A stretch of DNA of 64,000 nt, taken from a candidate division FCPU426 bacterium. GTDB taxonomy: Bacteria > Oederibacteriota > Muellerivitia > Muellerivitales > Muellerivitaceae. A program made the translations under genes and the position numbers. Under the pieces are notes generated by a model. It had not been told where the DNA came from and ran no database searches. It saw only the letters and a list, made by a program, of their open reading frames with translations. The stretch is from contig CAVYSE010000003.1 of the NCBI GenBank assembly GCA_963771075.1, positions 352,001 to 416,000 on the forward strand. Direction: 5' to 3'. Within the stretch, counting starts at the first letter, position 1. Each line of letters opens with the position of its first letter. Positions 1-64,000 of this stretch are shown piece by piece.

Positions 1-708
1 CATTTTCGAAAGGCGGAATTGGAGGGCCGTCATGAGGCACCCCAACCCGTAAATACTGCTCCGCATGAAATTGATGGAGGAAGCCTCGGGAAAATATTTG
101 GCGGGGCAGGTGACCTCGGCGATCTGGAAACCCAAATAATGGATCTGGGAGAGCATCTGGTTGTCGAAAATGAAATCGTCGGAGTTCACTTGGAGGGGCA
201 GGGATTCCAGCACCTTTCGGGTAAAGCCCCGGTAGCCCGTGTGGTACTCGGAAAGCTTTGCGCCCATGAGCATGTTTTGGGACAGGGTGAGGAAACGGTT
301 GCTGATATATTTGTAAACCGGCATGCCGCCTTGCAGGGCCTGGCCGCCCAGGATGCGGGAAGCCAAGACCACGTCGTAAAGCCCGGAGGCTAGGAGGTGC
401 GCCATGGGGGCGATGAGCTTGGGGGTGTATTGGTAATCCGGATGGAGCATGATGACGATTTCCGCGCCCCGCCTCAATGCCGCCTCATAACAGGTTTTCT
501 GGTTTCCCCCGTAGCCCCGGTTGGCGGGATGAACCAGGGTCTTGATCTTTAGTTTCTTGGCCAATTGGGCGGTCTCATCCCGGCTGGCGTCATCCACGAG
601 GATCACCTCATCCACGATGTCCTTCGGCACCTCGTCATAGGTCTGTTTGAGGGTCTTGGCGGCGTTATAGGCCGGCATGACCACGATGACTTTTTTCTTG
701 TGGATCAC
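1..708 (-). CDS. Glycosyltransferase family 2 (polyprenol-phosphate mannose synthase-like), 3' end runs off window
   Basis: Own translation from GTG at 708: MIHKKKVIVVMPAYNAAKTL...ILVDDASRD...NRGYGGNQK...MLHPDYQY; start overlaps the upstream stop. Confidence 0.9.
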   Translation of the reverse strand, partial: MIHKKKVIVVMPAYNAAKTLKQTYDEVPKDIVDEVILVDDASRDETAQLAKKLKIKTLVHPANRGYGGNQKTCYEAALRRGAEIVIMLHPDYQYTPKLIAPMAHLLASGLYDVVLASRILGGQALQGGMPVYKYISNRFLTLSQNMLMGAKLSEYHTGYRGFTRKVLESLPLQVNSDDFIFDNQMLSQIHYLGFQIAEVTCPAKYFPEASSINFMRSSIYGLGCLMTALQFRLSKM

Positions 709-1328
709 GTTGTTTCCTTTTCTTCCATGAGCCTGGCTATTTCCAGCGAGTCCCCCACCTTACGGTCTTTCAGCTCCCGGATCACCCTTTCCCGGCGCTC
801 CTGGGGATGGTTTTGGCTTAACTTCCATTTCCCTTCCCATCGGTTGACTTCAATTTTAAATCCCATTACCCCTTGGGCTATTTTTTCCAGGAACTCGGGT
901 GATTGAGACCCCATTTTCCACGGCTTCGCCGAGGGCGCCTCAAAATAATCCGTCATTTCCAACAATAAATTCTTCGTTTCCGCGCCCCCCATCGGGCGGA
1001 AAATCCCATAGGCGTGAACCGCCACATAGTTCCAGGTTGGAACGACATTCTCGGCTTCATACCAAGCGGGTGAGATATAGGCGTGGGGGCCCTGGAACAC
1101 CCCCAAAACTTCCTTCCCACCCAACTCTTCCCATTGGGAATTCGCCCTGGCCATATGGCTGATCAGCTCTCCCTGGGGCCCATGCTTTTCTTTTAAGAGA
1201 AACGGAAGATGGGTCGCGTGAAGATTTTCACCCGATCGGGAGATCAGCAGGCCGAATGGATATTGCCGGACAAAAGCCTGGATTTTGGAAGGGTCCTTTT
1301 CCTCAAAGGCGCCTGGGGTATACATCAA
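705..1328 (-). CDS. paiB: FMN-binding negative transcriptional regulator, PaiB family
   Basis: MYTP..F start, HLPF, HMARANSQW, GPHAYISPAWY, VPTWNYVAVH, KLSQN motifs. Confidence 0.9.
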   Translation of the reverse strand: MMYTPGAFEEKDPSKIQAFVRQYPFGLLISRSGENLHATHLPFLLKEKHGPQGELISHMARANSQWEELGGKEVLGVFQGPHAYISPAWYEAENVVPTWNYVAVHAYGIFRPMGGAETKNLLLEMTDYFEAPSAKPWKMGSQSPEFLEKIAQGVMGFKIEVNRWEGKWKLSQNHPQERRERVIRELKDRKVGDSLEIARLMEEKETT

Positions 1329-1338
1329 AGAACCTCTT

Positions 1339-2169
1339 TTAACGGATGGCTTTTAAAATTTGACGGTGGGTCAAACCGTTACTGGAGAGCGCGTTCCCCC
1401 CACCCAGGGTCTTTCGACCATTCAGGTCGGTAAAAAGCCCTCCGGCTTCTTCCACACAAATTTTAATGGCGGCCACGTCATAGGGTTTCACCACCGGGTC
1501 CAGCATGGCTTCGACCTGTCCCTGGATCACCAGGGTATGGCCAAAGCAGTCGCCGAAACCCCGGTCGTCGTAGCAACGGGCGATCAGATCGGTCAATTTT
1601 ATTCGGTAGGAAGGGGGAATGAGCCTCATGCCTCCCGTGGTCATGGTTCCCTTTTCCAGTTTGGGAATCTTGGATACCCTCACCCTGCGTCCGTTGGAAT
1701 AACAGCCCCCTCCCTTGGCGGCCCAAAGGGTGAGCCCCAGGGCGGGATGATGGATGACCCCCGCCACCACTTCGCCTTTATATTCCAGCGCTACCAGGGT
1801 CCCCCAGAAGGGGATGCCCCGGATGAACTGCCGGGTGCCATCCACGGGATCGATCCACCAGCGGAAATCGTTTGATTCATTGGGATCCCAACCATATTCT
1901 TCCCCGCATAGCTGATGGGAGGGAAAGGCCTTGGACAGGACGCCGCGGATGATCTTTTCCGCCTCCCGGTCGGCGCGGGTAACCGGCGAACGGTCGATCT
2001 TCTTGATCACCGGAACCTTGGTATTGAAATATTTCAGGGCCCGGCGCCCGCCGGCCTGGGCCGCCACACGGGCCAGGGCCAGGAAACGCTTCAGTTGTTG
2101 GGTTGAGAGTGCTTGGGACATGGAAGGCATTTTAACCATGACCGACAAGCGACGGAAAAGAAAAGTCAA
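1339..2169 (-). CDS. Inositol monophosphatase family, histidinol-phosphatase (HisN-like); true start probably 2121-2139
   Basis: SPVTRADREAE, GEE, WIDPVDGT..F, KPYDVAA motifs. Confidence 0.85.
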   Translation of the reverse strand: MTFLFRRLSVMVKMPSMSQALSTQQLKRFLALARVAAQAGGRRALKYFNTKVPVIKKIDRSPVTRADREAEKIIRGVLSKAFPSHQLCGEEYGWDPNESNDFRWWIDPVDGTRQFIRGIPFWGTLVALEYKGEVVAGVIHHPALGLTLWAAKGGGCYSNGRRVRVSKIPKLEKGTMTTGGMRLIPPSYRIKLTDLIARCYDDRGFGDCFGHTLVIQGQVEAMLDPVVKPYDVAAIKICVEEAGGLFTDLNGRKTLGGGNALSSNGLTHRQILKAIR

Positions 2170-2420
2170 AAGATTGAAACACAGAGAAAACCAACGTCCA
2201 ACGCATGCCGACCTTCCATGAAACCCTTTTATGAGGTCGGTATAGTCCTGGTTTCATTTGCTCCCAGGGAGCAAATGAGGACAAAGCCGCAAAGACGCCA
2301 AGTACACCCTTTTTGAAGTAAAGTCCGAATCAAGCAAAACCGAAAGAATTAAGGAGCTATTAAAAAAATCTTAGTCTTCCTTTGCGGCTTTGCGTTGGAC
2401 CTAGGTGTTAAGTTTTGCTT

Positions 2421-2897
2421 TTATGTCAGCGCGAAAATTTCGTTTTGGGCGGCCGGGTATTGCCGCAAAAGCTCTTCCCTTTTGGCGAACTCAAGGTCCG
2501 AAAAGTCGAACCCCGGGGCCACGGTCGTGCCCATGAGGCAATACCGGCCCTGCGGCCTTAAACTTCCCGCGAACCAGGTTCCCGCGGGGACCACCATCTG
2601 CAATACCTCGCCCTTTTCAAGGTTTTTCCCCAAGACCATCTTTTTCATCCTACCTTCCGGTGTGAGCCAAACCCATTCGCAGGGATCACCCAGGTAGTAA
2701 TGGAACATTTCATCCGAGACCAAACGGTGGAATTTGGAAACCGCGCCCGGCATGAGCATGTAATAGATGGCCGTGGAACAGGCTTTCGGCGGGTTCATCC
2801 CGGGAATGGACCAGGGGGACCGGTACGTTTCCCGGTAGTAGCCGCCCTCGGGATGGGGTTTCAGCTCCAGCTTTTTAATCAACTCATCTGCGGTCAT
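2421..2897 (-). CDS. Cupin_5 (DUF985) protein
   Basis: LELKPHPEGGYYRETYRS, STAIYY, HRLVSDEMFHYY, VAPGFDFSD; start taken at MTADEL. Confidence 0.9.
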   Translation of the reverse strand: MTADELIKKLELKPHPEGGYYRETYRSPWSIPGMNPPKACSTAIYYMLMPGAVSKFHRLVSDEMFHYYLGDPCEWVWLTPEGRMKKMVLGKNLEKGEVLQMVVPAGTWFAGSLRPQGRYCLMGTTVAPGFDFSDLEFAKREELLRQYPAAQNEIFALT

Positions 2898-2922
2898 TTT
2901 TACCCCAAGACAAAACAAATTT

Positions 2923-3085
2923 TTACCACAGAGACACAGAGTCACAGAGAAAGGTAAGTATCCCCTTACAACAAGTAAAAGCAAAAAAACGAAAAATTTA
3001 CCACAGGGACACAGAGGCACAGAGAAAACAGATCAAGTTTGGGGCTTTTTGCTTACCTCCGTGTCTCTGTGACTCTGTGATGAAA
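2923..3085. repeat. REP-like intergenic element (two direct ACCACAG(A/G)GACACAGAG copies plus an inverted copy)
   Basis: ttaccacagagacacagagtcacagag at 2923, ttaccacagggacacagaggcacagag at 2998, inverted ccgtgtctctgtgactctgtga at ~3059. Confidence 0.65.
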
Positions 3086-3095
3086 AGCCTTTTGT

Positions 3096-4193
3096 TTATA
3101 CCCCGAAAGAAACGCCTATTTTTTTCGCGGCCATGACCAGTTCGTCCTTGGGGGGAACGGGACGGCTCTTTCCCCCCACGATGGAGAGGGGCACAGAAGC
3201 CATTTCGCCCTTCTGGAGGGCCACCATGCGGCCGAACTCGCCTTTCAGCACCATTTCCATGGCCTTCACCCCGAAACGGGTGGCCAAAACCCGGTCGAAG
3301 GAGGTGGGGCTTCCACCCCGGACGATATGGCCCAGGTTCACGGAACGGGTTTCGATGCCGGTTAATTTTTCCACGTTCTCGGAAAGCTGTTTGCCCACGC
3401 CCCCCAGGCGGATTTTCTCGGGCGAATTTTCCACCACCCGGTCCACCACGATGCGCCCCTTGCGGGGATGGGCGCCTTCGGCCACCACGATGATGCTGCT
3501 CTTTTTTCCCATTTCGTGGCGCTGGAGGACGGCTTCGGCTACTTTCTTGTCCTCATAGGGGAACTCGGGAACCAAGATGACATCCGCGCCCCCGGCAAGG
3601 CCGGCGCGCAGGGCCAGCCAGCCCGCGTAACGGCCCATGACCTCCACGACCATGACCCGGTGGTGGGAATCGGCGGTGGTATGGAGACGGTCGATAGCCT
3701 CGGCCGCAGTGGCAACGGCCGTGTCGTGCCCGAAAGTCTGCTCGGTGCCCACCAGGTCGTTGTCGATGGTCTTGGGCACCCCCACAATTTTCACGCCTTT
3801 TTTTGAGAAAAGCTGGGAGATGGTCATGGTGCCGTCGCCCCCCAAAACCACCAGGGCGTCTAGGCCCCATTCCTTGAAATTTTGCAGGGCCTTGCCGCTC
3901 TGGTCCTCCACATGGGTCATTCCCGCCTTGTCCTTCACGTACATGCCGAAGGGATTGTCCTTGTTGGAGGAACCCAGAATGGTTCCCCCCAACACCAGGA
4001 TGCCGGACACGCAGGAAGAGGTTAGGGGCTGGACGGTGCCCGCCACCGTGCCCAGGAAACCGTCATGGATGCCGAGGACCTCGATGCCTTCCCGAAGAGC
4101 GGACTTGACCACGGCCCGGATGACAGCGTTCAAGCCGGGGCAATCGCCCCCCGCCGTGATGATGCCGATTCGTTTGACGGATGATCGGGCCAT
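3096..4193 (-). CDS. pfkA: 6-phosphofructokinase
   Basis: GGDCPGLNAVIR, GGTILGSS, GGDGT, PKTIDND, VEVMGRYAGW. Confidence 0.95.
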   Translation of the reverse strand: MARSSVKRIGIITAGGDCPGLNAVIRAVVKSALREGIEVLGIHDGFLGTVAGTVQPLTSSCVSGILVLGGTILGSSNKDNPFGMYVKDKAGMTHVEDQSGKALQNFKEWGLDALVVLGGDGTMTISQLFSKKGVKIVGVPKTIDNDLVGTEQTFGHDTAVATAAEAIDRLHTTADSHHRVMVVEVMGRYAGWLALRAGLAGGADVILVPEFPYEDKKVAEAVLQRHEMGKKSSIIVVAEGAHPRKGRIVVDRVVENSPEKIRLGGVGKQLSENVEKLTGIETRSVNLGHIVRGGSPTSFDRVLATRFGVKAMEMVLKGEFGRMVALQKGEMASVPLSIVGGKSRPVPPKDELVMAAKKIGVSFGV

Positions 4194-4198
4194 GGGCT

Positions 4199-4702
4199 TT
4201 ATTGGACCCCGAGCAACTCGACGTCGAAGATCAAGGTCGCGCCGGGGGGGATCACCCCGCCCGCGCCGCGATCGCCGTAGCCCAGGTCGGAGGGAATCGT
4301 CAATTTGCGTTTCTCGCCTACCTTCATGCCGGCCACGCCCTCATCCCAGCCCTTGATGACCTGTCCCTCGCCCAGGGTAAAATCAAAGGGCTGTCCCCGA
4401 TCCAAGGAGCTGTCGAACTTAGTGCCGTTGGTCAGCCATCCGGTGTAATGCACGGTGACATGTTGGCCGGCCTTCGCCACATCCCCCGTTCCTTCCTTCA
4501 AAACCTCGTATTTCAAGCCGGATGCAGTTGTTTTCACCTTGGATACCCCCTTTGCTTTTTTATGGACCACGGTGGCGACAGGCGTCACCGACTGTACCAC
4601 CGTCGGGGTCTGCGCCACTGGCGTCGAATCTTGAGCCTTGGACAAGCCAGCCGCTCCCAGCACAACCGTCAAAACCATGATGCCCTTGAAACTTGAACGC
4701 AT
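4199..4702 (-). CDS. FKBP-type peptidyl-prolyl isomerase with signal peptide
   Basis: [40 protein letters not shown]. Confidence 0.95.
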
Positions 4703-4762
4703 TGCCAAACCTCCCAGGTTAATGTTCAACGAGCCGGCAAAAGGGTCAAAGGACCCCCAGGG

Positions 4763-5251
4763 TCACTGGACCCCCAATAACTCCACATCAAACACCAAGG
4801 TAGCGTTGGGCGGGATCGTGGGGGGCGCTCCGTTGGGCCCATAACCCAGGTCCGAAGGGATGATCAATTTCCGTTTCTCCCCGATTTTCATCCCGGCGAC
4901 ACCCTCATCCCATCCATGGATCACCCGCCCCATCCCCAGGGGGAACTGAAAGGGCTGGCCCCGGTCCACCGAGCTGTCGAATTTGGTCCCATCCAGCAGC
5001 CACCCGGTGTAATTCACGCTGACCATCTTTCCCGGTTGGGCGGCATTGCCGGTCCCTTCCTTTATCACCTGGTATTGAAGCCCGGACGCGGTGGTAACGG
5101 CCTTCGACTGGGAGGTTTCCCCCGGCAGAGGCCCGTTCTTGGCGCAACCCGCCCCGAAATAGACGACACCCGCGAACAAAACCAAGAGTCCCATCCCCCA
5201 ACGGAATCTTTTTCGAATATGGCGCTTTTCAGACCCAAACCGCATGGTCAT
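4763..5251 (-). CDS. FKBP-type peptidyl-prolyl isomerase (tandem paralogue, possible lipoprotein)
   Basis: Same FKBP motifs; GAGC lipobox-like; AGGAGG RBS before 5251. Confidence 0.93.
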   Translation of the reverse strand: MTMRFGSEKRHIRKRFRWGMGLLVLFAGVVYFGAGCAKNGPLPGETSQSKAVTTASGLQYQVIKEGTGNAAQPGKMVSVNYTGWLLDGTKFDSSVDRGQPFQFPLGMGRVIHGWDEGVAGMKIGEKRKLIIPSDLGYGPNGAPPTIPPNATLVFDVELLGVQ

Positions 5252-5324
5252 TCCTCCTGAATTTTTCAATCGATGAAACGGAAAAAGTATAGCCGATCAG
5301 AAGTCCCTTGCCGGAAAACTTTTT

Positions 5325-5752
5325 ATGACGATATTTTGGTTTGTTTTTTTCCTCCTAACAATTGGTGCGCCAAGGGTTGCCGGGCCCCAATCGATTTCCG
5401 GGCGGGCTCTCTTGGCGGTTGGTATCGCGGGGATTTTATTTGTATTCACTTCCAGCATCGCCTCCCAGTGGGGACTCGGCCCACTTATGGATGTTTTCAT
5501 GCTTTGATTTTTTTCTTCTTGGCTTTACCACAGGATTATTTTACGCCCTGGAGAATCATACAGGCTTTGGGTTGCTCCTTGCCGAGAGTTTTATGGGTCT
5601 ATTCGCGGGATACTTCACTGGACACTTCGCGGGACTTTGGCACAATCCCTCGGCTGGGTCTCGAACCTGATGAATGGCCTGGCAGGCCTCGGGGTTTTCG
5701 GAATGCTGATCGTGCATATTGTTTTTTGTTTGGCGGAACCTATCCAAAATAA
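5325..5752 (+). pseudogene. Small membrane protein split over several frames
   Basis: Hydrophobic Gly-rich segments continue across frames, with shifts near 5507, ~5640 and ~5725. Confidence 0.4.
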
Positions 5753-5863
5753 AAACCCGTATCAAACTCCTGAAAGGGCTTCAAGCCCAGCCAAGTGAAC
5801 CGCCTTGTCAAGCCTCCGAATGCTAATATAATGCCCTTCTTATTATTCATCGCGGAGACCACC

Positions 5864-6073
5864 ATGGCCATTGAGGGGTATGTTGACTACAAGCGCAGGG
5901 AATACTGCAACGACGTGAAATGCCCCGTCCAAATGGAAATGAACACGAAAAAAGAGGGGTCGGAAGAATACGAAAAGTTGAGAAAAAAATGCCAGACAGC
6001 CTGCCTACACACCACCTGGGAGTTCCATCAGTGGCTCAATAAACAGGGCTTTGAAATCGTAAAGCGGAAGTAA
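5864..6073 (+). CDS. Small Cys/His-rich hypothetical protein upstream of the aldolase
   Basis: MAIEGYVDYKRREYCNDVKCPVQ...CQTACLHTTWEFHQWL; GGAG RBS. Confidence 0.75.
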   Translation: MAIEGYVDYKRREYCNDVKCPVQMEMNTKKEGSEEYEKLRKKCQTACLHTTWEFHQWLNKQGFEIVKRK

Positions 6074-6100
6074 CTTCAAACTATTTTTAGGAGGCTCTTA

Positions 6101-6892
6101 ATGGACTGGGGCATGAAAAATAGGCTTTCCAAGCTGATCCCTAAGGACGGGCATTGTTTTTATATGCCCATCGACCACGGATATTTCCTGGGGCCCACCC
6201 GATGCCTGGAAAAACCCGGGGAAACCATCAAGCCCCTGCTGGATTACTGCGACGCCCTATTCGTGACCCGTGGCGTCCTTCGCGCCTGCGTGATTCCGGA
6301 GGGCAGCAAGCCCATCATCCTCAGGGTGTCGGGCGGAACCAGCGTCATCGGAAAGGACTTGGCCAACGAGTCCATCACTACTTCCATTGAGGAAATCATC
6401 CGTCTCAACGCCACCGGCGTGGGGGTTTCGGTGTTCGTGGGCACCGATTACGAGAATCAGACCCTCATGAACCTGGCCAAGTTGGTCAATGAGTGCTCCG
6501 ATTACGGGATACCCGTGATGGCCGTGACGGCCGTGGGCAAGGAGCTGGAAAAGCGGGATTCCCGCTACCTGGGCCTTTGCTGCCGCATCGCCGCCGAATT
6601 GGGGGCTACCGTGGTGAAGACCTACTATTGCGCCGAAGGCTTCGACAAGGTCGTAAGCAACTGCCCCGTGCCGGTGGTGATCGCCGGCGGGCCGAAATGC
6701 GAGACCTACAAGGAAGTGCTGGATTTCGTGTACGACGGCATGCAAAAGGGCGCTATCGGCGTCAACCTGGGCCGGAACGTCTGGCAGGACCCCCACCCGG
6801 TGGCGGCCGCCAGGGCCTTGTGGGGCATCATCCATCAGGACATGAACCCCAAGAAGGCTCTCGACCTTTACAACGAAGTCAAAAAATCGTAA
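6101..6892 (+). CDS. lsrF: LsrF-like class I aldolase/thiolase (DhnA family)
   Basis: MDWGMKNRLS, DHGYF.GPT, RIAAELGA.VVKTYY, PVVIAGGPK, GRNVWQ. Confidence 0.85.
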   Translation: MDWGMKNRLSKLIPKDGHCFYMPIDHGYFLGPTRCLEKPGETIKPLLDYCDALFVTRGVLRACVIPEGSKPIILRVSGGTSVIGKDLANESITTSIEEIIRLNATGVGVSVFVGTDYENQTLMNLAKLVNECSDYGIPVMAVTAVGKELEKRDSRYLGLCCRIAAELGATVVKTYYCAEGFDKVVSNCPVPVVIAGGPKCETYKEVLDFVYDGMQKGAIGVNLGRNVWQDPHPVAAARALWGIIHQDMNPKKALDLYNEVKKS

Positions 6893-6895
6893 GTA

Positions 6896-7007
6896 TTCAC
6901 CGCGAAAGCGCGAAGAAAAGCTTTTTCTTGGTTAAAACATAAATCAAAAACAAAAGGATAAGGTGTTATCCAAAATCCTGTGTTTTCCTTCGCGTCTTCG
7001 CGGTAAA
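6896..7007. repeat. REP-like inverted repeat
   Basis: ttcaccgcgaaagcgcgaagaaa ... tttccttcgcgtcttcgcggtaa. Confidence 0.55.
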
Positions 7008-7049
7008 AGCCTGAAGCCGTTAAAAAATTCAAAATAAGGGCGTTTCAAA

Positions 7050-8075
7050 ATGCGCGTGGCGATGTACTACAAAAACAGCGATGTGCGCCTGCAGGAGATG
7101 CCCGTTCCCAAGATCGGGCCCGGCGAGATCCTCGTAAAGATCCAGGCCAGCGGCATCTGCGGCAGCGACGTCCTGGAGTGGTACCGCGTCAAGAAGGCCC
7201 CCATCGTGCTGGGTCACGAAACCGCGGGTGAGATCACCCAAGTAGGCGAGGGAGTTACGAGATTCAAAATTGGGGACCGGGTCGCCGTTTCCCACCATGT
7301 CCCCTGCAACACCTGCCGCTACTGCCTCGCCGGCAACCATACCGTCTGCGAAACCCTCCATACCACCAATTTCGACCCCGGCGGATTTTCCGAATACGTA
7401 CGGGTTCCCAAGCTCAACGTGGACCGGGGAGTCTTTTTTCTTCCTCCCGAGGTTTCCTTCGAGGAGGGCTCCTTCATGGAACCGCTGGGATGCGTGTTGA
7501 GGGGGCAAAGGCTGGCCCGCCTGATGCCCGGGCAAACTGTGCTGGTGATGGGCAGCGGGATCTCCGGCCTGCTTCATATCATGCTGGCCAAGGCCCTTGG
7601 CGCGGGCAGGGTCATCGCCACCGATGTGAGCCCCTACCGCCTGAAGGCCGCGAAGGACCTGGGCGCCGACGCCGTGATCAACGCCAAGGAGGACGTGCCC
7701 GCCCGCCTGAAGGAACTCAACGGGGGCTGGCTGGCCGAACTGGTCATTGTATGCACGGGGGCCATGGCGGCATTCGCCCAGGCCCTGAAATCAGTGGACC
7801 GGGGCGGAACCCTCATGTACTTCGCCACCACCAACCCCGGGGAGACCTTGCCGGTGCCCATCAACGATTACTGGCGCAACGGCATCACCCTCATGCCCTC
7901 CTACGGCAACAGCCCCTACGACGCCGAGGCCGCGATCGCGTTGATCCGCTCGGGCCGGGTGCCGGTGGGAAAATTGATCACCCACCGTCTGGGCCTGGCG
8001 GAAGCCGCCCAGGGGTTTCAACTGGTCGCCGGTGCGGGGGAATCCATCAAGGTCATTCTCGAACCCCAGCGATAG
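7050..8075 (+). CDS. Zinc-dependent medium-chain alcohol dehydrogenase
   Basis: GICGSD, GHE, CxxCxxC...C, GSGISG. Confidence 0.92.
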   Translation: MRVAMYYKNSDVRLQEMPVPKIGPGEILVKIQASGICGSDVLEWYRVKKAPIVLGHETAGEITQVGEGVTRFKIGDRVAVSHHVPCNTCRYCLAGNHTVCETLHTTNFDPGGFSEYVRVPKLNVDRGVFFLPPEVSFEEGSFMEPLGCVLRGQRLARLMPGQTVLVMGSGISGLLHIMLAKALGAGRVIATDVSPYRLKAAKDLGADAVINAKEDVPARLKELNGGWLAELVIVCTGAMAAFAQALKSVDRGGTLMYFATTNPGETLPVPINDYWRNGITLMPSYGNSPYDAEAAIALIRSGRVPVGKLITHRLGLAEAAQGFQLVAGAGESIKVILEPQR

Positions 8076-8119
8076 CCGACCGCTTTTTCCCCATCCAAGG
8101 TTTTTACCGCTTTTTCTAT

Positions 8120-8319
8120 CTGTCATTGCGAGGAATGCTCCGCGAATAGGGGGCGATCAAGACAAGCTTGAAGTAGTTGGCCAGAATTCGGCCAACCATC
8201 CAAGGGATTTAGCCCATGGACAATCCCAGTTTAAATAAGCCTGTCAAAAAACTCGAAAAGCGAACTGAGATCGCCACGTCGCCAACCGCCCCGATTGGGG
8301 CGGCTCCTCGCGATGACAG
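8120..8319. repeat. REP/MITE-like element bounded by CTGTCATTGCGAGGA / TCCTCGCGATGACAG inverted repeats
   Basis: 15-bp near-perfect inverted termini 200 bp apart. Confidence 0.55.
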
Positions 8320-8412
8320 CTTTTAAAACCAAACCTAAACAAAGACAAACCACTGGCCCTCTAGGCTCTAAGTTGACACCCCCCATCCCGCTCCATAAGA
8401 TGCAACGCTTAT

Positions 8413-9432
8413 ATGGAACAAGCCCTGCATGTCGAAAACCTCTCGAAAACCTACCGGCGGCGCAAGCGCCAGGCGGGGGTGCTGGGCGCGGTGAAAGCCC
8501 TTTTCGGCGGCGAGGTCGAGGAACTCCAAGCCGTCCGGGACCTGAGCTTCTCGATCCAACGCGGGGAGCGGGTGGGCCTGATCGGCGAGAACGGCGCCGG
8601 AAAATCCACCACCCTCAAGATGCTCACCGGCATCCTGGTGCCCACCGGTGGAAAGCTGGAAGTCTTGGGCCGGGTGCCCTGGAAGGAACGCCGCCAACTG
8701 GCCCTGAACATCGGGGTGGTCTTCGGCCAAAGGCCGCAGCTGCTTTGGGACATCCCGGTGCAGGAAACCTTCGAGCTTTTGCGCACCATGTACCGCATCC
8801 CGAAAGACATATATGAGACCATTTACGGCGAGGCGGTCAAACGATTAAGCCTGGGGCCCCTGCTATCCACCCCCGTTCGCCAGCTTTCCCTGGGGCAGCG
8901 CATGCGCTGCGACCTGGCGGCCTCCCTTTTGCACGCGCCCGCCGTGGTCTTTCTGGACGAACCCACCATCGGCCTGGACCTTTCGGTCAAGGAACAGGTC
9001 AGGGAATTCATCACCGATATCCAGGAAAAGTTCGGCCTCACCCTTTTACTGACCACCCATGACCTGAAGGACATCACCGAAACCTGCGACCGCCTGCTGC
9101 TGTTGGACAAGGGGAAACTGCTGTTCGACGGGTCCATCCGCGACTTCGAGAAGGAATACGCCAGCGACCGGCGCATCGTGGCGGAACTGCACCGGCCCAT
9201 CACGGCCGTGGAAAAGGCCTCGCTTGAAAAGGAAACCTCGCGGTTGGGCGGAAACCTGAAGGAAGCCGAAGGCATCCGCCTGGTCATCGAGCATAAGGAC
9301 GAGGCTTCGGCCCCCCCATTGATCCAGATGCTCCTGGGCCAATTGAAAGTGGTCGACCTGAACCTGGAAAAAACCGACATTGAGACAATCGTCACCCGCA
9401 TTTACCGGCGGCCCGGGGACGGCCCCCGATGA
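8413..9432 (+). CDS. ABC transporter ATP-binding protein
   Basis: GENGAGKST, LSLGQRMR, VFLDEPT, TTH. Confidence 0.95.
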   Translation: MEQALHVENLSKTYRRRKRQAGVLGAVKALFGGEVEELQAVRDLSFSIQRGERVGLIGENGAGKSTTLKMLTGILVPTGGKLEVLGRVPWKERRQLALNIGVVFGQRPQLLWDIPVQETFELLRTMYRIPKDIYETIYGEAVKRLSLGPLLSTPVRQLSLGQRMRCDLAASLLHAPAVVFLDEPTIGLDLSVKEQVREFITDIQEKFGLTLLLTTHDLKDITETCDRLLLLDKGKLLFDGSIRDFEKEYASDRRIVAELHRPITAVEKASLEKETSRLGGNLKEAEGIRLVIEHKDEASAPPLIQMLLGQLKVVDLNLEKTDIETIVTRIYRRPGDGPR

Positions 9433-10265
9433 TCACCCGCGCCCTGTCCTCCCCCCTTAACCTCAAGGAAAATATCAACAGCTACCTGGCCTATTTGAAC
9501 CGTGCCCTGAAGGCTAACTTCGCCTATAAAAGCTCCACCTTCTTGGGTCTCTTTACCGCGGCCCTGACCTATGGGATCACGGTGCTCGTATGGAGATTCG
9601 TCTATGCCCAGGGCGGCCCGGCCAAGGCCCTGAGCGCCAAGGAAATGTTCGCCTACCTGGCCCTCGCCTTCTGCCTGAACTTCGCCTTGACCATCAATAT
9701 CGACCAAAGGGTAGGACAGCGCATAAGGCTGGGCCTGATCGCGACGGACCTCTTGAAACCGCTGGATTTCCAATTGACCCAGGCCGTCCAGGCCCTCAGC
9801 GACGCCCTCTTCAACGGCTTTGTGGGGTTGGGAATCCTGGCGGTGGTCTACTGTTTCCTGGGGGAAGCGGTCCTGCCGAAAAACACGGGTTGCCTCTGCT
9901 ATTTTCTGGCCAGCGTCTTTCTCGGCTTCGTGGTGCAATATTCCATCGTCTTTTTATTTATCCAGGGCGCCTTCTATACCTACAGCGGTTACGGCCTTTT
10001 CGCGTCCCGTATCGCCCTGCACCAGACCTTTTCCGGACTTCAGGCACCCTTAAGCCTCTATCCCCCGATCCTTCTAACGATAGGCCGTTGGCTTCCCTTT
10101 CAGCACATCATCTACACGCCCATTTCTTTATATATGGGCCGGGTGGAGGGCACCGAAGCACTGAACCTGCTGGGAGAACAAGCCCTCTGGGCCGCGGGAT
10201 TATACCTGTTGGGCCATTACACCCTTCGAAAAGCCCTGGGCCAATTGGAAATACAAGGCGGATAA
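9429..10265 (+). CDS. ABC-2 type permease (DUF990-like)
   Basis: Multi-TM; G.IATDLLKPL, LPF..I.YTP, C-terminal QGG. Confidence 0.88.
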   Translation: MITRALSSPLNLKENINSYLAYLNRALKANFAYKSSTFLGLFTAALTYGITVLVWRFVYAQGGPAKALSAKEMFAYLALAFCLNFALTINIDQRVGQRIRLGLIATDLLKPLDFQLTQAVQALSDALFNGFVGLGILAVVYCFLGEAVLPKNTGCLCYFLASVFLGFVVQYSIVFLFIQGAFYTYSGYGLFASRIALHQTFSGLQAPLSLYPPILLTIGRWLPFQHIIYTPISLYMGRVEGTEALNLLGEQALWAAGLYLLGHYTLRKALGQLEIQGG

Positions 10266-10440
10266 CAAAGACAGTCGGCAGCTCGCAGTTCACAGTCGAC
10301 AGGTCTACCCCAATTGCGGTTTGCAATTGGGGATACCAAACCTCGCTGTTCGCCTTGAGGCTCACAGCAGGTGGCAGCCACAGCTAAACGCAAGGCGAAA
10401 AAAGAACGGAACGTTGCACTTGGGAAAGTAAATCAACCTA

Positions 10441-10533
10441 CCCTCTCCCCTTGAGGGAGAGGGCCAGGGTGAGGGGTACCGTAGCCAATAAGCCCCCCCT
10501 CATCCCATCCTTCTCCCTCAAGGGGAGAAGGGG
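10441..10533. repeat. REP-like GC-rich palindrome pair (CCCTCTCCC...GGGAGAGGG family)
   Basis: ccctctccccttgagggagagggccagggtgagggg followed by an inverted relative. Confidence 0.65.
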
Positions 10534-10563
10534 AAAATAACATAAACCAAATTCGAGGTTCCG

Positions 10564-11349
10564 ATGGATGGTGAATTAAAAATCTACTGGGCGACGTTCA
10601 AGGCTTCCCTCCAGGCAAAACTGGAGTACAAGCTGGATTTTTTCCTGGGTATCCTGACCTCCACCATGCTGCAACTGGCGGCCCTGGGATTCTTGTGGGT
10701 GGTCTTCCACCAAGCCTCCACCCTCCAGGGATGGACCCAGCCCCAGGTGGTCTTTTTGTTCGGCCTGACGGCCATGGGCTTGGGCGGTTCGGAACTTTTC
10801 TTCAACCATATATGGATGGTGCCCTACTACGTGGTCATGGGCGACCTGGACCGCTTGATGGTTTATCCGGTGAGATCCCTTCCCTTTTTGCTCATCTCCC
10901 GGCCCGAGCTGCATTCCTTCGGGAACCTCGCCACCGGCGCCATCCTGGCCGGATGGTCGCTTTGGAAAATGCAGATGCCCTGGACCGACTGGCTGTGGGT
11001 GCCGGTTTGGGCCTTGAGCGGTTCCGTCATCTACACCGCCTGCCTGGTGACCTTTACCAGCCTTTCCTTCCGGTTTGTGGGACCCTACAGTTATACCCTG
11101 ATGATTCCCCACACCCTGCTTCAAGCGAGTCGATATCCCCTCAGTATTTACCCGACCTGGGTTCATTTTATTCTCTTGTTTCTGGTTCCTTATGGGACCT
11201 TTAACTTTCTGCCTGGAAGTTGGGTGGTGGGAAAATTGGCGTCTCCCCTATTCGCCCTCTTGGCCCCGGGCGTCGCCATCCTTTGCGCCTTCATCGCCCA
11301 GGCGGCTTGGGAAAAGGGTCTGCGCCAGTACCAAAGCACCGGTTCCTGA
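10564..11349 (+). CDS. ABC-2 type permease (second subunit)
   Basis: GDLDR...PV, YPLSIYP, C-terminal GLRQYQSTGS. Confidence 0.88.
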   Translation: MDGELKIYWATFKASLQAKLEYKLDFFLGILTSTMLQLAALGFLWVVFHQASTLQGWTQPQVVFLFGLTAMGLGGSELFFNHIWMVPYYVVMGDLDRLMVYPVRSLPFLLISRPELHSFGNLATGAILAGWSLWKMQMPWTDWLWVPVWALSGSVIYTACLVTFTSLSFRFVGPYSYTLMIPHTLLQASRYPLSIYPTWVHFILLFLVPYGTFNFLPGSWVVGKLASPLFALLAPGVAILCAFIAQAAWEKGLRQYQSTGS

Positions 11350-11558
11350 GCTAAAAGCCGCCTATTGCTTCCCCCAAATAAAAATACGCCTGGGAAAGAT
11401 CCCAGGCGTATTTCCTTCAGACTACTGGCCCATAGGACGGCTTTGTAATATCGAAGGGGAGGGACGAACCCTTGCCCTTCTACCTTCTAGACGGGATGGG
11501 GACCTTTTTATTCCAAAAATTTATTATTTTTCTGCAGAACCCTTGTTTAACTTTAAAC

Positions 11559-12836
11559 TTATTTGTTTTTTCCCAACCAATCCCTGAGTTGTTTGTTGCT
11601 TGGGTCCAAATCCAGGTATTTCTGATAGGCGTCAATGGATTGTTTATAAGACAGGTTCGCCAGATGGGTCCACCCAGGTTTGTAGTTGGGGTCCAATTGA
11701 GTGGCCCGGGAATAGAGGTTCAACGCTTCCAAAACCAACCCGGCACTTTCCTTGATTTCCCCCTGGGCGACCAGGTCGGCCGCGGAGGAGTCGTCTCCCG
11801 CGACATTAAATTTCAAGAGGATGGGCTTGGGAGGCGCGAGGGTTCCGGTCGGAAGTTTTTTCACCGGATTTCCTACGATTCCCGAATCCCCATGTTGATG
11901 GGTGACCTCCGGCCCCGGGCCCAGGTCAAAACAAATGGAGATCTGCTGGGTGCTTCCCAAGTCCCCCTTAAAGTTAAAGCAATAATCCAGCTCCAGGATA
12001 TCGACGACAAACCCTACGCCCATGCTCAGTCCGTTCACGCCGCCCAGCGCGTTATCCGGGAAATCGCAACCGTACCCTGCCCGGAAAAAATATTGTTGCT
12101 CGTTGGCGTATTCCAAACCGAACCGAATGCCGGTTCTTCCCTGGAACGGGAAAACACCGTCCAGGTCCAGGAGGAGACGATTTTCCCCCTTCGCGTCAAA
12201 ATCGATCGGGCTGGCCGCCCCCAATCGAATTTCCTGGGGCAGGTTTTCCCCCGTGGTTTCCACTCCCAGGTTTTGAAGATCCGCCCCCAAACGCAGGAAA
12301 GGGCGCGGCAAGTAAAGGACACCCAGGTCACAAGCCATCCCCGTGGCCATGTGTCCCGCGATATTTTGTTGGAACCATTGGACCCGGGCACCGCCGATCC
12401 AATCCTCGGACAAATTGAATCCCAGGCCGCCCCCTAAGTCGTACTCCAACGGCGTGAAATTCCCGGTTAAATTGCCCGAATCGTCCCTTTGGTCAAAGGT
12501 CCCATAGTTCAAATAACCCAGCTGGACCGCCAGGGTGCCGAGGGTAGGAACCGCCAGGGACCCCGTCGCGTCCTCGAAAAAGCCATCCGCCAGGTAGCTG
12601 GTATGGTTCAGTGAAACCGATTGGCGGTTCCATAGATAGAGCCCAGCGGGGTTGTATTGAAGCGCGGAGAGATCGTCCGCGGCGGCCGTAAAGGCGTCTC
12701 CCATCGCTTGGGCCCGCGCGGATTGTCCCAGGGCAAGCACGGGGAAGGCGGAGGTGGTGGCCGCCCAGGCGGCGGGGGAAATGAGGAAGAGTGAACCCAA
12801 AAGGGCCCTTTTCAGGTGGCCGCCCTTACTTTTCAT
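11559..12836 (-). CDS. PorV/PorQ-family outer-membrane barrel with C-terminal TPR-like tail
   Basis: SARAQAMGDAFTAAADDLSALQYNPAGL N-terminal motif; beta-strand pattern. Confidence 0.8.
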   Translation of the reverse strand: MKSKGGHLKRALLGSLFLISPAAWAATTSAFPVLALGQSARAQAMGDAFTAAADDLSALQYNPAGLYLWNRQSVSLNHTSYLADGFFEDATGSLAVPTLGTLAVQLGYLNYGTFDQRDDSGNLTGNFTPLEYDLGGGLGFNLSEDWIGGARVQWFQQNIAGHMATGMACDLGVLYLPRPFLRLGADLQNLGVETTGENLPQEIRLGAASPIDFDAKGENRLLLDLDGVFPFQGRTGIRFGLEYANEQQYFFRAGYGCDFPDNALGGVNGLSMGVGFVVDILELDYCFNFKGDLGSTQQISICFDLGPGPEVTHQHGDSGIVGNPVKKLPTGTLAPPKPILLKFNVAGDDSSAADLVAQGEIKESAGLVLEALNLYSRATQLDPNYKPGWTHLANLSYKQSIDAYQKYLDLDPSNKQLRDWLGKNK

Positions 12837-14359
12837 GGCGATCTCACGACCGCGAATTTATGCGTGGAAGAGGTTTGTTTTCCACTCGGCCCGTTGGTGT
12901 CCACCAGGTAATAATAAATCCCATGGGCATAACCGGTCAGATCGAGGGGGTAATGGTTGACCCCCGCGTTCCCCGTGATGGCTATGTTTTGCACCAGCCG
13001 GGCGGCCGCGTCATAGATCCTTAGGTTCCCAGTCCCGTTCTCGCATAACTCGATCATGATCGTCAGGCTGTTGCCCGGGGCCGGATCGGGATAGGCATAG
13101 GTGTCGATCATTTGGCCGCAGGGAACGAAGGTGGGGGTGATCGTGGCCGTGGGGGTGGGCGACCGGGTGATGGAGGGCGTGGCCGTGGGATAGGGCGTGG
13201 GCGACCGGGTCGGGGTCAGGGACGGCGTCGGGGTTGGAGTCACCGAGGGGGTCGCGGTAAATGTCGGAGTGCACATAGGTCCGAAATTCCATACCTTCGC
13301 ATTGATGTAATCCACCACATAAAGGTTTCCCGAGGGGTCAAAGGCGAGGGATTGGAGGGTGAAGCCTGGAGTCATGCTCGCGGCGGGCGTCGCGACCGCC
13401 GGGACCGCCAGGATGTCGCCGGTCGCCGCGGAAACTTCCTTGACGGCGTAATTCCCGTTATCGGTGAAATAAAGGTTTCCCCCGCAGCCGATAGCCATGG
13501 CCCCGTAGAAAAAATTTAATGCGGAGAGGGTCGCCGGTACGTTGTTGCCGGAAGGACCCATGGTTCCATTGCCTGCGAAAGTCGTCAAGGCCCCCGTCGT
13601 GGCCGAAACCTCATTGATGACGTTATTCATCCAATCGGAAATATAAAGGTTGTTCTGGCCGTCCAAGGCGACCATCAAGGGTTCGTTCAGCTCCCCGAGG
13701 GTCGCGGTCCCGTTATCCATATACCCCGTGACGCCGTTTCCGGCCACAGTGGTGATCAGGTTGGCGGCAAAATCCACCCGTCGGATGACGTTATTTTCCG
13801 TGTCGGCGATGTAAAGCCGGTCCAAGGTATCGAATCGAACGCCAATCGGGTAATTCAATTCCGCATGAAGAGGATCCCCGCCGTCGCCCGTGAAGCCGTA
13901 CTCCTCATACTGGCCGACCACCGTGGTCAGCAGGCCGGTCAAGGCGTCCACCTTTCGTATCACATCGTTGTTGTAATCGGCGACGTAAAGGTTGTCGTGG
14001 GAGTCAAAACACAGCGCGGCTGGATAATTGAAGGCGCCAGAGGTCGCGGGGCAGTTGTCGGTATAGGCCACCAGGGAAACGGTTCCGGCGTAAACGGTGA
14101 TGATCCCGGTGGACGCGTTGACCCGCCGAATGGTGTTGCTGAACGCGTCGGCGATGTAAAGGTTGCCCTTCGAGTCAAAGGCGATGTCATTGGGTTCCCC
14201 AATGTCGGCAAGGGTGGCGGGGCCATTGTTTCCCGAATAACCGGACGTCCCAGTTCCGGCAACCAAGGTAACGGCCCGGCTTTGGATAGGGTTCAGAAGA
14301 AAAATAAACAAAGCCAATCTCGACAGTGAACCGAACACCCTGATCCATCGCACGGACAT
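12833..14359 (-). CDS. Secreted NHL-repeat protein with Thr-Pro linker and T9SS-CTD-like C-terminus
   Basis: Repeated FD..NLYIAD..N..IR; TPT repeats; YAYPDP...IYD..A.LV...GIYYY...KFAVVR. Confidence 0.85.
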   Translation of the reverse strand: MSVRWIRVFGSLSRLALFIFLLNPIQSRAVTLVAGTGTSGYSGNNGPATLADIGEPNDIAFDSKGNLYIADAFSNTIRRVNASTGIITVYAGTVSLVAYTDNCPATSGAFNYPAALCFDSHDNLYVADYNNDVIRKVDALTGLLTTVVGQYEEYGFTGDGGDPLHAELNYPIGVRFDTLDRLYIADTENNVIRRVDFAANLITTVAGNGVTGYMDNGTATLGELNEPLMVALDGQNNLYISDWMNNVINEVSATTGALTTFAGNGTMGPSGNNVPATLSALNFFYGAMAIGCGGNLYFTDNGNYAVKEVSAATGDILAVPAVATPAASMTPGFTLQSLAFDPSGNLYVVDYINAKVWNFGPMCTPTFTATPSVTPTPTPSLTPTRSPTPYPTATPSITRSPTPTATITPTFVPCGQMIDTYAYPDPAPGNSLTIMIELCENGTGNLRIYDAAARLVQNIAITGNAGVNHYPLDLTGYAHGIYYYLVDTNGPSGKQTSSTHKFAVVRSP

Positions 14360-14541
14360 TGGGACTTCCTGGGCTCTAAATATGGATGCAAATCCTAGTT
14401 CTAAAAAAAGAGAAGACGATTTTACCTATTTTTCACCAATGTCGGAACCGGGATAAATGGCAAGACAATCATCGCCGGGATGGAAAAATACTCACGCATT
14501 GAGTTAAGCGGACCCAATCTCAAATGGTCGCGCAAGGGGCT

Positions 14542-15309
14542 TCAGGGGGCTTGCTGAAGATGCACGGTGGTGGATTGGGTTTTCCCCGCGGAAAGCAAAG
14601 TGACCTGGTAATTCCCCGGCGAGAGCTCCCGGCCCTGATCATCCTTCCCATCCCAGTCAAGGGTGTGATCCCCGGCTTTCCACACCCCTTTGTAGAGCGC
14701 TCTCACCGGCATGCCGTTGGAATCCAAAATTTTGATTAGAACGGGCTGGGTCTTTTCCACATGAACGGCCATGCGGATAAAGTTGCCTTCCTCGGCCAAA
14801 CCCGTCGATTTCCTGGGTTCGGGCGTAAGCTGGCTTTCACGGGAAGGCTTGTTCAGGGAAGAAACCGGCCCGGCCGAAACGACGGGAGTTTTTTTGCGGA
14901 AGGACTGCGCGGCGGGCTCGTCCTGCAAAACAACCAGTGAAAGAGGCTCTTCTTTTGAGGAGTTCGCCCCCACCGAGATGGAAGGGTTGGATAAAAGCGT
15001 CCATAAACTGTAGCCCATTGCGCCAAAAGCAGCCAAGACCAATAAAATTTTCCAAGCGAGTTGAAGGTAAAGGTTCCAGGGGCGGGGTTGGGCGGAACGC
15101 CAAATATCCGCCATTTTCGGCTCAAGGCGGGCGGCCATGGCTTCCACTTGGGAATCGGGCAAGGTTCCCAATTTCTCCGCGAGGGACTCCGTGACCTTTT
15201 CGGCAAAAAGCGGGTCTTGACGGACCAACTTGTCAAATTCCGATTGGGCCTCGGGGGTCAGGTTCCCATCCAGGAAAATTTTCAGTAATATTTCGGGTTG
15301 GAATTTCAC
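14542..15309 (-). CDS. Putative anti-sigma factor: TM helix plus FlgD-Ig-like C-terminal domain
   Basis: Overlaps ECF sigma stop; WDGKDDQG...PGNY motif. Confidence 0.7.
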   Translation of the reverse strand: MKFQPEILLKIFLDGNLTPEAQSEFDKLVRQDPLFAEKVTESLAEKLGTLPDSQVEAMAARLEPKMADIWRSAQPRPWNLYLQLAWKILLVLAAFGAMGYSLWTLLSNPSISVGANSSKEEPLSLVVLQDEPAAQSFRKKTPVVSAGPVSSLNKPSRESQLTPEPRKSTGLAEEGNFIRMAVHVEKTQPVLIKILDSNGMPVRALYKGVWKAGDHTLDWDGKDDQGRELSPGNYQVTLLSAGKTQSTTVHLQQAP

Positions 15310-15920
15310 GACGTCATTTCCTCTTTTAGTTCGGGAATTCTCGCCCGAACCTTTTCAATCAGACGCTGGCGAGCCCGGTATATACCCGAAGTGACGCTCC
15401 CCACGGGAATTTTAAGCCGACTGGCGATGGCCTCGTAGGAAAGTTTTTCGATCTCCCGAAGGGTCATCAGTTCCCTTTCCCGCCCCTCCAACCCCTCGAT
15501 TTCCTGGTGAACCAGCTTGAGGGCCGCCTCAGGGTAGGCTTGCGGCTGTACTCTAGACGGGAGTCCGGCAAAATAATCCACGTCCATAGGCATGATTTTT
15601 TTCTTTTTTTCGAGCCAATCCCGGCACAGATTGACCGCAATATGGTTCAGCCAGGTCCCCAAGGAGCATTCAAACCTGAAACGGGATAGGTTTTTAAGGG
15701 CTTTTATAAAGGTTTCCTGGACCATATCTTCCACGTCCGAATCGTTCCCCAGGAAATACCAGCAGGCCCGAATCAGGGCTTTTTGATGGGTTTTATAGAG
15801 TTCTTGAAAGGCCGCTTCATCCCCGGCAAGGATTCGGGAGACCAGTTCTTTGTCGCTGAGACCCAAGCAATTCCTCGCAATAAATAAGGTTCTTTGAGAA
15901 TAATCCTTCAAGACGGACAA
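15306..15920 (-). CDS. ECF RNA polymerase sigma factor
   Basis: GDEAAFQELY, EDMVQETF, TWL..IAVN, LSYE.IA..L.IPVGSV.S.IYRAR. Confidence 0.92.
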   Translation of the reverse strand: MSVLKDYSQRTLFIARNCLGLSDKELVSRILAGDEAAFQELYKTHQKALIRACWYFLGNDSDVEDMVQETFIKALKNLSRFRFECSLGTWLNHIAVNLCRDWLEKKKKIMPMDVDYFAGLPSRVQPQAYPEAALKLVHQEIEGLEGRERELMTLREIEKLSYEAIASRLKIPVGSVTSGIYRARQRLIEKVRARIPELKEEMTS

Positions 15921-16166
15921 AATTATAGCGGAGGGGTGAATATTTGAGGGTTAAAAGAAGCTATTTAATAAGCAATAATCAAATTTCCACCCCAGGGGCA
16001 CGGAGACCCATGCCGCATTTCAATAATACAAGGGTACATTGTAGCGATTTTTCTGGCCGGTAATTAAGTGTCATATTTATTTGGTTTGGGACCAACCCAC
16101 GTCAAACAATTGGGAAAACTTTAAAGGATTCGTCGTAATCCTGTATTCAGCCGTATTGGCAGAAAT

Positions 16167-16196
16167 AAAAAAGGCCCGGTAATGAACCGAGCCTTT
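16167..16196 (-). terminator. Probable rho-independent terminator after the SET gene
   Basis: aaaaaa-ggcccggt-aatga-accgagcc-ttt hairpin. Confidence 0.55.
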
Positions 16197-16219
16197 GGCC
16201 GTATAAACGGGCTATTTAA

Positions 16220-16726
16220 TCAAGAACCGATGGCAACCTTGATCTTTTCCCTGAATTTCGGCCCAATTTGGACAACCCCGGCGCAATTGGGCGAGCCGCA
16301 CTGGCATTTGAATTCGTAGGTCCAATCTCCCACGTTATCGGTAATGCGGTAATCCCAACTGATCTCCGATCCAGCGGAAATTTCACGGCAAGCCACCAAA
16401 ACGATTCCATTGACCACCTTTGCGCTCGGATCGCAGGAGTGGTTCACAAAACAAAGGGGGTCACAACCGTTAATGTAATCATGAAGCATGATGAAACCCG
16501 GGTAGATATACATGGCATGGTCAACGTTCAGCTTTTCCGCAGGCACCTTCTTTTGAAGCTCATCCAATTCCAACTCAGGAACCACGATCCCACCGAAAAC
16601 ACCAATGACTTCGCCCACTTGGATTTTTCGAACCGAATAGACTCCGTGTCCTTCCATACCGCTTTTGCGAACCTCAACCGCGTCACTGACCCAAGGCGTA
16701 ATTTTCATTGGTTTTTGTAAAACCAT
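16220..16726 (-). CDS. SET-domain protein with post-SET motif
   Basis: G.GVYS, FVNHSCDP, EISWDY, CQCGSPNC. Confidence 0.9.
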   Translation of the reverse strand: MVLQKPMKITPWVSDAVEVRKSGMEGHGVYSVRKIQVGEVIGVFGGIVVPELELDELQKKVPAEKLNVDHAMYIYPGFIMLHDYINGCDPLCFVNHSCDPSAKVVNGIVLVACREISAGSEISWDYRITDNVGDWTYEFKCQCGSPNCAGVVQIGPKFREKIKVAIGS

Positions 16727-16881
16727 CCTTTTACCAGATTACTTCCCTTTGCTTGGGAAGATTGGGGGTGATTGTAACTCAAAGCCCTTGATGGTTCACG
16801 GAGAGTTTGCCCATTTTTTCGGCCGGTTTTCAGGGTTTTTGGCAGGTTGACCGGTTTATCCCCTCGTTTGTTTTCCCCGGT

Positions 16882-17349
16882 CTAAGTGTGGCAATGGCTT
16901 AATCCCCTCTTGGCAAGGTACTGTTGATGATAATCCTCAGCAATCCAGAAAGTTTCCGCCGGAACGATCTGGGTGACAATGGGGCTTTGATAGCCTTTTT
17001 TTTGGAGGTTATCTTTTGATATGCGGGCCGTTTTTTCCTGTTCCGAAGAATGAAAAAAGATGACCGACCGATATTGGGTACCGATATCTGGCCCCTGGCG
17101 GTTCAGGGAAGTGGGGTTATGGCTGTTCCAAAATACTTCCAGGAGTTTTGAATAGGAAATAACTTTCGGATCATAGGTGACCTGCACCACCTCGGCGTGT
17201 CCCGTCTCATCGGTGCAAACATCCCGATAAGTAGGATGATCCATCGTCCCACCCACATAACCAACGGCGGTGGAGACCACGCCCTTTAATTGCCGAAACG
17301 TTTCCTCGACTCCCCAAAAACAACCTGCCCCGAAAGTCGCCTTTTCCAT
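16882..17349 (-). CDS. msrA: Peptide methionine sulfoxide reductase A
   Basis: [29 protein letters not shown]. Confidence 0.96.
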
Positions 17350-17617
17350 TTTCTCCCCCTTTACCCCAACATTACCCAAAAGAGTGCCCGAAAGGTTACC
17401 GGCTTTCGGAAATTTGAATAATACTGAGACCTCTGATGAAAATTAAATGAGCGACAATCAGAGGTCTCGATCCCAAAGATTTCCGCAGGAAATCGTGGGG
17501 TAACCTTGAATGTTTTCCTGAAAAAGGCGGCACAGCCGATTTTTTCAGAGATTACATCCTAGGATTCTTGGAATGGAAAAACCAATAGGGGGGGGGCGAA
17601 AAAACGGGGAGGTCAGG

Positions 17618-18343
17618 TTAAGGCCGGTTCTCATGCCGCCAATAGGCGGCCAAATCGCCGATAAAAACCCCCGGGCCCTCCATCTTGAGGCTCTTCACCG
17701 TCACTCCCAGGGCGATCTTCTCGTGAACCAGATCGTTGGAAAGATCAAAATCGGCGTTGAGAAGAGCTGTCTTTTTAATCTCAAAATCGATCTTCATCGC
17801 GGGTTTATCCGGTTTAGGGGGGTAAGGAAAGGGGATGTTACAAGTCCTCGCCTGGTCCGCACGGGGAGGCCTGGCGGCCTTCGAAGCATCGCTGGCGGCC
17901 AGGGCCCGGTAAACAACCGCCGCGTCCGGGTATTCCAGGCTTCCCCAGATGTTCTTGATCCAATCGGGATAATGCGCGATGGGAAGTGTCCCCCAAATCA
18001 GGTCCAACGGCTGTACCTGCGTCTTCGATCCCTGGGATTCATCCTCGGCCAGGACGCCGCAAACATGAACCGCTTGTCCCAGGAAGGGCTGGACCGCGTC
18101 CAGGAAGGCCTTGGCTTGGGATTCCGGGACATGCACTTTTAATTCGAGCAAGCCGTTGGGGTTGGGTTTTCCATCTCGGTTCATTAGCCATTTTTTGTCG
18201 TCCGGCATGAAGGCGACCAGGAAATCCCCCTCGGGGAGAAGTTTGGCGGGACCCAGGAGCTTGCCCGGAACGTTCGAAAGGTACTTCCCGGTATCGACCA
18301 AGGGGCTTTTTTTTCCAAATACGTCCATCAACCCCATATTCAT
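17618..18343 (-). CDS. Hypothetical protein
   Basis: 241-aa ORF, GGAGG RBS, host-like codon usage. Confidence 0.7.
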   Translation of the reverse strand: MNMGLMDVFGKKSPLVDTGKYLSNVPGKLLGPAKLLPEGDFLVAFMPDDKKWLMNRDGKPNPNGLLELKVHVPESQAKAFLDAVQPFLGQAVHVCGVLAEDESQGSKTQVQPLDLIWGTLPIAHYPDWIKNIWGSLEYPDAAVVYRALAASDASKAARPPRADQARTCNIPFPYPPKPDKPAMKIDFEIKKTALLNADFDLSNDLVHEKIALGVTVKSLKMEGPGVFIGDLAAYWRHENRP

Positions 18344-18541
18344 GCCTCCAATTGATTTTTTCCTGGATGGAAAAATCTTAGGGTTCTATCGGTTGAAACC
18401 GGCTCCCCGCCGGTCAGCGCATGGTATTTAGCCCAAAATAAAAGAGCGAAAAACCTTTTCACCCTTTGGGGTTTTCGGGTCCCTCGCTCCTTCATCCCAT
18501 TGAATGGATATGCCCGTGCAAATTATTTCCTGATTTTAGGA

Positions 18542-19816
18542 CTAATTGCGCGCGGCCACCTCTTTTTTTGCCTCAACGGCTTTCTTTGCCTTTTCTTTTG
18601 GAACCGCGGTCACGAAGGTGCCGTATTTCTTAATTTCCTCCAGACGGCAGCTCCAGTAGAGCTTGCCCTCGTGCACCGTAATATCCGGACATCCGTCACA
18701 CATGCTCATGCGGCCATCGGCCAGGAGATCCACCGGTTGAATGATGGCGAAATTCTGCATGCAGACCTTCGAAAACCAGGCCGTTGGCGTGGTCAGAAAG
18801 CGCCAAAGGGCGCTGCGCATTTGCCTGTCCCCCCACCCCAGGAACAACAGGGTGGATTTCCCCGCGTGGAGGAGTGAAAGGGGCGCGTAAGAGAGCCAGC
18901 TTCCGAAGAACCGGTGATGAAAATTCTGGATGAACTCCATGAAACCTGGGCTGGTATAACCGAATGTCTTTTTCCGGTTGGCGATGCGGGTGGCCAAGGT
19001 CCATTTCATGTCGTCCGCTTCGATGGTGCCGTTCAAATAGGCGGCCGGTTCGTAAAGAGGATCCGTCTCGCGGATCTTAGCCACGATCTCGTGCGCCTTC
19101 AGGTTCTTTTCCCCGCCCCAAGAGGTCTTGATATAGGTTTCGTAAAGATCCACTTTCTTACCAAAGGCGTAAAAGTCGTAATTCGCGCTCATCCCGGGGG
19201 TACGGAAAAGGATGAACACCATGGTATTGATGATATCGGGGTATTTTTCGGCCCACCTTACGATTTCGGGTATCTCCTGAAGGGTCTGCTCGGATACGGT
19301 TTGGTTGAAGCCACAGACCATACCGCCTTCTTTTGCCACCATATCGGCCAATTTTTGGCGCAATTCGATATGCCCCAATTCGGTGGTCGCCTGGGAATCT
19401 TTTCGCTTTTGTGTGGTGTCGATATGGAAGGTGAAACCAAAGACTCCGGCCTTTTTCAAATCTTTGAGCATTTCAGGGGCCTGCGTCAAAGCCAAACCAT
19501 TGGTATTCATGATGGGTTTCCACCCATAACGGCGCACCATGCGCACGATGTCCAGGATTTGGGGATGAAGCAGGGGATCCCCCCCCGCGATCGAGACGCT
19601 GTCGGTTTTCCGCAGGCGCTTGATGACCTTGAACTCCTCCTCAATCTCATCCAGGGTTTTATGGGCTCCCTTGATGTTTTCGTGGTAGCAGCCCTCGCAC
19701 ATCAAATTGCACTGGGACGTCACTTCCAGCCAGAAAATACCGTTATCTGATAAGGACCAAGGCAAACGGTAATAATCCTGTGGATTTAGGGGTTTGGGTT
19801 CGGTGATTTGCATCAT
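18542..19816 (-). CDS. Radical SAM protein
   Basis: CNLMCEGC motif, GGDPLLHP, NTNG, C-terminal CDGCPD...CR. Confidence 0.9.
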   Translation of the reverse strand: MMQITEPKPLNPQDYYRLPWSLSDNGIFWLEVTSQCNLMCEGCYHENIKGAHKTLDEIEEEFKVIKRLRKTDSVSIAGGDPLLHPQILDIVRMVRRYGWKPIMNTNGLALTQAPEMLKDLKKAGVFGFTFHIDTTQKRKDSQATTELGHIELRQKLADMVAKEGGMVCGFNQTVSEQTLQEIPEIVRWAEKYPDIINTMVFILFRTPGMSANYDFYAFGKKVDLYETYIKTSWGGEKNLKAHEIVAKIRETDPLYEPAAYLNGTIEADDMKWTLATRIANRKKTFGYTSPGFMEFIQNFHHRFFGSWLSYAPLSLLHAGKSTLLFLGWGDRQMRSALWRFLTTPTAWFSKVCMQNFAIIQPVDLLADGRMSMCDGCPDITVHEGKLYWSCRLEEIKKYGTFVTAVPKEKAKKAVEAKKEVAARN

Positions 19817-19914
19817 TGTTCCTCCGGTAAAGATTGGTCTTTAATATTGACCTGTGGCGAAGGTTTATTCTCAGAGCCAAAGTCTGTCCGGGCAATCAAC
19901 CCCCAAGGTGGAAA

Positions 19915-20418
19915 ATGGAAAACCGTTATGAGGGCGTTTTTGAAAAGAGCAGTTCCAGCATCTGTATCATGAAATCGAACCAACAAGTCGTTTACCAAAA
20001 CCAAACATGCCGGAAACTTTGCGGAAATCACGGCCCCAGTCTTTGTCCTCAAAGCTGCGTGATTTCCTGCGAAAAGGTTTTGGGGCGCCGTATTCCCCGG
20101 GAGGGGATGCATTATTTTTCGAACACCAAGGTCGGCAACGAATTCTTCGACGTCTTATTCTTTCACGATTCTGGCCACCGGGTGGTGGTCCTCCATCCGC
20201 TCCAGCAAAAGTACGAAGCTTGGCTCAAACGCTTCATGAACCGGGACCTGAGCCCTCGGGAACTGGAAGTTGTCCGCTTGGGTCTTCAGGGTCTCACCAA
20301 CTCCCAAATGACCCAGAAACTGGGAATCTCCCGGGCAACCCTCAAAACCCATCTCAATAACATTTATAAAAAAGTGCCGGAGGTGCGTTCCGAAAAGTGG
20401 CGGCTGCTTAAAAACTGA
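19915..20418 (+). CDS. LuxR-type HTH regulator with Cys-containing PAS-like N-terminus
   Basis: LSPRELEV...GLTN.Q....LGIS..TLKTHLNNIYKK; divergent from the radical SAM gene. Confidence 0.85.
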   Translation: MENRYEGVFEKSSSSICIMKSNQQVVYQNQTCRKLCGNHGPSLCPQSCVISCEKVLGRRIPREGMHYFSNTKVGNEFFDVLFFHDSGHRVVVLHPLQQKYEAWLKRFMNRDLSPRELEVVRLGLQGLTNSQMTQKLGISRATLKTHLNNIYKKVPEVRSEKWRLLKN

Positions 20419-20427
20419 CTTGAAAAC

Positions 20428-20463
20428 AAAAAAGCCCGGCCCCCTCAGGGAACCGGGCTTTTT
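20428..20463. terminator. Bidirectional rho-independent terminator
   Basis: aaaaaa-gcccgg...ccgggc-ttttt between convergent genes. Confidence 0.8.
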
Positions 20464-20473
20464 CTTTCCCGAA

Positions 20474-22954
20474 TCAGTCGTTGGTAATGCGCATGGCGTA
20501 GAAGGTGCGCCAGACGAAAATGAGCGCGATGGCCATGAATATAACCGCCAGGGCCATGGTCATTCCCGCCAGGACCGGTGAGATGGCCAGTTCCACGGCC
20601 AACAGGCCGAAAAGGGTAGTGAACTTGATGATCGGGTTCATGGCCACCGAGGAGGTGTCCTTGAAGGGGTCCCCGACGGTGTCGCCCACCACAACCGCTT
20701 CATGAAGCTTGGTTCCCTTTTCTTTCAAGATCGCTTCCACGACCTTCTTGGCGTTATCCCAGGCCCCGCCCGCGTTCGCCATGAAGATGGCCTGATAAAG
20801 GCCAAACAGGGCGATGGAAATCAGGTACCCGATGAAGAAATAGGGGTCAAAGCAGGCGAAGGCCAGGGTGAAGCAGAAGACCGCGATGAAGATGTTGAAC
20901 ATGCCGTTCTGCGCGTATTTGGTGCAGATGGCAACCACCTTCTTGGAGTCCTCCACATTGGCTTTCTTGACCTTGGAATCCAGCTTGATGTTGGCGCTGA
21001 TGAATTCCACGGCCCGGTAGGCCCCGGTCGTGACGGCCTGGGTGGCCGCTCCCGTGAACCAGTAGATCACCGCGCCCCCCATGACGAGCCCCAAAAGGAA
21101 GAGGGGATTCAGGAGGGAAAAGTTGATGGCCAACGCGTTCAGCTGATCTTGTGAGATCATGCTCGCTCCCGTGATATGGGCGGCGTTCTTGGCCAAAAGC
21201 ACCAGGATGGAGAACAAGAGGGTGGTGGCTCCCACCACGGCCGTCCCGATCAACACCGGTTTGGCCGTAGCTTTGAAGGTGTTCCCGGCCCCGTCATTTT
21301 CCTCCAGGTAATCTTTTGCCTTTTTAAAGTCAGGCTTGAATCCGAATTCCTTTTCGATTTCTTTATCTACTCCCTTGATCGATTCGATGGTGGATAGCTC
21401 GAACACCGATTGGGCGTTATCCGTGACCGGCCCATAAGAATCCACTGCGATGGTGACCGGGCCCATGCCCAGGAAGCCGAAGGCCACGAGGCCAAAGGCG
21501 AAGACCGCGGGAGCGATCATCAAAGAGCTCATGCTGGTCCCCGTGGTGGCAACCCAGGCTCCCGTGCCCATCAAAACCAGGATCGAAAGGCCCATCCAGA
21601 AGGCCGAAAAGTTCCCGGCCACGAATCCGGAAAGGATATTCAGGGAGGGGCCGCCCTTCCGGGAAGCCATGACCACTTCCTTGACGTGCTTGGAATTCAT
21701 GGAAGTGAAAACCTTCACCAGTTCGGGGATGACGGCCCCGGCCAGGGTCCCGCAGGTGATAATGGTCGCAAGTTTCCACCAAACCGTCCCGTCCCCGACA
21801 TCAGCGATAAGCAGGTCGGAAGCGATGTAAGTGACGATGATGGAAATGATAGAGGTCAGCCAGACCAGGAAGGTCAGGGGATCCTCGAAATTCATCTTGT
21901 CCGCGTTCGAGTAACGGGCCTTGGCCACCGCCGCGTTGATCATGTAGGAAACGCCCGAGGTGATGATCATCATCACGCGCATGACGAAGATCCAGACCAG
22001 GAGCTTGATCTGGTCGGTCGGGTTATTGACCGCAAGAAGGATGAAGGTGATCAGGGCCACGCCCGTGACACCGTAAGTCTCGAACCCGTCGGCCGTGGGG
22101 CCGACTGAGTCTCCGGCGTTATCGCCCGTACAGTCGGCGATGACACCGGGGTTCCGGGCGTCATCTTCCTTGATTTTCAACACGATCTTCATCAGGTCGG
22201 AGCCGATGTCCGCGATCTTGGTGAAGATCCCGCCCGCGATACGAAGGGCGGCCGCGCCCAGGGACTCGCCGATGGCGAACCCGATAAAGCAGTAACCCGC
22301 CAAATCGGCGGGGATGAAAAGAATGATGGCCAGCATGATCAATAGTTCGATGGAAATCAAAAGCATCCCGATGGAAATGCCGGACCGGATCGGGATGGCA
22401 TAGGTCGGGAAAGGCTTGCCCTTCAAGGAAGCGAAGGCCGAACGGGAATTGGCGAAGGTGTTGATGCGGATCCCGAACCAAGCCACCGTCACCGAGCCCG
22501 CGATACCCACCACGCTGAAGAAAAGGATGATTAACATGTTGACTAAGCCCACGGGTTTCAACCAGCCAAAGTAGATAACAATGATGAATCCTATGAACAG
22601 CCACAGGTAGAACAGGAATTTCATCTGGTTCTGGACGTAGGTCTTGCAGGTCTCGTAGATGAGTTCGGAGATATCCCTCATCGACTTGTGCACGGGAAGA
22701 TTCTTGAGGTTGTTGAACATGACGCCCCCAAAAACCATCCCCAGGACGCAGATCAGGAGACCCCAGCAGAGCAGGTCCCAACCGGTGATCGACCCTCCCA
22801 AGAAGCGAATGGAAGCCAAATCAGGCAGCTTTAAGTCCGCCTCGCTCGCGAAAGCGTTGGTGGCCACCGTAAAAAGCGCCACCATCGCGAATACCCTCAT
22901 CACCATGCCACGGGTTTCGCGACACCCATTACTCAAACCCTCTCTCAAACCCAT
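20474..22954 (-). CDS. hppA: Membrane-bound ion-translocating pyrophosphatase (GNTFKA variant, K+-independent type)
   Basis: GGIFTKIADIGSDL, EDDARNPGVIAD..GDN.GD, GGAWDNAKK, GDTVGDPFKDTS. Confidence 0.95.
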   Translation of the reverse strand: MGLREGLSNGCRETRGMVMRVFAMVALFTVATNAFASEADLKLPDLASIRFLGGSITGWDLLCWGLLICVLGMVFGGVMFNNLKNLPVHKSMRDISELIYETCKTYVQNQMKFLFYLWLFIGFIIVIYFGWLKPVGLVNMLIILFFSVVGIAGSVTVAWFGIRINTFANSRSAFASLKGKPFPTYAIPIRSGISIGMLLISIELLIMLAIILFIPADLAGYCFIGFAIGESLGAAALRIAGGIFTKIADIGSDLMKIVLKIKEDDARNPGVIADCTGDNAGDSVGPTADGFETYGVTGVALITFILLAVNNPTDQIKLLVWIFVMRVMMIITSGVSYMINAAVAKARYSNADKMNFEDPLTFLVWLTSIISIIVTYIASDLLIADVGDGTVWWKLATIITCGTLAGAVIPELVKVFTSMNSKHVKEVVMASRKGGPSLNILSGFVAGNFSAFWMGLSILVLMGTGAWVATTGTSMSSLMIAPAVFAFGLVAFGFLGMGPVTIAVDSYGPVTDNAQSVFELSTIESIKGVDKEIEKEFGFKPDFKKAKDYLEENDGAGNTFKATAKPVLIGTAVVGATTLLFSILVLLAKNAAHITGASMISQDQLNALAINFSLLNPLFLLGLVMGGAVIYWFTGAATQAVTTGAYRAVEFISANIKLDSKVKKANVEDSKKVVAICTKYAQNGMFNIFIAVFCFTLAFACFDPYFFIGYLISIALFGLYQAIFMANAGGAWDNAKKVVEAILKEKGTKLHEAVVVGDTVGDPFKDTSSVAMNPIIKFTTLFGLLAVELAISPVLAGMTMALAVIFMAIALIFVWRTFYAMRITND

Positions 22955-23301
22955 TTGAAGCCTCCGAAGGATTTAATGCCAACCCTCATCCCGACCACTA
23001 CCCACCAATCGGCTGAACCTATCCCCTGAGTTTTAAGTTTATGCCGCGCGCCCCGGCCCGGCATTGGATGTCCTTTCCCAAACTTAACCCGGCAATAAAA
23101 AAGGCTGGAAGAAAACAATGGACGCTGGTAAAACCCAGACAGTCCTGGAACGAACAACGCAACAGATGGTATGCAATATGAGCAACCCTCAAAATGATGG
23201 GAATCATATTACAAAGACGACCGGGACAAGTCGATTTTTTATTGTTAGGTTCTTTGGCCAAAGTTAGGGCATTTTTGTTACAAGCTTGTCACAATCTCAC
23301 T

Positions 23302-24801
23302 TCAATCTTGATGTCCGTCTAACCTCGCGAAATCGATCCATCCTTTTTCCACACTGACCCCGGTCAGTTTAACGCGAACCCTGTCCCCCACATCCAAACC
23401 CTTCGCTCCCTGGGCCAGATAACCTTCAACCGGGGGGTTCAAAAGCCTTACCCAAGTCCCCTTTTGGGAAGCGCCGGTCACCAAGGCCTCAAAGGTCTCC
23501 CCCACCCTTTTTGAGAGGAAAAGGGCGCTGGCGCTTTTTCTCATCTGGCGTTCCACCTTGTCCGCGGCATTTTCCTGTTCCGTGCAATGGACCGCCAATG
23601 AATTCAGTTCAGGCAAAGCGTAGGGTGAAGCCGCATCCAACATGGCCGCCTTCAGGAGCCGCTGGGTGATCAAATCGGGATACCGCCGATTGGGGGCGGT
23701 GGAGTGGTTGTAGTCTTTTACCGCGAGGCCGAAATGCCCCTGGGCGGTCTCTCCCGGTTTTTCCAAAACATACTCCCCCCTGCCCAACAGCTTCACCACC
23801 GCCAGGGATAGGTCGGGAAAACGAAGGGGGTCCTTCACTTTTTGGGACTGCAGAAAACCATTCAGGGCCTTGGAATCCGGTGACGCCGGGAGCTGGCTTC
23901 CCCTTTCGGATGCCAGGGAAACGATACGGTCCCACCTCTCCGGGGTCTTCACCACCCGTCGCAGGGTGGGAAAGCCCTTCCGGGTCAGGAACTTTGCGGT
24001 AATCCCGTTTGCCGCCACCATCAAATCCTCGATAAGTTCCCCAGCCCGGGTCTGTTCCTCGTGTTTGAGATCGACGACCTGTCCATTTTCGGTGACGGCC
24101 CGAGTTTGGAGGGTGGTCAATTCCAAAGCTCCCGCCTCATACCTTCGTTTCCTCAAGCGCTGGGCCGCCGCATCCTGTAGGCGAAGCTGGGCATCCATCC
24201 CCATGACCCGTTGGGCTGGTTCGGGAAGAGGCCCTCTTTTTTCCAGCCAGGCCGATACGCTGATGTAAGCGAGCTTGGCCTTGTTCATCACCCGGGCCCG
24301 GAAAACGCTGGACCGGGAAATCGAACCGTCCGCCTCCACATCCATCTCAATGACCAGGGCCAGCCGGGTTTCGTCCTGATTCAAGGAAGTCAAGTCGGTG
24401 GAAAGCCTTTCCGGAAGCATGGGGAATGTCTTGACCCCCGTATAAACCGAGGTGGTATTCTTCCCCGCGTGAAGATCCAGGGACGTCCCCTTGGAAACCA
24501 GCGAGTCCACGTCCGCCACACCCACCCACAGCCGCGTCCGGCTGCCTCCCAGGTCCTCGCCCACCGAGATCTGATCCAGGTCCCGGGAATCGTCGTTATC
24601 AATAGAACACCAAAGCATGTCACGCATGTCTTTGAGCTCCCCCGAAAGGTCCTGGGCGGATCCGGAGAGACCGCGTAACTGTTGTAAAGCTTCCGATGAA
24701 AAATCAGGTTCAAGACCGAACGAGACCATGGTTCGGTCGGCTATCTGTGCTAAATAGCTTTCTTTAGATTCATGGTTTTCCAAAATGATCTCCTTAAACA
24801 A
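23302..24801 (-). CDS. RNB-domain exoribonuclease (RNase II/R-like) with C-terminal S1 domain
   Basis: SIDNDDSRDLDQ, LIEDLMVAAN, HFGLA...Y.HSTAPNRRYPDL. Confidence 0.92.
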   Translation of the reverse strand: MFKEIILENHESKESYLAQIADRTMVSFGLEPDFSSEALQQLRGLSGSAQDLSGELKDMRDMLWCSIDNDDSRDLDQISVGEDLGGSRTRLWVGVADVDSLVSKGTSLDLHAGKNTTSVYTGVKTFPMLPERLSTDLTSLNQDETRLALVIEMDVEADGSISRSSVFRARVMNKAKLAYISVSAWLEKRGPLPEPAQRVMGMDAQLRLQDAAAQRLRKRRYEAGALELTTLQTRAVTENGQVVDLKHEEQTRAGELIEDLMVAANGITAKFLTRKGFPTLRRVVKTPERWDRIVSLASERGSQLPASPDSKALNGFLQSQKVKDPLRFPDLSLAVVKLLGRGEYVLEKPGETAQGHFGLAVKDYNHSTAPNRRYPDLITQRLLKAAMLDAASPYALPELNSLAVHCTEQENAADKVERQMRKSASALFLSKRVGETFEALVTGASQKGTWVRLLNPPVEGYLAQGAKGLDVGDRVRVKLTGVSVEKGWIDFARLDGHQD

Positions 24802-24904
24802 GTTGAAGACGATTGGTACAAAAAGGGCCGGTATCGGCGTCGCTACGTTACACTTTCTTTTAGGAAGGATCTCAACTTTTTCTTGGATTAAACCGGCTTG
24901 GGTC

Positions 24905-26380
24905 CTATTTCAGGTTTTGAGACCGATCGGATGGGATTTTAAACTCGGTCATGATTTCCGAGGTGGCTTGGGCGGCCTTGGTCGCATCAAACACGATCTT
25001 CGTGCCGAACCAGGCGTGATCGTCGATCTCAATCACATGGTAGACCCCCAGGGGGCTCTTGAACGCCTCAATGAGGTCCTTCATTTCGGAGATAGGTTTT
25101 CCATTCACCTTTTCCACGATGAGGTTGTTTTCCTTGTCGTATCCCGTGTTGATGTCATGCGGAAGGACATGGCTGATGAGGATAACCTGTTTGTGTTCAG
25201 GCGTTGGAAAGCCATGCAGGTAAAGGTCTTTGAGTTCAGGTTTGAAATTTTCCCAGTTCCCCATTTGGAAATAGTTGGCGGTCAAGGGGACGAACACGAA
25301 CCCGGCGTACAAGAAATAGGTGGGGTGGGTGTTATCCGGCCGAAAGGGGACAAGCTTGGAAATGGCCTTGAGAAGCACCATTAGCTTCATCGCTTGGCCG
25401 TTTCGTAATATATCCAGGCTCACCTGCTCATGGATCAGGTAATAGGTAATCAAATAAGTCCAATCGATCCTCTGGGACTTGGATAGGTTAATGTCGCCCT
25501 CATTGTCGATCGGGTGCCCATCGATCCCGGTGAGGATATCCCCTACCTGTAAAATTCCATCAGCGGAAGACCCATTCACGATTCGAGTGACCACTACCCC
25601 CGTCTTGTCCCCCGGAAGCTTGTAAAAGCTTTGAAGCGCCGGATTTTCGAGGTTTTGCACATAAACGCCCATGTCCGGGAACCCGGAATATTCTTGGTGA
25701 ACCTTGATGTTCCTTAAAAAGGCCTGCACCACATTGATGGGGATGACGGTTCCCGTTTTATCGGGCTCATGGACGGACTCAAATGTCAGGCCGACAAACT
25801 TACCTTTATCAAAAACCGGACAACCGTCTTTTTTGACGTCAATAGGCTCGTAAGTGATCAAGCCCGGCAGGTACCGTTGGCATTCCGACGACCAAACCAT
25901 GTCCAACCCGGAAAGGGTATCTTCCTTCTTGGATAACTCTTCCCCTCCGTGAATGAGGATCTTGTCCCCGGGGGAAGGCATATCTCCGAATTCGGCGGGC
26001 AGGGAATCCTTGAAGAATTCCTTGTCTTCAATAGATAACAAGGCCAGATCCATGTCGTAACCTATCTGCTCCACCTTTGCCACATAACGCTTGGTCTCCC
26101 CGAATTTCTGGACCTCGATATAGTTTCCTTTGTTCACGAAATGGGACGTGGTCAGGATGCGGTTCCCGGGGATAACCACCCCGCAACCCTCCAACTGGAC
26201 CTGGGTGCCGGGTTTCCAGGGTTCGTAAAAATCGACGTTCTGGATGGTCGTGAAAATCTTGACGACGGACCTTTTCAGGTCCTTCTCGCTTCTTCCACGG
26301 CAAGCGGACAGAAAAAGCATACCCACAAACAGGATCGCCAAGATCGGCCGGGGCGGGAACATTTTCAGGGTAACCCTCAT
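24905..26380 (-). CDS. Deg/HtrA-like PDZ protease paralogue lacking the catalytic Ser motif
   Basis: Collinear with neighbour, but INPGNSGGPV is replaced by IDVKKDGCPV. Confidence 0.85.
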   Translation of the reverse strand: MRVTLKMFPPRPILAILFVGMLFLSACRGRSEKDLKRSVVKIFTTIQNVDFYEPWKPGTQVQLEGCGVVIPGNRILTTSHFVNKGNYIEVQKFGETKRYVAKVEQIGYDMDLALLSIEDKEFFKDSLPAEFGDMPSPGDKILIHGGEELSKKEDTLSGLDMVWSSECQRYLPGLITYEPIDVKKDGCPVFDKGKFVGLTFESVHEPDKTGTVIPINVVQAFLRNIKVHQEYSGFPDMGVYVQNLENPALQSFYKLPGDKTGVVVTRIVNGSSADGILQVGDILTGIDGHPIDNEGDINLSKSQRIDWTYLITYYLIHEQVSLDILRNGQAMKLMVLLKAISKLVPFRPDNTHPTYFLYAGFVFVPLTANYFQMGNWENFKPELKDLYLHGFPTPEHKQVILISHVLPHDINTGYDKENNLIVEKVNGKPISEMKDLIEAFKSPLGVYHVIEIDDHAWFGTKIVFDATKAAQATSEIMTEFKIPSDRSQNLK

Positions 26381-27915
26381 TTCAGGTCCTGCGACCGGTC
26401 GCTGGGAATGTTGTTCTTGGACAATATCTCCTCGGTGGCTTGTTTGGACCGTGTCGCATCCAGGACTATCCTTGTGCCAACCTCCACCGGATTATCGATT
26501 TCAATGATGTGTTTCCCGTCCTGGGGCTTCTCAAAAGCCTGGATCAAATCTTTCATTTCCGTGATGGGAACCCCGTTCACCTTTTGGACGACCAGGTTGG
26601 TGTACCGGGGTCCGTAGCCCTTGTTGATCTCGTGGGAAAGGATGTGGCTGATGATCACGACTTGCTTTCGATCCTCCGATGGCAAACCCTCGAAATAGAG
26701 GGGCATGAACCCCGAGAAACTGGCCTTGGAAGTCTGGAAGTAATTGGCGCAGAGGGGGGTGAATACCAGTCCCCCAAAAATGAAATAGGTCGGGTCGGTG
26801 TCGTATTTCACCAGGGGAACCAGCCGGGCGTCCGCCTTGAGGGTTACCGTCAGCTTCAACGGCTTCTGATCCCGCAGGACGTCGAGAACCATGTTCTCGC
26901 CGATCCGGTGCAAACAGAGGGGATACTGGAAATTCACGCGTTCGCCCTTGCGGAAATAAATAGTCCCGTCATTGGCGATGGGGTAGCCGTCGATGGAGAG
27001 TAGAATGTCGTTTTCCTGAACATGTCCCCAGGCGGAAGACCCATAGATCACCTTGGAAACCAGCAAACCGGTCTGGTCCGGCGCCATGCCGTAATAATTC
27101 CGCAGGGCGTCATTTTCCATGAACTCGGTGTAAAGACCCAGGGTGGGGACCGGGCTATAGCTCCCGGCCTTGATTTGGTCCAGGAACCGCTGGACCAACT
27201 GCACCGGAACGATGTAACCGGTGTTTTGAGCGACCATCGCGTTATAGCCCTGGAAGGCCACACCGACCATTTTCTTACGGCTGAACACCGGCCCCCCGCT
27301 GTTGCCGGGGTTGATCGCGGCGTTGGTTTGGATGCCCAGCAGGTACCGCATCGAGTGGGAGTAGGGGATAACCTCAATGCGGGAAACTTCACCCTCGGTG
27401 ATGGACAATTCCTCTCCCCCCACGGGATAGCCGTAAACCGCCACCTGGTCCTTCAAGGAAGGCACCCCCCCGAACTTGACGGGTTTGGTTCCCTTGAAAA
27501 ATTTCGGGTCCTCCACCCGCAAAATGGCCAGGTCACAATCATGGGCCACGAATATTTTTTTCGCGGTGTATTTCTTGGTGTCCCCGTCCTTGAGTACCTG
27601 AATGAAAATCTCATTGGATACTACGTGGGCGTTGGTCAGAATCCGGTTTCCCGAAATGACGCACCCGCTGCCGCTAACGTTTTCCTCCGGACCCACTCGC
27701 CAGGGCTCGAAATAATTGGGGTTCTGGATCGTGGTGAAAATCTTGACCAGCGATTTGCGCAAAGGATCGTCCGTGGCAGTCGAAACCCTGGGCAAGAGAT
27801 ACGCCAAGGCAAAAAGGGCAAGGAACAGCGTGGAAGCGATTCGTCCAATTTTTAAATTGTTTAAACTAGGTAATTTCGGGCTCAAAACCAACTCCAGAAG
27901 TATGAAAAGGATCAA
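26377..27915 (-). CDS. Deg/HtrA serine protease with PDZ domains (Deg2/Deg9-like)
   Basis: TNAHVV, CDLAIL, AAINPGNSGGP. Confidence 0.93.
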   Translation of the reverse strand: MILFILLELVLSPKLPSLNNLKIGRIASTLFLALFALAYLLPRVSTATDDPLRKSLVKIFTTIQNPNYFEPWRVGPEENVSGSGCVISGNRILTNAHVVSNEIFIQVLKDGDTKKYTAKKIFVAHDCDLAILRVEDPKFFKGTKPVKFGGVPSLKDQVAVYGYPVGGEELSITEGEVSRIEVIPYSHSMRYLLGIQTNAAINPGNSGGPVFSRKKMVGVAFQGYNAMVAQNTGYIVPVQLVQRFLDQIKAGSYSPVPTLGLYTEFMENDALRNYYGMAPDQTGLLVSKVIYGSSAWGHVQENDILLSIDGYPIANDGTIYFRKGERVNFQYPLCLHRIGENMVLDVLRDQKPLKLTVTLKADARLVPLVKYDTDPTYFIFGGLVFTPLCANYFQTSKASFSGFMPLYFEGLPSEDRKQVVIISHILSHEINKGYGPRYTNLVVQKVNGVPITEMKDLIQAFEKPQDGKHIIEIDNPVEVGTRIVLDATRSKQATEEILSKNNIPSDRSQDLK

Positions 27916-28097
27916 TAAGCCAGGTTAGAACTAACCCCAAAAGCGCGTCAGTTTAACACGTCCCGATTCATCCAATAACCCAATTTTCGGGGAAAGGTGC
28001 GGCTGATCAAAGGCTTAAATTAGAACCGGGAAGCCCATTGACTTATTGTGAAAAGAGATAAACAGGACAAACTCATCAGCCCCAAAACCAAGGGACT

Positions 28098-28553
28098 CTA
28101 TTCGAAACCATAAAAGGAATAGGGAATCGCCTTGGAGTCCTGTACTGTGCTATTCACATAGACAATACCGTTCGAGCTGTCGTACAGCCAGCCCGAGGAT
28201 GAACCCGTCGGCACTTTATTTTGAGTGGTCACGGATACCAGGTTTCCTGCCGGGCTCGGCGCGCTGAGCACGCAATAACCCGTTACCTTCACCGACTCCA
28301 GATTTCCCATGTACTTACTGAATGAATAAGTGGAAAAGCTATTGAGGGTGGATGGCCAAACGCCCTGGTTGTCCCCGTAATAAATCGAACTTGCTGATTT
28401 TAACGCTCCCAAATTACCCTTCGTGGCGCCTTCTCGTGATTTTTCGATCATCACCGCGAATTTCGGAATCGCAATGGCGGCCAAAATTCCAATAATCGCG
28501 ACAACGATCATTAATTCAATAAGTGTAAAACCCTTACTTTTTAAATGAATCAT
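28098..28553 (-). CDS. Type IV pilin/pseudopilin
   Basis: KGFTLIELMIVVAIIGILAAIAIP prepilin motif. Confidence 0.92.
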   Translation of the reverse strand: MIHLKSKGFTLIELMIVVAIIGILAAIAIPKFAVMIEKSREGATKGNLGALKSASSIYYGDNQGVWPSTLNSFSTYSFSKYMGNLESVKVTGYCVLSAPSPAGNLVSVTTQNKVPTGSSSGWLYDSSNGIVYVNSTVQDSKAIPYSFYGFE

Positions 28554-28716
28554 CTCCGCCTCCCTCAATACCGAAAGCCCATTGACCCTTGACCCCAAAC
28601 AGGGCCTTCAGTTCATAATATTTTATTACTTTTCAAAATATTTAAATATGAATAAATCGGCGTTAAAACGATAGTTTTTTTAACCCGATCACTAATTTGC
28701 AAAGGATAATCCTTGA

Positions 28717-30654
28717 ATGAATCCGATGAACTCGCCTCCCAGTCCCCCCATCCGTGACAAGGGGTCAACGGATGATCGTATTCTCCCGCTTGGGGCGATC
28801 GCTATCCTGCCCGCCCTTATCACTTTTTTGTTTTACCTGCCGTCGCTCAATAATAGTTTTGTGAATTGGGATGATCCAGAGAATATCCTGAATAATCCGC
28901 ATATCCGCAGTCTCAGCTTGGATTCCATTGGGTGGATGTTCACGAACTTTTACCAAGCCTTCTGGATACCCCTCAACTGGCTTTCCCTCGCCTTGGATTA
29001 CAGTTTGGGTCATCTGGACCCCGTCACCTACCATTTCCACAATCTGAGCCTGCATTGCCTGAATACCCTCCTCGTTTTTTTTGTGAGCCGGAAAATATTC
29101 CTTGTGGCCTCCTCAAGCCCGGATACCGCGGATCCAAAAGCTTCTTGGCCCCAGTCCGCGGCATTTCTGACCGCCCTTTTATTCGGGCTCCATCCCATTC
29201 ACGTGGAATCGGTAGTTTGGGTCACCGAGCGAAAGGATCTACTCGGAGGATTTTATTGCTTGTTAAGCCTGGGGGCCTATTTGGAACACGTAACCCGCCC
29301 CGATGGTAAGAAATGGAGATATTTCCTGAGCTTGGCCTTTTTCATCCTTTCGCTTTTATGCAAGCCCATGGCCATGACCCTGCCCTTGGTATTCATGCTA
29401 TTGGACCATTGGCCGTTGAGAAGGATAAAAATCTTCTCAGCCCACGGACTTCAGGAAAAAGTCCCTTTTTTCATCCTTGCCTTCTGCGCAGGCGGGATCA
29501 GCCTCCTGGCCCAATCCCATTTCGGCATGGTTCCCAACTTCGATCAATTACCCCTTTCTTACAGGATCATGAACGCATTCCATTCCCTCGTTTTTTATCT
29601 GGTTAAAATATTTGTTCCCATCCGCCTAGCGGCCCTCTATCCCATCGTGTTATTGAAAACCTATTCGCTTGAGTATTTGGTTTATCTTTGGGCAGTCCTG
29701 ATGATTAGCTTGGCCACTTTTTTAAACCGCCGGACCCGGCCCTACCTGGCCGTGGCCTGGCTGATTTATATCGTCACCTTGTCGCCGGTATTAGGAATTC
29801 AATATGTCGGTATTCAATGCGCTGCGGACCATTTCACTTACCTCCCGAGCCTCGCTCCCTTTATGCTCCTATCTTCGGCCCTGGCGGTCATCCTTTCCAA
29901 CCGTCGCGCTTTTTGGGGGTTTCTTTGCGTGGTTTTAAGCGTCTCCATGGGAATTGCGACGGCATATCAATCCATGACTTGGAAGAATTCCGTAAACCTT
30001 TGGGAAAGAGTCATTAAGGTTGCCTCGCCCTATATCTATGATTTCATTTATGAGCATTTGGGAGATGCCTATACGGCCGAAAGCCGGTGGGATGAGGCCT
30101 CGCGGGCCTATTATTCGGCTCTCGCCCTCTCCCCTTTCAAACCTGGCTTACATGAAAAAAGAGGGATCGTGCTTATCAACCAAAACTTGCCAGCGGAGGC
30201 CGCCAAGGAATTCGAGCAAGAAGTAAGCTTTGATCCTAAAAATCCAATGGCCCACCGTTACCTCTATTTCGCGTACCAAAAGATCGGGAAATCAACGGAA
30301 GCCCTGGCGGAAGTTCAAAAAGCGATCGAAATCGACCCGAAATTGCCTGGGGTTTATAACAGTTTGGGGGCATCTTATTTTTCGATGAAAAAGTACGACC
30401 TGGCGGTCGGGGCCTTTGAAAAGGCCCACGAGATGGACCCTCAAAACCTGGATTGCCTGATGAATTTGGCGGCGGCCTATACCTTTTCGGGAAAACCGGA
30501 GGGCTCGATCCAGGCGCTTAAAATGGCTCTTGCCATCCAGTCCCAAGACCCCAATATCTACCAAAAATTGGGCGAGGCCTACGAGAAGCTAGGCGATCAA
30601 GAATCGGCAAATCAGGCCTTTGCCGCAGCTAACAGCATGGGTAAAAAAGAGTGA
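28717..30654 (+). CDS. TMTC-like GT-C membrane glycosyltransferase with TPR repeats
   Basis: FVNWDD, HPIHVESV.W..ERKD, ADHFTYLP, C-terminal TPRs. Confidence 0.88.
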   Translation: MNPMNSPPSPPIRDKGSTDDRILPLGAIAILPALITFLFYLPSLNNSFVNWDDPENILNNPHIRSLSLDSIGWMFTNFYQAFWIPLNWLSLALDYSLGHLDPVTYHFHNLSLHCLNTLLVFFVSRKIFLVASSSPDTADPKASWPQSAAFLTALLFGLHPIHVESVVWVTERKDLLGGFYCLLSLGAYLEHVTRPDGKKWRYFLSLAFFILSLLCKPMAMTLPLVFMLLDHWPLRRIKIFSAHGLQEKVPFFILAFCAGGISLLAQSHFGMVPNFDQLPLSYRIMNAFHSLVFYLVKIFVPIRLAALYPIVLLKTYSLEYLVYLWAVLMISLATFLNRRTRPYLAVAWLIYIVTLSPVLGIQYVGIQCAADHFTYLPSLAPFMLLSSALAVILSNRRAFWGFLCVVLSVSMGIATAYQSMTWKNSVNLWERVIKVASPYIYDFIYEHLGDAYTAESRWDEASRAYYSALALSPFKPGLHEKRGIVLINQNLPAEAAKEFEQEVSFDPKNPMAHRYLYFAYQKIGKSTEALAEVQKAIEIDPKLPGVYNSLGASYFSMKKYDLAVGAFEKAHEMDPQNLDCLMNLAAAYTFSGKPEGSIQALKMALAIQSQDPNIYQKLGEAYEKLGDQESANQAFAAANSMGKKE

Positions 30655-31113
30655 TGTTCTCGTAAGTTTTGTTGCCAAGGTCGCCGGTTCATGAAAAAGG
30701 CTTATAAATGGAACGTTCTTTTTTCCCCTTTTATCATTCCCCATGGGTTCTCGCTCTATAACCACCGTAAAACAAAAACGACCTTAAGCCTGAATTGCTA
30801 AGGGGCGTTAAACCTCGATTAATAACAGTTAAACCCTGAAAAATATTATTAGTCGGAAATAAAAAGCAGAAACACGTTGGGTCCATATAGTAGAGCCCTT
30901 CGCACGACCTGCTCGCTCAGGGCACACCATATGGCCGCGCCATATATCGTGTTGCCCGAAAACAAAAAAGCCCCATAGCAGAGGCACCTTGGGTGCCACG
31001 CTATAGGGCATATTTAATTGGGCAACTCTGATTTTTTGCTGGCCCTGAAGCAGAGCTTCGCACGCTTCACGGCTCGCCATATTTCGTGATTCCCGAAGGG
31101 AATCTCTGATATA

Positions 31114-31158
31114 TGGCGGGGTTGACGGGGCTCGAACCCGCGACCTCCTGCGTGACAG
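31114..31158 (-). tRNA. 3' half of tRNA-Asp(GTC) serving as att site; not an intact tRNA
   Basis: Minus strand CTGTCACGCAGGAGGTCGCGGGTTCGAGCCCCGTCAACCCCGCCA; sequence 5' of the anticodon loop cannot form the anticodon or D stems. Confidence 0.85.
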
Positions 31159-31212
31159 CGGGATGATCGCGATTCATCAACCTTCTAAACCCTTTTAATT
31201 ACAACGAAAAAT

Positions 31213-32313
31213 TCACTTCGAAACTTGCTCACCCTCAGCAGGAGTCTTATTCGTGTCTAACGACCTTTTCAACTGATTCAGCGCATCCAGACGGTCTTGC
31301 CGGTCTATCCGGTTGTACCGTTTGAACATCGCATAGGTCTTATGGCCCGAAATCGACATGATAACCGAGTCGCTTACACCCGCTTTCCTGAGGTTAGTCA
31401 CAGCGCAATGCCTAAGATCATGAAACCTGAAATCTTTGATCCCAGCCGCGCGGATGGCATTCCAAAAAGCGGTTTTAATGTTCTTAATACGTTGGCCCTT
31501 ATGCGTGAAAACGTAAGGGCTCCCAAGGGTCTTCGGTATCCTTTTCAGAAGGTCGATCAGCTCCTCCGTTAAAGGAATTTCCCTTTTCTCCTGGGTCTTG
31601 GTTTCGGTGGCTTCCAGGATGATGACCCTGTTTTTAAGGTCCACCTGTTCCCACCTTAGGCCAAGAATCTCGCCTCTCCTCATGCCTGTCCAATAAGCCA
31701 ACTGGACAATGGCACTCAGGCGTGACGAACAACGGCTCAAGAGCGTCCGGTATTCTTCTTGGGTCAAAGTGCGGTCACGGGATATTTCTTTGAAACCCCT
31801 GACTCTCTGGATCGGGTTTTTCTCCAATAAACCATTGAAGACCGCCCGATTCACGATGCACTTGAGAACACCAAGTTCCCTGTTGACGGTACTACTGGAT
31901 AAGGGTTTTCCAGGATAGGCGATATTGCCCGCCTTCCTCCGTTGGGTCAAATAACCCTCAACTATATCGGGGTTCAAACTATTCAAGGCCCTATCACCAA
32001 AATAGACCTTGAGTCGATTGACCATAAACCGGTCGTTCCTATTGGTCTTCCGCCTCGCCTCGGAATAAGCCAAGAACGAATCAGCCGCCTCGTTGAAAGT
32101 TACCTCTGGTTTTTCCCCGGCTAAAAGTCTTCCAGCCAACATATCTTGCATGTGTTGAGCCAGAACTTTCCTTGCCTGGACCAAAGGGACAGGCCCTAAC
32201 CGGACCCTTCTCCTAATCCTTTTTTCTCCTTCCTTCAAATAGTAATCTAAAAAGAACCCAGCACCATCTTTTCGAAGGTATTGGGGTAATCCGTGGACAT
32301 TAGGTTTGCTCAT
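31213..32313 (-). CDS. int: Tyrosine recombinase/integrase
   Basis: TGMRRGEILGL, K, FRFHDLRH, SGH, RY catalytic residues. Confidence 0.95.
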   Translation of the reverse strand: MSKPNVHGLPQYLRKDGAGFFLDYYLKEGEKRIRRRVRLGPVPLVQARKVLAQHMQDMLAGRLLAGEKPEVTFNEAADSFLAYSEARRKTNRNDRFMVNRLKVYFGDRALNSLNPDIVEGYLTQRRKAGNIAYPGKPLSSSTVNRELGVLKCIVNRAVFNGLLEKNPIQRVRGFKEISRDRTLTQEEYRTLLSRCSSRLSAIVQLAYWTGMRRGEILGLRWEQVDLKNRVIILEATETKTQEKREIPLTEELIDLLKRIPKTLGSPYVFTHKGQRIKNIKTAFWNAIRAAGIKDFRFHDLRHCAVTNLRKAGVSDSVIMSISGHKTYAMFKRYNRIDRQDRLDALNQLKRSLDTNKTPAEGEQVSK

Positions 32314-32348
32314 CGCATCCTCCTAATGTCACAGGCATTCGTATTTTA

Positions 32349-32618
32349 TCACTTTTTATCGTTTCCATTCAAAGGTTCCCACGGCCCATTGTTTTTTGGT
32401 TGGTGAAAGGTTTTCTGGAATTCGGACAGCCAAACCCTAGGATGCCTTCCGACCTTCACGAACGGAAGCATACCCGCCCATCGCCAGTAACAAACGGTAT
32501 TTACGGATACCGCCGCCAACAAGGCCACTTCCACGTCGGACAAGAGGTAGTCCGGGTTGGCTTTCCGCAGGGCGTCCAGGTTGGCTTTCCGTCGGTCCCC
32601 TTTTCTTCGGTTTGGCAT
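32349..32618 (-). CDS. Excisionase-like HTH protein
   Basis: LLS..EVA..A.VS.NTV..W...G.LPFVKVGR; adjacent to int. Confidence 0.8.
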   Translation of the reverse strand: MPNRRKGDRRKANLDALRKANPDYLLSDVEVALLAAVSVNTVCYWRWAGMLPFVKVGRHPRVWLSEFQKTFHQPKNNGPWEPLNGNDKK

Positions 32619-32642
32619 TTTTTCCCTCAGCTATTTTCAAGA

Positions 32643-32940
32643 CTATTTCTCAGCAGAAGAGGCGTTCTTTTCCTTCTTTTTGAACTCCACAACCGCCGCC
32701 TTTTCAATTTCTTCCTTGGCTTTCTTTGTTGGCGTTACAGAAGTGGAAATACTCGCCATCCTTTTTGCCGGGTCTTGACGGGAAACCCACAAATAATCCA
32801 TCGCCATCCTTCTTCTTCACCAAAGTTAGGTCGTTGAAGAAGAACTCGTAACTAGATATTGCGACCTTTACGTCGAAAAACGCCTTGGTGTTTTCCCCTT
32901 CATAGGGGTACATCCTCGTCACCTTGATCTTTAAAGCCAT
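32643..32940 (-). pseudogene. SpoVG-like protein with a 1-nt frameshift near 32722
   Basis: Paralogue of next gene; removing one A gives NKEAKEEIEKAAVVEFKKK..., matching the paralogue C-terminus. Confidence 0.75.
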
Positions 32941-32971
32941 TTGTTGCCTCCGTTGATTTTTATTCCGCCCG

Positions 32972-33313
32972 TCACCTTTTCACTTTTCTCCTTTCTTCCC
33001 GCGTTACCTGGTCTTCCTCTATGGGCACCTGCGAGCTTTCCTTGATTTTCTTCTCGTACTCGGCGATTGCGACTTTCTCAATATCTTTCCGGGTATTCGG
33101 GTCCATGTAGCAAATATCGTGATACTCCCCTTCCTGCCTTCCAGGCCTAGAAGGAAGGCCCAGGAACAAACCATTCCCTTCTTTCTTTTTAACGAGCGTC
33201 AATTCGTTGTAACCAAAGACACGACCGGATATTTGAACCTTCGCCCCGACAAAAGCCTTCGTGTGTTCCCCGTCATAGGGAAACATCCTTGTTATTCTTA
33301 CTTTTAAACCCAT
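32972..33313 (-). CDS. SpoVG-like nucleic-acid-binding protein
   Basis: KAF...V......L.LV....GLF.G.PSR....GEY.DIC......R..IE..AI.EY pattern. Confidence 0.75.
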   Translation of the reverse strand: MGLKVRITRMFPYDGEHTKAFVGAKVQISGRVFGYNELTLVKKKEGNGLFLGLPSRPGRQEGEYHDICYMDPNTRKDIEKVAIAEYEKKIKESSQVPIEEDQVTREERRKVKR

Positions 33314-33353
33314 GTTTTTTCTCCTTTTGAAATGAATGTCCCATGAGAAACCG

Positions 33354-34826
33354 TTACTTCTTCGCCACCTCCTTGTCGGCCAAGGTGTTCCTGGCAAATT
33401 CCAAAGCCTCGTTTTTCGCCTTCTCATTGGCGGTCTCCAAATAAACCCACCAATTGGCGAAACCTTTTTTGGCGCAAAAGTTGTGGAGAATTTCCAGCAT
33501 CTCCGGTGTGTACTTGATTGGTTTTTGGCCGACATCCCTAATAACTCCCCGGAAAACCACCGTGTTCCTTCCGCCTTCCTTGGCGGCATAAAGGCCGTGA
33601 TCCGCCGCCGTTAGGATTCCCTCAAGATTGGTCCCATCCTCGCCCCATTCAACGAGTGCTTGGCTTATGGTCACCGGGTAATGGATGAGAAAAATGTCGT
33701 CCTTCTTGTGGTCGAACCCATCCGTAAAGTGCCGTATGTCCTCTTTCTGGATGATCTCATTCGCTTCAACAACAACCTTTTCCTCGCATTGCTTCCTGAA
33801 TTGCTCCGCTTTTTCCACTGCCTCTTCTTCGGTCCCGTCGAGCACCCAGACAATCTCCTCGCCCCCATAACGCCAAATCCTGTTCTTGGTGAAGATTTGT
33901 TGGCCCGCCTTCGCTAAAGCTTTCAAGACGGCGTTTCCGACCTGATGGTTGTAGTGGACATCGTTGAAGGATTTGAAAAAGTCGATATCGGCCATGGCGA
34001 CGTAAAAATGGTTCTTTCTGCGGGCGGCAAGGGCGGGTATCTGTTGGACCGCCGCCCGGTCATTCAAAAGCCCGGTCCTGTGGTCCACCAGGGTTTCCTG
34101 AACAAGATCCTCCTGCGTGGTCTGGCTTTCCGATTCGGCCCTCATCTCCTTTTCCAGGAAAGGGTCAAAAAGTTGGGCAAACACCCATTTGAGGGGTTTG
34201 ACTTTTTTCAGCTTCCCCAAGGCCTCGTGGCGTCTTTTCTTTTTAGCCATTTCATAAAGCCGGTTGATTTTGGGGTCCGAAACCCCGGCTTGCATGAGCG
34301 TGGTGCAAAGGGTGATGGTCCGGTGGAACTTACCGCTGGCGAAATGCGAAACGGCCAGGAAGGTCAAATAGTTGTAGTTTTTTGGATACCGCAGGCTTAA
34401 GGACTCGAACTTCTCAATGGCGGATTCATACTTTCCCGTTCGAATGCACAGTTCCCCTTCCAATGCCACAGCCTCGGGGAAATCCCTCCTCATGGAAGAA
34501 ATCTCCTTTAAGCTTTCCCGGCAATCGGAATAGAGGCCCATTTGGAGTTGTGCGCGGGCAAGCAGAACGAGACTTTCCGGGGTCTTGGGGGAAAAATTAT
34601 GGAGCCGGTTGATTACCTTGAGGATGGATTGGGGTTGTTTGTACTTGGCGTAAATCTTCGCGGATTCCAGGTGGGCTTCCACGTTCTGGGGCTGGTGCCT
34701 AGCTATCACTTCGTCAAAGAGCTTCAAAGCTTCCTTGAACCGGTTTGTTTCCATGCACAAATGCGCGGATTGAAGGCACCGCCTTGCTAATTCCGGGTTG
34801 ATTTGCAATACGTTTTCTTCCATCAC
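33354..34826 (-). CDS. TPR-repeat plus GGDEF-domain protein (GGEEI variant)
   Basis: D..TGLLN, DIDFFKSFND..NHQVGN, RYGGEEI, AD.GLYAAKEGGRN. Confidence 0.9.
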   Translation of the reverse strand: MMEENVLQINPELARRCLQSAHLCMETNRFKEALKLFDEVIARHQPQNVEAHLESAKIYAKYKQPQSILKVINRLHNFSPKTPESLVLLARAQLQMGLYSDCRESLKEISSMRRDFPEAVALEGELCIRTGKYESAIEKFESLSLRYPKNYNYLTFLAVSHFASGKFHRTITLCTTLMQAGVSDPKINRLYEMAKKKRRHEALGKLKKVKPLKWVFAQLFDPFLEKEMRAESESQTTQEDLVQETLVDHRTGLLNDRAAVQQIPALAARRKNHFYVAMADIDFFKSFNDVHYNHQVGNAVLKALAKAGQQIFTKNRIWRYGGEEIVWVLDGTEEEAVEKAEQFRKQCEEKVVVEANEIIQKEDIRHFTDGFDHKKDDIFLIHYPVTISQALVEWGEDGTNLEGILTAADHGLYAAKEGGRNTVVFRGVIRDVGQKPIKYTPEMLEILHNFCAKKGFANWWVYLETANEKAKNEALEFARNTLADKEVAKK

Positions 34827-35167
34827 AAAAGCCTTTGAAAATTGGTGACAAGGACTCTTCCATCTTCTTCCTTAGTTTCCATCAGATAAAAACAGATCAA
34901 GAAACTCAGGGAAGCCAGAAGAACAAGGGGCCAATTCGCTCTTGGTATCAGTTCCGGGGGTGCTTGCATTTGTTTGGGTTTCCTGAAAAGGGCGTAAACC
35001 AATGATTGGCTTTCTTCCGGCTCGCCCTTTTCCTGGACCTTTAGGAAATCCTCCAAACATCTCTCTGCTTTCTGGTACCGGTCCTTCTTCCAATAAAGCC
35101 GGGACATTACGAGACATCTCCTCGCCAAATTGGGTTTGATCTGAAATAGGATCTTTGTTTCATCCAT
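34823..35167 (-). CDS. Hypothetical protein
   Basis: Short ORF; N-terminus resembles that of the GGDEF gene (LQINPELARRCL) and C-terminus resembles that of the upstream gene (VTDFQRF). Confidence 0.55.
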   Translation of the reverse strand: MDETKILFQIKPNLARRCLVMSRLYWKKDRYQKAERCLEDFLKVQEKGEPEESQSLVYALFRKPKQMQAPPELIPRANWPLVLLASLSFLICFYLMETKEEDGRVLVTNFQRLL

Positions 35168-35169
35168 GG

Positions 35170-35784
35170 CTAAAACCTCTGAAAATCGGTAACAATCAGT
35201 TTTCCGTTGTCCCGCTTAACCACAACCACAAGGTGAAAAGGCAACTCGATCTGGGAAGAAGGCCCCCTGACGTCCGAGTTGTAAAGATTCTTCCCGATGA
35301 CCTTCACCCAATAGTGGGTCCCGTCCGTGTTTTCCACGCTCGACCGGTCGATCTGCTGGTAGGAGACATAAGCCTTGTTATCCGATAGAAAGGCGATCCA
35401 CTTAGGGTCCAGGAAAGCCTCCTGGTAATAGGACATCATGTTGTCGCTCATAAGGCTCGCCACCTTGTCCACTTGGCGGTTGACGTCGGTGTAGCTGATG
35501 TTGAAAGCCATGATGGAGAACTTCTCGGCGAAATCTGTTATTTCCCTGGTCTGGGGGTCCTTATCCCCTATGGGGGAACCTCCACTGGAAACATCCTTCT
35601 TGGAATCCACCACCTGGGCAGTCTTTCCCCAAAAGAGGGTTGAACCCAAACCACAGATGGCGATAACAAGCCCGATGATGATTTTCCAGGTGTATCCCTG
35701 TTTTTTCGGTTCCTCTTCGATGACATCAAGAATCGAATGGCCTTCCTCCTTTTTCGGTTCGATCATTTCATGCCGACCTTCCAT
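35170..35784 (-). CDS. VirB8/TcpC-like bitopic T4SS component
   Basis: N-terminal TM plus NTF2-like pattern; directly follows VirB4. Confidence 0.6.
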   Translation of the reverse strand: MEGRHEMIEPKKEEGHSILDVIEEEPKKQGYTWKIIIGLVIAICGLGSTLFWGKTAQVVDSKKDVSSGGSPIGDKDPQTREITDFAEKFSIMAFNISYTDVNRQVDKVASLMSDNMMSYYQEAFLDPKWIAFLSDNKAYVSYQQIDRSSVENTDGTHYWVKVIGKNLYNSDVRGPSSQIELPFHLVVVVKRDNGKLIVTDFQRF

Positions 35785-35842
35785 AAACCTTTTAGGGAGG
35801 TCGGTATAGTCCAGATATTCTTTAAAACTATTTTAGTTTTCA

Positions 35843-38416
35843 TCAGGGCATCAATACCTCTTCCGGCTTATTCACAACCGGCTGGCCGACTTTTTCCTTT
35901 TGGGCGGGTTTTAAGACCGTTTTGTTTTCCTTGTCCTCAATCCATCTTGCGATGGCCCCTAAAGTCGCTACTGGGTCCTCATCAGGCGCGTAAGTTTCCA
36001 GATAAAGGTCACGGACTGCGGCTTCAGGGCCGTAAGTGGTTGCGATGTGATAGGCCAATTCGTCGGGGTAGATGTTCACGATTCCCTGCCGGAGGGTCTG
36101 GTGGATCAGGGCTTGGGAATAGACACCTTTGACCAAATGCAGGTTCATCACTTTTTCCACTTGGTTGGGATTCAGTTGCAAAAGCCCTTTGGCGTGTTCG
36201 ATGTCGTCCCCGACCAGCTTTAAGAGGATTTTGGTAGATGTGTTCTTCAGGATGGCCTCAACGCCCTTCACCCCAAAAAACTCCCCGATCTCCTGAGTGG
36301 CAAAAATGGGTTGGAGCCTCAAATGCCGTGCGGTCTTGGCAATCCTAAGTAGGAAGGCTAATCCAGCAGGGTATTGGGCCAAGTACCAACACTCATCCAT
36401 GGCAAGTTGGGACAAACGGTTCAATTCCTTGTTCTGCTTGGCTTTTTGAAGGCAGTAATTGGAAATGACGAATACCGCCAAACCCACGGCCTTTTTATCG
36501 TTGTCGCTTATACCTGACGTGTCAAAAACGATGAAGGAATTATCCGCTTTGACGGTGGATTCCCTGTCCGTCAGGTTGGCGTACATCCCCTTGCCTGTGA
36601 AAAGCTTTAAGACTTCGGCTTGCTTGCGGCAGAGATATTGGAACTCGGCGGGAACTTTTTTGTCTTCGGCCTTCTTCAGAAGAGTTTCTTTGAGGTCAGT
36701 TAATAGGGGCACCCGGCTTTCCCCTATTGTGTTCTGATAAGTTAGTTTGACTGCCTCCTGGAGAAGGGCCTTGTCCAATTCCTCCGTTTCCTCGATACGG
36801 TTTTCTTTTATATTGGCGAGCACTACCCCCAGAAACATGACGATACTGGAAATATGTTCCGGGTCGATCTCCCCTTCCTTTTCCTTTATCTCATCCAGGG
36901 GATAATCGAAAATATTCAGGTGGTGTTTGCTGTCCAGGTCGTAGTTGAGGTATCTCCCCCCGGCCAAACGACAAAGGGTTTTATAAGATTGGGACTTGTC
37001 GATAATCATGACGTAGGGGTTCATGGGAAGGTTCTTGATGAGAAGCTGGTTGATGCTGAAGGATTTCCCCGTGCCGGATGACCCCACGACCAGCACGTTC
37101 CAGTTTTCCGTTTCCCTGCTCCACAGGTTCAAATGAACCATTTCGCCCGAAAGGGTTTTACCCAATGGAACCCCGTCCGTATCCGCGATGGGGTCATACA
37201 AACACGGAACAGCGTTTGCCATGACCGCCGTGGCCTGGAGATGGTCATGGCCCGCTACATCCGTGGCTTGTGGAATAGTTGAAAGAAACAATCGCTTCTG
37301 CTCCGCGTACCCGGAAAGGGGGTGGACGTTCTTGAACATCCGCGAAAGGCTCTCATAGCTTGAGGTAAGTTCCTTTTGGCTTTTGGAAAACAAGGTGATG
37401 TAGAGGGAGAATTTGGCGAGAGATGTTTTCCTTTCCGAAACGAGGGAAAGGACGCTTTGGCGGTAATCAAGCGCCGCCTGAGCATCGAAGTTCATGACGT
37501 TCTTTCGTTTCCACAAGGCCCCCTGGTCGCTTTGAATCTGTTTTTCCACGATGGATTGGGCTCGAAACAGGTCTACCCCTTTGATATAGAGGGAAACCTT
37601 GAAATCGTCGGTCCGCTCGTAAAGCTCCTGGAAGAAAAGGTTCTGTTCGTTGAAGGATGGGAATTCCGTCACATAGAGAGTTTTTCCGAAGGTTTCCCCA
37701 ACTTTGAAAAAGGTCGGATCGCTGAAATCCCAAGGGGTCGGAGAAAGCATTTCCCGTAGGGTTTGAATCCCATATTCACCCCCCGAATAACCCGAGGATT
37801 TCTTGAACCTGTCAGGATTCCCCTGGAATCTTTCGAGTGATAACTCCTCATATAAGAGGGTGATGATTTCCTCTTCGGTGGCTTCCTGGGGCTCCAAACC
37901 CACGATATTGAGCTGGGAAACCCAGGATTTCCCTCGCCGAAGGACTTCCTCAATAGGCATAACATCCCTCTCTTTGGCTTTACCGGAAGCTTTGGGAGGG
38001 GCGACCGTAAAGAGGATGTAAGACCTGAAATGGCAAATCCTTTCCTCCATATAAAACCGCCTGAGCCAATTCCTCAAAAACTCCGGGTATTGGTTCCTGA
38101 AAACTTCCGGGGCATTCTCGTGAATTCTTTCGTCATAACATCGAATGACGTCCTCGACATCCGCCAAAACCCTTTTGGTAAGGAATTGGACTTCCTCGCC
38201 GCTCCTCAAATCCGCCAAAACGGAATCCAACTTCCTGACTTTTTCTCCCAACACATCGGGGTCTTCCATCCACGGGTTTAACCCACCGGCTAGTTTGAAA
38301 AGACAGGCGTATTGGTCCGGGTTCCTCAAGACGAGGTAGCCCGGCCCCACGGAACGAATCCTCAACAACCCGGCGACAGGGTTGTTCTTAGGTTTTGATC
38401 CAAATAGATTCCTCAT
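35843..38416 (-). CDS. virB4: VirB4-family T4SS ATPase
   Basis: VVGSSGTGKS, IIDKS.SY, MDECW, K.ARH...ATQ; start at MRNLFG overlaps upstream stop. Confidence 0.92.
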   Translation of the reverse strand: MRNLFGSKPKNNPVAGLLRIRSVGPGYLVLRNPDQYACLFKLAGGLNPWMEDPDVLGEKVRKLDSVLADLRSGEEVQFLTKRVLADVEDVIRCYDERIHENAPEVFRNQYPEFLRNWLRRFYMEERICHFRSYILFTVAPPKASGKAKERDVMPIEEVLRRGKSWVSQLNIVGLEPQEATEEEIITLLYEELSLERFQGNPDRFKKSSGYSGGEYGIQTLREMLSPTPWDFSDPTFFKVGETFGKTLYVTEFPSFNEQNLFFQELYERTDDFKVSLYIKGVDLFRAQSIVEKQIQSDQGALWKRKNVMNFDAQAALDYRQSVLSLVSERKTSLAKFSLYITLFSKSQKELTSSYESLSRMFKNVHPLSGYAEQKRLFLSTIPQATDVAGHDHLQATAVMANAVPCLYDPIADTDGVPLGKTLSGEMVHLNLWSRETENWNVLVVGSSGTGKSFSINQLLIKNLPMNPYVMIIDKSQSYKTLCRLAGGRYLNYDLDSKHHLNIFDYPLDEIKEKEGEIDPEHISSIVMFLGVVLANIKENRIEETEELDKALLQEAVKLTYQNTIGESRVPLLTDLKETLLKKAEDKKVPAEFQYLCRKQAEVLKLFTGKGMYANLTDRESTVKADNSFIVFDTSGISDNDKKAVGLAVFVISNYCLQKAKQNKELNRLSQLAMDECWYLAQYPAGLAFLLRIAKTARHLRLQPIFATQEIGEFFGVKGVEAILKNTSTKILLKLVGDDIEHAKGLLQLNPNQVEKVMNLHLVKGVYSQALIHQTLRQGIVNIYPDELAYHIATTYGPEAAVRDLYLETYAPDEDPVATLGAIARWIEDKENKTVLKPAQKEKVGQPVVNKPEEVLMP

Positions 38417-38703
38417 GTTTCCAACTCGCTTGGTTCCCGTCCCGGAAAATAGTTCCTCGGTTCGTTGTTGTAGCGGATGATGTTTTCCAGGTGTTTCTCC
38501 GGCCAAAAACTTTTCATCACGAAATAGAGGGTGGCGAGTGTCAGGATTCCGAAAAAAATAACAAGAGACCCTTCCAGGCCCCAGAAGATCATGAAACCAA
38601 CGAAGGCAAAGGCATTTCCGATGAATACGAACATCAGCTTGTTGAAGTCGGAGGAATAAAAGAGTCCCCACATTTTGGATTCCTTCTCAAGGGGTATCGC
38701 CAT
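38413..38703 (-). CDS. VirB3/PrgI-like small membrane protein
   Basis: Two TM helices immediately upstream of virB4. Confidence 0.6.
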   Translation of the reverse strand: MAIPLEKESKMWGLFYSSDFNKLMFVFIGNAFAFVGFMIFWGLEGSLVIFFGILTLATLYFVMKSFWPEKHLENIIRYNNEPRNYFPGREPSELET

Positions 38704-40611
38704 TTAAGCCGTCCCCTTTTCATTTCCACCGCTGCCCCCCGGCTTTTTTCCTTGTCGTTCTCCACCGTCCTGCAACTTTTTCGCGTAGTCGGAAACAAGC
38801 TTTCGTTTGGTCCTTTCATCCGGGGAAAGATTTTGGTTGTTTTGGGAATCCCTCTTGAGGCTTCCGGCGATGATGTTGCCGGATGCTTTCTTGAGAAAAC
38901 TGGATATCGGGTTATCGGGGTCTCCGCTGGGCCTTGGCCTTCCGCCCAAGGCTCCAATCCGGGCAATGGTGTTGGCCCCCTTTGCCAACCTCTGGGCGGT
39001 CAAGGCACCGCTTGCGGACCCAACCCCCGGAATAACGGAACCGACAGCCGCCCCAACTGCTGTTGCCGCTGCCTGCCCCGTTTCGCCAGTGACTTTTTTC
39101 ATTCCCCCAAAAACCCCAAGCCTTGCTTGGTTAGAACCACCAACCGCCGCTTTGGTGTCACGGGTGAACTGTTTGTAGCCTTCCCCGCTCAAATTCCCTC
39201 CCTTGAAGGCAGTGAAAAGGGACGCGAATTCATGGGCGTTGGCGATAAGTTGAAGTCCGGCCAGTACCGCCACCGCCGTCAGAAGGCTGTTCACCCCGAT
39301 GGTTTCCACCCCCCAATTGATGTTCGGGATCAGGTAAAGTCCGACCAGGGTGATGGCCCAAATGACTGAATAGAGCAAGAGCTTCACGAAGTAACGGGCC
39401 GCTCCCCAAAAAATTGGAGCCGTCGAGGGGTGCCCCAAACAGCCGATGAAGATGGGGCCAAGAATGAACAGAACCCACAGATTCAACACCTGGAAGAATT
39501 TCGCAAAAATGACCGAGAAACAGACGATGAGCCCCCAGATGGCGACCCCACATTTCAAAAGTCCCGCCGAGAATTGGGCCAAACGGCTTGTCGGTGGAGC
39601 CGCCGCCGTATTACTCGCCGTCCCGATATTGGGAGAAGCCTGCCCCGATTGCTGGGGGAATTGAATCCCGTTATCCTGGATTAACCCTTGGAGTGAAAAG
39701 TTGCTTTGGGTCTGGCTGGGGATAACCGGCTGGCTTCCGATGGTATCTGCGCCCTTTGAAATGAGAACGTGGACAAGGGTTGGCATTCCAAGGATAAGAA
39801 TGATCCCGGCCATGGCCTGGAAAAACCGATGGTTCCCTTTTTCGGACTCCCCCGCCGAAACCGCCGAATAGCAGTTGTAAAAGCCAATCACCACCAACCC
39901 TAAGGCAACCAGATAAATAAAATCCCAGGTGATCCCCTGGACCGTGATGAAATTTCCCCGGTAGTCATACTGCGACAACTGGAAGGCGTTGTTCCCTCCG
40001 TCCGAGTTCAGGTCGATATTCTGGAAACCCTGCAAAACCCCCGATGTCCTCAATGTGTTCTGGTTGTAGATGTAGTAACCCATGGCCGTCACGCCGGTCG
40101 TCATGTAGGAAAGAATGGTCGGCCAGCCGAAAAGGCATAGAAACGCCCCCACGAATCCGATCACGAGATTTGGGTCCACAAACCTGTTCCAAAGGCCGGA
40201 CGACCTCTGCCCCGTGTCGATCACGAACCCCACGATGAGGATGAAAAGGCCCGTCCCACTGGTGATCTTCAGGAGATTCAAGACCACCTGGACGGCGTTT
40301 GCCCCCGTATTGCTTGAAAGGGCCGTGTAGGTATTGGGTGAGGCCAAATTCGGAATGTATATAAGGAAGGTGCCGATATATTTGTCGTAAATCCCGAATA
40401 AAGTCTGCAAGGCCCAATTTCCAATCTTATCCATCCCCTGGGCGACCCAATCCCCCGCGTGTTTCGCCATGGAATCGAAGATCCCAGCCGAGACCCCTTC
40501 CTCGATTGTCTGGGACGTTGGCCCACTATCCGTGGATAAAACCGAAAGGGCATAAGTCCTTGTGGCTCCCAATAGGAAAATGAAGATAAGGAGTGGAAAC
40601 CACTTAACCAT
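38704..40611 (-). CDS. VirB6/TrbL-like polytopic T4SS channel
   Basis: Multi-TM with LGPIFIG.L..P motif and Gly/Ala-rich tail. Confidence 0.75.
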   Translation of the reverse strand: MVKWFPLLIFIFLLGATRTYALSVLSTDSGPTSQTIEEGVSAGIFDSMAKHAGDWVAQGMDKIGNWALQTLFGIYDKYIGTFLIYIPNLASPNTYTALSSNTGANAVQVVLNLLKITSGTGLFILIVGFVIDTGQRSSGLWNRFVDPNLVIGFVGAFLCLFGWPTILSYMTTGVTAMGYYIYNQNTLRTSGVLQGFQNIDLNSDGGNNAFQLSQYDYRGNFITVQGITWDFIYLVALGLVVIGFYNCYSAVSAGESEKGNHRFFQAMAGIILILGMPTLVHVLISKGADTIGSQPVIPSQTQSNFSLQGLIQDNGIQFPQQSGQASPNIGTASNTAAAPPTSRLAQFSAGLLKCGVAIWGLIVCFSVIFAKFFQVLNLWVLFILGPIFIGCLGHPSTAPIFWGAARYFVKLLLYSVIWAITLVGLYLIPNINWGVETIGVNSLLTAVAVLAGLQLIANAHEFASLFTAFKGGNLSGEGYKQFTRDTKAAVGGSNQARLGVFGGMKKVTGETGQAAATAVGAAVGSVIPGVGSASGALTAQRLAKGANTIARIGALGGRPRPSGDPDNPISSFLKKASGNIIAGSLKRDSQNNQNLSPDERTKRKLVSDYAKKLQDGGERQGKKPGGSGGNEKGTA

Positions 40612-40974
40612 TCAATTTCCTGACAAGACGGAACTGACTGGCCTTGCTCCGAATTCACCGGCCTTGAGGATGACGACATTCAAAACAACTCCCGCCATGA
40701 GGATTCCCACGATGGCAAGGACGCTTCCCCAAACCCTATCCTTGGCGGTCATATCCCCCTTGCTGGATTCGGCTAGGTGGTCCAGGACGTTCTTGACGCA
40801 CTGCAAAATCTTCCAAAGACCATAAGCGTCCAATAAAAAAAGTATGATCGTCTTGACCGGCGATAATTCCGGCATACTGGTCAAGGCTTGGGGACTTGCC
40901 TCCCCCGCGCAAATGAATAGCCAAGCCGTGATCCCGACCGTCTTAATCCAAACTAACCATTTTCTTTTTCCCAT
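40612..40974 (-). CDS. VirB2-like pilin
   Basis: Signal peptide plus two hydrophobic helices upstream of the VirB6-like gene. Confidence 0.55.
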   Translation of the reverse strand: MGKRKWLVWIKTVGITAWLFICAGEASPQALTSMPELSPVKTIILFLLDAYGLWKILQCVKNVLDHLAESSKGDMTAKDRVWGSVLAIVGILMAGVVLNVVILKAGEFGARPVSSVLSGN

Positions 40975-40990
40975 GTTGAACTCCTTAAAG

Positions 40991-41941
40991 TTATTGTGCT
41001 GGCGGTGCCCCACCCGCGTTAGCGGAACCCTGGTTTTGAAGTGACTTTACGGTGACAGCTCCCAATTGCTGGAGACCAACGCTTCCCCCAGCTTGGTTCG
41101 TATTGGTTCCCGAATTTGTAAGGGCTGGTCCGGTGATTTGTCCGGCCCCTGCTGATGACCCAATTCCTTGTCCCGAGCCTCCCAAAAGCGAGCTTAAATT
41201 CGGTATCCCAAGGGCTTGTAATATCTGGGCCACGGCCATGGTCCCCAGTATTCCGCTCAAGCTGGCAATGACCGTCCCAACGATTTGGTTGAAGGATTGG
41301 GCCAATGAGCTTTCGCTTTGGGTGGGCTGATATCCGGGCGCGATGTACGGCTGTGGAACAGCGGCGACCTGGTTGGCCGCTTGGTCGGCCCCTTGGACGT
41401 TGCCCGCTTGCAAGGCCTGGGCTTCCTGGCTGTAAAGCGCCCCGACCTGTTGGAACTGGGGATCGTTACTTTGCTGCAATTGGGTTGAATATTGTTGGAG
41501 CTGGGACGCGCTTTGGGGCGCAAAAGCCGTCCCGGCTGTATTGGCAAGCTGTTGGCTCAAGGTGGAAAGGCCCTGCATAACCTGGGATTTGACCCAATCC
41601 GATTTCGAAGCTTGGTTGTATTGGCTGGCGGTAAAGCATTGTTTTTTCCGGGGACTATAAGCGTAATTTCTGGAAACCAAGGACGAACGGGCCACCTCAA
41701 CCTTTGGGAATTGGGAAAGTTGTTTCATCAGCCAATCCCTAAAATCAACCACATTTGCCTTCAGCGCCTCTTCTGTTTTGAGATCATCAGGATCGTTGGA
41801 GGCGATCACAGGTGGGTGGGCAACAAACAAAATGAGGAAGATTACAAAAATTCGGTTCATGCCAACCTTCCATAAAATGGACAAGGTTGTTGGTATTGTC
41901 CCGATTTCCTCATTCATTCTTTTCATTGAATATCGGGACAT
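40991..41941 (-). CDS. Secreted Gln/Gly-rich hypothetical protein (possible VirB5-like)
   Basis: Signal-like segment, helical Q-rich body, within T4SS operon. Confidence 0.55.
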   Translation of the reverse strand: MSRYSMKRMNEEIGTIPTTLSILWKVGMNRIFVIFLILFVAHPPVIASNDPDDLKTEEALKANVVDFRDWLMKQLSQFPKVEVARSSLVSRNYAYSPRKKQCFTASQYNQASKSDWVKSQVMQGLSTLSQQLANTAGTAFAPQSASQLQQYSTQLQQSNDPQFQQVGALYSQEAQALQAGNVQGADQAANQVAAVPQPYIAPGYQPTQSESSLAQSFNQIVGTVIASLSGILGTMAVAQILQALGIPNLSSLLGGSGQGIGSSAGAGQITGPALTNSGTNTNQAGGSVGLQQLGAVTVKSLQNQGSANAGGAPPAQ

Positions 41942-42387
41942 TCCGTTCCCATTCCCTTCCTGGCAAATAACAATTCCGCCACCTCCTGGTGCCTTTCGAC
42001 CCCGCTAAGGACGATCCCAAAAGGATCTACGCCTGGGATTTCGATAAAGAGGTCCCCGATGTTGAAAAGCTTTTGGACGAGGTTTTGTTTGCAGGTGATA
42101 TCGATGATCTTGTCGAAAGGAATGGCCGTGGAGTACTTGACCAGGATTCCGGTCCTGATTTCAATCCGATCCGGTCGAATGATGTACTTTGTGGTCGCCA
42201 GGAAAATCCAAAGGCAAAAAAGCAGGAGTATTTCCAGAATCCAGAATGCCGGAAAGACATAGGCAATTTCGACCCCCTGAGGAACCAGGAGAAACAAGGC
42301 TAAGGGAACGATGAAAATGGAAAGGTATTGGAAGAAGGAAGGATGGAAAACTTTGATTTCTTCCGTATTTTGTTTTTGGCTTTCCAT
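41923..42387 (-). CDS. Bacterial PH-domain membrane protein
   Basis: 2 TM, then Y.I...RIEIRTGIL....IP..KI.DI...Q..Q.LFNIGDL. Confidence 0.85.
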   Translation of the reverse strand: MESQKQNTEEIKVFHPSFFQYLSIFIVPLALFLLVPQGVEIAYVFPAFWILEILLLFCLWIFLATTKYIIRPDRIEIRTGILVKYSTAIPFDKIIDITCKQNLVQKLFNIGDLFIEIPGVDPFGIVLSGVERHQEVAELLFARKGMGTECPDIQ

Positions 42388-42400
42388 AACTCACCTTTAA

Positions 42401-42907
42401 TTAATAAAGCTGCACGAACGCGGGGTCGCTGTCTTGGGTGACATAGACCGTCAAACCAAAATCCTTGATATAGGGCCGGTCCACCCTGATCCGGCACTTG
42501 TAGGGGTTGTCCATTGGCGCTCCCCCTTTCAGGAAAACTTCTCCTCCGGATTGCCTTTTCAAAAGCCAGCCCTGGATGGTCTGGTCGCATGAAATATCGA
42601 TGATGAAATTGAGGCCTAAATTAGTAACCAAGGCGCTGACCTTGGCTTCGTCGGTTTCGGTTTGGAAATTGTAGGTTTGGGTCTGGAAAGGGGTCGCGGT
42701 GGGGGGCGTCACCGGTTCGGCCTTCTTCCCCCGGCGGGGGCTGGAAATTCCCCCACTTGGGTTTCCTGCCCAATAGTCGCCCGGAGCCTTATGTTCCATG
42801 ACCTGTTCAATGGCCCATTGGTCCCTTTCCCGGATTGACACAAAAGGGTTCTCCTCCGCAAATGCGGAAGAAAAGATTAAAAAGAACAATGGAATCAATT
42901 TCCTCAA
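42401..42907 (-). CDS. Secreted hypothetical protein
   Basis: Signal peptide ending SAFA; coupled to neighbours. Confidence 0.7.
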   Translation of the reverse strand: MRKLIPLFFLIFSSAFAEENPFVSIRERDQWAIEQVMEHKAPGDYWAGNPSGGISSPRRGKKAEPVTPPTATPFQTQTYNFQTETDEAKVSALVTNLGLNFIIDISCDQTIQGWLLKRQSGGEVFLKGGAPMDNPYKCRIRVDRPYIKDFGLTVYVTQDSDPAFVQLY

Positions 42908-44208
42908 AACTGGACCCCCGCATCCACGCTAAAGACGTAGGTGTTGTAACCGGGCGAGAGGAGAGGTATTTCAAGCCCGTCCGTCTCGTTCCCGCCCCCA
43001 ACCGGCATGGGTAACGGCGTATTGATGTTGTTTTGGTTCAACCGCGCGAAGGTGAAATCACCCATGGAATCGGTGATGTTGAAGTCGATGAAAATGGAGC
43101 GGATTCGAATCCGGGCCTTCCCATACAAAGCGTTCTGGGGCACCCCCCCGGTCGGCGGGTTAATTCCATTCCCACCCGTAAAGGGATTATTGGGATTGCT
43201 GGCAATCGGAACTTGCATTTCCAGGATGATCCGGTCCAGGGACAGGAAATCAAACGTGAATAGGTGCTCGGCCCTTGCCCCAAAGGTGAAGGCGTTCGTG
43301 TCGCCGGAATGCGCGGAATCCTGAACGCCGTACTCGAAGTAAAGGGTGTAATCCCTTGAGAAATTGGCTTCCCCGCAAATGGAATAGGCCGGGTTACCGC
43401 TTACCGAGGAATACTGGAAATCATCCGACGCGCTGCCCCCCAAATTGAAAAGTAGGACCGTCCGGAGATCCCCAAAATTGAGCTTCATTCGGGCCTGCCC
43501 CATGAAATACCCCTGGGAACCGTCCAGGACGGCGTCCTGGGCCGAAAGAAGCGTAGGAAAATAGAAGAAACTCAATGAAGTCGGCGGGCTGGAAACGCTC
43601 TTGTAATCCTCCACCCCAAAGAAAAACTTGAATGGGATATAAACTTTGATCCCATCCAGCCGCCGTAATCCCATCAGGGGATATCTGCCGAAAAAATGGG
43701 TCGTACTGGCGATGTCGGACAAATCCATCCGGCCAACCCTTACCTCTATCCACGGTTCCGAGAGGGAGAAATTCGCTTCCCTGAGTTGGATTTCCCCAAC
43801 ATCATCCGAGCTTGAAAAATCCTTCATGAAACGGACCGTCCCAAGGGCCGAAACGTCGTTCTCGTCGAGCTTCCGGACGGCGGACAGGTCAAATAAGGAA
43901 TATCCCGAAGTCCCCATAGCATCACTTGAGTAATGGGCCGCGACGGTCGCGTTAAGGGCCTTGGAGTCGTTGTCCACATGTGGAGGGGGCACCCAAACCG
44001 GCTTGGGTGCCGGAGTGGGCGTAGAACTCGGGTTTGGGGTGGGAGTTTCGGTCGGTGCTTTCTTGGCGAACGCGCTACCAGAAAAAGCGAATATCAAAAC
44101 CACTAAAACCAACGCTTCAGTTTTCATACCGACCTCCAAATAATTCTTAAAGGAGGTCGGCATAGTCCCGATTACCTTTAAGCTTTTAAAAACGGATAAT
44201 CGGGGCAT
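42904..44208 (-). CDS. Putative outer-membrane beta-barrel protein
   Basis: Signal peptide, TP linker, amphipathic strands, C-terminal VFSVDAGVQF. Confidence 0.65.
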   Translation of the reverse strand: MPRLSVFKSLKVIGTMPTSFKNYLEVGMKTEALVLVVLIFAFSGSAFAKKAPTETPTPNPSSTPTPAPKPVWVPPPHVDNDSKALNATVAAHYSSDAMGTSGYSLFDLSAVRKLDENDVSALGTVRFMKDFSSSDDVGEIQLREANFSLSEPWIEVRVGRMDLSDIASTTHFFGRYPLMGLRRLDGIKVYIPFKFFFGVEDYKSVSSPPTSLSFFYFPTLLSAQDAVLDGSQGYFMGQARMKLNFGDLRTVLLFNLGGSASDDFQYSSVSGNPAYSICGEANFSRDYTLYFEYGVQDSAHSGDTNAFTFGARAEHLFTFDFLSLDRIILEMQVPIASNPNNPFTGGNGINPPTGGVPQNALYGKARIRIRSIFIDFNITDSMGDFTFARLNQNNINTPLPMPVGGGNETDGLEIPLLSPGYNTYVFSVDAGVQF

Positions 44209-44221
44209 GCCTTTATCTCCC

Positions 44222-44992
44222 TTATGGAATGGTGTAGGTGACCAGCAGCCTCGGCTTCTGCTGGCTATTTCCGGTGTTGTCCCAAAAGGTGATAAATCCT
44301 GATAGCGTTCCGGTTGTTTCGGGTTCAGGCGAAATTAATATTCCATAGTTGTTGTTGCTCTTATTCGCCCAAACCTGGGCCAATGTAGGCGTGATGTTCC
44401 ATGCTAAAAGGACTTGGTTTGAATTTACTTGGGCAGGGGTCACCGTCACCGCGTCCATAGGGGTGCTCGCGTAATCCGTCCCGACCGTGATAGGGGAGCT
44501 GGTCCCTCCGTCCCAGCCGTAGGGAGAAACCACTACGTTCCAGGTGCTTGAGTCGTTCCAGGTGATTTGTCCGGCGGGGGGTGGAATAACTTGGTGGACA
44601 CCAAAAACATCGCTAACCCCGGATAGAATCGTTCCCGTTTCGGTCGTCAATTGAAGGCTTGCCGCCATGATGTTGGCGTTCACCGGCAAGCCATAGGAAA
44701 GGTCAAAGCGGATGAGTCCAAGCGAGGGTTGGAAAGTTCCGTTCCCGTACCCGACTTGGATTTCCCCCGTCGCGGGTGCGCTGTTTGGGTTGTTTCCGTC
44801 AATCCAATGGGAGTCGCAACCCGCGTACCCCGCGTCCGGGTAAACCCCATTCTCAAACTCAACCGTGTAGGCCGTGGACCCTGGTCCTGTGGCTCCTTGG
44901 GGGCCTGTCGGCCCGGAAGGCCCTTTGTCACAACCTGCCAACAAACTAACCAGCGCAAGAAACAGATATTTTTTCATGGGTCTATCCTTCAA
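44222..44992 (-). CDS. Lipoprotein with short collagen-like stretch and DNRLRE/CBM96-like domain
   Basis: LAGC lipobox, GPSGPTGPQGATG, GLIRFDLS, NYGILI, KPRLLVTY. Confidence 0.75.
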   Translation of the reverse strand: MKDRPMKKYLFLALVSLLAGCDKGPSGPTGPQGATGPGSTAYTVEFENGVYPDAGYAGCDSHWIDGNNPNSAPATGEIQVGYGNGTFQPSLGLIRFDLSYGLPVNANIMAASLQLTTETGTILSGVSDVFGVHQVIPPPAGQITWNDSSTWNVVVSPYGWDGGTSSPITVGTDYASTPMDAVTVTPAQVNSNQVLLAWNITPTLAQVWANKSNNNYGILISPEPETTGTLSGFITFWDNTGNSQQKPRLLVTYTIP

Positions 44993-46110
44993 TAGGAATA
45001 ATTAAAAGCCGTGGCGTTCCCGCCGCTGACGGGGACGGCGACTGAACCCGATTGCCCCTCGAAGGAAACATATAAAGTCGGTGAATATTGGGTGGTGTTC
45101 ATGGTGAACCCGTAATTGCCGGGTCCAAGGATGAATTTCGGACCGCCGCAATCTTGAGTAGCGACCGACTGGCCGTTCATGGAAACGTTGGTAAGACAAC
45201 AATTGCCGCTCGTAAACCAAACCTGGAAGGATGAGCAGGCATCCGTGGCGCTGATATATAGCTCTCCACTCCACTCAAAAGAATAATTGCTCCCGCAAGT
45301 CCCAATTCCCAAAAGGGTGTTAGTCACAGTTACTTTGGCGTTTGAGCTGAAATTTTTAACGATTGTTTGCGGGGCGCTGAATGCCCTGGGGTAAGGCGTG
45401 GGCTCAAAATCGAGGGCTGTAACGGCGAAGCTGGGTTGCTGGTCAACGCAATTATTGGCTATGACCGTGACCGTACCGGTGTCGGCATTCCCGAAACCAA
45501 TTGTTGTCGGGCCAAAAGCACCGCTCCAATTGTTTGGAAATGGTGAAAAAGCAATTTTGGCGGGGATGAAAAGGTTTCCTGGCTGGCTATAAATCAGGTT
45601 GAAGGTATAAGGCGCACCAGGGTTCGTTGAAGTGAAGGATTCCGGGACGGTCGGGGTCAAATAAAGCGTTGCCCCCGCTGAATTGAAGTTGGCCGTTTCA
45701 TTGACGACTGATACCGGCATGGTGATCGTGCTCGGTGCGAAGGGGAAGGGTGTTTGAGCCGGGACCACAAAAGTCCAATTGCCCACTTCCAGGTATGGCG
45801 GGTTGAATATGGCTATCCCACTGGCCGTGGTCGATTGACTGAAGACCGTTACCCCGGAAGGCGGTATAGCCTTGACCATCAGGTTAGGTACGGCGATCCC
45901 CTTATCCTCAACAAAGACGTTTACAGCACCATAAATGCGGACGGGAGTTGGAGTAAAAGCAATATCGTAAGGTGTGGAGGGACCGTTGTTTTTACAACCC
46001 GTTGAACAAACAACAGCAGAAAACGCGACCAACAATATTCTCAAAATGATAACGGATTTTTTTTCCATAAAACCCTCCATAAACGCCACAGATAAACATC
46101 CTTTAACCAA
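44989..46110 (-). CDS. Putative surface lipoprotein, beta-rich
   Basis: STGC lipobox-like; Thr/Pro/Asn-rich. Confidence 0.7.
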   Translation of the reverse strand: MVKGCLSVAFMEGFMEKKSVIILRILLVAFSAVVCSTGCKNNGPSTPYDIAFTPTPVRIYGAVNVFVEDKGIAVPNLMVKAIPPSGVTVFSQSTTASGIAIFNPPYLEVGNWTFVVPAQTPFPFAPSTITMPVSVVNETANFNSAGATLYLTPTVPESFTSTNPGAPYTFNLIYSQPGNLFIPAKIAFSPFPNNWSGAFGPTTIGFGNADTGTVTVIANNCVDQQPSFAVTALDFEPTPYPRAFSAPQTIVKNFSSNAKVTVTNTLLGIGTCGSNYSFEWSGELYISATDACSSFQVWFTSGNCCLTNVSMNGQSVATQDCGGPKFILGPGNYGFTMNTTQYSPTLYVSFEGQSGSVAVPVSGGNATAFNYSY

Positions 46111-46166
46111 ATTGCTTTTGCCTTTGTGTCAAGGATGAGATTTTTAACTATTTATAAAAAGTTGAC

Positions 46167-46201
46167 CAGGACATCAAAGTCCACCGGACTTTGATGTCCT
46201 G
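46167..46201. promoter_or_regulatory. Perfect 16-bp inverted repeat between divergent genes (candidate operator or oriT hairpin)
   Basis: CAGGACATCAAAGTCC-ACC-GGACTTTGATGTCCTG. Confidence 0.65.
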
Positions 46202-46567
46202 TTGTCACTTTTAGTTTTGAACTACCATTTCCAAATGCCTTATTCAGACCCTTCCGAAATATCGTTCCTAATGGAAATCCAACATATCATCGCCATTAAA
46301 AGGGCCGAAAAAGGTTTCGGCCAAGAGTATCTTGCCGAGAAAGTGGATGCGTGCGACCGGGAAGTCCGGCGATGGGAACATAAAACGAAAGCGATTCAAA
46401 TCAAGATTTTGTATTTGTACAGGCTCGCGAAAATTTTCGACTGTTCAATCCATGATCTTTTGCCGTATGACCCTGTTTATGGCGGCAACGGGCATAAAAC
46501 CGTTAGCAGCCGTGAAAAAGCCGGATCTAAATTAGACCCGTCGGATACTTGGAGCCATGTTGATTGA
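46202..46567 (+). CDS. XRE-family HTH regulator (start uncertain)
   Basis: R..KG.GQE.LAEKV......V.RWE.......L.RLAKIFDCSI.DLL. Confidence 0.75.
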   Translation: MSLLVLNYHFQMPYSDPSEISFLMEIQHIIAIKRAEKGFGQEYLAEKVDACDREVRRWEHKTKAIQIKILYLYRLAKIFDCSIHDLLPYDPVYGGNGHKTVSSREKAGSKLDPSDTWSHVD

Positions 46568-46769
46568 AGAAAAGGACAAGAAACGCGTATTAAAGGATTT
46601 AGTAGAGCGTTTTAAGAAATTATTGCCTGATGAGAATGTTGAGGGGGACCCCTTTTGGGGGTTGATGGAAATTCGCGGAGGAAAATTAACGGGTAACTAT
46701 TATGTTATTCAGTCAGATCTACCGCACCCAAACATGGCGCTCCCTTTGTTTTTTAGAGAAACTGAGTAA
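46557..46769 (+). pseudogene. Hypothetical gene truncated by IS66
   Basis: Its stop codon (TAA) lies within the IS terminus GTAAG starting at 46766. Confidence 0.55.
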
Positions 46770-46790
46770 GCGTCCTGTCAGGCCATATGT

Positions 46791-48470
46791 TTAGTGAGGG
46801 GCAAGCATGGTAGGCGTTTTTTCGGTGGAATCTGGTCGGGCAGTCTGGAAGACCGGCGTTTCCGGGACGGGGCCGAGGACGTAGGTGGCGGGCAACAGTT
46901 CTCGGATACGGCTCATGGGGTGGGTTTTCACCCGGCTGATAATGTCGCGAAGATAAAAGTAAGGATCAATTTTGTGGCGCTTGCAGGAAGCCACCAGGCT
47001 GTAGAGGATGGCCGCCCACCCGCCGCCCGCAACGCTCCCCGCGAACAGCCAGTTCTTGCGGCCCACCGTCACACACCGAAGTGCCCTCTCCGCCGCGTTG
47101 TTGTCGATGTTCAAATCGCCGTCTTCTACATACCGGTTCAAGGCGTCCCATTGGTTAAACACATAAGTCAAGGCCTCACCGAAGGGGCTCTTGGGTAAGG
47201 TCACGAGCGCCTGGGTGTCCAACCACTCTTTGAAGGCCTCCAAGATCGGTTTGGATTTCTCGGCCCTCAAGGCCTGCCACCCGGCGGTATCCAGCGTCTT
47301 TTCGTCCGCCTCCCACTCCACCTCGTAGAGTTTTCGAATGAAAGCCATGGCCATCTTGGAGCGGCTCTTGTCCGACACCTTGGCTTCGTTGAATTTCCTT
47401 CGGGCGTGCGCCCAACAAGCCACTTCCACCGCCTTTTCGGGCTTGAACATGCAGTCATACCCCGTGTAGGCATCCGCCTGGAGATACCCCTTCCAATCGC
47501 CCAGGAAAGCCTTCGGGTGCTCCGCCCGCCTATTTTCCGTGAACTCATAGACAATGTTCGCGTGGGTCTCGTCGCCCACGTAGGTCCACAGGCGGCCTGT
47601 CTTCGCCTTACTATGTTTATCTTCCTCTTCGTCCCTTTGCCCCACCGATCCCGGGGGCTCTGAGGCTCCCGGCGGGGCGCCGTCGTCCAGGTATGGCACC
47701 GGCGTATCGTCCGTGTGGATCACCTTGGATTCCAGCACGTCCTGTTTCATGGCCTCGTACAAGGGTTCCAACAATCCCGCCACTGCTCCCACCCAGCCAC
47801 ACAAGGTGGAACGGCTTATTTCCAGGCCCCCTCTTTCAAATATTTCCGCTTGGCGGTAAAGCGGCAGGTGATCTGCGTATTTCGCCGTTACCACCTGGGC
47901 CAGCAACCCAGGACCCGCGATGCAACGCTCGATGGGCCTCACCGGCGCCTCACTGGTCACCGGGGCATTCTTACAGCAGGAACAGGCCCATTTTTCCAGG
48001 ACATCCTGGCGGATATAGGTGACCGCCGGGATGTGTTCCAGGGTGTTTCGCACGTCCTCGCCCATCTTCGTCAGGGGTTTTTGGCATTCCAGGCAGGTCT
48101 TCTTGTCCTCGCTCAGGGGGTGTTCCACCCGCAAGATGGGCAGGTTCTCGGGCGGCTTGTTTCGCCCATGGCCCTTCTTCCTCGTGTAGGTCAGCGTTTC
48201 GGTTTCTTCTTGGGGCTTTTGGGCTGCGGTCATCTGCCCCAACCGTTCTTCGATCTCTTTGAGAAAAATCGACAGTTGGGCATCGTTGAATTGTTCGGAC
48301 TTGCGACCGTACCGACTTTTTGCGGCCAAGTAGAGTTGGTGCCGCAGGCGTTCAATGGTTTCACCCTGATCCTTCAAGGTTTCGAAAAGACTTAGGACGA
48401 GGGATTTTAGGGAAGCGGAATCATCAGGAAGGGTTTTTAAATCGGGAAGAGTAAGAGGAGAGGTTGGCAT
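46791..48470 (-). CDS. tnpC: IS66 transposase TnpC
   Basis: KYADHLPLYRQ, HTDDTPV, LQADAY, CWAHARRKF, DNNAAER. Confidence 0.96.
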   Translation of the reverse strand: MPTSPLTLPDLKTLPDDSASLKSLVLSLFETLKDQGETIERLRHQLYLAAKSRYGRKSEQFNDAQLSIFLKEIEERLGQMTAAQKPQEETETLTYTRKKGHGRNKPPENLPILRVEHPLSEDKKTCLECQKPLTKMGEDVRNTLEHIPAVTYIRQDVLEKWACSCCKNAPVTSEAPVRPIERCIAGPGLLAQVVTAKYADHLPLYRQAEIFERGGLEISRSTLCGWVGAVAGLLEPLYEAMKQDVLESKVIHTDDTPVPYLDDGAPPGASEPPGSVGQRDEEEDKHSKAKTGRLWTYVGDETHANIVYEFTENRRAEHPKAFLGDWKGYLQADAYTGYDCMFKPEKAVEVACWAHARRKFNEAKVSDKSRSKMAMAFIRKLYEVEWEADEKTLDTAGWQALRAEKSKPILEAFKEWLDTQALVTLPKSPFGEALTYVFNQWDALNRYVEDGDLNIDNNAAERALRCVTVGRKNWLFAGSVAGGGWAAILYSLVASCKRHKIDPYFYLRDIISRVKTHPMSRIRELLPATYVLGPVPETPVFQTARPDSTEKTPTMLAPH

Positions 48471-48528
48471 CGCTCTTTGAGACGCACCAACCTCTCCCGA
48501 AGTTTCAAACAACTTCAAAAATTCTTCA

Positions 48529-48903
48529 TCACGCCATCACCGGTTGGGGTTTGTGCGACAGGCCCAGGCTAAACCGTTTGCGCCTCTGTACTCTCGCCAG
48601 GCTGATTCCCTCGATGAGCATCGAAAGCTCCGCCTGGCTCATCTCCACGCACGTTCCTTCACCTTGGCGCATCTCGAAGGTCCCGGCTTCCAGGCGCTTG
48701 TACCACAGGCACAACCCATCCCCGCCCCAGTACAACACCTTCAGCCGGTCCCCCCGCCGGTTGCGGAACACGAACAGGTGCCCACTCAAAGGGTCTTGCC
48801 TCATCACCTCACCGGCCAGGGCCGACAGGCCGTCAAACCCCTTGCGCATGTCCGCCGCTCTCGTACACACAAATACTCGGATGCCCGCCGAGAGGGTCAG
48901 CAC
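48529..48903 (-). CDS. tnpB: IS66 accessory protein TnpB
   Basis: DMRKGFDGL, FVFRNRRGDRLKVLYW, KRLEAG. Confidence 0.96.
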   Translation of the reverse strand: MLTLSAGIRVFVCTRAADMRKGFDGLSALAGEVMRQDPLSGHLFVFRNRRGDRLKVLYWGGDGLCLWYKRLEAGTFEMRQGEGTCVEMSQAELSMLIEGISLARVQRRKRFSLGLSHKPQPVMA

Positions 48904-49232
48904 GCCTTTTCCTCCAGGGCTCGGACCAATTCAGCCAACGCCGGGGCGGGCATTTCCCGGTACAGCCTCAAAACCCGGCCGTTCAAAAGGGTCAATTCCA
49001 CAACCGGATGGGTTTCGCCACCCGCAGTCACTACTGAAACGGGCAGGAAGGCCTGGCGACCCCGAACCACAGGGCTCTGGGGACCGGCCAACCGTCTTTT
49101 CCAGGCGTAAAAGCTTGGCGGGCTGATCCGACTTTTACGGCAATAGGCCGATCCGCTCAGGCCACTACGCTTCCAGGCCCGCAAAACCTCCTCCCACCGC
49201 TTTTTATTCCGGAATTTGCTCTGCTTCGCCAT
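48897..49232 (-). CDS. tnpA: IS66 TnpA
   Basis: W..SGLS...YC......SFYAW.RRL, FLPV. Confidence 0.9.
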   Translation of the reverse strand: MAKQSKFRNKKRWEEVLRAWKRSGLSGSAYCRKSRISPPSFYAWKRRLAGPQSPVVRGRQAFLPVSVVTAGGETHPVVELTLLNGRVLRLYREMPAPALAELVRALEEKAC

Positions 49233-49243
49233 GGTTTTCCTCC

Positions 49244-50389
49244 CTAGACAAGATTGGTCTCCATGGTGGTTTCTACGGGAGGGTGGCAGGATTGGCTAGA
49301 TGGTGCAACAAGACGCTTACCCTTCAACGCAGGATGAACAATTTTCCCCTGTTCCAGGTTAAGCGCATGTTGCAAAACCGGGTCGGCTTCCAAAGCCTTC
49401 GGATAGCCCTTATTGGCGATCTTCAAGACATAGGGCAGGGTCGAGTTGGTGAGAGCGTAGGTAGATGTCATGCCCACGGCGCCAGGGATATTGGTTACGC
49501 AATAATGAACTACCCCGTGCTTCTTATAAACCGGAGCGCTGTGGGTAGTGGGGTGGGATGTTTCCACGCATCCGCCTTGGTCGATGGCCACATCCACAAT
49601 GACCGAACCAGGTTTCATGGCTTTCACCATGGCTTCGGTGACCAGCCGGGGGGCCTTGGCACCTTCCACATATACCGCCCCGATCAACAGGTCCGCATCC
49701 GCCACTTCTTCCCTTATGACCCTCCGGTTGGAAACCAGGGTGATCACGTTTTTAGGGAGTATTTCTTCCAAATGCCGTAAACGGCTGGGGTTGATATCCA
49801 GCACCGAAACCCGGGCGCCGATACCCGCCGCCACCTTGGCCGCGTTGGTGCCCACTGCCCCGCCCCCTAAAACCACCACCTTGGCGGGCTGAACCCCGGC
49901 CACCCCGCCTAAAAGGATGCCCTTACCGCCCATGGACCTTTCCAGGTATTTGGCTCCTTCTTGGATGGCCATCTTGCCCGCCACTTCGCTCATGGGGGTT
50001 AGGAGGGGGTGTTCCCCATCGGGCAAGCAGAGGGTTTCATAGGCCAGGGCGATAATGCCCGATTTGATCAGGGCGTGGGTGAGAGCCGGTGCGGCAGCCA
50101 GGTGGAAATAGCAGAAAACCAACTGCCCTTTGCGGAGGTATCGGATTTCGGAGGGCTGGGGTTCCTTAACCTTTAGGATCATCTGGGCCTGGCGGAAAAG
50201 GCTGGCCCTTTGGGGAACGATTTGGGCACCCGAATCCCGAAATTCCTTGTCCGAAAGGCCGCTTCCGGCCCCGGCGCCCTTTTCGATGAGGACCTTGTGC
50301 CCGGCCAAGGTTAGTTCCTCCACCCCGGCGGGGACGACCCCTACCCGAAACTCGTTGTCTTTGATTTCCTTCGGAACCCCGATGATCAT
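49244..50389 (-). CDS. ald: Alanine dehydrogenase; native C-terminus replaced by IS66 read-through beyond 49320
   Basis: IGVPKEIKDNEFRV, LLTPMSEVAG, GGGAVG, DVAIDQGGC, NIPGAV..TST.ALTN. Confidence 0.93.
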   Translation of the reverse strand: MIIGVPKEIKDNEFRVGVVPAGVEELTLAGHKVLIEKGAGAGSGLSDKEFRDSGAQIVPQRASLFRQAQMILKVKEPQPSEIRYLRKGQLVFCYFHLAAAPALTHALIKSGIIALAYETLCLPDGEHPLLTPMSEVAGKMAIQEGAKYLERSMGGKGILLGGVAGVQPAKVVVLGGGAVGTNAAKVAAGIGARVSVLDINPSRLRHLEEILPKNVITLVSNRRVIREEVADADLLIGAVYVEGAKAPRLVTEAMVKAMKPGSVIVDVAIDQGGCVETSHPTTHSAPVYKKHGVVHYCVTNIPGAVGMTSTYALTNSTLPYVLKIANKGYPKALEADPVLQHALNLEQGKIVHPALKGKRLVAPSSQSCHPPVETTMETNLV

Positions 50390-50530
50390 TAACGGCCCCC
50401 TACCGGCTCATGTTTGGCTATTTGATTGTAATCTTTATTCGCGACTCTGCGAAATATAGCCTGATGGACCCTCCCCCAAAACGGTAAATTTGAGAGACAC
50501 CTAAACAATCGGTACAAATCGATTTATACC

Positions 50531-50814
50531 GGTATTTATCCGGTATTTTCATGGTATTAGCCCGGTATGAATGGCGGTATTTACGGTATAAGCCCGGTAT
50601 TTGCTAGGTATTAATGGTAGTATGAATGGTATTAGCAGCGGTACAAATGGTATTTGTCCGGTATGAACCCGGTATAAATGCGGTATGAGTCGGTATTAGT
50701 GGTTGTATAAACGGTATTAGCCCCGGTATGAACGGTATGAGCTCGGTATTAATGGCGGTACAAATGGTATTAGCGACGGTATAAATGGTATTTGTACGGT
50801 ATGAATGGTTGTAC
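50531..50814. repeat. Helically phased GGTAY motif array (~27 copies, mean period ~10.7 bp)
   Basis: Motif starts at 50531,542,553,564,576,585,596,607,619,628,640,649,660,671,682,692,704,713,725,734,745,757,766,778,787,798,810 (three are degenerate at base 1). Confidence 0.85.
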
Positions 50815-50876
50815 GGACCAGTTGATTCGGTACACGGGATGTATACGGCCAGTTTGGCCCTGTATACACCCTCGGA

Positions 50877-51569
50877 TTAGCTTCTGTGGTGGCGCCCACC
50901 GTGTTTACCGCCAGGTGTCGGGCTGGGGCTAGGCTTGGCAACCGGCTGGGTAACCACTTCCTCGGTGCCGGTTTTCATCAAATCATCTCCCATAAACCCA
51001 TTAGCATCGCAAACGTGATAGTGCCCATCTTCTAAATAGACTTGGACCGTCGGGGTCTTACCTGAACCCTGCCACCACCAATAACCCCGGTTGAAATAAA
51101 GCCACCGCTCGGCAGTGGGGTCATGCCACCAAAAACGACCCTCCCGCCAGAGCACCCAATGAAAGGTGTCACCCATGCGCCAGCCATACCAATTCCGGTC
51201 CCCATCACGGTAATGGCAGTAGTTCCACGCATTGTAGGGATGCCAATAATACTTTCCCGAATGGCTGTCTTTCTGATCGATCTTGGGAACTTGCTGAACG
51301 GCGGCGGGTTCGCCCAGATTGCGCATAGACGGGCCAAGGGGCGCTGACTCTTCGTCATTGACCAGCTTCAGGGAGGTGCCATCGTTGTATTTCTTGGGGG
51401 GCTTGGGCAACCGAAAATGCGTGTTATCAGCAATCTTGTCTTGAGTCGATAGAACCAGGGGTTTGGGTAACGATGGCGTAGCTTCCACCCCAGGTAGTTG
51501 GTCGGAAGCGAAAACAATAGTTCCTATTCCCAAAAACAACATCCCCATCAATATTCGCCACACGTACAT
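50877..51569 (-). CDS. Secreted hypothetical protein with Trp/Tyr-rich repeats
   Basis: Signal peptide; YYWH, WYGW, FWW, YWWW motifs. Confidence 0.75.
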   Translation of the reverse strand: MYVWRILMGMLFLGIGTIVFASDQLPGVEATPSLPKPLVLSTQDKIADNTHFRLPKPPKKYNDGTSLKLVNDEESAPLGPSMRNLGEPAAVQQVPKIDQKDSHSGKYYWHPYNAWNYCHYRDGDRNWYGWRMGDTFHWVLWREGRFWWHDPTAERWLYFNRGYWWWQGSGKTPTVQVYLEDGHYHVCDANGFMGDDLMKTGTEEVVTQPVAKPSPSPTPGGKHGGRHHRS

Positions 51570-51677
51570 ATTTTGCCTTTATTCGGATTGTCATCTAGAC
51601 GTCCTGCAACAAGGAAAGGGTTGGGCCAAAGGGCCAAAACAAGACCCGTAAAAGGAGTATGGCACGTCTAGACACCC

Positions 51678-53836
51678 ATGAATACACCATCATCCCAAGC
51701 AACCACAGTTCAACCAATAAACCCGAAAATCGCGCCTTCCCCGAGTCGGGGGGAATGGGTGGCGTTTACCATCATCCTGCTGTTGGGCGCGGCCCTGCGC
51801 CTCTGGGATCTGGATAAGAACGGAACGGGCAACCCCTATTACGCCTCGGCCGTTCGAAGCATGCTGATGAACTGGCACAATTTCTTTTTTGTGTCCTTCG
51901 ATCCCGTAGGATTCGTGACGGTGGACAAGCCCCCGGTGTCGCTGTGGATTCAAACCGCCTTCGCCAAACTTTTCGGCTACCGGGGTTTTACCCTGATCTT
52001 TCCCCAGGTGCTGGAAGGCTTGGGCACCCTCTCCGTGGTTTATTACCTGGTTCGCAAGCGCTTCGGCGCGTTCGCCGCCTTGTTCGCGGGTCTGGTCATC
52101 GCCCTTTCCCCGGTCAGCGTGGCGGTGGACCGCTACAACAATACGGACGAGTGCCTGGTATTCGTTATGGTGCTCGCGGCCTGGGCCTTGATTCGGGCGG
52201 CTGAAACCGGAAGCCGAAAGTTTCTCTACCTAGCCCTGATATTGGTCGGGATCGGATTCAACACCAAGATGATGGCGGCCTTCGTGGCTCTTCCTGTTTT
52301 CTATCTGGTTTACCTGATTGGTTCCCCCATCACTTGGCTCCGGAAAATCTGGGTCCTCGTAACCGGAACTCTGATATTGCTGGTCGTGGCCTTGTCCTGG
52401 CCATTGGCAGTGGATTTGACACCTCCCGAACAACGCCCCTTCGTGGGAAGCACACAAGATAATTCCATGATTAGCCTGTCCCTGGGATGGAACGGATTTC
52501 AAAGACTGCTCACCCGTGGACGGCGCGGTTCCCCCCCAATGGCCGGGGAGGCAATTTCCCGGCGGCTGGCGCCGCGACCAACACCCCGCCCAACGCACCC
52601 GCCTCGGTGGGCGACACGAACCATTCGGAAGCCGCAGCCGCGTCCCAGGCCCAGGCACGCCGCCGAAACGGCGGACCCATGAACAACGGAACCCCGGGTC
52701 CCCTTCGTTTGGCGGATCGGAACATGGCAGGCCAGGTGGGTTGGTTTTTTCCCCTGGTCCTGCTGGGTTTCTGGTCGGCGGCCCGCCGAATCCGTTTGAC
52801 CTTTCCCCTGGCCCCAAGCCACCAGTCCCTCTTTTTTTGGTTGGGATGGATCTTCATCTACGGGGCAGTTTTCAGTTTCATGAAGGGGGCCATGCATCCC
52901 TATTACCTTGTCCTCATGGTTCCCGCCATCGCCGCCCTGGCGGGGATCGGCGTTCAATCGCTTTGGAACGACTACCGGGAAGGCCGAATCATCCTTCCGC
53001 TCCTGACCCTAGCTCTCACAGCTGGGTGGCAGGCCTTTATCGTGACCCAGTACCCCGATTGGAAACATCAGCTTTTGCCCATCCTGATGAGCGGGTTACT
53101 TTTATCCCTGGCCAGTCTTTTGTTGATTTCCCGTCTGGCCTCTCAAAAGCCCGCCTGGCTCCGATGGGCTCCCTCAGCCTTTGGCCTGGGGCTCTCGGCC
53201 CTTTTCTTCTGCCCCACCTTTTGGGCACTGACCCCGGTCTTGGGTTCGGGCCAATCGGTGCAAGCCGGTCCTGAGTTACTGGACCCTCGCAGCAGGGGCG
53301 GATTGTTTCCAGGGTTCGGCGTGAACTTAAACAATGCCAAGCTGGTCGATTACCTGAAAGCCCACCAGCAGGGCGAATCCTATCTTTTGGTCGCGCAAAA
53401 CAGTCAGGTCGTTGCTCCAATCATCATTGAGACCGGCGAGCCGGTGGTGGCCATCGGGGGGTTCATGGGCGGGGATCCCATTTTGACCGCCAACCAATTC
53501 GCCCAGAAGGTTCAAGACGGCCAATTCCGCTACATGCTTTTAAACGCCCCGCCTACGAACCAGAACGGCAGGGGCCCAGGAGGAAACCCCGGAGGATGGG
53601 GTGGACCGGGAAACATGGGAAGGATGGGCGGGGCCCAGGCCGAGATCGCCAAGTGGGTGCGGGAGCATGGAAAACTCGTGGATGCCGCCCTTTGGAAACC
53701 AGCTCTTCCACCGGTAATTCCCGTCGTTCAATCCCCCGCCCCCGGAGGGTTCGGCGGGCGTAGGGGAGGCATTGCCAACCTGCAACTGTATGATTTGCGT
53801 CCGGGCAAAGAGGAAAATAAAGGTTCAAAGGGTTAA
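51678..53836 (+). pseudogene. ArnT/PMT-like (GT-C) glycosyltransferase, frameshifted at the C7 run near 52531
   Basis: N-half GNPYYA, VTVDKPP, FNTKM, GWNG..RL; C-half PGPLRL, HPYY, IGGFMGGDP in another frame. Confidence 0.8.
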
Positions 53837-53845
53837 GTTAATCCA

Positions 53846-55210
53846 GTGAGTTCCAACAATCTTTTACCCCAAACAACTTTGGTATTGGATGTCGGGGAAA
53901 ACCTGGATTTCCTGCTCGCCAAACTGAATCAAGTTAATTTGGGAAATAAGCCTTCCTTCGGGCAAATACTGTTGGCTTCTCCCCCTGGACAAAAAACAAA
54001 GATTTTTGCCAAACTCCCGGAAAGCTTTAAACACCTCGAAATAGTGGAAATTCAATCGCTTCGGCTAGACCTCTTCCCTTTCCTCCATAAACCCTATCTG
54101 GCCTATTTGCCATCCGACGCCCCCTATTCACCGCCTCAAATTGATTTTGGCGCGGACCTGGAGAAGCATCCTCTTTTTATCCAACCTTGGGTTCCTTTTT
54201 TAAAAACCTCGGATTCGGAGTGGGCACGCGGGGTTTACCTGTCATTGGGTTGGATTTCCACACCCAAGCTTTTGCAGAAAATGGACTTAATAAACGGGTT
54301 CTCTCTTCGCGACCTGGAAAGATCCATCCGAAACGCCCACACGGAAATTCCCTACTTTTCCGCCTCGGCTAGCGAATCCCTCAACGGAAAACCACCCGTT
54401 CCGCAGGGCCAGCCAACACTCACAAAAGCATCCAGGGTCTTAGCCCTCGTGCCCCACTTCAATTGCGAGGAGTGGCTGGAACAATGTTTGTATTCTCTCG
54501 TCCATCAAACCCGCCTACCCGAAAACATCGTCGTTATGGACGATTGTTCAACGCATTCACCGCTAGAAATCGTAAAAAAATTTCCCTCTGTGGCTCTGTT
54601 TCGTTCACCTGAAAATGTGGGCCCCTATCGACTTTTACAATCCATGATTGATCAAACCCAATTCGACGGTTATATGTTTCAAGACTCGGACGATTGGTCG
54701 AGCCTCGATCGATTAGAATTATTGCTCCGGGAAGCGGAAACCGGATGCGCCGACTGGGTGGGTTCGCAAGAGATCGTCTATTTCTCGGATGCCATTCACA
54801 CCCTTCGATATCCCCTGATTCTAAAGGATTCCCCCGAATCGCTCATGCGCTATCCGTTTTGTTACTCGAGCAGTCTCATTTCAAGGTCGTTTTTCAAACT
54901 TTTGGGTGGTTTCGCTTCGGGCCTGCGTTTCAGCGGGGACTTTGAATTTTTTTCCCGGGCAATATTCGCGGGAAAAGTGATCAATCTCGACCGTTATTGC
55001 TATCACCGGAGAGTCCGGAAAGACTCACTCATTACATCCGAAGAAACAGGGCTCGCAAGCCTTTCACGCAAGGAAGTCGATTCTCAAATCGAGGTAAAAA
55101 AAGCGGCCAATCACGTCCTTAGGTCAAAAGGTTTTGCCCCCCTGCTGGAACCGATCAAGACAGCCCCGCCCATTCGCTTTCAGCATTTGACCGGGCCCCA
55201 ATTGATCTAG
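53846..55210 (+). CDS. Glycosyltransferase family 2
   Basis: LVPHFNCEEWL, VMDDCS, FQDSDD, SGDFEF. Confidence 0.85.
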   Translation: MSSNNLLPQTTLVLDVGENLDFLLAKLNQVNLGNKPSFGQILLASPPGQKTKIFAKLPESFKHLEIVEIQSLRLDLFPFLHKPYLAYLPSDAPYSPPQIDFGADLEKHPLFIQPWVPFLKTSDSEWARGVYLSLGWISTPKLLQKMDLINGFSLRDLERSIRNAHTEIPYFSASASESLNGKPPVPQGQPTLTKASRVLALVPHFNCEEWLEQCLYSLVHQTRLPENIVVMDDCSTHSPLEIVKKFPSVALFRSPENVGPYRLLQSMIDQTQFDGYMFQDSDDWSSLDRLELLLREAETGCADWVGSQEIVYFSDAIHTLRYPLILKDSPESLMRYPFCYSSSLISRSFFKLLGGFASGLRFSGDFEFFSRAIFAGKVINLDRYCYHRRVRKDSLITSEETGLASLSRKEVDSQIEVKKAANHVLRSKGFAPLLEPIKTAPPIRFQHLTGPQLI

Positions 55211-55257
55211 TCTTCCAGCCTCATTAAAAACATGTTCGCTTGAAGCACCTATTCTTT

Positions 55258-56361
55258 TTATCTGGCATGCCGGTTTCGAAATCCGTCCATGAACTCCAAA
55301 AGTTGGTTTACGTCTTCCTCCGTTACCGAGTTATAGAGGGATGCCCTTAACCCGCCCAGGGATCGATGCCCTTCCAGACCATAAAAACCGGCTCGGGAAG
55401 CTTCTTCCAGGAACGTCTTATCCATCTCGGGACTCGGCAGGCGAAAAACCACATTCATCTTCGACCGGTCTTTCTTTGCGCCATGGACACGGAAGAAATC
55501 GGGATGCCGGTCAAGAAGATCATAGAGAGACTGGGCTTTTTTCTCGTTCAAAGCCGCCATTTTCTCCAAACCCCCGATACGGTCTTTTAACCAGCGGGCA
55601 ACCAGCAGGGTGACATAAATCGCGAAAACAGGCGGGGTGTTGTAAATGGACCCCATTTTCACATGGTTGCGGTAATCGAGCATGCTGGGCAAGGAATCCG
55701 GGGAACCCTTTAAGAGGTCCTCGTGGAGGATCACTAGTGTCATCCCCGCGGGCCCCAGGTTTTTTTGGGCATGGGCGTAAACGAGGCTGAAGTCGCGAAT
55801 TTCGAAGGGATAACTTAAAAAGTCGGAGGACATGTCGCAAACGCGCGGAACGCTCTTGGCCCCGGGCAAATAGTGAAACTGCAGGCCTTCAACCGTTTCA
55901 TTGGAAACGTAGTGGAAATAAGCGGCCTGGGGGTCGTAGGCAAGCTCTTTTTCTTCCGGCAGGCGGGTATAACCGCTTCCCTCGCCGTCAAAGATCACCC
56001 GTACCGGGCCCTCCAGGCGCGCATCGGGGATGGACTTGGCGCTCCAGTAACCCGTCTTCAGGTACTCGGCGGTCTTTCCTTTTCCCCGCAGAAGCAGCAT
56101 GGGGATCATGGAAAACTGGAGGGTGCTTCCCCCTTGGAGCTGAAGCACCTGGTAGTCGGGAGGAATATTGAGGAGGGACCGGAAGACCGCTTCCGATTCA
56201 TTGAGAATGGCCTTGAAATAGTCCGAACGGTGGCTGATACCCAGGATGGACTGGCTGGTTCCAGGGGCCTGAAGGATAGCCTCGCTGGCTTGTTCCAGCA
56301 CCGCCCGGGGAAGCGCGCCGGGGCCGCCCGAAAAATTGAGACTTGTGTGACTGGCCATCAT
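55258..56361 (-). CDS. serC: Phosphoserine aminotransferase
   Basis: NFSGGP, ISHRS, QGG..LQF, NETVEG, DMSSD, AQKNLGPAG, NTPP, GHRSLGGLRASLYN. Confidence 0.96.
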   Translation of the reverse strand: MMASHTSLNFSGGPGALPRAVLEQASEAILQAPGTSQSILGISHRSDYFKAILNESEAVFRSLLNIPPDYQVLQLQGGSTLQFSMIPMLLLRGKGKTAEYLKTGYWSAKSIPDARLEGPVRVIFDGEGSGYTRLPEEKELAYDPQAAYFHYVSNETVEGLQFHYLPGAKSVPRVCDMSSDFLSYPFEIRDFSLVYAHAQKNLGPAGMTLVILHEDLLKGSPDSLPSMLDYRNHVKMGSIYNTPPVFAIYVTLLVARWLKDRIGGLEKMAALNEKKAQSLYDLLDRHPDFFRVHGAKKDRSKMNVVFRLPSPEMDKTFLEEASRAGFYGLEGHRSLGGLRASLYNSVTEEDVNQLLEFMDGFRNRHAR

Positions 56362-57371
56362 GGCACCCCTATCTTTTTTTTCTTGGAAGCCTCCAGGACA
56401 TCTTCCAGCAGTTTGCGACTAAACCGGCCGTCACGAAATGGAAAAAGAGTGGCATTGGGGGTGAAGGTGAACTCGCTGAAATAGACCCCGTCGGGCAAAT
56501 CGTACAGATCCACCCGAACGAAATCGAAGGGGCCGGAAAGTTCGGAAGCTATTTGGAGCATCTCCCCCCAATGGGCGGGTTTTTCGGGCAAAGGATCGGG
56601 CAAGGGGAACTGGTTCGGGATCGGGATGTGACGGTGGTCCGGCACGTTGAAGAGGGCCTGGCGGTGGTCGGCGAAGCGCCCCTCGTCGTACTGGCAAAAA
56701 AGTACCTTTCCTCGGGATGAATAGAAACGGAAATCGGGCGGGGGGTGGTACCACAGGCCGTCTTTTCCGGAAGGGATGGGGGAAGGCAGGCACTCTTCCA
56801 CCAGGATCTTGGGACGCAAACCCCGATACTGTCCCTCGTATTCGTTCCGGAAGTAATCGCGACGGGCGAAGCGGAACATTTCGAGTGTCGGTTGAACGAC
56901 GACTTGGACGTTCGCCCCGCCCAGGAAAATCACTCCTCCCGAGGTATGGGTCGGCTTGGCCACCGCGTTTTTCCCGACGAAAGGATAGATGAACTTTCCC
57001 ACCTGCTCCAGGGGGGTGTCAGGATAGAGGGTCAGCACCGAGAGGGTGCGGGCGATTTGAATCCTCGGAGAGAGGGAAACCGCAATGAGCTTGGCGCTTT
57101 CTTTGTCGACGCAAGTCTTTTCAAATGGGGTCCAAGGGCCGGTCATACGTTGGAAGATATAATCTTCGAAGGTGGCCTGGGCCGAGAAGGGGTCGATCGG
57201 CAGTCTTTGGTGCTTTCGTTTGAAATTCGAGCGGGCCAAGAGGCGAGTGGCTCCCGGGTCACCCCGAAGGGCAAAAAACAACAAAACCCGCTGGACCCAT
57301 CGTTTCAAATTGAAAATCCGTTCATCTGGATATGGAGATTTTTTTATTACCTTCCACAGGATTAGACGCAC
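56358..57371 (-). CDS. TupA-like ATP-grasp protein
   Basis: DK, KPTHTSG, PKILVEE, FDFVRVDLY, YFSEFTFTP. Confidence 0.88.
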   Translation of the reverse strand: MRLILWKVIKKSPYPDERIFNLKRWVQRVLLFFALRGDPGATRLLARSNFKRKHQRLPIDPFSAQATFEDYIFQRMTGPWTPFEKTCVDKESAKLIAVSLSPRIQIARTLSVLTLYPDTPLEQVGKFIYPFVGKNAVAKPTHTSGGVIFLGGANVQVVVQPTLEMFRFARRDYFRNEYEGQYRGLRPKILVEECLPSPIPSGKDGLWYHPPPDFRFYSSRGKVLFCQYDEGRFADHRQALFNVPDHRHIPIPNQFPLPDPLPEKPAHWGEMLQIASELSGPFDFVRVDLYDLPDGVYFSEFTFTPNATLFPFRDGRFSRKLLEDVLEASKKKKIGVP

Positions 57372-57400
57372 GACTTAGAAAAGGGTGCCACCCTGACGGT

Positions 57401-58117
57401 TTATTCCACGATCTCGAATTTTCCAATAACCTGTTCTTCAGTCAGCGCGTCATAGTGCCACCATTCGTGGCGCAACTGGCGAAAACCCGCGCCCACCATG
57501 GCGCTTCTTAAGATCATCCGATGGTCGATTTGGATCTGAGTCAACTTCCCTTCTTTTAAAAGCCGGCTTTCCAGTTGAGGTTCGGAAAGAGGAGTGAAAC
57601 CGTCAAAAGGAGCGCCCATGTCGACTAATTTTCCCTGGGGGTCCAGAAGCCCGATATCCAGGGCGAAACCATAGTTATGCATGGAACCCTTGTCCGGATC
57701 GGCGACATATTTTTGATGGGACGTTCCCTTGACCACGGCCCACAGTTTTCGTTGGACCGAACGGGGCCGTAGCGCGTCAAACACGATGAACTTGTAGCCC
57801 GGGTTGTTTTTACGGAGAGTCTCAATGGCCTTACGCAACTTTTCGGCCGTAATTTTATGAATGTAGCATTTGTTGTAGGGCCCGTAGAGGTTCTTGCGGG
57901 TGAAATTGTCGGTGGTTCCATACTTAAGATTCACGGTCACGCCTTGCCAATGGGTGATCTCGACGAAATTCGGGCTGGCGGCCAGGTTTTTCATGGAATC
58001 CTCGATGGAGTGGGTTTGGGATAGGGCCGATAGCGGGAGCAGAAAAAAGCCGAACAGCAGGAAAAGGCCCAGGGAACGTTTCTTCAAGGGATCACGTCCC
58101 GGGACCTGGCATTTCAA
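57401..58117 (-). CDS. ddpX: D-Ala-D-Ala dipeptidase (M15D, VanX/DdpX family)
   Basis: YGT.DNF, FDALRP, SMHNYG.ALD, DMGAPFD, EWWHY. Confidence 0.9.
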   Translation of the reverse strand: MKCQVPGRDPLKKRSLGLFLLFGFFLLPLSALSQTHSIEDSMKNLAASPNFVEITHWQGVTVNLKYGTTDNFTRKNLYGPYNKCYIHKITAEKLRKAIETLRKNNPGYKFIVFDALRPRSVQRKLWAVVKGTSHQKYVADPDKGSMHNYGFALDIGLLDPQGKLVDMGAPFDGFTPLSEPQLESRLLKEGKLTQIQIDHRMILRSAMVGAGFRQLRHEWWHYDALTEEQVIGKFEIVE

Positions 58118-58608
58118 GACTTCTTCTTGGGCATCTCATCTTCTTTGCCTTTTTCCGGTGTCGTATAGAGGCCGTTTTCGTATTTGAGGATCGTCGTGTT
58201 CTTGGGAACGTTGTGGTATTCGAGGTTGATGTCCTCATCCGTGAGCGTCACCTCGTAATAATAGTCCAGCTTCTTGTTGAACCCCAAAATCAGCTTGCGA
58301 ATAAAGGTGAAGTCCTCCTTCACCGCGTCCGCGTCCTCCAAGCTCCCGATCAAGGTAACATCCAGCGTTTCCTCGTCCGGGTTATAAATGATGGTAACCC
58401 GAATCGGCTCGATTTTTGAATTAGGATATTTTGTCTGGGGCTTCAACAGCATGGCCTGGGTGGTCGCCGTCACCATGGTCTGGAGATAACCGGCCACCCT
58501 TTCCCCCACGGGAACGCTGTCCCAGGCCCCCAAATTTTCATTCGCGGCTTGGCAGGTCACGGCCCATAGGAGGGTCCCTAAAATAATGCAGGATTGAATG
58601 AGTCTCAT
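58114..58608 (-). CDS. Secreted hypothetical protein
   Basis: Signal peptide; overlaps both neighbours. Confidence 0.75.
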   Translation of the reverse strand: MRLIQSCIILGTLLWAVTCQAANENLGAWDSVPVGERVAGYLQTMVTATTQAMLLKPQTKYPNSKIEPIRVTIIYNPDEETLDVTLIGSLEDADAVKEDFTFIRKLILGFNKKLDYYYEVTLTDEDINLEYHNVPKNTTILKYENGLYTTPEKGKEDEMPKKKS

Positions 58609-58874
58609 GGAGTTTTGATCGGTTCCGAGACAGGCGTTGGGCTCGTTTCAGGTTCGGGAGTTTTGGCGGATTCTTCCGAAATAACCTTTCCCTCTTTTAA
58701 ACGCAAAACAATTTTTCCCGTTTTGGTGTTGAGATAGGCCAGCGAAAGATCGTTTTCTTTCAATTCGATCCCGTAATCATGGTTGATCTTTTTCCCCATG
58801 GAAAGCAGGGTCCTCTGGATCTTTTCCAGTAGGGCCTGGACGTATTTGGAATCACCCTGGTTTCCGATCACGGA
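58605..58874 (-). pseudogene. 3' half of a paralogue of 58114-58608, 5' half removed at the first 37-bp repeat
   Basis: SVIGNQGD...KKINHDYGIELKENDLSLAYLN aligns with TLIGSLED...KKLDYYYEVTLTDEDINLEYHN; homology stops at 58874. Confidence 0.75.
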
Positions 58875-58928
58875 GTTGCACACCATCCTTTTTGGGAGGG
58901 CCATGTGCAGGCAAAAATTACATGATTG

Positions 58929-59039
58929 TCAACCTTTTAACAAAGCCAATTGATATATTTTATCCCGGACTTTCCAACAGACTTTCTCCCGGACTTTCCA
59001 CCAGACTTTCCCCCAGACTTTATCTCGAATGTTTTTCAT
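58929..59039 (-). CDS. 36-aa phage-like ORF with KV(W/R/C)x tetrapeptide repeats (spacer 1)
   Basis: MKNIRDKVWGKVWWKVREKVCWKVRDKIYQLALLKG; ATGA overlap with upstream ORF. Confidence 0.55.
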   Translation of the reverse strand: MKNIRDKVWGKVWWKVREKVCWKVRDKIYQLALLKG

Positions 59040-59188
59040 TGTATTTTATCTCGAATATCAACTATTATTATGCGCCCTATTGGAAGCCAAAGATTAGATG
59101 CACAATCAAAACCAGCCTGGGAACGTGTTGTTTTTACCACAAATTTTGCCCATGCGTCAAAACAAAGTTTATGCAAAATATTATTCAT
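59036..59188 (-). CDS. 50-aa hypothetical ORF (spacer 1)
   Basis: Start overlaps the end of 59181-59705; stop overlaps next start. Confidence 0.5.
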   Translation of the reverse strand: MNNILHKLCFDAWAKFVVKTTRSQAGFDCASNLWLPIGRIIIVDIRDKIQ

Positions 59189-59705
59189 CTTCGAAAGCCA
59201 ATTCTTTCCGAGATTGCGCCACATTCTTGCTTTCAAGGTAATTGCTTATAAGGAATCCAGTTGCGAGGTCTGTGAAAATATTAGCCTTATCCCCCAGAAT
59301 GGTGTCTGTTACTTCCATCCCTATTAAAGAATACAGAAGCATAGACCAAAATCCATATTTCTTGGCGCAAGGCTTAGGCGTGAACCACCCTTTTCTTTTC
59401 AAAAACATGTCTACGGTGATGTGTAATTGATTCTTGTATTTGGAATGTTTTTTATAGAGACTTTGCTTGATATGCCTCCAATCACCAGCATTATCAAGAC
59501 TTTCTGTGTTCCAAGTCTCATTTTTCTCAATTTCTCCACTTAAGGCATAGTTTTCAAGGATATCGTAGAAAAAACGGTTTATTGGCCCGTTAAACATGAT
59601 TTTTTTAGTGTAATAGTTTTTCATGATAACGTGAGTATAGAATTTTTTGGTGAGAGAGGACATACCTTCTTTGGTAAGGTCGAAGTCTTCAAGTGTTGGT
59701 GCCAT
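59181..59705 (-). CDS. AT-rich hypothetical protein (spacer 1)
   Basis: 174 aa, strong AAGGAGG RBS. Confidence 0.7.
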   Translation of the reverse strand: MAPTLEDFDLTKEGMSSLTKKFYTHVIMKNYYTKKIMFNGPINRFFYDILENYALSGEIEKNETWNTESLDNAGDWRHIKQSLYKKHSKYKNQLHITVDMFLKRKGWFTPKPCAKKYGFWSMLLYSLIGMEVTDTILGDKANIFTDLATGFLISNYLESKNVAQSRKELAFEDE

Positions 59706-59847
59706 TGCTAATGCCTCCTTAAGTTTTCAAGTAAACGCAGTGTCCGAAAGTAAAGCGAGAATATGTGTTCTTTATTCTTATTCACTTTATCACGTATCCT
59801 GCAAAAATACGTTGCACACCATCCTTTTTGGGAGGGCCATGTGCAGG

Positions 59848-60105
59848 CTTAAATCAGTGGGATGGGGTGCTGTGAGCGGGGTTCTGAGTCACTACGGTGG
59901 AAAACTGTTCGATAAATATTTGAAGAATCCGTTAAGCTCCGCTGGAAGAACTTTGGGGAGAGAATTTAACACTGGGACGACAGCCGTTGAAAAACGGGCA
60001 TTTACCATTGGAGCTAAAAAAGCTGTGGCGGAAACGGGACACGAAGTGGGGGGAGCTTTAATTTCGTCTGCGCCATCCCTTTTGGATAAAACACCCAAAA
60101 AATAA
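59848..60105 (+). pseudogene. C-terminal gene fragment resembling an Rhs/polymorphic toxin tip (spacer 2)
   Basis: Gly/Ala-rich VGWGAVSGVLS...; begins at the repeat edge without its own start. Confidence 0.45.
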
Positions 60106-60201
60106 ACCGACGAATCCATGAGCTGCAACCACGCCGAACGTGGGTAATTGAAAGTTGGTTTCATTCTTGAAAAGTGTGAATCATGGTTGAGGGAGGGGAA
60201 A

Positions 60202-60600
60202 ATGATATTTTTAAAATATGCCATTGTAGTTTTGGTTGCCTTGGCGGTGAGCGCGGCCGAATTTGGTTTGTTCTATGTGCAGGGATTGGCTCAAAGAAGA
60301 AAGAATGCTATTTATAGAAGACTAATGATCGTAGTACTTGGTTTAGGATCCTGGGCCGGACTTATGTTGGGTGCTCCTATTTGCGATTTTTTGGGGATTC
60401 AAGATTCGAATAGCAGGCTTTATTTTTTTTGTTTTTGGTCGGTGCCAGTGCTGCTTGGAATGGGTTTTGGAGCGTACTACGTTTTGTGTGTCATGAAGCC
60501 ATTTGCACATCGTGGATTGTGTCATGAATGTGGATTTGTGAATGAGAAGGAAGTCAGGGTTTGCGGGAGATGTGGGCATAAGATGCCTAAAGAAAAATAG
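60202..60600 (+). CDS. Small 3-TM membrane protein with C-terminal zinc ribbon (spacer 2)
   Basis: GGAGG RBS; CHECG...CGRCG. Confidence 0.7.
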   Translation: MIFLKYAIVVLVALAVSAAEFGLFYVQGLAQRRKNAIYRRLMIVVLGLGSWAGLMLGAPICDFLGIQDSNSRLYFFCFWSVPVLLGMGFGAYYVLCVMKPFAHRGLCHECGFVNEKEVRVCGRCGHKMPKEK

Positions 60601-60648
60601 GAACTCTTATGGTTGCACACCATCCTTTTTGGGAGGGCCATGTGCAGG

Positions 60649-61207
60649 TTCCAAATCGCCGAACTGGTTGAAGCAAAACAGGGGATGGTAACAGGTACAG
60701 CCAAAGTAACCGTTGTACAAGGAACCTTCCTGATCCCCGTAGGTCTCGCTCACTGAGCTATCCATGTCGAGGATGATCTGTTGTATGGGCTTTTTCTCAT
60801 GGACTCCATCGATCCATTGGCCCGATAAGTCAATTAAGCCGGTCAAATTCTTCGACTGGGTGAGGACCTCCGTCTCGAAACGACCCATCTGGCTGGTGGA
60901 GGCGGCCTGTTTTTCCCTGGCCCGTCCTCCGATCACATGCCGCATCGCAGGATCGACACTCAGGCGTTCTGCGTCGTTGGTATCCTCATAACCGGCCAAG
61001 CGGCTGAATACCGACTGGCGAAGAAGCGCCGTCATCGTGTGTTGCGTATTCTTACCGGTCCGCCGATCCCAAAGGATGTTTTCTGTTCTGTCAGTCAAAC
61101 CAAAAGCTTCGTCGAGTTCGCGATAGGGAATCAACCCGCCATCGGAAGTGACCTTCGCACCATGGAACTCCAACTTGAGGCCAGGATCAAAAACCACCCG
61201 AAGAGCG
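60649..61207 (-). pseudogene. Internal fragment of an IS1380-family transposase (spacer 3)
   Basis: ALRVVFDPGLKLEFHGAKVTSDGGL..YRELD, LLRQSVFSRLAGYEDTNDAERL..DP, LDMDSS.SETYGDQEG..YNGYF.CTCYHPLF; cut by a repeat at both ends. Confidence 0.88.
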
Positions 61208-61244
61208 GTTGCACACCATCCTTTTTGGGAGGGCCATGTGCAGG

Positions 61245-61348
61245 AAAATTCTTTCGATATCCTTAAATTCGTGCGTATACCCAAAATCACCAAGATGGTA
61301 AACACTATCACCCTTCTTGACCATTTTATTCCAATTTTCTATTAAAAG
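61245..61348 (-). pseudogene. Internal fragment of a calcineurin-like phosphoesterase (spacer 4)
   Basis: LLIENWNKMVKKGDSVYHLGDF motif. Confidence 0.75.
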
Positions 61349-61520
61349 GTTGCACACCATCCTTTTTGGGAGGGCCATGTGCAGGGCAGGCATTCCAGCG
61401 TCGCCGTCTGGCACTCCTGCAATGTGCCCAAGCTCGTCGAGGTGCTCGACTCTTTCAGGTACACCGGCGCGTTGGTGGTGTTGCACACCATCCTTTTTGC
61501 GACAGGCATGTGCAGGATCA

Positions 61521-61928
61521 TCATTTCGAGGCTATCAATCGACTCGAAAAGCAACCAACGATATATATAACAGCGGCTATTAGTAGGGAGGTAGTAAGAA
61601 AAATTTTAAAAAAAGTAAAACTTTCAGGATCATTGAACCCCTGCGAAGAAATAAGCAAACAATATAAAAAGTAACTCAAACATTGAACAATCACAGCGAA
61701 GCAAACAACGGTCATTAACCCCACAAAAAAATGAATGTTTTTTCCAAAAATTAATTTTTGAAGGAGTGGATACGACAACCCTTCAAAAAAACATAAACCA
61801 TACATGAAATTTTCAGTGAGAAAGATTGTCGAGAAGAAATTTCTACCAAAGCAATATGCCAAGCTAACAAGTATGCAAAAAGAACCAAGAAAAAAAACGT
61901 TAAATAAAATCAATTTGCTCGTTCTCAT
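61521..61928 (-). CDS. AT-rich multi-TM membrane protein, immunity-like (spacer 6)
   Basis: 135 aa hydrophobic ORF; ATGA overlap with the upstream fragment. Confidence 0.6.
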   Translation of the reverse strand: MRTSKLILFNVFFLGSFCILVSLAYCFGRNFFSTIFLTENFMYGLCFFEGLSYPLLQKLIFGKNIHFFVGLMTVVCFAVIVQCLSYFLYCLLISSQGFNDPESFTFFKIFLTTSLLIAAVIYIVGCFSSRLIASK

Positions 61929-62198
61929 TGATCAACATGAGGCGTAATTGCCGTCCCTTTGTTATCATTCGTGAAATTCTTATACTGTTCGTTCGGATTG
62001 GTATAAGGACCTTTAACCCCATATAGCGATCCAAGCGGTGGTTGCGCTGACTGAGGGAAAGTAGCTGACACCTGTCCCGCATTAGCAATTTTGCCAGCTA
62101 GATCAGCACAATTTTCCGAAGTACATCCACCATTTTTATCGGTTTGCGCGCTCACACTGTAAGGCTTATTAAAATTTTTATTACCGAACGACTTCATT
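61925..62198 (-). pseudogene. C-terminal gene fragment resembling an Rhs toxin tip (spacer 6)
   Basis: PYS...NCADLA..IA.AG...PN..Y pattern; begins at the repeat edge. Confidence 0.45.
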
Positions 62199-62235
62199 GT
62201 TGCACACCATCCTTTTTGGGAGGGCCATGTGCAGG

Positions 62236-62451
62236 CCATTGGTTCAACTGGGTGATTTATTCTTACTGCCTCCAATTACTACCACGGATTGGACATATTC
62301 CTTTCTAACGAATTCAGGGGGTGATTGTTTCCTAGATGCTTGTTCAGGAAACTCTAGTTTTCCTGTAGTCGTGAGGGTTTGGAAAAATGGGACCGTCGTA
62401 GAATCAGCATCGAATACCATTTGTGCCGATATTAACGGGACCCTGCCTTAA
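62236..62451 (+). pseudogene. C-terminal fragment of a beta-rich secreted protein
   Basis: WTYSF...G...L.A.....V.V.VWKNG.VVES; begins at the last repeat. Confidence 0.45.
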
Positions 62452-62457
62452 ACCCAC

Positions 62458-62661
62458 CTAAAGCCTTTCACCAACCAATTTTTTCATTTTAAGGGAGTAT
62501 TCCAGGCGGAGGGTTTCCAGCTGGGCCTCGTTTAGCCTGGTCGTGTCGTCGAGGAGGTTTGCTTGGTTCTTATAATTGGCAAGGTCTTCCCCGACGGCTT
62601 TAAGGATAAGGGCGGTCTTGGCGTTATGGATGGCGGAACGCCAAAAGGGGAAGTCTTTCAT
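62458..62661 (-). CDS. Hypothetical 67-aa protein
   Basis: Start abuts the stop of the upstream gene. Confidence 0.4.
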   Translation of the reverse strand: MKDFPFWRSAIHNAKTALILKAVGEDLANYKNQANLLDDTTRLNEAQLETLRLEYSLKMKKLVGERL

Positions 62662-64000
62662 TTATTCGATTTTAAGTTCCGAAAATAACTCGCATATTTT
62701 CTCAACCGCCATTATTACCTGATCAAACCGCCGGTCGGCGTCTTCAATCAATGACCCCTCAGGCGTATTCCAAGAACCGTGCGCCTTTCCTTGGCCTCTT
62801 CGATCTTGGAGATCACTTAAGACTCCGTGAGTTTCGGGCAAACTCTGTTCGTTACCGGTTGTTTTGATGATGAACTTCAATAAGCCAAGCGACCTAAGTT
62901 TCTCATCTTTGTTGCCAAGGTGACCGGCAATTTCTTTAAGCGCCGGTGTTTGCAAACCCTCATTTACGGTATTCGCAAGTGCAATTATAAAATCATGCCA
63001 TTGATTTTGGTTTTCAGTTAATAGATAAAATAGACCCTTTGAGGCCGTCTCCCAACTACCTCCCTTGGGGGACCAAATTGGCCACATATCATCTCGTAGT
63101 TTAATACTACCTAACTTCTCCAAACTATTTTTCAACTTGCTTAACTTAGGTTCTTCATTTGGGAATCGAGCTTCGAAATCTGTTTGGATTGCTCTTTTAG
63201 AAATTCCACCATTGGGTTTTTCATTATATTGTTTCCAATGTAACTGTTCCTTGAAGGGCAATCGACTCAGATAAATTGCATATGTATGTACCTGTTTGTA
63301 CTCGTTAATATCAAATGATTGAAGTTCCCAACCGCCACGGCAGGATATTCTTCGCTCATATAACTCATATTTGTCTGGGTTGCCTTTATATTTGTCTAAT
63401 ACCTCGGCATTAAAAAAGATGGGACTGGTTTCGAATGGCAACGGGCTCTCGGTGAAATAATTCGCAAAGTTGGCCGGGTCGATCGAATAATCTTCGAGGA
63501 TTCTTTTGTTTTTCCAATCATAAACAATAAAAGAAACATACTTTTTAGTTCCCTCTTCTTCGTCAAGAAAAGACCAAGAAAGTAATTCCTTTTTGGGAGT
63601 TATTGGATTTGTGATTTGAACTCCTCTGAACTCGGAGTATTCAATTTTACCGTTTCCGCTGGTACGAATTTCGAAACGTCCTTGAAATTCCGGGGGCTCA
63701 ACCACTTTTGTTTTGCTCTCCAAAATCGGCGGAGATTCACCTAGCCATTTGTTAAAATCAAAATATCGGACTAAAACCCACTTACCCAGATGAAGAAGTT
63801 TGTCGAGTGTTCGCCTTCTTATCAAGACAAGTTCAACCACATCAGTATTGATCAGCTTTATTTTTTCAACCTCTTCGCCCATACGATTCACAGAGCAATA
63901 AGAGGTTTTGCTTGGGGACCAATGGAGACCAAGAGGGTGAGTCACAAGCTGATTGAACTCAATATAGTTCTCTTTTCCCTTGGGGTGGCCGTGGTAAAAA
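62662..64000 (-). CDS. Large AT-rich hypothetical protein, 5' end beyond window, C-terminal RX4-6H (HEPN-like) motif
   Basis: Frame is open to the window edge (FYHGHPKGKENYIEFNQLVTHP...); SP.FF..EVL.KY, YL..LP..EQ.HW..YN, LQDRRGQGKAH. Confidence 0.75.
   Translation of the reverse strand, partial: FYHGHPKGKENYIEFNQLVTHPLGLHWSPSKTSYCSVNRMGEEVEKIKLINTDVVELVLIRRRTLDKLLHLGKWVLVRYFDFNKWLGESPPILESKTKVVEPPEFQGRFEIRTSGNGKIEYSEFRGVQITNPITPKKELLSWSFLDEEEGTKKYVSFIVYDWKNKRILEDYSIDPANFANYFTESPLPFETSPIFFNAEVLDKYKGNPDKYELYERRISCRGGWELQSFDINEYKQVHTYAIYLSRLPFKEQLHWKQYNEKPNGGISKRAIQTDFEARFPNEEPKLSKLKNSLEKLGSIKLRDDMWPIWSPKGGSWETASKGLFYLLTENQNQWHDFIIALANTVNEGLQTPALKEIAGHLGNKDEKLRSLGLLKFIIKTTGNEQSLPETHGVLSDLQDRRGQGKAHGSWNTPEGSLIEDADRRFDQVIMAVEKICELFSELKIE

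Follow-up and report, generated by a model that had tools for sequence, protein, structure and literature searches.

What kind of activity places copies of one 37-bp repeat between unrelated pieces of DNA of very different lengths? The array that raises this question lies near the right end of the window, i.e. the whole stretch of 64,000 nucleotides analysed here. According to the evidence below, it was very probably built by a Cas1-Cas2 integrase which has no effector and works without a fixed insert length.

The repeat array and its surroundings

The window array possesses seven co-oriented copies of the repeat, six of them identical and all with sharp edges (Table 1). Exact-match mapping bears out the preliminary description on these points, with 0 matches in 100 shuffles of the sequence, and likewise its insert sizes and their lack of mutual similarity (none above the cut-offs used). 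The strand has to be reversed: in its biological sense the repeat is read as the reverse complement, CCTGCA...TGCAAC, with the leader side to the right. No leader and no cas gene is found beyond the leader-side end repeat. As DNA, the + strand of the repeat has a folding energy of -8 kcal/mol (z -2.4, 3/200 shuffles equally good), and the inner stem is lost in the variant copy. A conserved RNA hairpin was considered and rejected, pairing and covariation not exceeding those of shuffles (62/500 and 71/500, respectively).

Table 1. Coordinates of the array and of neighbouring features in the window
Feature	Position	Strand	Remarks
Integrative conjugative element-like region	31213..46664	-	tyrosine integrase, TraG/VirB4-type ATPase, TrbL/VirB6
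IS66 copy	46766..49320	-	second IS66 copy 8 kb right of window
Chromosome-like block	49321..58874	.	99.9% shared with G014; in G001 a 7,247-bp repeat-bounded spacer
Truncated small gene	58608..58874	-	cut by first repeat; first 38 residues of G001 ortholog missing
37-bp repeat	58875..58911	-	exact copy; leader-distal (oldest) array end; cuts into small gene
Insert, 899 bp, 37% GC	58912..59810	.	complete 174-aa ORF 59181-59705 (-), no Pfam match
37-bp repeat	59811..59847	-	exact copy
Insert, 764 bp	59848..60611	+	ORF tail and complete 150-aa hydrophobic ORF 60148-60600, weak zinc-ribbon match
37-bp repeat	60612..60648	-	exact copy
Insert, 559 bp	60649..61207	-	internal DDE_Tnp_1_4 transposase gene fragment, Pfam E 4e-51
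37-bp repeat	61208..61244	-	exact copy
Insert, 104 bp, 32% GC	61245..61348	.	gene fragment; no Pfam match
37-bp repeat	61349..61385	-	exact copy
Insert, 94 bp, 63% GC	61386..61479	.	
Variant repeat, 4 mismatches	61480..61516	-	same variant after leader in G014
Insert, 682 bp	61517..62198	-	ORF tail and complete 135-aa hydrophobic ORF 61521-61928
37-bp repeat	62199..62235	-	exact copy; leader-side array end
Low-GC, IS- and defence-gene-rich stretch	62236..64000 (start)	.	continues to contig end

To the left, the truncated small gene is 59% identical to its G001 ortholog from ortholog residue 39 onwards. The block that contains it was probably acquired from a relative: a second, syntenic copy of the block's 164-aa gene is present in the window's genome on contig C3 at 21.9 kb, the block is nearly identical in G014, and the 7,247-bp spacer of G001 matches the window at 99.96%. 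The conjugative element-like region has a counterpart in G014 at 81-93% identity, and its tyrosine integrase, the nearest one, lies 27 kb from the array. A composite IS66 transposon as carrier of the array was rejected: the two copies lack a shared target duplication, which gives no support to arrival by simple cut and paste, and IS-driven rearrangement is possible. The low-GC stretch to the right is possibly one long insert, its closing repeat lost or left unassembled. Joining the window contig to a leader-bearing contig was discarded as ambiguous, the contig end sitting in a repeated IS. Contig C14 of G014 was also dismissed as a mis-binned piece of the window's genome: of its 103 kb, no more than 11.7 kb and some mobile pieces match above 95%. 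No tRNA target site was found in the window, Pfam returns no family for most insert ORFs, and an Rfam scan of 57500-64000 gives no match up to E 1.

The cas1-cas2 module

The repeat had been described from a single locus; a genome-wide search returns 30 copies in 13 sequence variants, on other contigs too. Their only recurrent flank is a leader with cas2 (6/30). On contig C1, an intact cas1-cas2 pair without an adjoining effector is followed, after 22 bp, by one copy, which differs by one base from the main variant of the window. The preliminary description had postulated an integrase that captures long, variable fragments between fixed sites, and had proposed to seek the enzyme around other repeat copies; this pair very likely is that enzyme. 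It had set Cas1-Cas2 aside because CRISPR spacers are short and uniform, and Cas1-Cas2 is now the best-supported author of the array. The main variant of the window is absent from all leader-bearing copies of the genome; the window array was therefore not seeded by the C1 module in its assembled form.

Cas1 matches Pfam Cas_Cas1 (E 1e-66) and TIGR00287 over cut-off, and its residues E162, H222, D234 and E237, which we take to be the catalytic ones, are invariant in 9/9 sequences. Class 1-like subtype models score best and none reaches its subtype cut-off; the nearest are Cas4g/1g, I-D and I-C, and the nearest solved structures 4n06 and 7cr6. The earlier comparison with type VI-B/II-C repeats is not borne out by this affinity, nor by five genomes in which no Cas9 exceeds the cut-off. 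Directly downstream of cas1 follows cas2, with a weak Pfam match below cut-off (E 0.006) and a predicted fold whose top structural matches are solved Cas2 proteins (E 1.6e-5). The Cas2 homodimer model scores 0.60 against 0.00 for the best control, with contacts agreeing at 84% or more and pLDDT of at least 71; the score mark is reached by 20/30 solved pairs and 1/23 single chains, and, as Cas2 dimers are already solved, the predictor may owe this pass to known structures. The dN/dS ratios (cas1 0.06; cas2 0.29 and 0.09) indicate that both genes are under purifying selection. The leader, 22 bp between cas2 and repeat, measures 11 bp in the related locus L058. In loci of the G004, G014 and G045 type the cas module has a sharp border some 100 bp upstream of cas1, at a palindromic site of 30 bp, which implies that another system does move the module. 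The genome also carries a type I-E system with its own 29-nt repeat.

Distribution among relatives

Cas1 of the C1 type occurs in 5 of 31 family genomes, all five with 10-28 repeats, and in none of the 22 repeat-free ones. It is missing from four of the nine repeat-carrying genomes, among them G003 (99% complete, 3 repeats) and G002 (90% complete, 13 repeats). The hallmark of an adaptation module, a leader and repeat beside cas1-cas2, is present on C1; among 28 related loci it is seen in 23, where a 37-nt repeat of the same family directly follows cas2. The majority of the related loci have one repeat only; six of the 23 possess further downstream copies at gaps of 140-4,007 bp, none of them regular. 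In G045, 11 repeats follow one another from a leader across 53 kb, and a single-chromosome record has all of its 8 copies beside cas1-cas2. Patescibacteria relatives of Cas1 show the same layout of genes and repeat; the window's genome adds a host from outside the CPR. The plasmid collection holds distant Cas1s only (11 records below 60% identity, best 32-33%), and viral contigs contain neither a Cas1 relative nor an exact repeat pattern.

Inserts, donors and insert ends

The 51 spacers of the family span 30 bp to 14 kb, with a median of 1,271 bp. The short uniform spacers of CRISPR-Cas are not found: just 2/51 are up to 50 bp long (30-38 bp). Gaps of extreme length, e.g. 45.7 kb on C8, hold later IS insertions and need not be single captures. 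Exact donors reveal that several inserts were cut from inside resident IS elements, from chromosomes of relatives and from cas1 itself. The 559-bp insert, whose transposase we presume to be of the IS1380 type, has its donors in the same genome (100% to C8:57024-57582, 99.8% to C12:29657-30215); captured fragments, formerly all considered foreign, thus include at least one from a resident IS. Parts of other window inserts recur in public runs, namely a 190-bp piece of the 899-bp insert in X6 and pieces of the 764-bp insert in X1 and X3, all 100% identical. For the 682-bp insert, record 31 of X8 supplies a donor context, identical over 61850-62198 and diverging thereafter. As the variant repeat stands behind a leader in G014, the window copy was probably imported from the array of another lineage; possibly the 94-bp insert, this repeat and the 682-bp insert were captured together as one piece.

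Insert ends are internal to genes or IS elements, without IS ends and without a common sequence, and the two flanks of a repeat derive from different donors. What the ends do have in common is a depletion of G at the third base inward, found at 9/178 ends (proximal 7/99, p 2.5e-5; distal 2/79, p 2.8e-6). The depletion is strand-specific (C is not depleted, 38/178), alike at both ends, and seen in each genome; held-out ends have G at this position in 1/32 against a background of 25.6% (p 9e-4). It is absent from the type I-E spacers of the host. The same strand-specific bias at both ends points to a symmetric, two-ended integrase.

A proposed mechanism and its rivals

Following the chemistry of CRISPR adaptation, a Cas1 site would grip each 3' end of a linear fragment, preferably an A/T-rich end in which C is avoided at the third base from the 3' end, while the DNA between the two held ends would loop out. 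At the leader-proximal repeat, each fragment end would then attack one of the two borders, and the repeat would be duplicated through repair by the host. Captured pieces containing leader or repeat could give rise to new sites, and arrays would subsequently be broken and moved by IS activity and conjugative elements; together these steps would explain a leaderless array like that of the window. Within this explanation the likeliest role, at about even odds, is that of a self-propagating, sequence-blind gene-capture module which builds variable islands rather than an immune memory. Many of the captured pieces are broken genes, and this speaks against an advantage for the host.

The preliminary description had left immune memory and a fragment-collecting element side by side. 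Under the first, the same Cas1-Cas2 would capture the inserts, and the arrays would serve an unrecognised effector, perhaps a Cas13 or a full-length Cas12, or act against invaders through transcripts or recombination. We regard this as unlikely, although the repeat is of CRISPR type, the cas1-cas2 pair is conserved under purifying selection, and many inserts are low-GC, mobile-element-like DNA. The cas1-cas2 loci read contain no effector gene, and in G004 (99% complete) and G041, where the C1-type cas1 is the sole cas1, no RAMP, Cas3, Cas9 or Cas12f-type domain exceeds the cut-off. Self-matching inserts are tolerated, no PAM emerges as a common motif from the small sample of 7 proximal and 6 distal donor flanks, the inner stem of the repeat is neither conserved nor covarying (62/500 shuffles being as well paired), and neither phage records, also in distant blastn with the array, nor viral contigs match.

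That ordinary short-spacer arrays were blown apart, the long gaps being scars, is very improbable. The two spacers of 30-38 bp, the location in IS-rich islands and the leaderless, degenerate repeat copies would fit such decay, yet the repeats are otherwise intact and identical and no run of regular spacers occurs in 28 loci or nine genomes. Inserts that were excised from within genes or IS elements and lack IS ends also speak against it, and random rearrangement would not give a symmetric end bias.

Equally improbable is that the repeat is the recombination site or element end of another enzyme (a tyrosine or serine recombinase, or an HUH transposase) with cas1-cas2 as a passenger. The movement of the cas module by another system at the palindromic site and the integrase and IS66 near the window array are in its favour. 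Against it, repeat sequence and Cas1 clade go together even in distant hosts, with the repeat always adjoining cas2; the seven Patescibacteria-type loci read have no further conserved gene next to it, and insert ends carry no donor site. The earlier concern that the repeat might be the end of a MITE or IS is answered by its flanks, which differ on both sides.

Least probable is an artefact, by chimeric joins at a short repeat or by a library linker, as the preliminary description had cautioned. The genomes are metagenome-assembled, no junction is common to two of them, and the assembled contigs of four public runs (contigs only, covering 7-16 of 30 bins and none holding half the stretch) do not span a repeat junction; runs X3 and X6 match the window up to 58875 and have different letters beyond. 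RNA runs contain 10-12% of the stretch's words; such small shares say nothing about habitat or expression. The window array could have its inserts assembled in the wrong order, but 13 repeat variants in one genome, divergent clade-specific repeats beside cas1-cas2 in independent assemblies, including the single-chromosome record, and an end bias reproduced in held-out genomes make a linker or chimeric origin unlikely.

Comparison with known systems

With CRISPR adaptation modules, the effector-less Cas1-Cas2 integrase shares a Cas1 with intact active-site residues and a partner of Cas2 fold, a repeat (37 bp, with inverted ends) that is duplicated around each insert, and polarity from the cas2-proximal side. 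It differs in the length of its inserts, from 30 bp to more than 10 kb where about 30-45 bp is usual, in the lack of a PAM and of an effector at the locus, in a leader of only 22 bp, and in a Cas2 without the acidic motif usual in strand 1. Integrons and pdif-type cassette arrays also hold accessory DNA between repeated sites (attC, pdif) in variable islands; here, however, the sites are identical, no tyrosine recombinase is linked, and the inserts, which bring no site with them, face both ways and frequently consist of broken genes. Unlike IS ends, MITEs or REPs, the repeat has no constant element body beside it, and its flanks do not rejoin into an intact locus.

Casposons resemble the system in using a Cas1-family enzyme that joins both ends of long DNA to a specific site with target duplication; as described in PMC6977970, casposases do without Cas2, act on terminal inverted repeats of their own and produce a duplication of about 14 bp. 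The present system includes Cas2 and duplicates a 37-bp unit, and its inserts have no defined ends, no terminal inverted repeats and, at the loci read, no PolB-type polymerase gene. A survey of isolated cas loci describes cas1-cas2 acting in trans on remote arrays; its available part requires at least three cas genes per locus, treats ordinary arrays and describes no kilobase spacers (PMC5294841). In vitro, type II-A Cas1-Cas2 without Cas9 integrates untrimmed substrates, as stated in the accessible part of PMC8034620. No description of kilobase-capturing, effector-less Cas1-Cas2 arrays was found in the literature. To our knowledge, Cas1-Cas2 is held to insert only short pieces of fixed length in cells.

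Implications

A wider reading, which we hold only tentatively and give slightly less than an even chance, is that of CRISPR-derived, sequence-blind capture. Cas1-Cas2 would take both ends of almost any linear DNA, even beyond 10 kb, and paste it site-specifically into the repeat, spreading by capture of its own leader and repeat and by riding mobile systems. It would thereby provide a route of chromosomal gene flow between genera and, in function, stand midway between the transposition of casposons and CRISPR adaptation. Such arrays would escape standard CRISPR finders. The locus yields pairs of donor and insert and a rule of end preference, which can guide the choice of substrates. If the explanation is true, spacer length, the relation of casposons to adaptation and adaptation without immunity become directly testable, and the two proteins would be a candidate tool for inserting or recording large DNA at a specific site.

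Repeat copies in the window and the genome

The preliminary description placed seven repeats in the window, which is confirmed (see the table), as are the gaps of 899, 764, 559, 104, 94 and 682 bp between them. Six copies are identical (no matches in 100 shuffles), and the one at 61480 has 4 mismatches to the main repeat. The orientation proposed there has to be reversed: in the window's own genome (G000) a copy on contig C1 lies 22 bp past the stop codon of cas2, and the biological orientation is therefore the reverse complement. G000 (4.39 Mb, 28 contigs) possesses 29 repeat copies within 9 mismatches, besides one copy within which contig C13 begins. Copies are clustered in the same orientation, i.e. 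seven on C8, four on C27 and two on C1. Both flanks differ between all copies, with the exception of an identical following sequence in 6 of the 30. Five copies retain the leader and 52-224 bp reaching into the final part of cas2, where other DNA interrupts the sequence; three of them share a similar short motif past the break, also present after the leader in G002, another genome of the host family. The minus strand of the repeat provides an ATG and an open frame, predicted to fuse in frame to truncated genes. Opposite-oriented copies about 100-150 bp apart occur in two cases.

Within the repeat, the inverted ends and one central motif are conserved, and the inner stem shows no covariation. 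The repeat therefore appears better suited as a DNA target site than as a crRNA hairpin.

Coordinates of features in the window, in G000 and in extracted loci (L-numbers)
Feature	Location	Remarks
Conjugative element-like region	window 31213-46664	tyrosine integrase, TraG-type ATPase, TrbL/VirB6; 81-93% identical to G014:C13
IS66 and 9.2 kb of chromosome-like genes	window 46763-58499	most of the 9.5-kb block; 99.9% identical to G014:C14:82567-94304
Degenerate 10-11-bp repeats, ~300 bp	window 50510-50813	one G001-spacer end and one G045 junction within or matching the stretch
Counterpart of G001 spacer	window 50693-57939	99.96% identical; no flanking repeats
Predicted in-frame fusions	window 58605-58904, 60607-61311, others	
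Repeat array	window 58875-62235	copies starting at 58875, 59811, 60612, 61208, 61349, 61480 and 62199; minus strand
Tandem short 12-bp units	window 58959-59018	within the 899-bp insert
Exact match of a contig of sequencing run X8	window 61850-62198	other letters follow at the repeat border
Leader-bearing truncated copies	G000 C1:183014, C3:1584, C12:19157, C13:1, C27:32687	
Opposite-oriented copies	L038:6252 / 6433; L124:4723 / 4869	
885-bp insert of G045	L124:3838-4722	
971-bp insert of G004	L028:6850-7820	
Palindromic module start	L052-L055 at 9899; L045 at about 1400	
Defence-like island right of the window	L001:4662-19238, L002	AbiTii, SRAP, SPFH pair, STAND NTPase, several IS

The cas1-cas2 module

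The repeat is linked to cas1 and cas2. On C1 of G000 the shared sequence behind it leads to these two genes on the opposite strand, which have as neighbours a divergent glutamate synthase gene and a 3.5-kb insert starting within a dnaX gene that is 74% identical to the host's own dnaX. Cas1 (336 aa) matches Pfam (E 1e-66) and TIGR00287 over cut-off, and none of the Cas1 subtype models over cut-off. The Cas2 candidate (111 aa) matches Pfam Cas2 below threshold; the best matches of its predicted structure (pLDDT 75) are solved Cas2 proteins. A Cas2 homodimer model scores 0.60 vs 0.00 for the best control (contacts agree to at least 84%, pLDDT at least 71). The mark it passes is attained by 20 of 30 solved pairs and by 1 of 23 single chains, and likeness to solved Cas2 dimers may account for the pass. 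Values of dN/dS are 0.06 (cas1) and 0.29 and 0.09 (cas2), with one cas2 pair saturated.

In some loci (see the table) the module has a sharp start at a palindromic site of 30 bp, located about 100 bp upstream of cas1; it does not start there in G000 C1 and G001. Judging from this start, the module seems to be moved as a cassette by another array system, unrelated to its own.

No effector gene is present at the C1 locus, and the type I-E system of G000 has a separate 29-nt repeat with regular spacers. A search for RAMP, Cas12f-type domain, Cas9 and Cas3 gave no match over cut-off in G041 and G004 (the latter 99% complete, in 5 contigs), two genomes whose sole cas1 is of the C1 type. The ordinary CRISPR systems of G001, G002 and G014 possess their own repeats and regular spacers. 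Locus L116 (G014:C6), with cas1 in a 614-aa frame adjoining a 1,314-aa frame (weak Cas12f-type domain match) and a regular 14-repeat array, is probably an ordinary type V system. According to membership tests the effector-less module belongs to neither CRISPR immunity, casposons nor integrons; its parts are parts of CRISPR adaptation.

Insert sizes and donors

The 51 spacers of the host family range from 30 to 14,100 bp (median 1,271 bp), in a count that omits one gap of 45.7 kb on C8 and another of 8.3 kb with the cas module inside; 2 are at most 50 bp long and 29 exceed 1 kb. Donors are cut within genes, and matches to the own genome are tolerated: the 559-bp insert of the window corresponds to part of the interior of a transposase gene found whole elsewhere in G000 (C8 100%, C12 99.8%). 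A repeat-bounded 7,247-bp spacer of G001 matches a stretch of the window end to end, and for a 379-bp spacer of G002 there is a 100% match on C12 of G000. In L056 a piece begins within cas1 and includes cas2 as well as the leader, so that here the module has captured itself. One donor stretch is overlapped by three inserts with differing ends in G045, and the 885-bp insert of this genome is an inverted, 100% identical sub-piece of the 971-bp insert of G004, sitting exactly 43 bp inside each of its ends. No PAM is visible in 7 proximal and 6 distal donor flanks. A small gene has lost its first 38 residues to the repeat at 58875, and contigs of the public sequencing runs X3 and X6 match up to this position and then diverge at the repeat border.

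Base bias at insert ends

Ends were read inward from the junctions, excluding leader-bearing flanks and duplicates. Position 3 is a G in 7 of 99 leader-proximal ends (p 2.5e-5) and 2 of 79 distal ends (p 2.8e-6), pooled 9 of 178 (p 2e-10), against a background of ~22%. Among 60 positions G falls below 15% at this one alone. The depletion is seen in every genome of the set, and C is not depleted there (38/178). Insert positions 3-7 are A/T-rich. Held-out ends from G045 and G042 have G at position 3 in 1 of 32 vs a background of 25.6% (p 9e-4). A small Patescibacteria set, with 3 of 26, shows no clear depletion, and the depletion is absent from the host's type I-E spacers. On the joined strand, C is thus disfavoured three bases from each 3' end. 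Since the two ends show an equal, strand-specific bias, it fits a two-fold symmetric enzyme gripping both of them; random rearrangement and chimeric assembly are both at odds with it.

Distribution and phylogeny

C1-type Cas1 is found in 5 and the repeat in 9 of the 31 genomes of the host family. All five Cas1-bearing genomes contain 10-28 repeat copies each; C1-type Cas1 is missing from all 22 genomes without the repeat. Four genomes carry the repeat without it, namely G002 (13 copies, 90% complete), G003 (3 copies, 99%), G018 and G042 (2 copies each, 89%), and speak against a tight link of both. The repeat is absent from the 16 genomes of other families.

Relatives of Cas1 (62-71% identity) occur in records titled Patescibacteria, Taylorbacteria, Saccharibacteria or uncultured bacterium, furthermore in metagenomes. 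A same-family 37-nt repeat lies behind cas2 in 23 of 28 loci examined out of 33; the other five comprise one of insufficient length and four that the script overlooked, two of these with repeat-like sequence by eye. Six related loci have further downstream copies, all irregular. The single-chromosome record behind L058 contains exactly 8 copies, every one of them next to cas1-cas2 and 140-4,007 bp from the next. In G045, 11 repeats extend over 53 kb, beginning behind a cas1-cas2 whose cas1 has an internal stop; three gaps are near 12 kb. In a quick, midpoint-rooted tree these Cas1s form a single branch (33 rows, SH-aLRT 100), separate from the ordinary Cas1s of the hosts, and those of the host family are nested among Patescibacteria-type ones, suggesting a possible transfer from Patescibacteria.

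Surroundings of the window array

Left of the array lie the conjugative element-like region, IS66 and a 9.5-kb chromosome-like block, one gene of which has a second, syntenic copy elsewhere in G000. The segment of IS66 and block is shared by two genera, with right ends cut inside different genes. A simple IS66 composite transposon as carrier of the array is not supported. Right of the array, 25.6 kb of low-GC, IS-rich DNA extend up to the contig end inside a repeated IS. The window lacks tRNA genes. None of the leader-bearing copies of G000 has the main repeat variant of the window, but such copies are present in G001 and G002; most likely, therefore, the window array was once part of a longer one, with its leader lost, unassembled or in another lineage.

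Proposed mechanism and significance

Following the established chemistry of adaptation, both ends of the captured DNA would be integrated at the leader-proximal repeat, its middle would loop out and repair would duplicate the repeat. In PMC8034620, type II-A Cas1-Cas2 alone integrates unprocessed substrates in vitro, a precedent for lost length control without trimming partners. Casposases are Cas1-family enzymes that can join a long DNA by both its ends, and a preference for short pieces has been proposed as an effect of Cas2 (both PMC6977970).

A full-text search of largely open-access literature found no description of an effector-less cas1-cas2 with kilobase spacers, and a prior description is possible. 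New at this locus are a non-CPR host of 4.4 Mb in which 30 copies are dispersed, arrays that lack a leader, self-capture, donor-insert pairs reaching 7.2 kb and an end rule that proved reproducible.

What the first reader, a model, noticed from the sequence alone, without database searches (positions are those of the whole stretch)
60649..61207. Spacer 3 is a doubly truncated IS1380 transposase fragment
Seen: the whole 559-bp spacer is one open frame of IS1380-type transposase. It runs from just after the N-terminus to HPLFCFNQFGDLE, with no IS ends, start or stop, and both cut points coincide with repeat edges. It therefore did not transpose in and is not a gene cassette. Inference: it was captured as an arbitrary fragment of mobile DNA, like a giant protospacer. 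It is the best spacer for defining cut-site or PAM-like rules.
Basis: partly seen in the sequence, partly recalled or inferred. Interest (0 to 1): 0.75.

Follow-up and report, generated by a model that had tools for sequence, protein, structure and literature searches.

The report
Cas1-Cas2 array captures kilobase DNA fragments
A 559-base piece from the middle of a jumping gene that is also intact in the same genome sits exactly between two 37-base repeats, likely pasted there by a CRISPR-type Cas1-Cas2 enzyme pair that would store DNA of tens to thousands of bases instead of the usual 35 or so, with no PAM signal at the mapped cut points.

Summary
Confirmed. Window 60649-61207 equals nt 21-579 of an IS1380 transposase gene that is intact elsewhere in this genome (100% to two copies, one mismatch to a third). 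Both ends abut identical 37-bp repeats with 0-1 nt overlap, and the repeat is not part of the IS.

The repeat belongs to a cas1-cas2-leader-repeat module on another contig. Relatives carry the same module with spacers of 30 bp to 14 kb (median 1.6 kb, n=64), holding housekeeping genes, IS pieces and DNA identical to other genera's chromosomes.

At 28 junctions with a near-exact source I found no PAM and no microhomology. Across 214 junctions both spacer ends share a weak internal bias: position 3 is rarely G (9/214), position 4 rarely C, position 5 often T. Spacer 3 fits this bias poorly, so it cannot define the rule alone.

Best reading: a Cas1-Cas2 integrase without length control captures arbitrary DNA; spacer 3 is by-catch, not immunity. 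The enzyme link is inferred, and no read bridges these two junctions. The scan already reported this system in Patescibacteria. Added here: source-mapped cut sites, the end bias and cross-genus capture. Not found in the papers searched.

The parts
60649..61207 (-). Spacer 3: internal fragment (nt 21-579) of the host IS1380 transposase gene, no start, stop or IS ends
60612..60648 (-). 37-bp repeat left of spacer 3 (strand given in the cas1-cas2 reading direction)
61208..61244 (-). 37-bp repeat right of spacer 3, identical to the left one
58875..58911 (-). 37-bp repeat, left end of the array; it cuts off the 5' part of the ORF ending at 58605
   Evidence: a contig of run X3 runs through 58875 without the repeat
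58912..59810 (.). Spacer 1, 899 bp, 37% GC, one complete 174-aa ORF of no known family (59181-59705, minus)
59811..59847 (-). 37-bp repeat
59848..60611 (.). Spacer 2, 764 bp: 3' end of a cut gene plus a complete small membrane/zinc-ribbon ORF; absent elsewhere in the host, pieces present without the repeat in peat runs
61245..61348 (.). Spacer 4, 104 bp, 32% GC, no source found
61349..61385 (-). 37-bp repeat
61386..61479 (.). Spacer 5, 94 bp, 63% GC, no source found
61480..61516 (-). Variant repeat (4 differences), the type found beside cas2 in G014; possibly brought in inside a larger captured piece
61517..62198 (.). Spacer 6, 682 bp, 37% GC: 3' end of a cut gene plus a complete 135-aa hydrophobic ORF
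62199..62235 (-). 37-bp repeat, right end of the array; not followed by the leader seen beside cas2

Best explanation
The 559-bp segment is an exact internal piece of an IS1380 element that is intact elsewhere in this genome, and it was most likely inserted by the Cas1-Cas2 pair encoded on contig C1, which likely duplicates the 37-bp repeat around DNA fragments of almost any length. Shown: the source, the clean junctions, the cas1-cas2-leader-repeat layout, the spacer lengths, the absence of PAM and microhomology, and a weak symmetric bias just inside both ends. Inferred from CRISPR and casposon chemistry: a linear fragment (from DNA uptake, transfer from kin or a chromosome break) offers two 3' ends; Cas1 active sites join them to the two borders of the leader-side repeat; gap filling copies the repeat; nothing fixes the length. 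Inferred role: the module hoards DNA, mostly chromosomal DNA of the same family, and pieces with whole genes may be kept by selection. Spacer 3 encodes no usable transposase and is likely neutral by-catch of a multi-copy IS.
For: cas1 (346 aa, TIGR00287 241.7 bits; E172/H232/E247 present and kept in 120, 121 and 121 of 121 aligned sequences) and a divergent cas2 (PADLOC Cas2b E 1.5e-8; Cas2 structures are the top fold matches) end about 22 bp before a copy of the repeat at G000:C1. In 31 family genomes the repeat is in 9 and the 96-100% identical Cas1 in 5, all among those 9, and in 0 of the other 22. Cas1 relatives at 57-71% identity have their own related 37-mer just after cas2, with GCT directly before it in 10 of 11 loci judged; 4 of those 10 loci show two or more repeats 140-4007 bp apart. 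In 8 of 10 leader-linked arrays the next repeat is the same variant as the leader repeat (read). 64 spacers span 30-14100 bp, median 1589. 28 source-mapped junctions: overlap 0 nt in 21, 1 nt in 6, 2 nt in 1; no flank position stands out (family-wise p at least 0.21). 214 junctions: position 3 G 9 (P 3e-14), A 99 (P 3e-8); position 4 C 18 (P 7e-6); position 5 T 97 (P 2e-7); seen at each end separately. 0 of 8 repeats with both flanks sourced join contiguous DNA.
Against: No activity was tested. The window's array has no leader or cas gene beside it, and none of the 6 leader-linked repeats in G000 is the exact variant that flanks spacer 3. 4 of 9 repeat-bearing genomes lack the Cas1 with this query, one of them with 13 repeats (G002, 90% complete). 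2 of 10 leader-linked arrays break the same-variant pattern. The end bias is weak in the 33 Patescibacteria-type junctions (position 3 G 3 of 33, no bias at position 4) and could come from the nuclease that made the fragments. No run bridges spacer 3's junctions. The sign of selection for whole genes is mild: ends in long open frames 44 of 110 against 52% in GC-matched controls (p 0.01), but 67 of 110 against 68% with a shorter frame (p 0.10).
Confidence: 0.8

Rival explanations
1. The array is an immune memory and spacer 3 is a giant guide against the IS1380 element or mobile DNA in general, used by an effector acting in trans.
For: Cas1-Cas2 and a CRISPR-like repeat are present; several source-mapped spacers are IS pieces; the IS is active, with 100% identical copies in G004 and G044; IS sequence is present in one RNA run laid.
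Against: The host keeps three copies and one end of the IS. No Cas12f/TnpB (PF07282) and no RAMP (PF03787) match in G000. No PAM. Spacers carry housekeeping genes and cas1 itself. The window's spacers have no match in 50,697 phage records. IS pieces are over-represented among mapped sources simply because they are multi-copy.
Confidence: 0.07
2. The 37-mer is a site for another recombinase (such as the serine recombinase proposed for this genome's palindrome cassette arrays) or a mini mobile element that inserts twice in a target and moves the piece between its copies.
For: The repeat is palindromic (z -2.4 as single-stranded DNA), dispersed at 30 places in G000, and the genome has 76 matches to a second, 30-bp palindrome.
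Against: Sources share no core with the repeat; 0 of 8 testable repeats are simple insertions into contiguous DNA; repeat and Cas1 co-occur and co-vary across 57-100% protein identity.
Confidence: 0.07
3. A whole IS1380 transposed into an ordinary or decaying CRISPR array and was later trimmed by deletions.
For: The IS is active and multi-copy; whole IS insertions do occur inside some spacers.
Against: It needs two deletions ending exactly at repeat borders without microhomology while both repeats stay perfect; 57 of 64 spacers are 200 bp or longer, so long pieces are the rule.
Confidence: 0.03
4. Spacer 3 is an assembly chimera of a multi-copy IS and the repeat.
For: The IS sits at two contig ends in this assembly; no public run laid bridges the junctions.
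Against: Repeat and IS share 0-1 nt at the junctions, so there is no shared word for an assembler to jump on; the same kind of junction is mapped in five other genome assemblies.
Confidence: 0.03

Closest known systems
CRISPR adaptation module (Cas1-Cas2, leader, repeat array); PMC4869251 passages, PMC6977970 passages
   Same: cas1-cas2 next to a 37-nt repeat with a conserved leader end; unrelated pieces between direct repeats; repeat apparently duplicated at each gain; self DNA can be taken.
   Different: Spacers 30 bp to 14 kb (97% of CRISPR spacers are 29-43 nt, PMC4869251); no PAM; no effector beside the module; leader only about 22 bp and overlapping the end of cas2; Cas2 divergent (below Pfam's cut-off); arrays span tens of kb and repeats are scattered.
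Casposons (Cas1-family casposase); PMC5137440 and PMC6977970, passages read
   Same: A Cas1 homolog joins two ends of a long DNA to a fixed site and duplicates the target; tandem casposons separated by the duplication are described in Methanosarcina.
   Different: Casposase needs the element's terminal inverted repeats, works without Cas2, makes a 14-15 bp duplication and moves its own element; here ends are arbitrary, cas2 is present and the duplication is 37 bp.
Integrons and CALINs (my own knowledge; no paper read here)
   Same: Rows of accessory DNA separated by a short palindromic site; some units carry one complete gene.
   Different: Units here are cut mid-gene, sources carry no att site, and the linked enzyme is Cas1, not IntI.
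IS1380 family (PF13701, NF033539)
   Same: The spacer is part of a genuine IS1380 transposase gene; the intact element is about 1.7 kb with terminal inverted repeats.
   Different: The spacer lacks both ends and codons 194-449, so it is cargo, not an element.

Membership tests
CRISPR array with Cas1-Cas2 adaptation module | Near-identical direct repeats of 24-37 nt | tested here: met
   37 nt; 6 of 7 window copies identical
CRISPR array with Cas1-Cas2 adaptation module | Spacers of uniform short length (97% are 29-43 nt, PMC4869251) | tested here: not met
   64 spacers, 5 at or under 75 bp, 41 at or over 1 kb
CRISPR array with Cas1-Cas2 adaptation module | cas1 with catalytic E/H/E and cas2 beside the repeat | tested here: met
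   G000:C1 and relatives; not beside the window's own array
CRISPR array with Cas1-Cas2 adaptation module | Leader end motif and duplication of the leader-side repeat | tested here: inconclusive
   GCT before the first repeat in 10 of 11 loci; next repeat same variant in 8 of 10 arrays; order of gains not observed
CRISPR array with Cas1-Cas2 adaptation module | PAM beside the source (DNA-targeting types) | tested here: not met
   28 junctions, no enriched flank position
CRISPR-Cas immune system | Effector and crRNA-processing genes for this repeat | tested here: inconclusive
   PF07282 and PF03787 absent from G000; neighbours at C1 are gltB and a spacer; Cas6, Cas9, Cas12a and Cas13 families were not searched; a second cas1 with a separate 44-repeat array lies on C3
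CRISPR-Cas immune system | Array transcribed and cut into guides | not testable with these tools
   RNA runs are contigs; the one laid covers the IS and other arrays' repeats only
Casposon | Terminal inverted repeats at the ends of the inserted DNA | tested here: not met
   spacer ends are arbitrary source sequence
Casposon | Cas1-solo with family B polymerase, 14-15 bp duplication | tested here: not met
   cas2 follows cas1 and the duplicated unit is 37 bp; polymerase not searched for
Integron cassette array | Units are whole genes carrying their own att site | tested here: not met
   mid-gene cuts, no site in the sources
IS1380 element | IS1380 transposase sequence | tested here: met
IS1380 element | Complete gene with terminal inverted repeats | tested here: not met
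   met by the C8 copy, not by the spacer

The most novel reading that the evidence does not exclude
A mobile, effector-free Cas1-Cas2 module is a natural gene-capture machine: it writes any linear DNA up to tens of kilobases into one programmable 37-bp site without PAM, homology or donor ends, moves chromosomal genes between genera, copies itself, and so is a third route to integron-like gene libraries and a candidate tool for large-DNA insertion and recording.
Probability: 0.4. Interest if true: 0.92.

Novelty: new variant of a known kind. Interest (0 to 1): 0.76.

Why it matters
The fixed short spacer is held to be what separates CRISPR integrases from casposases (PMC6977970 argues that Cas2 binding favoured single short spacers over two transposon ends). 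A cas1-cas2 module whose inserts run from 30 bp to many kb would show that Cas2 need not fix the length, and makes that model testable. Spacer 3 and 26 other mapped junctions give the substrate rule to test: no PAM, no homology, a weak preference 3-5 bases inside each end. If active, the enzyme is a two-gene, site-specific integrase for unmodified long DNA. It also documents chromosomal DNA passing between genera of one family and being fixed at these repeats.

Tried and rejected
PAM and microhomology at spacer 3 and pooled junctions: none (one search used 26 junctions at 93.5% identity or more after dropping two, one search used 28 of 29 after dropping one whose repeat end is degenerate and abuts an IS end). 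Repeat as part of the IS: rejected. Rfam: only chance-level hits. Phage records: no match; plasmid records: the 10 rows shown of 157 match only the IS1380 part. Viral contigs: 1 match to the repeat start, not examined. Sources of spacers 1, 4, 5, 6: none in the host or in 30 family genomes, but only 9 candidates per genome were scored. The 42 spacers of the second (type I-E-like, label recalled) array match nothing held outside their own locus. Single-sequence fold of Cas2 was unusable (pLDDT 38); the 10-sequence alignment gave 74.7. Contig-end overlaps do not link the window's array to a leader: C3's end overlaps the starts of both C12 and C8 through repeated DNA. PADLOC: no defence family among 14 spacer or flank ORFs. 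Runs with a small share that I did not lay (X8-X14, X16-X24) are no evidence. No complex prediction was run, as Cas1-Cas2 is a textbook pair. Literature: 8 searches showed no paper on kilobase spacers beside cas1-cas2; subscription journals are mostly not held. 10.1101/2024.03.08.584096 (passages) describes ordinary Patescibacteria arrays.

Full report
Observation. Seven copies of a 37-bp repeat start at 58875, 59811, 60612, 61208, 61349, 61480 and 62199 (0.01 expected by chance). They enclose pieces of 899, 764, 559, 104, 94 and 682 bp with 32-63% GC. Spacer 3 (60649-61207) is a stop-free frame of 186 codons on the minus strand and matches IS1380 transposase in Pfam and NCBIfam.

Source of spacer 3. 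The window lies at G000:C3:352001-416000. The same 559 bp occur three more times in G000, inside a 1.7-kb IS1380 with terminal inverted repeats: C8 (complete, 449-aa transposase), C7 and C12 (both at contig ends). The spacer is nt 21-579 of the gene, identical to C8 and C7 and one base from C12. In the source the flanks read GCCCG before the left cut and TCTTT after the right cut, against GCAGG and GTTGC in the array, so overlap is 1 and 0 nt. The repeat is not part of the IS. Identical IS copies are in G004 and G044, two other genera, so the donor may be the host's own copy or DNA from kin; I cannot tell which.

The repeat's enzyme. The repeat occurs at 30 places in G000. At C1 a cas1 (346 aa) and a 111-aa ORF end about 22 bp before a copy, which is followed by a 3477-bp piece holding a 5'-cut dnaX and a cut membrane gene, then a second copy. 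Cas1 passes TIGR00287 and keeps E172, H232 and E247. The small ORF is a divergent Cas2: all 10 aligned members hit Pfam Cas2, the window genome's below the cut-off, PADLOC Cas2b gives E 1.5e-8, and the predicted fold matches Cas2 structures first. Five more repeats in G000 keep the leader and a stump of cas2. Among 31 family genomes, 9 have the repeat and 5 have this Cas1 at 96-100% identity; all 5 are among the 9. Kin are not independent and four repeat-bearing genomes lack the gene with this query. The closest named Cas1 relatives (62-71%) are titled Patescibacteria. They have related 37-mers right after cas2, preceded by GCT in 10 of 11 loci judged, and 4 of 10 show repeats 140-4007 bp apart; the rest show one repeat, end at a contig edge or were unclear.

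What is captured. 64 distinct spacers from G000, five relatives and two metagenome contigs run from 30 to 14100 bp, median 1589; gaps of about 25 kb occur in G004. Of 97 frames scanned (chosen from the longer frames), hits include dnaX, queA, tgt, norB, ZnuABC, Nramp, RHS repeats and several transposases; about 45 had no family. Exact sources: a 783-bp spacer of G001 is a copy of its own C77; a 7247-bp spacer of G001 equals window 50693-57939 at 99.96%; 7723 of 7805 bp of a G044 spacer equal G004 chromosome at 100%; a G044 spacer is a 5'-cut cas1 plus cas2 and leader. Mis-binning could mimic the G001 case, whose contig is only 8.4 kb; the G044 case lies in a 420-kb contig. In G044 the two repeats around the 7.8-kb spacer are the G000-type variant inside an array of another variant, which suggests that pieces of arrays are themselves recaptured; the variant repeat at 61480 may have the same origin.

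Cut rule. For 28 junctions with a source matching from the first base (97% or more over 60 nt), overlap with the repeat is 0 nt in 21, 1 in 6 and 2 in 1, as random joins would give, and no flank position is enriched on either side. Some of these sources are themselves other spacers. Inside the ends, over 214 distinct non-leader junctions read inward from the repeat, position 3 is G in 9 and A in 99, position 4 is C in 18, position 5 is T in 97, and positions 10-12 lean to C; both ends show it (G at position 3: 6 of 117 and 3 of 97). No near-duplicates were found among the 212 checked. Twelve junctions added after the pattern was first seen agree. The 33 Patescibacteria-type junctions show only a hint. 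Spacer 3's ends (TTCCA, CGCTC) avoid G at position 3 but rank at the 13th and 32nd percentile.

Mechanism. By established CRISPR chemistry (PMC6977970, PMC5137440; passages read) Cas1 joins two 3' ends to opposite borders of the leader-side repeat and repair duplicates it. Perfect flanking repeats, clean junctions, a symmetric end bias and same-variant neighbours in 8 of 10 leader-linked arrays fit this. A mini-element or second recombinase would leave contiguous flanks or a shared core; 0 of 8 testable repeats do. Why length is free is unknown: the DNA may loop out of a Cas1-Cas2 complex, or two Cas1 dimers may hold the ends separately as casposase does. G000 has a ComEC gene, so uptake is a possible supply. 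Spacer 3 lacks codons 194-449 and cannot give a working transposase (inference). An open frame 61311-60607 runs through spacer 4, both repeats and spacer 3; I take it as chance.

Function. Immunity is unlikely: the IS persists, no PAM, no Cas12f/TnpB or RAMP match in G000, though other effector families were not searched. Spacer ends fall in long open frames somewhat less often than controls (44 of 110 against 52%, p 0.01; not significant with shorter frames), a weak hint that whole-gene captures are kept. The module is mobile: in G004, G014 and all three G044 copies, cas1 starts about 45 bp after the 30-bp palindrome that bounds this family's cassette arrays.

Limits. No activity was tested. 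The window's array has no linked leader. No contig of 8 runs bridged spacer 3's junctions, although pieces of spacer 2 and of the left flank occur in peat and permafrost runs, some continuing without the repeat.

Novelty. Eight literature searches found no description. For PMC6977970, PMC5137440, PMC4869251, PMC5294841 and 10.1101/2024.03.08.584096 I read passages; all other papers were seen as listings only, and no supplements were read. The scan's own notes already report this layout in Patescibacteria (read after I found the Cas1 link); a look-up for junction or PAM analysis returned nothing. It works like a CRISPR adaptation module and like a casposase but fails membership of both on tested features. 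Verdict: real, a new variant of Cas1-Cas2 acquisition; interest 0.76.

Noticed in passing
G004:C1, G014:C5, G044:C3/C15/C16, about 45 bp upstream of cas1 (L081-L084, L017): cas1-cas2 starts right after the 30-bp palindrome that bounds this family's cassette arrays, so the module seems to travel as a cassette of that second system. In G000 and G001 it sits beside gltB instead.
   Followed up: partly
window 46763-58499 (G000:C3:398763-410499): An 11.7-kb block starting at the end of an IS66-like element (label recalled from its three-ORF layout) is 99.9% identical to G014:C14, another genus, and stops mid-gene there without a repeat. Parts of this block were captured at repeats in G001 (50693-57939) and G044 (from 50594).
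   Followed up: partly
window 58605-58875: The gene left of the first repeat is cut at the repeat; a 2237-nt contig of run X3 (depth 17) continues through 58875 without it. The left flank is thus itself a captured end or a chromosome break joined to the array.
   Followed up: partly
G000:C8:90519: A lone repeat joins a 1964-bp copy of C12:16203-18163 to a 274-bp copy of C16:60024-60297. The radC-bearing C12 segment is also cut at repeats in G002 and G001.
   Followed up: partly
G044:C3:48634-102028: Eleven identical same-strand repeats over 53 kb downstream of cas1-cas2, one spacer being a cut copy of cas1-cas2-leader.
   Followed up: partly
window 59848-60105 and 61925-62198: Spacers 2 and 6 each hold the 3' end of a cut gene followed by a small hydrophobic ORF, a layout that recalls RHS toxin tip plus immunity gene (recalled; no family hit).
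   Followed up: no
window 50500-50813: Degenerate short-unit tandem repeat (GGTAT-rich); two captures in relatives begin inside it.
   Followed up: no
G000:C3:181838-186761: A separate ordinary CRISPR array (44 repeats, 31-36 bp spacers) with its own cas1.
   Followed up: partly
L096 (viral contig): One viral contig holds the first 19 bases of the repeat.
   Followed up: no
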